Assembly: GCA_002269645.1 (NCBI GenBank)
Contig: NIVC01000016.1
Span: 62,001 to 126,000 of the forward strand
Direction of reading: 5' to 3'
Length of the DNA: 64,000 bases
Source of the DNA: Macrostomum lignano
Taxonomy: Eukaryota
The notes under the pieces were generated by a model, which saw only the letters and a list, made by a program, of their open reading frames with translations, did not search any database and had not been told where the DNA came from. Below, one piece after another: positions 1-64,000 of the stretch (position 1 is the first letter of the stretch; every line of letters starts with the position of its first letter). The position numbers were made by a program, and so were the translations under genes.

Positions 1-620
1 TAACCCACACAGCCAAACCCACACAGACCAACCCACACAGCCCAACCCACAAAGAATAACCCACACAGCCAAACCCACACAGACCAACCCACACAGCCAA
101 ACCCACACAGCCAAACCCACAAAGAATGACCCACACAGACCAACCCACAAAGAATAACCCACACAGCCAAACCCACAAAGAATAACCCACACAGCCAAAC
201 CCACACAGACCAACCCACACAGCCCAACCCACAAAGAATAACCCACAAAGAATAACCCACACAGCCAAACCCGCAAAGAATAACCCACACAGCCAAACCC
301 ACACAGCCAAACCCACACAGCCAAACCCACACAGCCAAACCCACACAGCCAAACCCACACAGCCAAACCCACAAAGAATAACCCACACAGCCAAACCCAC
401 ACAGACCAACCCACACAGCCCAACCCACAAAGAACAACCCACAAAGAATAACCCACACAGCCAAACCCACACAGACCAACCCACACAGCCCAACCCACAA
501 AGAACAACCCACAAAGAATAACCCACACAGCCAAACCCACACAGCCAAACCCACACAGCCAAACCCGCAAAGAATAACCCACACAGCCTAACCCACAAAG
601 AACAACCCACGCAGTCGAAC
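1..620. repeat. Degenerate minisatellite (AACCCACACAGCC / AACCCACAAAGAAT units) in GPCR intron 2
   Basis: Directly visible 13-14 bp units with an invariant AACCCAC core; the array stops at the minus-strand GT donor at 624-623. Confidence 0.9.
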
Positions 621-624
621 CCAC

Positions 625-1718
625 CTTTCTTTTGTTCTCCTCCCTGGCCTGAGTTCCGGACTGGGGCGCTCCGCCAACGGCGCCCTCTTCGCCAGGCGCC
701 GGCCGCATGAGCGCCCTGATGATGGCGCCAGAGGTGAAGATCACCACGGCCAGCGGGCAGAGGAACAGCAGAGCGAATGACGTCATCACATAGGCGGTGC
801 GGCCGGCCTGGCTGAAGCTGTCCAGGCAGTGCTGATTGCGCAGGCTGCCGTAACGGCTGGAGCCGTGAAATGGCACCGCGGCAGGGTGGAAGGCCTGCAC
901 CAGGCAGAATGCGGACGGCAGACTCCAAGTGAGCAGGATGAAGAGGCCGGTGCGACTGCGCGACTGGAACATCAGGCTGCGCAGCGGGTGCACGATAGCC
1001 AGGAAGCTGCGTGGGCGAAGAGGCGCGGAAAGTCACGTGATCAGCGATCAGCGATGCCAAGTTAGGTGCCTGTCTGAGTGATGCCTAATTAGGTGTCTGT
1101 CTGACTTAGTGATGCCTGATTAGGTGTCTGTCTCACTCAGTGGTGCCTAATTAGGTGTCTGTCTCAGTGATGCTTAATTAGGTGTCTGTCTCAGCGATGC
1201 CTGATTATAGTTGGGGGAGGGGGGGCAGATTTCCCTCACCGCTCCAGCGAGATGACCACCAGAGTGAGCAGGCTGGTGAACACCAGCAGCATCAGGAAGA
1301 AGGTGACCACAGCGCAGCCAAGCGAGTTGAAGATCTTGGCGGACAGCCAACAGGGTCCCAGCAGTTGGACTCCCTTCAGCGGCAGGACAATGACGGACAC
1401 GAGCAGATCCGTGATGGCCAGGTTCAGAATGTAGCAGTTGGTCACGGTCCGCATCGCCCTGTAGGCAGCTATGGACCCAATGACCAGCAGGTTGCCGACA
1501 AACATGGCCAGCCCCACGGCCACCCAGATGGCCGCCAGCGACAGTCGAAGCGATTCAATGTGCAGCAGGTCGGTGTACTCGGTGGCGTTGACGGTCAGGC
1601 AGTTGAACTCCTCCTGCATGCTGGGGGATTCCGTTTGTAGGCGAGATTGCAGAGAAGTTTGCTTGACAAGCTGCAGGACTGCAAGACAGGCTGCCTTCTG
1701 CGGCAATATTGCTTGCAT
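625..1718 (-). CDS. Class A (rhodopsin-like) GPCR, probably a peptide receptor; 3' part lies outside the window
   Basis: Exon 1 1718 (or downstream ATG 1619)..1240 encodes TM1 GNLLV, TM2 NLAITDLL and TM3 ending ISLE-R. Donor GTGAGG at 1239, acceptor CAG at 1009-1007. Exon 2 1006..625 continues R-FLAIVHPLR (ERF in place of DRY), TM4, ECL2 Cys (NQHCLDSF) and TM5 (FALLFLCPLAVVIF), then donor GTGGGT. TM6-7 are not in the window. Confidence 0.9.
1068..1205. repeat. Short degenerate array (TGATGCCTAATTAGGTGTCTGTCT-like) in GPCR intron 1
   Basis: About 5 copies with an ATTAGGTGTCTGTCT core. Confidence 0.75.
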
Positions 1719-1904
1719 ATTTAAGTTAGTTGAGTGACGATCGCTTATTGGCCAGCCCTGGCATGGAAATCTATACGAAGTCCTTGGTTGTAGCATTCCG
1801 AACTGGAAGCTTTAGAATGCTAGTTGCCAAATTTATTGTTGATCCACTCTGTGATACCTGTGCCATCCCGTGAACACAAGTTGGACCCCCAAATTTAACC
1901 TCTC

Positions 1905-2595
1905 TGGGTTCAATGTGACTCCCCTGATCCCAATGTGACTCCCCTGACCCAGTGTGACTCCCCTGACCCCGGAGTGACTCTCCTGACCCCAATGTGACTC
2001 CCCTGACCCCAATGTGACTCCCCTGACCTAGTGTGACTCCCCTGACCCCGGAGTGACTCTCCTGACCTCGATGTGACTCTCCTGACCCCAAAGTGACTCT
2101 CCTGACCCCAATGTGACTCCCCTGACCCCAATGTGACTCCCCTGACCCCAAGGTGACTCCCCTGACCCCAAAGTGACTCTCCTGACCCCAATGTGACTCC
2201 CCTGACCCGATGTGACTCTCCTGACCCCAAGGTGACTCTCCTGACACCAATGTGACTCTCCTGACCCCAATGTGACTCTCCTAACCCCAATGTGACTCTC
2301 CTGACCCCAATGTGACTCTCCTGACCCCAATGTGACTCCCCTAACCCCAATGTGACTCTCCTGACCTCGATGTGACTCTCCTGACACCAATGTGACTCTC
2401 CTGACCCCAATGTGACTCTCCTGACACCAATGTGACTCTCCTGACCCCAATGTGACTCTCCTGACCCCAATGTGACTCTCCTGACTTCAATGTGAATCTC
2501 CTGACCCCCAGTTTGACTCTCCTGACCCCAATGTGACTCTCCTGACCTCAATGTGACTCTCCTGACTTCAATGTGACTATCATGACCCCAATGGA
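1905..2595. repeat. 20-bp minisatellite (CCCCAATGTGACTCTCCTGA)
   Basis: About 34 copies; source of the GSGESHWGQESH-type ORFs. Confidence 0.95.
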
Positions 2596-3114
2596 GCATG
2601 AATCGAGTGTGAATTGAGTGTGAAAGAAGTGTGAAGAAGTGTGAATAGAGAGTGAGTGGAGCGTGAATTGAGCGTGAATCTAAGACTAGTACCAGGTCAA
2701 GCTGTCTTGAAGCAAAACCTTAAGAATTAGAAGCAAATCCTTCTGAGGCAAATCGGCATCTAATGTGTGAACCGGATTAAAATCTAGGACAGATCTGTGC
2801 CTCTCAGTTCCACAGCACAGCTTATGAATAAGCGCTGACCCCGATAGCTGAAAATTGAAATTATTTTTTGGCGTATTGGCGTGATTGCACAGAGAGAATA
2901 TTTCTTCCTATACATTTATATCAATGGAATTTAATTCCGCATTAAAGCACACCGATGGCTACAAAAAATTGCGTTGCCTAAAAATACCATACTGGCTACT
3001 ATTAGGTAGACAGTAAGTAGCAGTGTTGGAACATTTCCTATGGCGCAAACGTCTGCTTCAAAGAAGCTACCGTTTAAAATGAAAATTGACATCAGAGTGT
3101 CCTTGTTGCTGTAA

Positions 3115-3290
3115 CTGTTGAGAACTGTTGAAAACTGATTAGAATTGATGAGAACTGATGAGAAGTGATGAGAAGTGATAAGAACTGATGAGAACTGATG
3201 AGAACTGATGGGAACTGATGGGAACTGATGAGAACTGATGGGAACTGATGAGAACTAATGAGAACTGATGAAAACTGATGAGAACTGTCC
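3115..3290. repeat. 10-bp repeat (GAACTGATGA)
   Basis: Directly visible. Confidence 0.85.
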
Positions 3291-3832
3291 ATGATATTGA
3301 TAACTGATACGTGTATGGATTATTAATTCTCTATTCGTGCTATCAACATTGCCCTGACCAAAAACTGAGCTCACTGATGTCGCATTGCACAAGTGCTTTG
3401 TTCGTGTGCTGGCCTCAAAAATACTAACTCTTGTAGGCATTATTTACGAATAATTTCTCAGTTCCTGCAATTCTTGAAGTGAAACCGAAAATTTCTTCCG
3501 TTAACCAGACTATTTTTAGTCATGATGCCCATGCCATGCCTTGTTACCCAATATGTAGAGGACTGCTTTTGTGTCGTTGGGCCAGCCAATCCCCCTCGGC
3601 AGCTGGCCACAGTCACCAGTGTACTCTGAGCTAAAAATAGCACAGGACTTCAGGGTCGGAATTTCCAAGAAATGGCCTGGCTCTTATTCACGAAAAGCTT
3701 ATTAACCCCTCTTTAACTGGCTGGCTTTAAGCAACAAGAATCTAATCCAAATCTAATAAAGCTTTAATAGAATTCGAGTCAATTAACTCTTGGTCTTTCA
3801 CACTCGCTTCCCCAGATCAAAACCCGATCATC

Positions 3833-5512
3833 ATGGCCAGCTCAAAGTCACGCAGACCGCTGATGAAGCTGTCGATCGTTGGTCTTCTGATCTGCGTTCC
3901 ACTGATCTTCCTGATGGTCCGCCAGCAACAGCCACAAACGGCCGACCGGGCCGCCGCCGCAGGCGCTGGAAAGGACTGTCCAGAGAAGTGCAACTGCACC
4001 GTCGTGATGCGAAAGCACAGCGTCAAGAAGAATCAGGTGACCTGCCATGGCCTGTCCAGCATCCCGGACGGCATCCCGGTGAACACTCAGGTGCTCATTC
4101 TCAATGGGAACAGCATCTCAAAAATTAACGATGAGTTGAAGAATCTGTCCAAACTGGAGGAGCTGAGCATGGTTGACAACAAGCTGGAGAAAATCGGACC
4201 TGGCAACCTCACCGGCTTGAGCAGTCTCAGCCGGCTCTACCTGACCAGAAATCAACTCAGCAACTGGCCCGATCTGTGCGATGATGTCGGATCCAGCCTC
4301 ACTCACCTGGGCATCGATGAGAACCTCCTCACTGGGTCGGCAGCGCCGGATTCGTATGCCAAGTGCAGAAAGCTGGAGTCTCTGGTCCTCACCAAGAACA
4401 CCTTCCCCCAGCTCAGCAACGCCACCCTGGCAGCCCTCGGTGCTGCTGGTTCTCTCAAATCCGTGAAGCTCAACAGCGTCAAGATGACTGCCCTGGACCC
4501 CACGGCCCTGCTGCCCCTGGCTGATCACCTCACCAGCCTGGATCTCAGCCAGAACCCGGACCTGCCCGTCGAGCAGGTGGCGGCTGCCTTCAGCGCTGCC
4601 CGCTTCAGCAATCAGTTCCTCGGCCTGACCCTGAAATCCACTGGCTGGACTGAGCTGCCCGACGGCTTCCTGCCGAGCGGCAACTTCCCCAGTCTGGACA
4701 TCCTGCACCTGGACGGCAGCCAGAAGCTGTCGAGCATCCAGCCGAACGCCCTGGCTGGCGGCTCCAGCCTGACTCGCCTGTTCCTCAACCAGTGCCCGCT
4801 GACGTCGCTGGATGCTCAGCTGGCCAACCTGAGAAAGCTGACGGACATCAATCTGTCCGGGACCCGCCTGTCCAAGTGGACCCCGGACACGTTCGGCCAG
4901 CCGACCCTTCGCCGACTCTACTTGTCCAACGCTGGCGTGACGACCATCGGCGGGCTGGACGGCGTCAGCGAGAATCCGCTGCCCGGTCTGGCCAGCTTGG
5001 CTGACGGCGGCCTCCAGCTTGCTGGCAACCCGCTGGTGTGCAACTGCAGCCTGCTGTGGCTCAGCAAGCAGCTCGGGTCCGATGCCATTCGCAAGAAATT
5101 CTACAAGCTCGACCAGGTGACGTGTCGCGACCAGGCCAGCGGGAAGTCGATCAAACTGACCGACTGCAAGCCTGCCGACTGTAACTCTACTACGACTACT
5201 ACGGCTACCACTACTAGTACTGCTACTACTCAGAGTCCCACAGAGAATCCGGCCATTCCGGGCAAAGCCAAGCTTGCTGCCTGGGTTCTGCCCGTGGCCA
5301 TCTCTGCTGGAGTGCTGCTCCTGGCCGCACTGATGGCTGGCTCAGTCCTGCTAGCGCGTCGGTGCTCTATCCGACGCCAGCAGCAGCAGTTCGGCGACGG
5401 CGAGCAGCGACGCAGTCTGGTTCCAGGCGACGAAGACGATGACGATAGCAGCGTCAGCAACTGCTTCAAGTTGAGGAGTCGCCGTTCGCGTTCCGAGGAC
5501 CCGTTGGCCTGA
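3833..5512 (+). CDS. Single-exon leucine-rich-repeat type I membrane protein (559 aa)
   Basis: N-terminal hydrophobic segment (LSIVGLLICVPLIFLMV), LRR-NT CPEKCNC..VTC, about a dozen LxxLxLxxN repeats, LRR-CT NPLVCNCSLLWL..VTC, Thr-rich stalk, TM (WVLPVAISAGVLLLAALMAGSVLL) and a short tail. GC3-rich codons. Confidence 0.93.
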   Translation: MASSKSRRPLMKLSIVGLLICVPLIFLMVRQQQPQTADRAAAAGAGKDCPEKCNCTVVMRKHSVKKNQVTCHGLSSIPDGIPVNTQVLILNGNSISKINDELKNLSKLEELSMVDNKLEKIGPGNLTGLSSLSRLYLTRNQLSNWPDLCDDVGSSLTHLGIDENLLTGSAAPDSYAKCRKLESLVLTKNTFPQLSNATLAALGAAGSLKSVKLNSVKMTALDPTALLPLADHLTSLDLSQNPDLPVEQVAAAFSAARFSNQFLGLTLKSTGWTELPDGFLPSGNFPSLDILHLDGSQKLSSIQPNALAGGSSLTRLFLNQCPLTSLDAQLANLRKLTDINLSGTRLSKWTPDTFGQPTLRRLYLSNAGVTTIGGLDGVSENPLPGLASLADGGLQLAGNPLVCNCSLLWLSKQLGSDAIRKKFYKLDQVTCRDQASGKSIKLTDCKPADCNSTTTTTATTTSTATTQSPTENPAIPGKAKLAAWVLPVAISAGVLLLAALMAGSVLLARRCSIRRQQQQFGDGEQRRSLVPGDEDDDDSSVSNCFKLRSRRSRSEDPLA

Positions 5513-6231
5513 CTGGCTCGAGTCATTGGGAGAAGGACATCAATCAATCAATACGCTGCGCATGTACAACACTATTTATAATTTGGTTACTTATGCTGAC
5601 TGGAACCCATTTCTCTCGTAATGGCACTTAAAAAATCTTATTTGTTCGAGCCTACACTAGCTCAACACTTTGTTTGTAATCTAGGAGTATCTGTTTATTA
5701 AGGTGTTAAGTTACGGCTTCCTCTCGCTACATGCCCGATTCTACGCCCTCTATAGGCATTGCTAGAACAGCTTGATAAGAGACTGTCGGTTTGAACTGTT
5801 GATGTTATTACACGCTTAAACACTTTTGCCTCGTTATCTCTCGCGGTCATTCAATGAATAAACAATTTTTCTGCAGAATTCAAAGTGCAGCCTTCAGCTG
5901 ACGTGTAATTTCTTGGAAATTTAAGTTTTAAAATCTGTTAGATATGAGAGCCTGTTAGTTTCTCAGCAATACTTTCCAAGACACGTGTTAATTCTGGCTT
6001 GAACATTTTCGTACGATGATTGTAATAAACAAATTTATCTGATAGCAAATTCAACACTGCTTGTATTCTGAATTCAGTGACTAAACTTAATGCTGAATTA
6101 CAAAATCTCTTGTGCAACAAAGTTTACCTATCGCTGCATGTTACTTTTCTTTGAAATCAAACTGAGATTGAAAATTTTCGTTTTTAAGACAAAATTATCA
6201 ATTAGCCAATTAGTCTGAAGTTTTTAGATGC

Positions 6232-6335
6232 TTTGTTGATTGATTGTTTGATTAATTGATTGATTGATTGATTAATTGATTGATTGATTGATTGATTGGT
6301 ATGTTGATTAATTAATTGATTGATTGATTGGTATG

Positions 6336-6389
<54 letters not shown>

Positions 6390-6495
6390 AATTGATTGAT
6401 TGTTTGATTAATTGACTGATTGATTGATTAATTGATTGATTAATTGATTGATTGATTCATTCATTGGTATGTTGATTGATTGATTGATTGGTATG

Positions 6496-6559
<64 letters not shown>

Positions 6560-6571
6560 TTGATTGATTGG

Positions 6572-6602
<31 letters not shown>

Positions 6603-6627
6603 ATTAATTGGTTGATTGATTGGTTGG

Positions 6628-6663
<36 letters not shown>

Positions 6664-6785
6664 TTGATTGATTGATTGGTTGATTGGTTGATTGGTTGAT
6701 TGATTGGTTGATTGATTGATTGGTTGATTGATTGATTGATTGATTCGTTAATTGATCAGTTTGTTGGTTTATTGATTGATTGACT
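6232..6785. repeat. (GATT)n microsatellite with GGTT/TAAT variants
   Basis: Directly visible. Confidence 0.95.
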
Positions 6786-7404
6786 TGTCATGACTCTATG
6801 CTTATGCTTATTTGGCAATCGCATGTTAACGAAGCGGAAGGATGCCACTTTTGCAGCAATTCAAACTGCATTGGTGAGATTGAATGTCTTCAGTTTTTGA
6901 ACACTAATTCGAGTATATCTCGCCTTCTGTACTTCTAAATCTCAAACGGAGTCCGAGGCTTTGTTTTGTCCGAGGCTCTTATCAAACTGCGGGCTTTTTT
7001 TTACTAGAATGCTACTTGAGACCAGCGACTTTTTTAGATGGTGCGCGCTCGACCTTAAGGTGTTTGCTGCCATTTTTAATATCGGAATCGGTTACTACAA
7101 GTATCCACAAGATACTACTCGTAATTTGAGCAGTAGTCAGTTAAGTTTCACTAGTTTGGAAATTAAAATTTTTTCAGGTTAAGACAATTGTATTTTCTGA
7201 ATAATATCTCAATAATAATAATATACTAATAAATTTGAATTGGATTGCTAATTGGTTATCAGGTAAAACGACAAGACTGGTAACTACGTAATTCATTTAA
7301 AAGCGAAATGCGAACGCAGTTGCTTGTTAGGTGATGAACGTCGACATGGTGGATGGTCTGGGATGGGAGTCGAATTTCAAATCAAGAATGAGGTCATCGG
7401 ATGC

Positions 7405-7730
7405 TAGGGAAGGGGTCAGGATGGTTCAGGATGGGTCAGGATGGGTCAGGATGAGTCAGGATGGGTCAGGGTGGGTCAGGATGGGTCAAGTTGGGTCAGG
7501 ATGGATTAGGATGGGTCAGGATGGGTCAGGATGAGTCAGGATGGGTCAGGATGGCTAGGATGGTTAGGATAGGTCAGCATGGTTAGGATGGGTCAGCATG
7601 GGTCAGGATGAGTCAGGATGGGTCAGGGTGGGTCAGGATGGGTCAAGTTGGGTCAGGATGGGTCAAGTTGGGTCAGGATGGATCAGGATGGGTCAGGATG
7701 GGTCAGCATGGGTCAGCATGGGTCAGGATG
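7405..7730. repeat. 10-bp repeat (GGTCAGGATG) just 3' of the MFS gene
   Basis: Directly visible, about 32 copies. Confidence 0.9.
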
Positions 7731-7801
7731 CAGGAGTAATTACAGGATCAGAATGGCCTTAAAGACGCTTCACAACAGAGTCGGACGGCTCAGCGCTCGG
7801 A

Positions 7802-9937
7802 TCAGTGGTCCTCTAGATCGGCGTCCTTGGTCTCTCGGGACAGGCAGAAGGCCGCCAGCAGTACCACGACGACGAAGGCGCCCGCGTAGACCACGAGGCC
7901 AGCAATCCGGGACGCCGGCATGACCACCTGGGCGATCAGGGGCGTCAGGATGCAGCCGCACTTGCCGGTGAGCTGGATCAGCCCGACGCCCAGCGCTCTC
8001 ACCCTTGTGGGGAACGCCTCCGGCGCGTAGATGTTGCTGATGTTGATGGTCACCACGGCGGAGCCGCGGGCGAAGAACAGCAGGCTGACCAGCAGGGGGG
8101 CGCTGCGGGGTGCCAGGCTGCTCAGCATGAGTAGCAGGGTGAAGCCACCAGCCAGGCCTGCGGTCACCTGCGCGGAAGGATTGTGGCAACTTTATCCACC
8201 ATGAGCCTGCTGACTGCCGCCATGCCCCAACATGATCCTACTATCCACTACTATGACCTGCTTCACTATGACCCCGCTATGACCTGCTCCACTATGATCT
8301 CGCTATGACCTACTCCACAATGAATGAAGTTGATGATCCCTAATATGACATTCACCGTGTCTCCAACTGGATCCTAACCATGAACCCTTCACTGCGGCAA
8401 TTCACACACGACACAGTGCCCACAATGACCCCTTAGCAACTGCCGGTCCCAAACCACCTGCAGCATTCGCCGCCTTTCCAGGTAGGCGCTGACGGACAGA
8501 GCGATAACTGTGCCGGGCACCTCCGACAAGGCCGTCACCAGCAGGTTGACGTAGTCGCGCTGCGACAGCGGCCGGCAGTCGGCGCCGCCGCAGCTGGACT
8601 GCAGCACCTCGGCGACGCTGTTGCTCATGCCGGACTCCTGGACGAGCTGCTGGGCGAACAGAACGCCGCCGTAGTAGGTGAAGTTTGTCAGGAAGCTGAT
8701 GGCAGCCAGGCCCAGCGTGAGGGAGCGAAGCCTCCTGCTGAACAGCCACTTGACGCGGGGCGCCTCCGCCGTCTTGGCCTCCTGGCTGATGCGCAATTTG
8801 TCCCAGTCAAAGTCAGACTCGCGACCGTTCACCTTGGTGCGGTTCGGTTTTATCTGGCTTGTAAAACTTTGCCAATCGATTTCTGGGCAGAATCTTCCCC
8901 AAAATTCGAATCCCAGGAGAATTCAATTCACGTACATTAATTTCAATCATCTACAGTTACAATAATAAATTAGCAGAAGGGTTTTGGTCACCGTGGAGAC
9001 ATCCGTCGCACAGCCAGCGCTGAGGCAATTCTGCCCATTCCGCTGCCTCCTGAGCACAGACAAGCGCGTCAATACTGTACTCAGGCACAGCACTCGTACA
9101 CACGCACACACGGGGTGTACAGCAGCGGCCCTTTGACTAATCTTCTCCAAAACAATTAATCCCCTAGCAACACACCCTGGCGATGTGCCTGAGCGAAGCC
9201 TTGCACTTGTCCATTTGGCCGTGCACCAGGTAGAACCGAGGCGTCTCCGGGACCAGCCAGTAAGCCCCGCAGCTGCCGATGATGGGCAGGGCAGACAGAA
9301 TGACGAGGATCCGCCAGGTTTCGTTGCCGACGCCGGCAGCGTTGAGTCCCAGAGCGACGGCGAGCTCCAGCACGGGGCCGACACTCCAGACGACAAAGCC
9401 GATGTTCAACAGATAGGCCCTGGCGGTTGCCGGGCAGCACTCGACCATGTACACCAGGCCCTGCGGCGTGGTTGCCATGAAGGCTCCGGCCACAGTGCGC
9501 AGGAAGACCAGCCATTCGAAGCTGGGCGACAGCGCGGAGATGAGCATGTAGTAGCCGGTGAAGGCCATGCCGAGGATCATGACGCCCCGCCTGCCATGCT
9601 GATCAGCCAGGAAGCCCCACAGCGGGCAGAACAGCAGGAAGCCCATGAAAATGGCCAGCGAGAAGATGGCCAGCCTCAGATTGGGCAGTTGCCACTGGCA
9701 CTGGATGGTGCGGCCCACAATTCCGATCAGAGTGATGCCCATGGACTCTCCTAGTAGAAGCAGGCCGGCAAACACCGTCAGGAGAGCTTGGAAGCGGCCA
9801 ACACCGAGGGCGTCGATCACTTCGCCAACTTTTATTGTTGGTCCGTCTTTGTCGTCGTCGCCTCCAGCCGAAGCAGCGCTTGAAACCGCCGGCCTGCTGC
9901 GACGGACGAGCTCGGTCTTCTCGGTGGCTTCGGACAT
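7802..9937 (-). CDS. svop: SVOP/SV2-related MFS transporter, 3 exons, about 500 aa
   Basis: Exons 9937..9176, 8832..8458 and 8167..7802, all phase 0 with GT/AG. Motifs IDALGVGRFQ, WGFLADQHGRR, PETPRFYL, NFTYYGGVLF and YAPEAFPTRVRALGVG are typical of SVOP-like proteins. SVOP versus SVOPL orthology is not resolved. Confidence 0.88.
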
Positions 9938-10004
9938 TGCCGGAGCCTCTCTTGTCCCTGTTGCCTCGTTCTTGTTTCCCTATTCAAGTCTTTGCGCTTG
10001 TGTC

Positions 10005-11260
10005 TTTGGTTAACTGTCGGAATGCGTCTTTGGTCAGCTATCGGAATGCGTCTTTGGTTAACTGTCGGAATGTGTCTTTGGTCAGCTATCGGAATGCGTC
10101 TTTGGTTAACTGTCGGAATGCGTCTTTGGTCAGCTATCGGAATGTGTCTTTGGTTGACTGTCGGAATGTGTCTTTGGTTAACTGTCGGAATGTGTCTTTG
10201 GTTAACTGTCGGAATTCGTCTTTAGTTAACTGTCGGAATGTGTCTTTGGTTAACTGTCGGAATGCGTCTTTGGTTAACTGTCGGAATTCGTCTTTAGTTA
10301 ACTGTCGGAATGTGTCTTTGGTTAACTGTCGGAATGCGTCTTTGGTTAACTGTCGGAATGTGTCTTTGGTTAACTGTCGGAATGCGTCTTTGGTTAACTG
10401 TCGGAATGTGTCTTTGGTTAACTGTCGGAATGTTTATTTGGTTAACTGTCGGAATGTGTCTTTGGTTAACTGTCGGAATGTTTATTTGGTTAACTGTCGG
10501 AATGTGTCTTTGGTTAACTGTCGGAATGTGTCTTTGGTTAACTGTCGGAATGTGTCTTTGGTTAACTGTCGGAATGCGTCTTTAGTTAACTGTCGGAATG
10601 TGTCTTTGGTTGACTGTCGGAATGCGTCTTTAGTTAACTGTCGGAATGTGTCTTTGGTTGACTGTCGGAATGTGTCTTTGGTTAACTGTCGGAATGTGTC
10701 TTTGGTTAACTGTCGGAATGCGTCTTTAGTTAACTGTCGGAATGTGTCTTTGTTAACTGTCGGAATGCGTCTTTAGTTAACTGTCGGAATGTGTCTTTGG
10801 TTGACTGTCGGAATGCGTCTTTGGTTAACTGTCGGAATGTGTCTTTGGTTAACTGTCGGAATGCGTCTTTAGTTAACTGTCGGAATGTGTCTTTGGTTGA
10901 CTGTCGGAATGCGTCTTTGGTTAACTGTCGGAATGTGTCTTTGGTTAACTGTCGGAATGTTTCTTTGGTTAACTGTCGGAATGTGTCTTTGGTTAACTGT
11001 CGGAATGCGTCTTTGGTTAACTGTCGGAATGTGTCTTTGGTTAACTGTCGGAATGCGTCTTTAGTTAACTGTCGGAATGTGTCTTTGGTTAACTGTCGGA
11101 ATGTGTCTTTGGTTAACTGTCGGAATGTGTCTTTGGTTAACTGTCGGAATGTGTCTTTGGTTAACTGTCGGAATGTGTCTTTAGTTAACTGTCGGAATGC
11201 GTCTTTGGTTAACTGTCGGAATGCGTCTTTGGTTAACTGTCGGAATGCGTCTTTGGTTAG
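10005..11260. repeat. 24-bp minisatellite (GGTTAACTGTCGGAATGTGTCTTT) immediately upstream of the MFS start codon
   Basis: About 52 highly homogeneous copies; yields the spurious (SLVNCRNV)n ORFs. Confidence 0.95.
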
Positions 11261-11427
11261 CCTAGAGGCAAAGCTTAAGCTTAGTGCTTAAGAGGAGCCG
11301 GCAGTGGAACTCGGAAACACACCATATTAGCCTGTCTTTCTATTAAATGGAATTGAAAGCGCTGTTAGTAAAAGTGCAGAGCCAATTTTTCTTTCTAGGA
11401 GGAGCCAATAGCAACACGAGGAGTTGG

Positions 11428-11429
<2 letters not shown>

Positions 11430-11517
<88 letters not shown>
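11430..11517. repeat. (CT)n microsatellite
   Basis: Directly visible. Confidence 0.95.
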
Positions 11518-11521
<4 letters not shown>

Positions 11522-13377
11522 GAAACAATTGGAAGAAGAAGACCTCAGTAAATTTCGTTTGCCTAAACGTTCTGTTACGCATTTGCGTATAGCCTGCCTG
11601 GTGTCTGTCTGCCCAACTTGAAGGCAGGAAGACTCTCAAACCAGTCACCCACCCTCCTCTAATCCGAGAACGCGTTTATTGAGCCAATTTGGGAGCCTCA
11701 CCATGCCGAATTTCTCCTCGCTAGGAGAGGGGGCCACGCAGAGTAGCAACAGGTGCTGAGGTCGGCGGGATCAGGCCATTTCTGAGCACGCGCGGTCCTA
11801 TGTCGAGGCTGTTTGTCTGTTTTCAAGTGCAGCCTGGCGTCACACTGTGGCTACACAGCGAGGGAGCCTGTTAGCCTTGCCAACAATTTTTGCAGCCCCA
11901 CTGAGGCGTTGTTGGCACAGCCGGCTAAAAGTTACCTTTAGAGAAATCAGAGCGACATTTCCAGAGCACTGGATTTTGGATTTTAGAAAGCTGATTTCGC
12001 GAGTGCACGCAGGTGGTGCAACAGACAGACAGTTGTTGGGATTCGTATTAGACTCACTGCAAAGCATGAGAACTGCTGGAATGCAATTCTAACTTAGTTC
12101 TGATAATCCTATTAGCCAATGCAGTATTTGCACTGTGCAGTATTTGCACAGTAGGAATTCGCTCTGACTCGGGTTGGGTGGGTGAGTGGGTGAATCGAAC
12201 TAACCAAACGGCGCCATCAAAACGTACAGCTGCCAGCCGTGTAAATTCCTCTACTATAAAAACTGCAGTGTTGACGATTATATTTGCTCTTGGAGTTGGC
12301 GATGTTGCAGACAGTTTCTGTTGCTGAGCTGTGCTCAAGTGTTTGTTGAATTAGAAAGTGTACAAGTGTCCGTGCTTGGACAATTAGAAAGTCAAAGGGC
12401 CGCTGTACACCCTGTTTGATCGTGTGTGAGTGCGTGCCTGAGTGTACAGTATTGGCGTGCGGTCCGTAGACAGCGGAGTGAGCAGAATTGCATGCAGTCA
12501 CACAAAATTTAGCCACGTTTGATGGCTTTTTAGCCGACGTCCTTGAGGGGCCGGTAAAATTTACAAATAAATTTTCTGCTTACTCTACTATAAGTAGGAA
12601 GCAAATGAATAATTGAAGTAGATTGAATTTGTTCTGCTAACTGAGTCAGAATCAGGTTCTATTTTGTCTGTTGCAAATGTCACTCGAAGAATCGTATTCC
12701 TCCATGTGACCGAGTTATACACGATCGGTCGCCGTACTTTGGAATTTAGTCCGCTCAATACCACAGAACACCTCGTATACACAGAATGCTCAATAAGGCT
12801 CCTGCTGAAAATTCGCACAGTCTTCTCATTTTGAAAACTTAATTCTCAGTGGTACGAATTAGATTTCTGTGTATTCTGTGTACATACAGTGGTTAAAGAA
12901 ATGTGATTCAGTCAGTTGCGGGTAAACGTTGAGAAGGAATTTTAGAAAAGAATCTATTTTTGCGGCGCCCAATCTGAGTTCACGATCAAAAAGTCTTATA
13001 GTGGTAGAAATTCTCGTCTGAACTGGCACTGCGGGTGAAACCGAGTTCCGGAAGCCCCTCTCATCCTCAGGCAAAAGAAACAATGTCAAACAAAACAAAA
13101 AGCAATTTTTACATGTTTGCAACATCCGGGTTTGCAACGCTTCAGCTGCCATTGTTGCAACCCGCCATTGTTCTACCGCTCGCTCCTCTGCATCCGCAGG
13201 CAAACTTTAGAACGAAAAATCGACAGATTCATTCTCGGAATTCATCTCCCAAAAATGCATAAATTCGGAAACAAATGCGCACAGGGAATAGAGAGGCAAG
13301 CAGACCAACAGTCCAAAACCTGTAGGAGACCTTGGAGCCTGCAGCTCACAATAAACTGTAACTGATCTGATCCTTGA

Positions 13378-14136
13378 ATGCTGCTGCAAGCTGTGCTATC
13401 ACTACTGCTGCTGTGGGTCCCTGCGGTGCTGTCCGAGTCCTGCAGCTCCGCCAGGCTGAAATTCCACCGAACCACCGGACTGGACTGCGTGAGCTCCGAC
13501 TTCACCAGCATCGTGTCCGGTCTGTGCACTCCGCTCGAATGCAGCTACGTCTGCGCTAGGAAGGACAAGTGTCAGGCCTTCTCAGTGCTGACAGCTGGAG
13601 CCTGTCAGTGCAAGCTGTTCCTGTTCGATGCGTGCAGTCACCGTGTGCAGTCTGTGCCGAGCTGCACTCATCAGGTGACTGTGTATGTGAGGTCTCTGCC
13701 CGGCGTACCTCCGGGTCGCCTGTGTCCGTCCGGATACGAGCACACGAGACACGGCACCTCGTACAAGCTGGTCACGTCGGAGACACTCACCTGGAACAAC
13801 GCCAACCTGTCCTGCAGTGCGGATCCCGGACTGACCAAGTTCTCTGATGCGATCGACCTCGATGAGGCTCTGCACCTGAGGTCGCTGAAGCAGCTGATTG
13901 ACAGCTCCTCCGATTTTTTCCTTGGCGGATCTGGAACTTCGAATGCGCACTCTGACTGGTTCTGGGCCGCCTGCAACCTGCCCGTGAATGCCAGCGTATG
14001 GCACTCTGGAGAGCCGAACGGTGCCGCGTCATTGGAGTGCACCAATCTTTGGCATGGCCATTCAACTGGAGGCGTTGACGATGACTCCTGCAGCAGTGCT
14101 CGCAGGTACATCTGCGAGTGCCAGTCCGTGTTCTGA
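13378..14136 (+). CDS. Secreted PAN/apple-like + C-type lectin domain protein, single exon (252 aa)
   Basis: Signal peptide MLLQAVLSLLLLWVPAVLS; PAN-type Cys pattern (PLECSYVCARKDKCQAFSV...CQCKL); CTLD with LTWNNANLSC, FFLGG, WFW, WHSGEPNG..EC, DDSC and YICE. Confidence 0.88.
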   Translation: MLLQAVLSLLLLWVPAVLSESCSSARLKFHRTTGLDCVSSDFTSIVSGLCTPLECSYVCARKDKCQAFSVLTAGACQCKLFLFDACSHRVQSVPSCTHQVTVYVRSLPGVPPGRLCPSGYEHTRHGTSYKLVTSETLTWNNANLSCSADPGLTKFSDAIDLDEALHLRSLKQLIDSSSDFFLGGSGTSNAHSDWFWAACNLPVNASVWHSGEPNGAASLECTNLWHGHSTGGVDDDSCSSARRYICECQSVF

Positions 14137-14680
14137 AGCAGCGTCTTGAGTAGCAAAGAATTTACAAAAGAAGCGAGCGGTCTCGATGCAGTTCAGTGAA
14201 GCGTTTACGTGAAAATTTTTATGCCCAATTTAACTGCATCACGTCTAGGAAATTTTCGTCGAGTCTTTAAAACACTCAGCAATAACTATATCTAACTCAA
14301 ATAAAATATTGAGAATTTTCAGATAAATTTGATCTTTAAAAGGCCTGTCTGGTAAGCTGCAATAAACATGTGAATGTTTTTAATTCATTTATTTATTTGT
14401 CGAGAGTTGAACTGGGTTCTTACCGTAGCTGTGAAAGTTAATAATCTACACAATAATTGAAACAAACATTCTACTTTTAACAAAATCAAGATCAAATTGA
14501 ATTCAACGTCTGAGCCAGCTGAGCTGAGCTGGGCACGAGTCCACAGGATAGCAACGGCGTATTTATGATGGAAGAGAGACCGCGCATTTGCCATCGAACT
14601 TTTTTCTTTTCTAAAACTACTGTCAGTAGCCCAAATTGATTGCAGCAATCTTTTTATTTATTGAATCTTTGAAAAGTATC

Positions 14681-15430
14681 AAAAATTGTTGGGAATAAGA
14701 CTGCGGGAAATTCGAGCGTCCACGGCTGGCAAAAGAGTCGAGGTTAACTGCCGCCAGCCATTCAGCGCGGCACCGCGGCACCAGCAGCCGGGAGCTCTTT
14801 GAGTTGAGTCCGCGGCCTCTCCACCGCCTCGGGTCGCGGCTGCGTGAGCTGTCAAGCCGGCGGGCGGGCGCCCGTCTCCTCTGCCGGGCCTGGCAGAGCG
14901 GCACCGCCCCTCCTGCCTGGACGGCAGTCGGGGTTCGGCTGCGGACAGCCCCCCAGCCCACCCTTGCTTGGACTCAGCGCGCAGGAATGCGCCGCAGAGC
15001 TCGCGCCAAGGCGGGACTGGAAGCCGACACCGCAAAGCGACCCACCAAAGCCAGGCAGCCGGCCGGCAGGTCGCTCCAACCGTTCTAGGAAATTCCTGAG
15101 AGCGGAATCGCCTCGGTGCGATGCTCCGCCAGCTCGACTCCCGCGGTCCCGCCCTCACGCCCGCTAAGGTGTGCGGGTAGGTCGCGTACTCGAATTCCCC
15201 GGCCAGCAGATTGCCGGCCAGGATGGCCGAGTTCGCCATGCCCGCACGTTTTGGCCGAAGGCGGTTTCTGTCTCCGCTGGATGAGATCCGTGAAGTGCGG
15301 GGGTTCGAACCCGCGACCTTCAGAACCGAATCCAAGCGGAGGGTTGCGCGTCCACTCCGCGATGGGAGAAGTCGCTAACCACCCGGCTACGTGGGGACTT
15401 GAGCTGTAGGGCGCTGGAGGTTCTAGTCGA
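14681..15430 (-). ncRNA. Putative structured non-coding RNA / tRNA-headed element (family unknown)
   Basis: Minus strand: A-box-like TAGCCGGGTGG (15389-15379); tRNA-like anticodon/variable/T arm TTGGA-TTCGGT-TCTGA-AGGTC-GCGGGTTCGAACCCC (B box 15312-15301); many hairpins; long-range helices; no T4 run for about 690 nt until 14734-14731, then T5 at 14685-14681. G-U pairs indicate the minus strand. Confidence 0.45.
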
Positions 15431-15452
15431 TTCATTTTTCAACCGTAACGGC

Positions 15453-15460
15453 TTTTTATA
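15453..15460 (-). promoter_or_regulatory. TATAAAAA box upstream of the GC-rich structured element
   Basis: Reverse complement of TTTTTATA at 15453-15460, about 30 nt before the GC-rich segment begins and about 65 nt before the A box. Function is inferred only. Confidence 0.3.
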
Positions 15461-16156
15461 GAGTGAAAAGAGAGAGAAAGAATTCCAAGCCGATCTGCAA
15501 TTGAAAGAAAATTCCTTTTTCAATAGCGTGGAATGAGAGCAATGGTGTTAATAGTTGTAGGGTGACCGCATGGCCTCAACGTCTTAAATTTTTACAGGAA
15601 ACGGCGTTGCATTGTAACCCCCAGTGCATGCCATACTGAAGTAATCTCCTTTCACTTAATGGCAGATGGTTCATTTTGGTTTTTGGCATCTTTTATGCTA
15701 CCTAAGTAACAAGGACTATTGGGGGTCTTTGGTCTCGCTATTGGTTAGCGGAACGGACAGCGATGCCTATAGCTTCAGGAACAGCTGGCTATCCTGGAGG
15801 ACGCAGCATCCTGGGACCAAGCCCTGGTGTGCCCAGTACACTCTTAATCTTGCAAGACACTCTCAATCATCGGGCTACGTCCCCCATTAAGCGACTCGGA
15901 GTCGTCTCTTCTACGCCTCATACGTCTACTGGCCGTCTACTTTGATAACCACTGCATATATCACTTAGATAGGCCTACTCCGGCTTCAACCCAGTTCTGC
16001 ACAGCGGTACTCATTTTCATGATACGGCACGTCTCTTCGATTCACCTGTCCCGTTCGGACCAACCAACCTTAAGCCGGTCAACCTCTGGCTTAGACCGTG
16101 TGACGTTGCAAACATTTTGCAGTTGCCTTGCTGTCATGATTCTCAGATTCCAGGTT

Positions 16157-16192
<36 letters not shown>

Positions 16193-18348
16193 TAAAGATA
16201 CGTACGTTACATGTAGAGGTTACGCACTTGCACAAGGCGTAAAGAAAGCTCTGAATTTCTCTTCGCCACGCAAGTACAAGCAAGAATATCATATTAACCC
16301 CCAAAATGTTAGGCCACGACAATAGAAAATTCTCCATAAGCAATACATGGAAAAAATTAATTGTGGGGTCCATTTGAATTTTTAGAGTTTGAGAGATGAG
16401 TGTGTGTTCGATCCACTTCTTATAAAATTAAACACAATTTCGTGAAAAAAAATATTTTCTCTGATGTGCATTTTTGCCTGGAACTAGCATCCAAAGATCT
16501 TCTTAGAAGCGAAGCTTCTCCTTCTACTCAATTTGTCCTTGATATCGTCCTTGCATCGAATCCAGGTGCATGTACTTTGGCTCGAGAGTAGGACATGTTA
16601 ATTAAAAATGTACTTTGTTGCAGGGTTTCGGCCTTTTGACCCCTCTAGATCCGCCATTGATCAGTAAGAACTCTTTCATATGACTAATATGAGTTAGATT
16701 TCAATTCACTTAAATTATGTTGGACCCCGTCCGCAAGGATAACGCTATTTGCTTTTTATTATCGTGGACGCGGTCGCCGTTCCTAGAAAGGCGTGCTTAA
16801 GCACGCATGAATGAGCACTTGCACAGAAACATGGTGGCTTACATAGCCTCATGTTAATTTTGTTTGACCTATAAGAGATGGTTAGATATTATGTAGTTGA
16901 GAGCCTAGTTTAGTCAATTTAGTTATAGTTACGCTGTGCAGAAAATAAATTTTACCCATGCCAGGGCTTTATGAAGTGAATTAGTGAATAATATTTTTTG
17001 AGATCTAATGAATATTTTACATGAATTCAGAACACAAAATATCAAATTTTAATAGCTAATGTGTATTAGTTACTGAAAATCGCAATCACTGCTACCTTTA
17101 ATTAAATAAGCAATTTTTATAATGTTTATTGAACAAAATGTTTATTGAGGACCTAATTGCTAATGCTATGCTAATTGCTAACTATAATTTTAATTTTGAT
17201 AGCCACAACATATATCATTTAGATAGGCTTATGCTTTGTTACTAATCTATAAAAAATCTTTTACAGTAAGCAAAACATAGAAAATGAAAGATATAACTTA
17301 GCTTTTTATTTATTAATTCTTAGGCTTAAGGGGTTGCAAATGTTTTAATATTTTAATTTTATTTTTTTTAAATAAATTGTATTTCACATTTTGTTCAGTT
17401 TGATATTTATTCCATAATAGTTTAATATGATTATGTCATTGTTTGATTACTTTGCAAATTCTTTGACTTTGTTGTAATAAAATGTCCTATAAATATTAAT
17501 ATATCAATAAAAATAAGAATTTATTAATTATTAGGCCTAATTATATACAAATTTCTAAAAAAAACCATACTCAATAAAGTGGCCTGCATGCCAGAATTTT
17601 GATGAACAAGATTTTGCATGAAATATTTAATGCTTGCTGATATTTTGCATAAGAATATTTATATATGCATATAAATATATTCATTATATAATTTATCTAT
17701 TTATAAATTATTTTGGTTTTTCATATATATCATGGCATATACCATCATAACAAAGTTATCCATAGAAGTCCAAAATTTAGACCTTAGACTTAAAGCTAGA
17801 TGTATTTTAATTTGATCCTATATTGGGATTTATGTTTCATTTGAAATATCTTTATTTTCATAATTTTTAGGGTTCTTAGGACTTTTTCAACTTTTGTTAA
17901 ATATGAAAAATGGTTAGGTATTTTATCTTTTGGTATACAATATGCATGTGCCCATGTAGTTTTTAGACTATATCATATATGCTTGTACCATTAATATACT
18001 ATCTCTAGGTAGGATAGATTCCCTAATCCCAAAATCCAAAGATCCCAGCAAAAATAAAGATCTTGATCCTGCTCAATCTCAAAGTCTATACTACTCATAG
18101 TATAAGCCTTTACTACTCATAGTATGGTCAAACACTCAATTGTGAATTGTGCAACATATCTTTCTATACATATAGGCAGAAAAAAGTTCATTGCATATAG
18201 ACTGCAGCATTTTTATATTCATTATTTTTTATACATATCACATTAGCCAAGCTATTAAAATGTAATTAATATTTCACTGCTTCAGTCTGCAGAAGAAGGA
18301 GAAGCAGAAGCAAGAGGAGCAACTGCAGCTGTCGTCACCTGCACGGCT

Positions 18349-21300
18349 ATGGCGGCCTGCGACTATCGCGCCTGGCACGAGCGCCTCCGAGCAGTGGCGC
18401 CAGAGACTCGCGCAGTCCCACTGAGCGAGTCCTTCATCAGCTACCTGCTGGCCGATGGCATGCAACTGCCGCCCCATCATCAGGCCGGTGTCAATGGCGT
18501 TGCCAATGGCAACGATAGCGACGATAGCAACAGTCAATCCAGCTTTGCATTGAGCGATGACGATGCAGACCTCAGGCAGGTTGGCAACGATCCCGACAGC
18601 TTGTTTCCCGAGCTCAAAGCTGAGGTACACGAGGGTGTTTGAGCAGGTCTTCTTACTACTCAAGCTTGCTTGCTTGCTTCTAGCAGTGTGTAGATTATCT
18701 TTCTCTGACAGATCTTTACGATTCTATATTGCAATCTTTTTTCATCGCTATTAAACTTAATCACAGGCACTTTGAATGCCACATATCCAATAATCCTTGA
18801 TCCCAGACAGTGAGATCCCATATCCAATAATCCTTGATCCCAGACAGTGAGATCCCATATTCAATAATCCTCAACCCCAGACAGTGAGATCCCATATCCA
18901 ATAATCCTTGATCCCAGACAGTGAGATCCCATATCCAATAATCCTTAATCCCAGACAGTGAGATCCCATATCCAATAATCCTTGATCCCAGACAGTGAGA
19001 TCCCATATCCAATAATCCTTGATCCCAGACAGTGAGATCCCATATCCAATAATCCTTAATCCCAGACAGTGAGATCCCATATCCAATAATCCTTGATCCC
19101 AGACAGTGAGATCCCATATCCAATAATCCTTAATCTCAGACAGTGAGATCCCATATCCAATAATCCTTGATCCCAGACAGTGAGATCCCATATCCAATAA
19201 TCCTTGATCCCAGACAGTGAGATCCCATATCCAATAATCCTTAATCCCAGACAGTGAGATCCCATATCCAATAATCCTTGATCCCAGACAGTGAGATCCC
19301 ATATCCAATAATCCTTAATCCCAGACAGTGAGATCCCATATCCAATAATCCTTAATCCCAGACAGTGAGATCCCATATCCAATAATCCTTGATCCCAGAC
19401 AGTGAGATCCCATATTCAATAATCCTCAACCCCAGACAGTGAGATCCCATATCCAATAATCCTTGATCCCAGACAGTGAGATCCCATATCCAATAATCCT
19501 TAATCCCAGACAGTGAGATCCCATATCCAATAATCCTTGATCCCAGACAGTGAGATCCCATATCCAATAATCCTTAATCCCAGACAGTGAGATCCCATAT
19601 CCAATAATCCTTGATCCCAGACAGTGAGATCCCATATCCAATAATCCTTGATCCCAGACAGTGAGATCCCATATCCAATAATCCTTAATCCCAGACAGTG
19701 AGATCCCAAATCCAATAATCCTTGATCCCAGACAGTGAGATCCCATATCCAATAATCCTTAATCCCAGACAGTGAGATCCCATATCCAATAATCCTTAAT
19801 CCCAGACAGTGAGATCCCATATCCAATAATCCTTGATCCCAGACAGTGAGATCCCATATTCAATAATCCTCAACCCCAGACAGTGAGATCCCATATCCAA
19901 TAATCCTTGATCCCAGACAGTGAGATCCCATATCCAATAATCCTTAATCCCAGACAGTGAGATCCCATATCCAATAATCCTTAATCCCAGACAGTGAGAT
20001 CCCATATCCAATAATCCTTAATCCCAGACAGTGAGATCCCATATCCAATAATCCTTAATCCCAGACAGTGAGATCCCATATCCAATAATCCTTGATCCCA
20101 GACAGTGAGATCCCATATCCAATAATCCTTAATCCCAGACAGTGAGATCCCATATCCAATAATCCTTAATCCCAGACAGTGAGATCCCATATCCAATAAT
20201 CCTTGATCCCAGACAGTGAGATCCCATATCCAATAATCCTTAATCCCAGACAGTGAGATCCCATATCCAATAATCCTTGATCCCAGACAGTGAGATCCCA
20301 TATCCAATAATCCTTGATCCCAGACAGTGAGATCCCATATCCAATAATCCTTAATCCCAGACAGTGAGATCCCATATCCAATAATCCTTGATCCCAGACA
20401 GTGAGATCCCATATCCAATAATCCTTGATCCCAGACAGTGAGATCCCATATCCAATAATCCTTAATCCCAGACAGTGAGATCCCATATCCAATAATCCTT
20501 GATCCCAGACAGTGAGATCCCATATCCAATAATCCTTAATCCCAGACAGTGAGATCCCATATCCAATAATCCTTAATCCCAGACAGTGAGATCCCATATC
20601 CAATAATCCTTAATCCCAGACAGTGAGATCCCATATCCAATAATCCTTAATCCCAGACAGTGAGATCCCATATTCAATAATCCTCAACCCCAGACAGTGA
20701 GATCCCATATCCAATAATCCTTGATCCCAGACAGTGAGATCCCATATCCAATAATCCTTAATCCCAGACAGTGAGATCCCATATCCAATAATCCTTAATC
20801 CCAGACAGTGAGATCCCATATCCAATAATCCTTAATCCCAGACAGTGAGATCCCATATCCAATAATCCTTAATCCCAGACAGTGAGATCCCATATCCAAT
20901 AATCCTTAATCCCAGACAGTGAGATCCCATATTCAATAATCCTCAACCCCAGACAGTGAGATCCCATATCCAATAATCCTTGATCCCAGACAGTGAGATC
21001 CCATATCCAATAATCCTTGATCCCAGACAGTGAGATCCCATATCCAATAATCCTTAATCGCAGACAGTGAGATCCCATATCCAATAATCCTTAATCCCAG
21101 ACAGTGAGATCCCATATCCAATAATCCTTGATCCCAGACAGTGAGATCCCATATCCAATAATCCTTGATCCCAGACAGTGAGATCCCATATCCAATAATC
21201 CTTGATCCCAGACAGTGAGATCCCATATCCAATAATCCTTAATCCCAGACAGTGAGATCCCATATCCAATAATCCTTAATCCCAGACAGTGAGATCCCAT

Positions 21301-23134
21301 ATCCAATAATCCTTAATCCCAGACAGTGAGATCCCATATCCAATAATCCTTAATCCCAGACAGTGAGATCCCATATTCAATAATCCTCAACCCCAGACAG
21401 TGAGATCCCATATCCAATAATCCTTGATCCCAGACAGTGAGATCCCATATCCAATAATCCTTAATCCCAGACAGTGAGATCAATGATCAATGATGATACG
21501 AGCTAATATCCCCAAAATCGGCAACCCGAATCCCTAAAATCCCGATTCCTGCAGGTGGAATCCGCCATCGCCACCCTGGGCGGCAGCGCCTTCCCCAAGC
21601 TGACCTGGACGGCGCCGAAAGACGCTCGCTGGGTGAGCTTCGATAACAGCCTGCGCTGCGGCTCCTTCTTGGACGTCTGCATGCTTTTGAAATCTTCGGA
21701 CGACTGCGCGCACGACCTGCTCCGGGCGCTGCCGGCCTGCCGCTGCGACTGCGGCGACGGCATCGATGAGACTGAGCACTGCTGCTCCAGGCAGCCCTAC
21801 GGCCACTGCCTGCTGCTCAGGCGGTGGGTTGACGTGCCCGAGTCCGGCGAGTTTCGCTGCTTCTGGCGCCGGGGTCGCCTTGCGGCCGTCTGTCAGCGAA
21901 GGCTGGCCGCCTGCTATCCTCATCTGGCCGATGCGGCTGGCGTTGACCGCCTGCTTGACCGGTAGGGGCTGCTGAGGACGGGAGGTCATGCGAGGACAGC
22001 TTGGTTGCTATAGTAAATGCCAGTCAGTTGGACAGAACCTGATCTCAAGTTTCTGCGTCCTCACTCAGCCCCAGTAGAGTTACCTGAGTTAACTAAAGTT
22101 AACTAAAGTTACCTGAGTTTAGGAAGGTCATTAGGCCTCATAAATTAAACAGTCAAAAATTAAGTTATTTAAAGCCAGGAATCAATTAATTTGGGGTCAC
22201 CTAAAGACAGGAATAAATCTATTTGGGGTCACCTAAGGACAGTAATGAATCTATTTGGGGTCACATAAGGACAGTAATGAATCTATTTGGGGTCACATAA
22301 GGACAGTAATTAATCTATTTGGGGTCACATAAGGACAGTAATGAATCTATTTGGGGTCAGCTAAGGACAGTAATGAATCTATTTGGGGTCACCTAAGGAC
22401 AGTAATTAATCTATTTGGGGTCAGCTAAGGACAGTAATGAATCTATTTGGGGTCACCTAAGGACAGTAATGAATCTATATGGGGTCACCAAGGACAGGAA
22501 TGAATCTATTTGGGGTCACATAAGGACAGTAATGAATCTATTTGGGGTCACCTAAGGACAAAAATGAATTTATTTTGTGTCACCTAAGGACAAGAATGAA
22601 TCTATTTGGGGTCATCTGAGGACAGGAATGAATTAATTTAGGGCCACCCGAGGACAAGGATCAGTCATAATTGCAGCAGGCCACCCCAGGGCAATAAATA
22701 AATTAAATGTTGTGTGAGTTCGAATTCCAATCTTCCCGCAGCATTTTTGCCTTCCTGTCTGACCTCGCGCCCGCCTGCCTGCCGCCGGCCCTCGCGCAGT
22801 CCGGCTGCGTATTTGACCTCTATTTGACCTCTGACTCGCGCGACTCCTGCCGCCTATTGGACTTGGCGCCTTGGGCCCGCCAACTGATTCGCTGTTGTTT
22901 GACTGGCCGGAGCTGACGGCGGCTGAGGCGCGGCAGCGGCGGCCGCTGTTCCGCCGGCTGACGGACGACTCGCAGGCCGAGCTGCGGCCTGTCGCCGCCA
23001 TGCCGCTGGACTTTCACTGCCTGCTGGGCCGCGGCGGCGGGGCGGCAGACGGCGACCTCGCCGAGATGCTCCGGCTGGCTGAGGCCCGACAGCGGGCTGG
23101 AGAGGAAAGCTCATCCGCCTCCTCTGATGGATGA
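18349..23134 (+). CDS. CDC123: Cell division cycle protein 123 (D123 ATP-grasp family, eIF2 assembly factor), 3 exons, apparent 1-nt frameshift in exon 3
   Basis: Exons 18349..18624, 21555..21961 and 22742..23134. Motifs CDYRAWHER..YLLADG, FPEL, LGGSAFPKLTWTAPKDARW, LLKSSD..HDL, LRRWVDV..SGEFRCF, AVCQR, DLY and TDSLLFDWPEL. One G is missing at 22873-22875; restoring it gives 1077 nt = 358 aa + stop. Confidence 0.93.
18778..21480. repeat. 37-bp minisatellite (GAGATCCCATATCCAATAATCCTTGATCCCAGACAGT) filling CDC123 intron 1
   Basis: About 73 head-to-tail copies with no spacers. Confidence 0.97.
22190..22630. repeat. 32-bp minisatellite (TAAGGACAGTAATGAATCTATTTGGGGTCACC) in CDC123 intron 2
   Basis: About 13 copies. 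Confidence 0.9.
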
Positions 23135-23935
23135 CGGCTGTGCGGTGCATTTGCTACGGAAACTTGAGATTTTGATTTCGTAGGGGTGAGATTTTGATTT
23201 CGAAGGGGTGAGATTTTGATGATTGAGATTCTACTAGGCTGAAATTTGTACTTCATAGGGGTGAGATTTTGATATCTGATTGAGATTCTACTAGGACGAT
23301 ATTTTATTTTCAAAAGGGTGAGATTTTGATTTCGTATGGGGTGAGATTTTAATTTCTGAGTGTCATTATGCTACTAGGGTGAGATAAGATTCTAAAGGAA
23401 TCTTTAGGGTGAGAATCGTTAAATTGTAATATTTATCATTTAAGTTGACTTTCTTAACCTGAAATTAATTTGCTTATTGAACTTCATCAATATTTGCATT
23501 TTTGTTACAGCTATAATACAGGTACCATTGGTGAAAGTAAATAAAAGCTGCAAATTTCTACTGAATTGAATCAAGCAGTAATATACATCGCGTATGTTTT
23601 TATTTATTTTTTATTACTTTAAAAGAAATTGAGAGAATAATAGAGCCTTGGTTTCGGGAGGCACTTGGCCTCGTGTCAGCGGAATTTCGGTGAAATCTGG
23701 TTAGATATTGACAGTATAACAGTCCAAGTTGTTATTTATTTATTATATATAGTTGTGGATTATTATCATAAGATCGAAATTGGTAGGCAGGTAGGCACGC
23801 ATTTTGCAGACAAATGGTAAAGGGCTTGTGTTAGTTAGGCATAAAGAATGGGGCTATGGCTTCATCTATTTCATTAATTGAGAAGATAAGCTTATACATG
23901 CCATTCCCTGAGAACAGTGTTGGGTAGATATCCCC

Positions 23936-24890
23936 AGTGAGTCTGAGCTGTCCCCAATCAGTGAGTCTGAGCTATCCCCATCAGTGAGTCTGAGCTATCC
24001 CCCATGAGTGAGTCTGAGCTATCCCCCATCAGTGAGTATGAGCTATCCCCCATCAGTGAGTCTGAGCTATCCCCATCCAGATGAGTCTGAGCTATCCCCC
24101 ATCAGCCATCAGTGAGTCTGAGCTGTCCCCCATCAGTGAGTCTGAGCTATCCCCCCCCCAATCAGTGAGTCTGAGCTATCCCCCATCAGTAAGTCTGAGC
24201 TATCCCCCATCAGTGAGTCTGAGCTATCCCCCATCAGTGAGTCTGAGCTATCCCCATCCAGATGAGTCTGAGCTATCCCCATCCAGATGAGTCTGAGCTA
24301 TCCCCCATCAGCCATCAGTGAGTCTGAGCTATCCCCATCCAGATGAGTCTGAGCTATCCCCCATCAGCCATCAGTGAGTCTGAGCTGTCCCCCATCAGTG
24401 AGTCTGAGCTATCCCCCCCCCAATCAGTGAGTCTGAGCTATCCCCCCCCCAATCAGTGAGTCTGAGCTATCCCCCATCAGTAAGTCTGAGCTATCCCCCA
24501 TCAGTGAGTCTGAGCTATCCCCCATCAGTGAGTCTGAGCTATCCCCATCCAGATGAGTCTGAGCTATCCCCCATCAGCCATCAGTGAGTCTGAGCTATCC
24601 CCATCCAGATGAGTCTGCGCTATCCCCCATCAGTGAGTCTTAGCTTTCCCCCATCAGTGAGTCTGAGCTATCCCCATCCAGATGAGTCTGAGCTATCCCC
24701 CATCAGCCATCAGTGAGTCTGAGCTATCCCCATCCAGATGAGTCTGCGCTATCCCCCATCAGTGAGTCTTAGCTTTCCCCCATCAGTGAGTCTGAGCTAT
24801 CCCCATCCAGATGAGTCTGCGCTATCCCCCATCAGTGAGTCTTAGCTTTCCCCCATCAGTGAGTCTGAGCTATCCCCATCCAGATGAGTC
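23936..24890. repeat. About 24-bp minisatellite (CAGTGAGTCTGAGCTATCCCCCAT) with recurring variant blocks
   Basis: Directly visible, intergenic between CDC123 and the kinase 3' end. Confidence 0.93.
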
Positions 24891-26278
24891 AGGCATTGGC
24901 AAGTAGTCACAGCGGGATGCAATCCACTCTAACAGCTGTAGGCATAGAAAACTTTATTAATTAACGTACAGAACAATTTGCAAAACATTTGCATAACACG
25001 GACCTACATAAAGGCAGTTGTCAGTTGCAGATATTTTATGCAGTTTCGAATATGAACACAGATTTTAATAGCGGCTTACACAAATGTACCAGGAGGCAAA
25101 TAAAAGAACAAAATAACTATTCAAGTATACGCACCTAAGGGTAGAGCTAACTACAATAGCAGTGATATTTTGGGTGCTGGACGTTTGAGGAGACAGAAAG
25201 TTTAGGTTACAAAAGATTAAATTCAAACCAAAGAAAGAAGCGGACTAGAGGTGGGAATCCAAGATTTTAAAGAGTTAGATTTCTTGTTAATTTAGACGGG
25301 CGATTTTCGTTAAAAATTGTAGCAAAGAAATTTCTTAATAATCTTCAATTACTATCATTGTGCGTACAACAATTGCCTGATTGTCCCCACAAAAAGTTTC
25401 AGTGTAAGAGTAGTGCAGAAAAATTCATCTTTGCGATCAAATAAACTAATAGGCTAGTACTCGTATATATAAGTGACAGGGAAGAAATAAAAACTGTTAT
25501 AAGCATTGTCGTGTTCGATAAGTTCACAAAGAATACGAAAAAGTATCATGAAAAAACGAGAATAAGATTCCAGACGCGTAATTCGATTTGGAATTAGGAA
25601 GATGGGAGAGCGGTATCGTGTGACAGCTTGTTTTGTTAAAACTAAAACTTCAATTGTTAAAAATCAGAAATCATGCAAAATAAAATTTATTAGTAAGCGT
25701 AAGTTACAAGAGTAAAATTGCAAATACATTTTAATTGGCTGGCTAATATGGATTGAAGTAACAACTTCAGGTTATAAAGATTCTGAACTGAAAGCCAATC
25801 AAAATCTAGAAAGGGGAAGGATTCTTATTGAGAGTTGTGCCAGCCAGTTTGGGAGGGTCAGGGCAGAGGGTTTGGGCCAGCCAATGAAGATTCAAGAAGA
25901 AGCAATGTACACCGACGCTTGGGTAAAGGGGGCTAGAGAGTATGAGGTTGGCATCGCTACTGGGGGTAGAGGGTATGGCTGCTGCAATTTGATTGGATGC
26001 TGCAGGGGCTGGCTTTATATATGGTGCCATGTTGGATAAATCGCTAAAGTCAAATTGTACGTGATTCAGACTGCGTTGTAACAATAATTACAATTCATGC
26101 GACGATCATTGAGATAGAAGTAAAGTTTGTACAAATGCGCCCGAAGCTGCTGCTGTTTAAAAAATAAACAAACAGATTTTTTCAACGTTCCTTCCTGTTG
26201 CGACTTCGGAAATCGCATTTTCCCTGCGAGTCAGAGATGCACAAGTCGGGTATAGTGAGGTCAGGCACTTCCACATGA

Positions 26279-34252
<7,974 letters not shown>

Positions 34253-34289
34253 TCAAGCTAGTGTTTCGGCAGGGCGTAAGGTCTCTCTG

Positions 34290-34735
34290 GAGGGGGTCAA
34301 GTCTCTTTGGAGGGGGTCAAGTCTCTTTGGAGGGGGTCAAGTCTCTTTGGAGGGGGTCAAGTGTTTCTAAAGGCGGTCAAGTGTCGCTGGAGGGGATCAA
34401 GTCTCTCTAGAGAGGGGTCAAGTCTCTCTAGAGAGGGGTCAAGTCTCTCTAGAGAGGGGTCAAGTCTCTCTAGAGAGGGGTCAAGTCTCTCTAGAGAGGG
34501 GTCAAGTCTCTCTAGAGAGGGGTCAAGTCTCTCTAGAGAGGGGTCAAGTCTCTCTAGAGAGGGGTCAAGTCTCTCTAGAGAGGGGTCAAGTCTCTCTAGA
34601 GAGGGGTCAAGTCTCTCTAGAGAGGGGTCAAGTCTCTCTAGAGAAGGGTCAAGTCTCTCTAGAGAGGGGTCAAGTCTCTCTAGAGAGGGGTCAAGTCTCT
34701 CTAGAGAGGGGTCAAGTCTCTCTAGAGAGGGGTCA
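34290..34735. repeat. 21-bp minisatellite (GGGGTCAAGTCTCTCTAGAGA)
   Basis: About 20 copies; source of the (SREGSSL)n ORF. Confidence 0.95.
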
Positions 34736-35459
34736 AATCCAGGTGATATGTATAATGAGAATATGCTATTATTGGAACAAAAAAATGCAAAGAAACAACC
34801 AGAAGTGCTCGCAAATTAAAGATTCTTCTCCAGTCTCTTTCTGCCGAAGTTTTTTTTTATTTTATTTTTTTACTTTTATTTTTTTAAGATGTAGATCCAA
34901 CCGCGGCCCAGCTCATGCCAATCAAGTTTAATTAGCCCCTTTCAATGCCCCCCTCCTAGCCCCAATCCCCAATCCCCTAGGGAGGTATTGGATTCGCTTC
35001 TGCACTTTTAGAGTCGGATCCCAAATCCCTAATTGAGCTGAAGTCTCAGCTTGCCAAAGCTCCTCTCTGCTCTAATTAGTTTTCAACTGCATGGCAACTG
35101 GGTAGCTTTAATTAAAAAACGTGAGGGCCGAGATAGCCATCATCGCTCATTAAGGTTTTTTGCTACGGGCGACGCAAGGCGACGCGTCTGTAGCTGAGAG
35201 TCAGCGAGGATATGGGATCAGGATCCCTAGAACAGATGCTAAGCAATGTGCTGTGAGAGGGCAGAGTGGGAACTGTGCAATGGTCAGTCTCTGTATTCAG
35301 AGCGATATTTTTTCATGACTGCCTTTTTCACGAGATAAATGTTACACTTGTGACTGAGGCACTGCAGCTCCTGAAGGGTTCATTTGGTGCATCAAATCGG
35401 CTTTCAATCACCTTGAGTGGCGCTGCAGTGAAGCCCTGCAGTCTTTTGTGTCTTTGGAA

Positions 35460-35785
35460 TCTCAGGGTCCTTGGGTAACCTCAGGGTTCTTGGGTAACCT
35501 CAGGGTCCTTGGGTAACCTCAGGGTCCTTGGGTAACCTCAGGGTCCTTGAGTAACCTCAGGGTCCTTGGTGAACCTCAGGGTCCTTGGGTAACCTCAGGG
35601 TCCTTGGGTAACCTCAAGGTCCTTGGTGAACCTCAGGGTCCTTGGGTAACCTCAGGGTCCTTGGGTAACCCAAGGGTTTTAGGGTTACCCCAGGAGTTTA
35701 CGGTAACCTCAAGGTCCTTGTATAATCCCAAGGGTCTTTCAGTAACCTCAGGGTCCTTGAGAAAACTAAATTCGTTTGGTAACCT
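35460..35785. repeat. 20-bp repeat (CTCAGGGTCCTTGGGTAACC)
   Basis: About 15 copies, decaying rightwards. Confidence 0.85.
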
Positions 35786-36034
35786 CACGGCACGCGCTAA
35801 AATCCTCAAGGCAATACTCGTAGAGTATGTCACTGCCACTGAGTCGTGGTCGCTGTACACCCTACATGAGCGTGCCTGCGTACATTCAGATATCCCGTGG
35901 TGGTGCTCAGGGATCAGCGGAACGCGCATGGCTGCTAGCCGCGGGTTGACTGTCGCTTTGGTTCGCGGAAGTGGCAGAGGACCCAGGGGAAACCCTTTGA
36001 AACTCTTGTGGGGATATTTGAGAGCTTTCTTTAC

Positions 36035-36129
36035 CCAGGCCTGTGTCTGGCAAAGCTGCCGCCGTTGTTGTTGTTCGCAGCGGTGGAGTTCGCCAGCAGA
36101 TGCGGATTCCCCTGGCCTGAGAGCCACAT
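36035..36129 (-). CDS. Putative upstream coding exon of the CDKL kinase (N-terminal extension)
   Basis: ATG at 36129 opens MWLSGQGNPHLLANSTAANNNNGGSFARHRPG, ending at donor GTAAAG (36034). It splices in frame to the acceptor CCGCCCGCAG at 34185, 16 nt before the MNKYEK ATG. Confidence 0.5.
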
Positions 36130-36625
36130 GCTGCCTCAGACCTGCCAGTGAGGCGTCTCCGCTGACGAAGATAACTTGAGGATCTGCTGGTTGCGGCTTC
36201 CAGGTGTGCTAAGTCCGGCCAGGCCTCCTCACGGAGGTCCCATAGCGACGATATTCCGCGCGCAAAAATTGAATTCTTTTTCTTTTTCTGCTTCCGCTGC
36301 TCTTTCAGCTGCTGTCCTTCTGTGTCTCTTTCTCTCTCCTCTTTCTCTTTCCATCGCTGTGAGTATTGAGTTTGGTTTAAATTTGACCGCACAGGCGTGG
36401 GGGAGGGAGGCAACTTCGGCTTTCTCGTCTGGCCAATGGGAGTCAGCAGCGGTTTCTGCCTGGTCTCTGAGGCCAAAGAGACCCAGAACTAGAGCCTCGA
36501 GTTTCTGACCCCCTCATCAACACCCCCATTTTAATTAGACATCTCTAGGCTGACTGCAACGTTTCAGTTTGAGCACACAAATTGAAGCTACTAAGAATTT
36601 ACTCAAGCTTTAAACTGAGAACAAG

Positions 36626-37203
36626 TTGACAAAAAACTTCAGGGAGGGTTGCTAAGGATAGATACTGACTGATCTGAACAAAAACTTCAAGGAGGATTAC
36701 TAAGGGAAGGATAGATACTGACTGATCTGATCGAACAAAGATGTCATGAACAAAAGCTAGGCGAGTTTGTGTCACTATAATAAACTTTCACTATTAAGCT
36801 GTCGTCACTTCGATTTGGTTAAACCATTTTTTGTTCAGATCAGTCAGTATCTATCCTTAGCAACCCTCCCTGAAGTTTTTGTCAAGATCAGTCAGTACTG
36901 TACCTATCCTTAGCAACCCTCCCTGAAGTTTTTGTCAAGATCAGTCAGTACTGTACCTATCCTTAGCAACCCTCCCTGAAGTTTTTGTCAAGATCAGTCA
37001 GTACTGTACCTATCCTTAGCAACCCTCCCTGAAGTTTTTGTGCAGATCATTGAGTATCTATCCTTCCCTAGCAACCCTCCCTGAAGTTTTTGTGCAGATC
37101 ATTGAGTATCTATCCTTCCCTAGCAACCCTCCCTGAAGTTTTTGTGCAGATCATTGAGTATCTATCCTTCCCTAGCAACCCTCCCTGAAGTTTTAGTCAA
37201 GAT
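36626..37203. mobile_element. Foldback-like element: 58-bp near-perfect inverted repeat with tandemly amplified arms
   Basis: 36626-36684 is the reverse complement of 36828-36885 apart from A-run length; about 2 copies of the unit on the left and about 7 on the right. Confidence 0.55.
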
Positions 37204-38362
37204 CTGATCTCCCTGGCTTGGCCTCAGTTTTCTTCCGCTCAAGCCAGACTTTTTCTGGAGCCAGATTTTCTTATCTAAAGCTGGGGGGGGGGGGCAGCTA
37301 CACGCAGGCAGCCACCTGCAGTTTTTGGGGCTGCAGCCGGAGTGGGGGGGGGGTCGCGAAATGATTTGGGGCAGTCGGAAGCCCCCCCCCCTATGCTCAG
37401 GCCTTCCTGTCAGGCTAGCTGAGCTCAAACACTGCAGGCTACTGCAGCTGGAACAACTCACTCAAGCTGCCCCCCATCCAAAGCTCACTTTCGCCCAGAG
37501 CTGCTAGTCGCAGGCAAAATTAGGGGGAGACAGAGAGAGGGAGCGGCCCGTGCTGAACTGCTGTCTTTTTCTTATTCACTTCTTTCTGCTTCTGCAAAGC
37601 AGCAGCCAAGGCAGGCTGAGCAACCTCATCCTCCGCTCCGCATGTGTGGGAACTGGGGCTGGGGGCTGTGCAAAGGTTAATGGGAGAGGCTTTTGAGCCA
37701 GTTTGCTTACAGAGGGAGGAGGAAGAGGTTGGGGCCGCTTTCTGCTTCTGCCAGGTGTGGCAGAAGTGCACAGCGAAAATTTCTTGCCCATTTTTGCAAT
37801 GTTGCCATGCCAACCAGGCACACGGCGGCAGGGAGAGAGAAGGCATGAGGGCCGGTTCCCAGAGTCAATAAATAAAGTGAGTGTAAGGAGAGACAAAGAA
37901 GGGTCAAAGGCTCGATTAAGAGCTTCTAAACTTGATGCTTTGACATTTTTTAAACCAATTATACCACTTTATAACTTTATATCACTAGAAATAGGATGTT
38001 CTGGCATTCAAAATGGACACACAAACACGCACAAAATTTCCGGTGTTGAGTGCTTCTTATTTAGTTTTCAATTTCAAACAAATTATGTCAAGTCAAGTGC
38101 AAGGACAGCTTCTTTTGGATCGGCCTACAATCCAGCAAAGTTAGTGGAAAAGTTTTAAAAAGCTTAAAAGCATCAAAGCAATACAATTCTAAGATTCAAT
38201 GCAAGGTCTGACTGAATAGTCAGGGAGAGTGAGGCCCTTGCAGAAGTCATCTTCCTCTATGCTACTACCAATAGCAAGTAGGTAGGTGCACTGGCGAAGC
38301 GTAAAAAAGGAGCTTTATTAAACTGTTGATTTTTAGCAGTAGAACTAGCAAGGAGAGCAATG

Positions 38363-39095
38363 CAGGCATATGAAATTCCAGAACACGGGCTACCTTTTTG
38401 TTGCGCACCTTCTCGAACAAGAATCAAGTCGCCAGCCCTCTGGACCGTCGAGATATTCCACGATTCTGCCAGAAGTTCGGATTTTCCCCATAAGCGCCAG
38501 TGTATTCAGTACACCCCTGTGCGCCAATCAGCACTGCGCCTCACTGCAGCCTTGCCAAGCCTTCAAATTTCATCAGCACGCCAACCACATGTGTCTGCAT
38601 CAGTTCTGACTTCGTTGGTCATTGGCCTTCATCCAGGCGGAGCTTCTGGACCTTCAACAGGTGGCACCAGGTGACTATGGACACGCTGTTGCGAATTTCT
38701 CAAGGTTCGCTGATCAAGCCTCAACAGTGGGCAAGCCTCGACTGTTGGACATCCTCAGCTAGTCTCACAAGCATTCCGTTATCACCCCGATGACATCGGC
38801 ACCTTCAACGAGTGACACCAGGCGGCTATGGACACCCTGTTGCAACTATGTCAGATTTTTCTTATCAAGCCTGCCTCAATAATAGGCAAGCCTCAACTGC
38901 TAGGTATCCTCAACTAGTTTCTCAAACATTCGGTTGTCATTCAGACGCCGTCAGCACCTTCAATGGACAGCTGCACTAAGGCGCAGTGCTGATTGGCGCA
39001 CAGGAGTGTATTGTCCAGAGAGCTGGCGACTTGATTCTTGTTTGAGAAGGTGCGCAATAAAAAGTTAGTCCATGTCTTTGAATTTCGTGTGCCTG
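38363..39095. mobile_element. MITE-like element with about 125-bp imperfect terminal inverted repeats and an internal about 150-bp duplication
   Basis: 38970-39095 is the reverse complement of 38363-38445 plus 38509-38550. Internal units start ACCTTCAA at 38650, 38801 and 38956. Confidence 0.55.
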
Positions 39096-41876
39096 AGTTG
39101 CTCCATTCTGGCGCAGCAAAAATTTTCAAGGATGATTCGACAGGTGAAAAAATGGCTTGGTAATTTCTACTGTTGGAGCCGAAAGGGGAAGCAGAATTTT
39201 TAATAATTTGATGTTTCGATCGGGGTTATTTCAAGGTAGCACTTCTATAAATGCGAAATTAAAAGCAGCACCATTTGAAAACAAATACAAGTACAAATGA
39301 ACTAAAATGGTGAGAGGAATTGTCACTAGCTCTCAAAAGCTAAAACTGCTGCCTTATCCTAAGATTTATTGGCAAGAGGCAGTTGAATTCAAAATAATAA
39401 ATGGAAGCATTTATCAGCAGCATACTGTGAATGCATCATATCTATCAGTATGATTTTAAATATAGTAGTAAAACACATAATAGACAAAAAGTTAAAAGCC
39501 AAATTCGAAAATAAATAGTAGAAGGCAGATTACCGAAAAGTTCCAAAAGATAGACTGATTCAGACTGAAATATTGATTTATTTGCCTATTAGTGGGACAC
39601 TGAATTGCCGAATGTATCCTAATATGCTTTTCGATAAAAATGTTATAGGGCAATTGAGAGAGTCAATTATTTGAAAGTTAGGCACGCTGATTCTTGACTT
39701 TTGAAAATTGGAGTCAGAATTTTACACACTTTGATGCGCCGATTGTCGATGCTACTATTCCAATATGACTAGAAAGAAAAGACTAAGAAAATATGATAAA
39801 AAATCAAAGATCGAATATGTCTTAGGGTAATGGAGCAAACATAGAAAAGCTATTGAGTGAAAGCCGGTTATCAAAGGTAATTTTGTCGCGTAATGTATTG
39901 TACGGACATTTCTACGATCTTATCATCTCTTTTACAATTAACACCAGAAACTGGTTACAAAAGCAGCTAACTTACCCCCTGTCTCTTTCTCGTTGAGGCG
40001 AAATTTTTATGCCTTTTAAGCAATGAAACAAAAATGTCCAGTTGTTTGCGTGGTAATTTTTTAGTTAGGAGTAAAACAGCTCATGAAAAATTATAACTTC
40101 ATTTCTGACTTCTGAACTTTTTAAAACAATTTTAGTAAATGGTAAACAGATAAAGAACTAGCTTATCGTCGCCTTATCGGGTTGCCAAATATTCAGTTAT
40201 GTTTGTATTAAAAGTAGCAACCACTCAATATGAAATTACAGTAAAAATTAAATTTGGCTAAAGAGAAATATTTTTAATCAACAAAAATAGATTTTTAGTT
40301 AAAAATTATATTTTTAAAACAAATTTTTACAATAAAGAAATAGAAACTTTGTTTAATGTCTTTGGTTTTTTCTGCACGGACAAATTCTTACCTTTCTAAG
40401 AACAACGAACGGATGAAATCCAGCATGGATGATGAATGGATTGATTCAACTTTAAGATACTCTTGATTTGAGTGTTGATATTGATTCCTCAGCGTAAGCA
40501 TGAGAAAATTAAATCAATGAGAGAAAAGTTAGAATAGCATTTCTATTTCTAGTTAAGTTTTATGCTGAAGTATTAAGAATTAGGAATATACTTGTAGGAT
40601 AAAAAAATAGTTCTCAAAACCTTTAGACTTTAAACAGTAACAAAACTCTAACAAAAATCTTTGGAATGTGAGGCCTTAATTTTTTGCAAATAATTCAAGT
40701 AAATATTTTCTATAAAAGTAAGAATATGAGTAGCAAGTATCAATTAAATTGAAAAGAACATGTTCTTCTCTTCATTGACATTAGTTTAGAATTGTATTAT
40801 CAATATTTTTCATACTAATACTACTATACTAGTATAAAGTTATTATTTTTTATGTGAAAATGCTTTAAATGCTTTATCTGTTCCATTGTCTAGATTTTGC
40901 TTAATGTATTCTAGAGTGAAAACTGAAAAGTGACACCTAGACTTTAAATGTCATTTTAAAAATGGTATGCCAAGGTAATAACTTATTTAATGAATTATAG
41001 TTTATAAGAGTTTCCTTTTTACAAACACTGTTTTTGACACTTTATCTATGAAGAATAATGAACATTTATTAAGTCAATAAAAATTTATTATGTTACAAAT
41101 CTCCAGCTTTAAATACATTATAAAATTATTATTAAGATGTTTATCAATCTATTTCTATGACATTTTTGTTTAATAATTTTATAGATGTCAAGTATTCATA
41201 TTCCTATATATATGCAAACCATAGCCTTTGTCAAAAATAAGCCAAGTGTTGGTATAATATAAATCTTTTAGCTAGGGATCAACTGTGATCATACTGACAA
41301 TCAAAAAAACTGTAATCAGAAGGAAAAAATCATGCACAGTCTTTTGCCAATCACAATTTTTTAATTTTGTGAATTAAATTTTACTTTTTTAAGTCATAGC
41401 ACAACCAAAGCAAACCAAAATTGCAACAAATCAGTGCAGATATAACAAAGCCATGTAATGAAAATGGTCAAACAATAAACATGATAAAACAAAGCTTAAA
41501 AATCAATAAAAATACAAGACTTGGTAGTATTAACGCTAATCTGTAATCATTCTGTGTTTAAATTAAAATGTATATTATAAAAAAAATTCATGGTCATGCA
41601 CAATTTCATGCACAGTCTAGTTCCAATCATGCACAAAAATCGTGGTTGGTTGATCCCTGCTTCTAAACAGTATGTATTGATTTTTTGATAGCCTTTAAAA
41701 CCATTTTTTTCAAAAAATGTATAAATGTTTTGATTGGGCCTGATTAAATGAATAGGGGCAATGCTTTTTGATAGTATCAATTTTCTATAAAGGTTTATTA
41801 TCTAGTATTTTTCTTCCTGGTTGCTAGCTTGCCCCTAGTTAATCTCTAACAAATCTAACAATATTCATGAGCAAGC

Positions 41877-44800
41877 ATGCATGACAGTGGGTTGCTATTG
41901 GTTACCCAGGCCATCACCCGCCATCACCTGCAGCGTCTGCTTCGCCTGGCTGGTGAGCGAGTGCGCGGCCGCCTCTATCTCTGCCTGGAGCGAGCGCCCC
42001 TGACCCCCAGAACCATCAGCCTATGCTATAGCCAGCCCACCCGTCCCGGCCTGGATGTTCGCTACCTGCACCCGGACTGGCCGAAACATGCTGGCCGAGT
42101 ATGCGACCTGCTCATGCATGATTGTCCGAGCTTGTCACCTGGGCAGGCTGTTGACTTGGCCAACAGGTACCTAGCTGGCCGGCCCGGAATGGCAGAGGCT
42201 CTGACGGTGAGCTTGAATGCAGATCTTCCCGCATCTTGTAATCTTCCTGCTTATTTTCATATCTTTCCACATTTTGCGTATCTTTCCGAATCGCTTGTAT
42301 CTTCCCGTATCTTCCCGTACTTTCCCGCATCTTCCCGTATCGCTTGTATCTTCCCGTATCTTCCCGTATCTTTCCGCATCTTTCTGTATCGCTTGTATCC
42401 TCCCGTATCTTCCCGTATCGCTTGTATCTTCCCGTATCTTTCCGTATCGCTTGTATCTTCCCGTATCCCTCCGCATCTTTCCATATCTTCCAAATCTTCC
42501 CAAATCTTCCCATATCTTCTCGTATCTTCCCGTCTTTTTGACCTGCAGAATCTTCTTCAGTCACCTGTAAAATTGCCCTCAATTCTCAAAGGAAAATCGC
42601 CCTCAACTACCTGTAGAAACTCATATTTTTATAATCATATAATTTTTTATTGTGTAATCTGACCGCAACTTCTCGTATATTTTTTAATCCTTCCCATCCG
42701 AATCCCCCATCCCAGGTGGAGCACCCGGAGCCCGAGGAGCCCGAGGAGGACTTGGCCGACCCGGACTGGCGGCCCGACCAGTTTGCCAACGTGGCCCTTG
42801 GCGGCACCTTCGACCGGCTGCACTCAGGACACAAGATCCTGCTCGCCACCGGGGCGCTGCTCGCCAGCCGGGTGCTCACAATCGGCATCACCGGGCCCGG
42901 GTTGCTAGGCAACAAAGTGCTGCCGGATTTAATTCAGTCGTATCGAGAGCGGGCGGCCGCTGTAGTGGACTTCCTGGCCGACACCCGGCCGGACGGGCCC
43001 GTGTATCATGTGACCGAGCTGGCCGAGCCGCTGGGCCCGCCGGCCCGCCAGGCCGACTACCAGGCCCTGGTGGCCAGTCCGGAGACCCGGTCGGGCTGCG
43101 GCCGGATCAACGCGGCTCGGACAGCGGCCGGGTGGCCGGAACTGCCCGTCCATTGCGTGCCCTTTGCCCAGGAGGAGGAGGGAGCGACTCCGGCACCGAT
43201 TAATGGTGAGGGAGCCTGTTCACCCTAACCTGTTCACCCCAACATGTTCACCCAACCTGTTCACCCTAACCTGTTCACCCCAACCTGTTCACCCCAACCT
43301 GTTCACCCCAACCTGTTCACCCCAACCTTTTCACCCCAACCTGTTCACCCCAACCTGTTCACCCTAACCTGTTCACCCCAACCTGTTCACCCTAACCTGT
43401 TCACGCCAACCTGTTCACACCAATCTGTTCACCTCAACCTGTTCACCCCAACTTGTTCACCTCAACCTGTTCACACCAACCTGTTCACTCTAACCTGTTC
43501 ACCCCAACCTGTTCACCCCAACCTGTTCACCTCAACCTGTTCACCCTAGCCTGTTCACCCTAACCTGTTCACCCAACCTGTTCACCCCAACCTGTTCACC
43601 CCAACCTGTTCACCCCAACCTGTTCACCCCAACCTGTTCACTCCAATCTGTTCACCCCAACCTGTTCACCTCAACCTGTTCACACCAACCTGTTCACACC
43701 AATCTGTTCACACCAATCTGTTCACCTCAACCTGTTAACCCCAAGCTGTTCACCTCAACCTGTTCACCCCAAGCTGTTCACATCAACCTGTTCACCCCGA
43801 CCTGTTCACACCAACCTGTTCACCCCGACCTTTTCACCCCAACCTGTTCACCCCAACCTGTTCACCCCAACCTGTTCACCCTAACCTGTTCACCCCAAGC
43901 TGTTCACCCCAAGCTGTTCACCCTAACCTGTTCACCCCAACCTGTTCACCCTAACCTGTTCACCCAAGCTGTTCACGCCAAGCTGTTCACCCTAACCTGT
44001 TCACCCCAACCTGTTCACACCAATCTGTTCACCTCAACCTGTTCACCTCAACCTGTTCACACCAACCTGTTCACCCCGACCTGTTCACCCCAACCTGTTC
44101 ACCCCAACCTGTTCATCCCAATCTGTTAACCCCAACCTGTTCACCTCAACCTGTTCACCTCAACCTGTTCACCCCAACCTGTTCACCCCGACCTGTTCAC
44201 CCCGACCTGTTCACCCCGACCTGTTCACACCAATCTGTTAACCCCAACCTGTTCACCTCAACCTGTTCACCCCGACCTGTTCACCCCGACCTGTTCACCC
44301 CGACCTGTTCACACCAATCTGTTCACCTCAATCTGTTCACCTCAACCTGTTCACCCCAAGCTGTTCACACCAACCTGTTCACCCCGACCTGTTCACCTCA
44401 ACCTGTTCACCCCAACCTGTTGACACCAACCTGTTCACCCCGACCTGTTCAACCCAGAGACGAAGCTCAGCTCCTCAACCGGTCGGTACCGCCTGCTGGG
44501 CGCGCCGCTCCGTCCGCCGCTCCGCCCGCCGGTGCCCGGACGGCCTTATGTGCTCGGCCTCACGGGCGGCTCCGGCTCGGGCAAGAGCAGCGTCGGCCGC
44601 CGCCTCGCCGGCCTCGGCGCCCGCGTCGTCGACTGCGACCGGCTCGGCCACGCCGCCTACGCGCCCGGCACCGCCTGCCATCGCCGCCTGCTGGCCGAGT
44701 TCGGGCCAGAGATCGCGCCGGACGGACCGGACGGCGCCATCGACCGGAAGGCGCTTGGCCGGCGCGTCTTCGCTGACCAGTCGGCCAGACAGCGACTGAA

Positions 44801-45823
44801 CGACATCGTCTGGCCGGAGATCCGGCGCTTGGCTTTAGAGGTCCGTCATGCAGAATCCGCCGCTGCCACCTGGAGAATCTCCCTCAGCCACCTGTAGAAT
44901 CTCCCTCAGCCACCTGTAGAATCTCCCTCAGCCACCTATAGAATCTCCCTCAGCCACCTATAGAATCTCCCTCAGCCACCTGTAGAATCTCCCTCAGCCA
45001 CCTCTAGAATCTCCCTCAGCCACCTATAGAATCTCCCTCAGCCACCTGTAGAATCTCCCTCAGCCACCTATAGAATCTCCCTCAGCCACCTCTAGAATCT
45101 CCCTCAGCCACCTAGAGAATCTCCCTCAGCCACCTGTAGAATCTCCCTCAGCCACCTGTAGAATCGCTCTCAAATCTCATACTCATAGGAGAATCGCCCT
45201 CAAATCTCGTAGGAGAATCGCCCTCAATTCCCATAGGATAATTGCCCTCAAATCTCATAGGAGAATCGCCCTCAAATCTCATAGGAGAATCGCCCTCAAA
45301 TATCATAGAAGAATCGCCCTCAAATCTCATAGGAGAATCGCCCTCAAATCTCATAGGAGAATCGCCCTCAAATCTCATAGGAGAATCGCCCTCAAATCTC
45401 ATGGGAGAATCGCCCTCAAATCTAAAGATAATCGCCCTCAGCCACCTAAAGAACCGGAACAAAATCGCCTACCCCCAGGCTGTGCACTCCGGCCCCCAGT
45501 CGGCCAGTCCAGACGTCGTGGTCCTTGACGCTGCCGTGCTCCTAGAAGCTGAGTGGCAGTGCCTCTGCCACGAAGTGTGGCTCTGCCTCATCCCGAAGCG
45601 GGAGGCGGTCAAGCGGCTGACGGAGCGGGACGGCCTGACGGAGGAGGCGGCGCAGGCTCGACTGGCCGCTCAGCTGACCGATGCGGACCGGCTCAGCTGG
45701 GCTAGCGTCGCTTTGTGCACCCTGTGGGAGCCGGAGGCCACCCAGGCTCAAGTTGAGCTGGCCTGGAAACGGTTGCTAAGGGAACGATTGGGCGCTACTC
45801 CGGGTCCGCAGTCGAATTTGTAG
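41877..45823 (+). CDS. COASY: Bifunctional coenzyme A synthase (PPAT + dephospho-CoA kinase), 4 exons, about 515 aa
   Basis: Exons 41877..42206, 42716..43205, 44458..44840 and 45479..45823. Motifs VALGGTFDRLHSGHK (HxGH), KLSSS, DPCK P-loop GLTGGSGSGKS, VDCDRLGH, LNDIVWPEI and VLDAAVLLEAEW. Confidence 0.95.
42285..42530. repeat. Degenerate 10-bp repeat (ATCTTCCCGT / ATCGCTTGT) in COASY intron 1
   Basis: Directly visible. Confidence 0.85.
43214..44455. repeat. 14-bp minisatellite (ACCTGTTCACCCCA) forming essentially all of COASY intron 2
   Basis: About 88 copies running from donor to acceptor. Confidence 0.97.
44873..45445. repeat. Two related arrays in COASY intron 3: 22-bp TAGAATCTCCCTCAGCCACCTG then 24-bp GAGAATCGCCCTCAAATCTCATAG
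   Basis: Directly visible. Confidence 0.9.
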
Positions 45824-45857
45824 ATCAGTTTTGTTTTTTGTGTTCATTGATTCCGCT

Positions 45858-46945
45858 GTAGAATCGCCCTCAGCTACCTATTGGAGAATCGCCCTCAGCT
45901 ACCTATTGGAGAATCGCCCTCAGCTACCTATTGGAGAATCGCCCTCAGATACCTATTGGAGAATCGCCCTCAGCTACCTATTGGAGAATCGCCCTCAGCT
46001 ACCTATTGGAGAATCGCCCTCAGCTACCTATTGGAGAATCGCCCTCAGCTACCTATTGGAGAATCGCCCTCAGATACCTATTGGAGAATCGCCCTCAGCC
46101 ACCTATTGGAGAATCGCCCTCAGCTACCTATTGGAGAATCGCCCTCAGATACCTATTGGAGAATCGGCCTCAGCCCCTATTGGAGAATCGGCCTCAGCCA
46201 CCTATTGGAGAATCGCCCTCAGCTACCTATTGGAGAATCGCCCTCAGATACCTATTGGAGAATCGCCCTCAGCTACCTATTGGAGAATCGCCCTCAGCTA
46301 CCTATTGGAGAATCGCCCTCAGATACCTATTGGAGAATCGGCCTCAGCCCCTATTGGAGAATCGGCCTCAGCCACCTATTGGAGAATCGCCCTCAGCTAC
46401 CTATTGGAGAATCGCCCTCAGCTACCTATTGGAGAATCGCCCTCAGCCCCTATTGGAGAATCGCCCTCAGCCCCTATTGGAGAATCGGCCTCAGCTACCT
46501 ATTGGAGAATCGCCCTCAGATACCTATTGGAGAATCGCCCTCAGCTACCTATTGGAGAATCGCCCTCAGCTACCTATTGGAGAATCGCCCTCAGCTACCT
46601 ATTGGAGAATCGCCCTCAGCTACCTATTGGAGAATCGCCCTCAGCTACCTATTGGAGAATCGCCCTCAGCTACCTATTGGAGAATCGCCCTCAGCTACCT
46701 ATTGGAGAATCGCCCTCAGCTACCTATTGGAGAATCGCCCTCAGCTACCTATTGGAGAATCGCCCTCAGCCACCTATTGGAGAATCGCCCTCAGCTACCT
46801 ATTGGAGAATCGCCCTCAGCCCCTATTGGAGAATCGGCCTCAGCCCCTATTGGAGAATCGCCCTCAGCTACCTATTGGAGAATCGCCCTCAGCTACCTAT
46901 TGGAGAATCGCCCTCAGCCCCTATTGGAGAATCGGCCTCAACCCC
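45858..46945. repeat. 25-bp minisatellite (GAGAATCGCCCTCAGCTACCTATTG) 3' of the COASY stop
   Basis: About 44 copies with 21-bp deletion variants; source of the YWRIALS/LLENRPQ ORFs. Confidence 0.95.
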
Positions 46946-47489
46946 CTATTCAAAATTGAAGTGACATTGCTATTCAATAATTATTTACCTGATTTTTGGC
47001 TGCAATGGTGTACTGTTGAAAATGTCCAACTCTTTTTTATATACCTTACTGTCATAATGATGATGAACTTCGTACAGAAATACAACAGGTCATTTGTTTC
47101 GTCTGCAGTTGCTTGATTTCTACTGATTAATTTGTTCACAAAGCAATAAAAGCAATCTGCTCTGTGTTGAATATTGAATTTATTTTCTCTAATTATGTGT
47201 TTACCTTGATTTCGAAGGGAAAAGTAAAAATTCCGGTATACTACTTAGTTACCCGTGGTTTAGTAGCCTGCCAAGAATGCAAGTGTTGCTTTGTCCTCAA
47301 TGATCGTGGGATCTCTTTAACAGAGTCAACTTTTGGCGGGCGAAACAAACTCACGAGGGCTCAAAAGCCAAAATTCGCGCAAATACAAAATACAAACTCA
47401 TATTGAAGCGAGCAAAAGCGACACAACACAACAAGGGTACTAAAATCGAGTTCATCAACAACAGTTACTTCAGCTGTTAGTCAGTCGCT

Positions 47490-49170
47490 CAGGTGCAGCG
47501 CACTTCCTCATCGAACGGCGAAGCTGCAGCATGGCGTCTGGCTCCGCCTCAGCAGCAGCGCCGTCAGCAAAAACTTCGGGTGCGTCCTTCGGCACCGCAT
47601 CGCACTGCGGCACCGCTGCCGCTGGTGTGGCTTGGTCGGAAGCTGACTGACCGTGGCCGGCTTGAGCACCTGGTCCACGTGCCTGTGTGCGTCTCTGCCG
47701 TCATCGAACCGGCACGTGAAGTCGGCAGCACCAGAACTGTCTGTGACTGTCGCTGGCCTCCAGCGTCCGTCACTCGCGCCAGCACCGAGTCGCCGACATT
47801 AATGCGACAGTCGTGCGCGTGGGCGTCGTGCTGCTCCTTCTACAGTGCCTGCTGTACGGCCACCCGGGCGGGCAGGTCAGGGCGGACTCGGTCGAGCAAC
47901 GATTTCAGCCTTCGCCCCATCAGCAACTCGCAGGAAGCCCTCCCGGTAGTTGCATGCGGCGTGACTCGGTACGTCAGGAGGAACCGGGAGACTCGCTTCT
48001 CCAAAGAGCCGCTTCGCTTCAGAGTCTGAACTGCTCGCTCTGCCTGGCCGTTGGACGCCGGGTGGTACGGGGCCGTGCGCACGTGCGGACCAAGCTGGAC
48101 CGCAGCTTCTCGATAGTCGCAGTCGACAACGTCGAAGGCATCACATACACGTCCATCCACTTGGAGTGGGCGTCAACGACAACGAGCAACATCCGGCCTT
48201 GGACCCGCCCGGCGTAGTCAATGTGCAGGCGCGACCAGGGCTTGTCCGGCCACGCCCACGGCTGCAGTGGAAACGGACCTGCCGACTTCTGCATCTCCTG
48301 GCACTCGGTGCACGCGGTGACCAGCCGCTCGATCGCCTCTTCCAGCTTGGGCTACCAGAAAACGCTTCTAGCCAGCGCCTTCATTCTCGTGGCGCCCTGG
48401 TGCCCCTGGTGCAGGCAGTGCAGCAGCGCCTTCCGACCGGCCTCGGGAACTACGACTCGGCAGCCCCAAAGCAGAGAGCCATCTTGGGTGCTCAGCTGGT
48501 CGGCTCGCGTGTAGTACGGCTGCAGCTCAGGCGGTGGCCGCTCCGGCCAGCAGCCGGTCTCGGTGAAGCGCAGAACTCGGGACAAGTTCGGGTCTGTCCG
48601 AGTCCACGCCCGGGTGTGCCGAGCTGTCACCGGTCCCTCGTCCAGGAAGTCCATGAGTAGGACGCTTCAGCTGGAGTTAGCGCTTCCTTCGGCTTCTCCG
48701 GCAGCGGCAGCAGACTCAGCGCATCGGCTCGGAGCAGCGACTTGCCCGCTCGGTGGACCATGGGGTACTGGTAGCCGGCCAGGAGCAGCGCCCACCGCTG
48801 GATTCTGCCAGAAGCCAGTGCTGGTATCGGCTTGGACTGGTGCAGCAGCCCGAGCAGCGGCTTGTGGTCGCTCACCAGCGTCAGCGTGAAGTCTCGGCCG
48901 TACAGGTACATGTGCAATTTCTTATCTCCGTAGATTATCGCGAGCGCCTCCTTCTCGAGCTGTGAGTATCGGGTCTGTCGACTCTGTCGATCCGTTGGCT
49001 GATGACGGCGCCGATGCCGTAAAGCGAGGCGTCGCACTCGAGCACCAGCGGCTTCTGACGGTCGAAATACCCGAGCACCGGTGCCGGCTGAGTAGCGACT
49101 TGCACCTGCGAAACGCTTCACCCTGCACAGCGTCCCATCGCCAGGGGGCGCCCTTGTTCAGCAGCAGCAG
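47490..49170 (-). mobile_element. Decayed Ty3/gypsy LTR retrotransposon pol fragment (RNase H-like, integrase Zn finger and core)
   Basis: Motifs PWRWDAVQGEAF, YSQLEKEALAII, LVSDHKPLLGL, RIQRWALLLAGYQY, ADALS, LHQGHQGATRMKALARSVFW, PWSRLHIDYAG, LLVVVDAHSKW, PYHPASNGQAERAVQTLK, FLLTYRVTPHATTG. Several frameshifts, an in-frame TAG at 48354-48352 and a deletion in the integrase core. No LTR pair was recognised. Confidence 0.9.
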
Positions 49171-49980
49171 CCCTTCGCCACGCTCCCTCTCTTATCTCCC
49201 TTCTCCCCACTCTCGCTCTTTCATCTCCCTTCTCCCTGGCAGTCTGCGTTCTCTAAAAATTGCGATGGAGACGCGCTCAGCATGACAGCATCGCAGAACC
49301 ATTAGCACTGCGGCTTTGCAACCTTAGAGAACATTTCCACTCTAATCCCCTATTCGCCCTCTGTTGTCCATTTTCTGCTTTGCATTGAGTGAAAGAGCTG
49401 GATTTCGGATGCAGGGGCAGGGAGTTTGCAGTGCTTTAATGCCGTAGTCTAGCTGGGAGAATCAGCTGGGTTAGATAGGCGAAAGCCGACGGTGCACTCT
49501 GCACTTTGCCTGTGTATTGCACTGCAGTTCGAGCCCCAGCTGGACTGGCTGTGGCTGCCTGGGGGAGGGGAAAGGAGGTGCTGCCGTTGCCGCAAGACTG
49601 TACGGCTTTGCAGTTGCGCACACCGGGAATGCCTGGGGCTGGATGCCTATGCAGATCTGCAAGGAGGGCCGGCAGGGGATAGCAGGGGAGAGCTAGGGAA
49701 CCGCTAGAGAACCGCTAGCCATCCCCTCAGCCCCATGGCTCCCAGCCTTCGTGTCACGGTGGATCTTTGCTGCAAAACGAAGGAGAAAGTTTTCAGTGTC
49801 CCCAGCAACCGCCCCAACCCTTCGGTCCATATTGCCTTGGTCCGACCAAGCAGCCCCCGGCCTCGTAGTTCAAAGTAGCCGATAGACTTTGTGAAGCAAT
49901 TCTCTTATACTCTTAAGGAGTAATTCGATTCCCGATTTCCCGACGACAGCAGCAGAGCACTGCTTGATCTGCCAGGAAAA

Positions 49981-63337
<13,357 letters not shown>

Positions 63338-64000
63338 ATGCTGGCGATCGAGCGACCCCAGTCTGACTTTTCATATAGTCGTTATAACTAAATTACTTAT
63401 TATTATATCATTACTTTAATTAGTAAATCCTTTAATCTGTACCGACATCGTGGAATCTTAACAGTTACATCAGTTCCTGTGACATCTAATTATATTTTTT
63501 TAGTATTATAAAACGTTTTCAAGGTGAACTTTGGTTTGTTGAAATCATAGAATTTACTTTTAGTTAAGACGAGACTCAAACTTAATAAAAACGCGGTGTA
63601 GCTACTTATAATAACAATATTGCGTTTTTCTCTTCACTTAGCTATTGCTTACATTGCGCTGCGGTCTCAAGCAAAATTCAATTTGTTGTGTTCGAGTCAC
63701 AGGTTATCAGTTGAAGCAAGCACAGACTCCAAAGCCTAATGAACAGCAAGCAATGAAACTCAATCGTAGCAGCCCGTTGCTTAGCGCCTTAGCGGGTGGT
63801 ACTGGTATAAAATGGCGAGTGATACAGACAGGAACGCCTCTCACGGGTCACGGCCTCTCAGTCAAAGCGTCAAAGTCTTCTTCGAACTACGGTCGGTGTT
63901 AGTGTTAGGCCATAGACATCCTAAAAGCGCAGACATCATCCCCAAGCCATGGATGAATAGAGACCTAGCCTGATCGGATTGATAACTCAATATATACTCG

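Follow-up and report, generated by a model that had tools for sequence, protein, structure and literature searches.

A GC-rich island of 750 nucleotides (nt) in the genome of the flatworm Macrostomum lignano (positions 14681-15430, minus strand) most probably represents a well-folded RNA unit without coding function, which incorporates a degenerate piece of tRNA and was entered in GenBank, in error, as a protein of 51 residues. It differs sharply in composition from its flanks, folds better than shuffled sequence, has no coding signal, carries a tRNA-derived head, is present in three copies of its locus and is matched by a transcript model on the same strand. Tentatively, the unit is interpreted here as SINE-like, tRNA-derived and non-coding, fixed at a single locus and most plausibly read from an internal promoter. 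All positions refer to the window, the whole stretch of 64,000 nt that was analysed.

Genomic context and boundaries of the island

Positions 8286-32916 of the window are 100% identical to NIVC01000016.1:70286-94916 of M. lignano (assembly GCA_002269645.1, Mlig_3_7), and an MFS-transporter exon at 9164-9937 (minus strand) shows 100% identity to M. lignano BOX15_Mlig017804g4. The window thus corresponds to positions 62001-126000 of this contig, which is 922 kb long and belongs to a free-living flatworm. Neighbouring exons in the window are animal-like (LRR, C-type lectin, MFS, CDC123/D123, CDKL-type kinase and collagen), and the neighbouring CDC123 protein could be rebuilt from three exons. Minisatellites are numerous in the window and CpG is not depleted.

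The first-pass annotation had described a GC-rich island with sharp edges in AT-rich DNA, and this was borne out: GC content is 64-75% across approximately 14800 to 15400 and 29-46% in the flanks. The whole unit is 750-800 nt long, with a GC-rich leader that begins approximately 30 nt upstream of the tRNA-like part. A TATA-like sequence, TATAAAAA, lies on the minus strand at 15460-15453, exactly where it had been placed, some 30 nt before the GC-rich body begins; it may be a TATA box, is unchanged in all three locus copies and overlaps one member of a direct repeat, ATAAAAAG (15459-15452).

At the opposite end, a run of five T residues (14685-14681, minus strand) falls exactly at the end of the GC-rich body, within AATTTTTGA (14687-14679), and may represent a Pol III terminator. 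This 9-mer also matches the Sm-site consensus RAU4-6GR; locus copy L005 has AGTTTTTGA there, and an Sm-site reading of AAUUUUUGA was rejected as it is not preserved in that copy. Two overlapping AATAAA motifs on the minus strand (14662-14657 and 14658-14653; together 14653-14662), a possible Pol II polyadenylation signal, follow 19-28 nt past the T5 run and 38-47 nt past the GC boundary, the second of them overlapping the other member of the direct repeat ATAAAAAG (14657-14650). A T4 run is located within the body at 14734-14731. Both T runs originally reported are confirmed, but the use of some 690 nt free of T4 as evidence for Pol III does not stand: the stretch in question (686 nt) carries no information, because 68% of composition-matched shuffles are also free of TTTT (P=0.68).

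Coding status and GenBank annotation

The island contains an ORF of 186 amino acids (14679-15239, minus strand, from an ATG at 15239), which corresponds to the GenBank CDS BOX15_Mlig002200g1. Its enclosing frame of 218 codons has a flat GC1/GC2/GC3 profile (0.63/0.68/0.69), unlike the genuine genes of the window (GC3 of 0.72-0.86, GC2 of 0.30-0.52). The ORF encodes 186 residues in the window copy and 51 in another copy of the locus, through a 1-nt insertion; this 51-mer is exactly PAA85591.1, ‘hypothetical protein BOX15_Mlig002200g1’, on contig NIVC01000315.1. The annotated CDS therefore represents the same locus and strand, with its start at the ATG of window position 15239, while the window’s own copy has no GenBank gene. 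The longest ORF had no homologue among 5.8 billion proteins, none of nine ORFs of the element matched Pfam or NCBIfam, and exact look-ups of ten of its ORFs returned nothing beyond the GenBank 51-mer. The gene identifier Mlig002200 was not found in the supplements or full texts of published papers that were searched. As the ORF is not kept between locus copies, the evidence points to a non-coding transcript, in agreement with the initial proposal, and the 51-residue protein is judged to be a spurious ORF inside a non-coding island.

The same-strand gene BOX15_Mlig002200g1 is also indirect evidence for the minus-strand transcript that had been predicted, since it derives from an RNA-seq-based annotation. 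That annotation was built from strand-specific RNA-seq assemblies, leaves out non-coding transcripts and those overlapping repeat annotation, and trims transcripts at experimental poly(A) sites, one of which is available for 80% of genes (PMC5730564). The source RNA libraries were both polyA+ and RiboMinus (PMC5173321), so the annotation is silent on the polymerase. Its repeat filter excludes a repeat weakly, because unclassified repeat models were discarded from the repeat library used.

Predicted RNA fold

The minimum free energy (MFE) of the minus strand is -386.7 kcal/mol, approximately 42 kcal/mol below dinucleotide shuffles (z = -6.9 with 20 shuffles and -6.0 with 48). For the homogeneous core of the island (14700-15420, minus strand), z = -6.05 was obtained under whole-sequence as well as 60-nt block dinucleotide shuffles. 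The unusually good minus-strand fold expected from the initial inspection was thus confirmed, with z of about -6 as opposed to about -3 for the plus strand (-2.6 to -3.4). Given this plus-strand value, part of the fold signal must be strand-neutral palindromy; the other part favours the minus strand, by approximately 26 kcal/mol where 7-9 would be expected. Twelve GC-rich control segments of 750 nt, taken from the window, gave z between +6.7 and -4.07, making the element the most extreme by a margin that is not wide. On the minus strand local z falls below zero over most of the element, with values close to zero at 14700-14899; in the flanks it is approximately zero.

In the predicted ensemble, the RNA possesses a 3′ domain of approximately 450 nt (14698-15149, minus strand) closed by a helix between 15149-15132 and 14717-14698 (P 0.87-0.96), with strong hairpins at 15077-15034 and 14761-14722 within it. 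An 18-bp hairpin (15188-15232, minus strand; P ~0.95) includes GGCCGGCA-ATC-TGCTGGCC, one of the local hairpins listed by the first-pass annotation, all of which are present. Its two long-range helices fared differently: they are complementary on paper, and their ensemble pairing probability is approximately 0.01. A further imperfect hairpin of 70 nt (15272-15341, minus strand; helices P 0.6-0.99) has the palindromic B box/T arm described below at its apex. It constitutes a self-inverted repeat (75% over 70 nt) with a local z of -3.4 to -4.6, and the former T arm caps it because the downstream sequence pairs back onto the variable-loop/anticodon-like region.

The tRNA-derived head

Identity of a 22-mer to tRNAs, together with inspection of the sequence, delimits a degenerate tRNA-derived module at 15297-15396 (minus strand). 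It consists of an A-box/D-arm-like TAGCCGGGTGGTTAGCGAC (15389-15371), an insertion of approximately 35 nt after the D arm with a small CUCC/GGAG hairpin (15368-15355), an anticodon-loop-like ATTCGGT of Arg type (15331-15325, with TCG at 15329-15327), a variable loop AGGTC (15319-15315) and a T arm GCGGG-TTCGAACC-CCCGC (15314-15297) whose loop contains an additional C. The 22-mer, GAAGGTCGCGGGTTCGAACCCC (15321-15300), has exact matches in at least 120 prokaryotic contigs; of the 122 prokaryotic occurrences, 115 fall within a tRNA called by ARAGORN, in which the 22-mer runs from the end of the anticodon stem through the variable loop and the T arm. This identity with genuine tRNAs shows that this part of the element is truly tRNA-derived. 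The tRNA derivation proposed at the outset therefore holds, but the head is not accepted as a tRNA: ARAGORN called no tRNA gene in the window and the Rfam tRNA model gave no match at E<=10 on 15270-15420 (151 nt). The acceptor stem is absent, the T loop measures 8 nt, and the anticodon stem is broken (one Watson-Crick and two G-U pairs out of five).

The A-box-like TAGCCGGGTGG was verified at 15389-15379 (minus strand). The B box GGTTCGAACCC is present as reported, with a start one base away from the 15312 originally given; its correct span is 15311-15301. As GGTTCGAACCC is palindromic, it is readable on the plus strand too, at 15302-15312. The B-box pattern occurs at this single palindromic site in 64 kb, giving two matches when both strands are counted (0.41 expected), a number that 8 of 100 shuffles attain; the A-box pattern occurs once in 64 kb (1.94 expected). 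The two boxes are on the same strand, 78 nt apart, with the A box upstream. Taken singly, each box occurs about as often as chance would predict for the window; what stands out is solely their combined order and spacing.

Comparison with known RNA families

A search of the whole window against Rfam 15 gave no matches at gathering thresholds, and Rfam searches at E<=10 yielded only noise, in keeping with the failure of the initial inspection to match the island to a known RNA family. Covariance models of RNase P/MRP, SRP, 7SK, vault, Y, telomerase, snRNA and ribozymes were among those with no Rfam match. Telomerase RNA was in addition rejected as the element has no CCCTAA- or CCTAA-type template stretch of at least 7 nt, and a solo-LTR reading was rejected as it has no terminal repeats or LTR features. 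A similarity search of phage DNA with the element returned nothing, and scans of metagenomes and viruses with A-box...B-box and T-arm-plus-downstream patterns gave zero matches.

Possible retroposon features and locus copies

Like a SINE, the element has a tRNA-related head at its 5′ end with A and B boxes in order. Direct repeats are found on its flanks, these being the ATAAAAAG pair and CTTTTCA (15470-15464 and 14676-14670). A target-site duplication may account for the ATAAAAAG pair; since 15% of shuffled flanks have an 8-mer in common as well (P=0.15), the direct repeats do not rise above chance level. The element ends in ...CAACAATTTTTGATACTTTTCAAAGATTCAATAAATAAAAAG, with no poly(A), A-rich or microsatellite tail, and does not resemble the 3′ end of the full-length LINE nearby, whose tail is (TAAGTCAAG)2. 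At 750-800 nt it exceeds the limit of approximately 600 nt for SINEs and is about twice their usual size.

Two more contigs with copies of the locus were reached through the CDC123 protein cluster. The element is present with identical flanks in all three locus copies, namely the window (L004), L001/L003 (99.2% identity) and L005 (99.0%). A further sequence, L002, had been considered an older, approximately 87%-identical homeologue; this was rejected, as it is a 97.6% copy that ends before the element. The DV1 line is known for duplicated blocks of at least 95% identity, and the three locus copies are such blocks and not transposed copies. Screening of approximately 100 kb of non-redundant M. 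lignano DNA with blastn and nhmmer revealed no dispersed copy or fragment. A full-length LINE (APE, RT, RNase H) is inserted approximately 80 nt downstream of the element in a single one of the locus copies, and retrotransposition has therefore been active at this locus.

Ten substitution sites distinguish the three copies: six are at unpaired positions, one changes an A-U to a G-U pair and three break predicted pairs. Unpaired bases make up 30% of the element in the predicted fold, and this leaning of substitutions towards unpaired positions is suggestive only. The three syntenic copies, 99% identical, contain no compensatory change, and their alleles are equally stable when folded (MFEs of -386.7, -384.4 and -387.2 kcal/mol). 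Between copies the element diverges by 0.93% in each of the two comparisons. In one of them the flanks diverge by 2.7%, above the value for the element, whereas in the other the nearest 2 kb of upstream flank diverge by 0.2-0.6%, below it, with a rise to 3.1% at a greater distance, where there is a minisatellite. The two comparisons give opposite answers, and the element is thus not consistently more constrained than its flanks.

Candidate promoter signals and proposed origin of the unit

The signals around the island could serve either polymerase. For a Pol III promoter of type 2 or mixed type, the 78 nt that separate the A and B boxes fall within the expected 30-90 nt, and a T5 run stands at the end of the body. 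The TATA-like sequence precedes the A box by 64-71 nt, and the start that it predicts would place the A box at approximately +42, beyond the 10-20 nt from the start expected of such a promoter; in Pol III genes that combine a TATA box with A and B boxes, the usual spacing between TATA and A box is about 40 nt. A Pol II unit would likewise be bracketed by a TATA box and AATAAA, and the island has a TATA-like sequence at about -30, AATAAA beyond its end and a transcript model. Transcription by Pol III is accordingly put forward with some reserve; a Pol II transcript that starts under the direction of the TATA box and is polyadenylated downstream of AATAAA is at least as plausible while still short of an even chance, and the remaining probability falls to neither or both polymerases.

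The SINE-like reading, which the first-pass annotation had named as an alternative, would make the island a taxon-restricted non-coding RNA unit of M. lignano with a tRNA-derived retroposon architecture. Its decayed, tRNA(Arg-TCG-like) head would retain the A- and B-box consensus sequences and be followed by an unrelated, strongly self-pairing GC-rich body of approximately 600 nt, the whole having become fixed at one locus with the minus strand transcribed. The internal A and B boxes, possibly with the upstream TATA, would recruit TFIIIC/TFIIIB and Pol III; transcription would start between approximately 15430 and 15400 and end at the T4 (14734) or T5 (14685-14681) run. The resulting RNA is predicted to fold into a 5′ domain, in which the T arm caps the 70-nt hairpin, and the 450-nt 3′ domain closed by the helix 15149-15132/14717-14698. 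Any function of such an RNA would be putative.

Almost as likely is an intronless, polyadenylated long non-coding RNA of Pol II (or the transcript of a very young gene), in which the tRNA-like piece would be an embedded fossil with no promoter role. The TATA-like sequence at 15460 would then direct a start near 15430 and the AATAAA pair at 14662-14653 cleavage near 14640. The spacing of TATAAAAA from the GC boundary (approximately 30 nt) and the two AATAAA motifs beyond the island suit this reading, as do an annotated gene from a pipeline that cuts at experimental poly(A) sites and a TATA-to-A-box spacing that is poor for Pol III; no Pol III RNA of this length is known. The inclusion of RiboMinus RNA among the libraries, however, means that annotation is no proof of polyadenylation. 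Both the TATA-like sequence and the second AATAAA share the 8-mer ATAAAAAG and so may have arisen by duplication of a single AT-rich target, in which case they would not be independent signals, and a perfect B box with an ordered A box at the 5′ end would have to be a coincidence.

A single-copy gene devoted to a new class of Pol III transcript, a functional RNP RNA under structural selection, is unlikely. It would account for a fold excess greater than in any other sequence tested and biased towards the minus strand, and is consistent with the finding of syntenic copies only (in the approximately 100 kb of non-redundant DNA), with the passage of the transcript through the published annotation’s filter against repeat-annotated transcripts, and with the leaning of substitutions towards unpaired positions. 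Against it stand the lack of consistent constraint relative to the flanks, the weakness of a repeat filter whose library had dropped unclassified repeats, the one GC-rich control at z = -4.07 and the failure of the two long-range helices that had been offered as evidence. The more specific proposal of an undescribed class of structured Pol III RNAs in flatworms, of approximately 700-750 nt, at a single locus, with a domesticated tRNA fragment as promoter and a role as cellular RNP scaffold or small-RNA precursor, is given rather little credence.

That the island is an inert GC-rich relic, such as a fragment of an old insertion, with a fold due to palindromes and a gene model due to read-through or mapping noise, is improbable. 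The copies show no sign of constraint, the fold excess is in part found on the plus strand (z ~ -3), as palindromes at the DNA level would give, and the window’s own copy has no GenBank gene, all of which such a relic would explain; the coincidence of its boundaries with the TATA and T5/AATAAA motifs, the energy bias of approximately 26 kcal/mol towards the minus strand (7-9 expected) and the same-strand transcript annotated at one copy speak against it. A protein-coding gene as deposited in GenBank (PAA85591.1) is largely refuted and hardly credible: the island is annotated as a CDS and its 218-codon ORF spans the whole body, which is mildly unexpected at 68% GC (an estimated ~1% per frame), but the ORF varies between 51 and 186 residues among copies, its codon-position GC is flat, and the protein searches found neither homologue nor domain.

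Relation to other tRNA-headed RNAs and significance

The tRNA-derived SINEs of animals (CORE-, V-, Deu-, Ceph- and MetaSINE; PMC4824008) resemble the M. lignano element in having a tRNA head with A and B boxes and an unrelated body, and in being non-coding, sharply bounded, insertion-like units, here in AT-rich DNA. They are usually under 500 nt long, whereas the M. lignano element measures 750-800 nt; it also differs from them in having no significant target-site duplication, no LINE-type, A-rich or microsatellite tail, no second, non-syntenic copy in the approximately 100 kb searched, and a GC-rich leader of approximately 30 nt before the head. Rodent BC1 and primate BC200 are Pol III RNAs of 150-200 nt with an A-rich centre and known expression and partners. 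They share with the M. lignano element a single fixed locus, a head of tRNA/SINE type, internal A and B boxes plus upstream elements, and a non-coding structured RNA (PMC6114260), which in M. lignano would be four times longer. In the tRNA-miRNA-encoded RNAs (TMERs) of murid gammaherpesvirus 68 (PMC6315926), A and B boxes within a tRNA-like head direct Pol III transcription of the hairpins that follow, an arrangement similar to that proposed here, where the involvement of Pol III is putative. The TMERs are, however, viral, 200-250 nt long and equipped with a foldable head that is processed by RNase Z, while the M. lignano head has no cloverleaf fold.

M. lignano is a species for which public RNA-seq, 5′-end and poly(A)-site data exist and in which RNAi and transgenesis are established. 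A dedicated Pol III RNA, if the island encodes one, would far exceed in length all others of its kind in animals and would clearly exemplify the reuse of a tRNA fragment as promoter. Were the island SINE-like, it would represent the first tRNA-headed family described in Macrostomum, with an unusually long structured body. Either way, the GenBank protein annotation of this locus is corrected.

Structure of the element end and a retrotransposon insertion

At the end of the GC-rich element, the putative non-coding RNA unit with a tRNA-derived head, the sequence AAUUUUUGA (window 14687-14679, minus strand) matches the Sm-site consensus RAU4-6GR. It is replaced by AGUUUUUGA in L005, one of the syntenic locus copies, which also acquires a new T5 at 14699-14695.

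A full-length non-LTR retrotransposon of 5.8 kb was identified in L005 (positions 472-6296), at a site corresponding to the interval between window 14541 and 14575. It encodes a 1236-aa ORF with APE endonuclease, RT and RNase H, with a 317-aa ORF1 located upstream, and its 3' end consists of (TAAGTCAAG)2. The retrotransposon was found in only one of the three locus copies (L005) and is an insertion polymorphism, lying approximately 80 nt downstream of the element.

Protein clusters and homology searches

The 90% cluster of PAA85592.1, the CDC123/D123 protein of the neighbouring gene, includes unrelated LRRCT proteins, presumably owing to a fused 3339-aa UniRef model (A0A1I8HC33) that spans neighbouring genes; it was this mixed membership that made other locus copies reachable. 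A homology search using the 218-aa ORF, the longest frame of the element, did not retrieve the 51-aa hypothetical protein PAA85591.1 even though the latter is present in the searched collection and the two have a 38-residue stretch in common (97% identity). Negative results of this search for short proteins are to be treated with caution.

Minisatellite arrays

A 37-nt minisatellite array (window 18634-21400) comprises at least 73 copies that are 96-99% identical. It is located within the CDC123/D123 gene (window about 18286-22916, plus strand), presumably in an intron. A 24-nt minisatellite occurs directly upstream of an MFS gene (window 9999-11259; L002 1-1231), and as contig NIVC01000015.1 (L002) stops within it, this array is an assembly breakpoint. 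Further long arrays, of minisatellite or purine-rich type and showing extreme strand skews, are present at window 33000-34200, 45800-47100, 53100-54000, 55000-56000 and 59300-59900. Some of these adjoin real exons, namely the first exon of a CDKL kinase (about 34000-34168) and collagen-like exons at 53900-54350 and 59850-60500.

A C-type lectin ORF

An intact ORF of 252 aa was also identified (window 13378-14136, plus strand). It encodes a signal peptide together with a C-type lectin domain, the latter matched in Pfam at E=1.5e-5. GenBank annotation of this ORF is absent on both contigs, and its closest database relative, from Branchiostoma belcheri, shows just 31% identity. Between two locus copies the ORF has no differences over 759 nt, while its flanks differ by 1.3-1.5%. 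Annotation has probably overlooked a real gene here.
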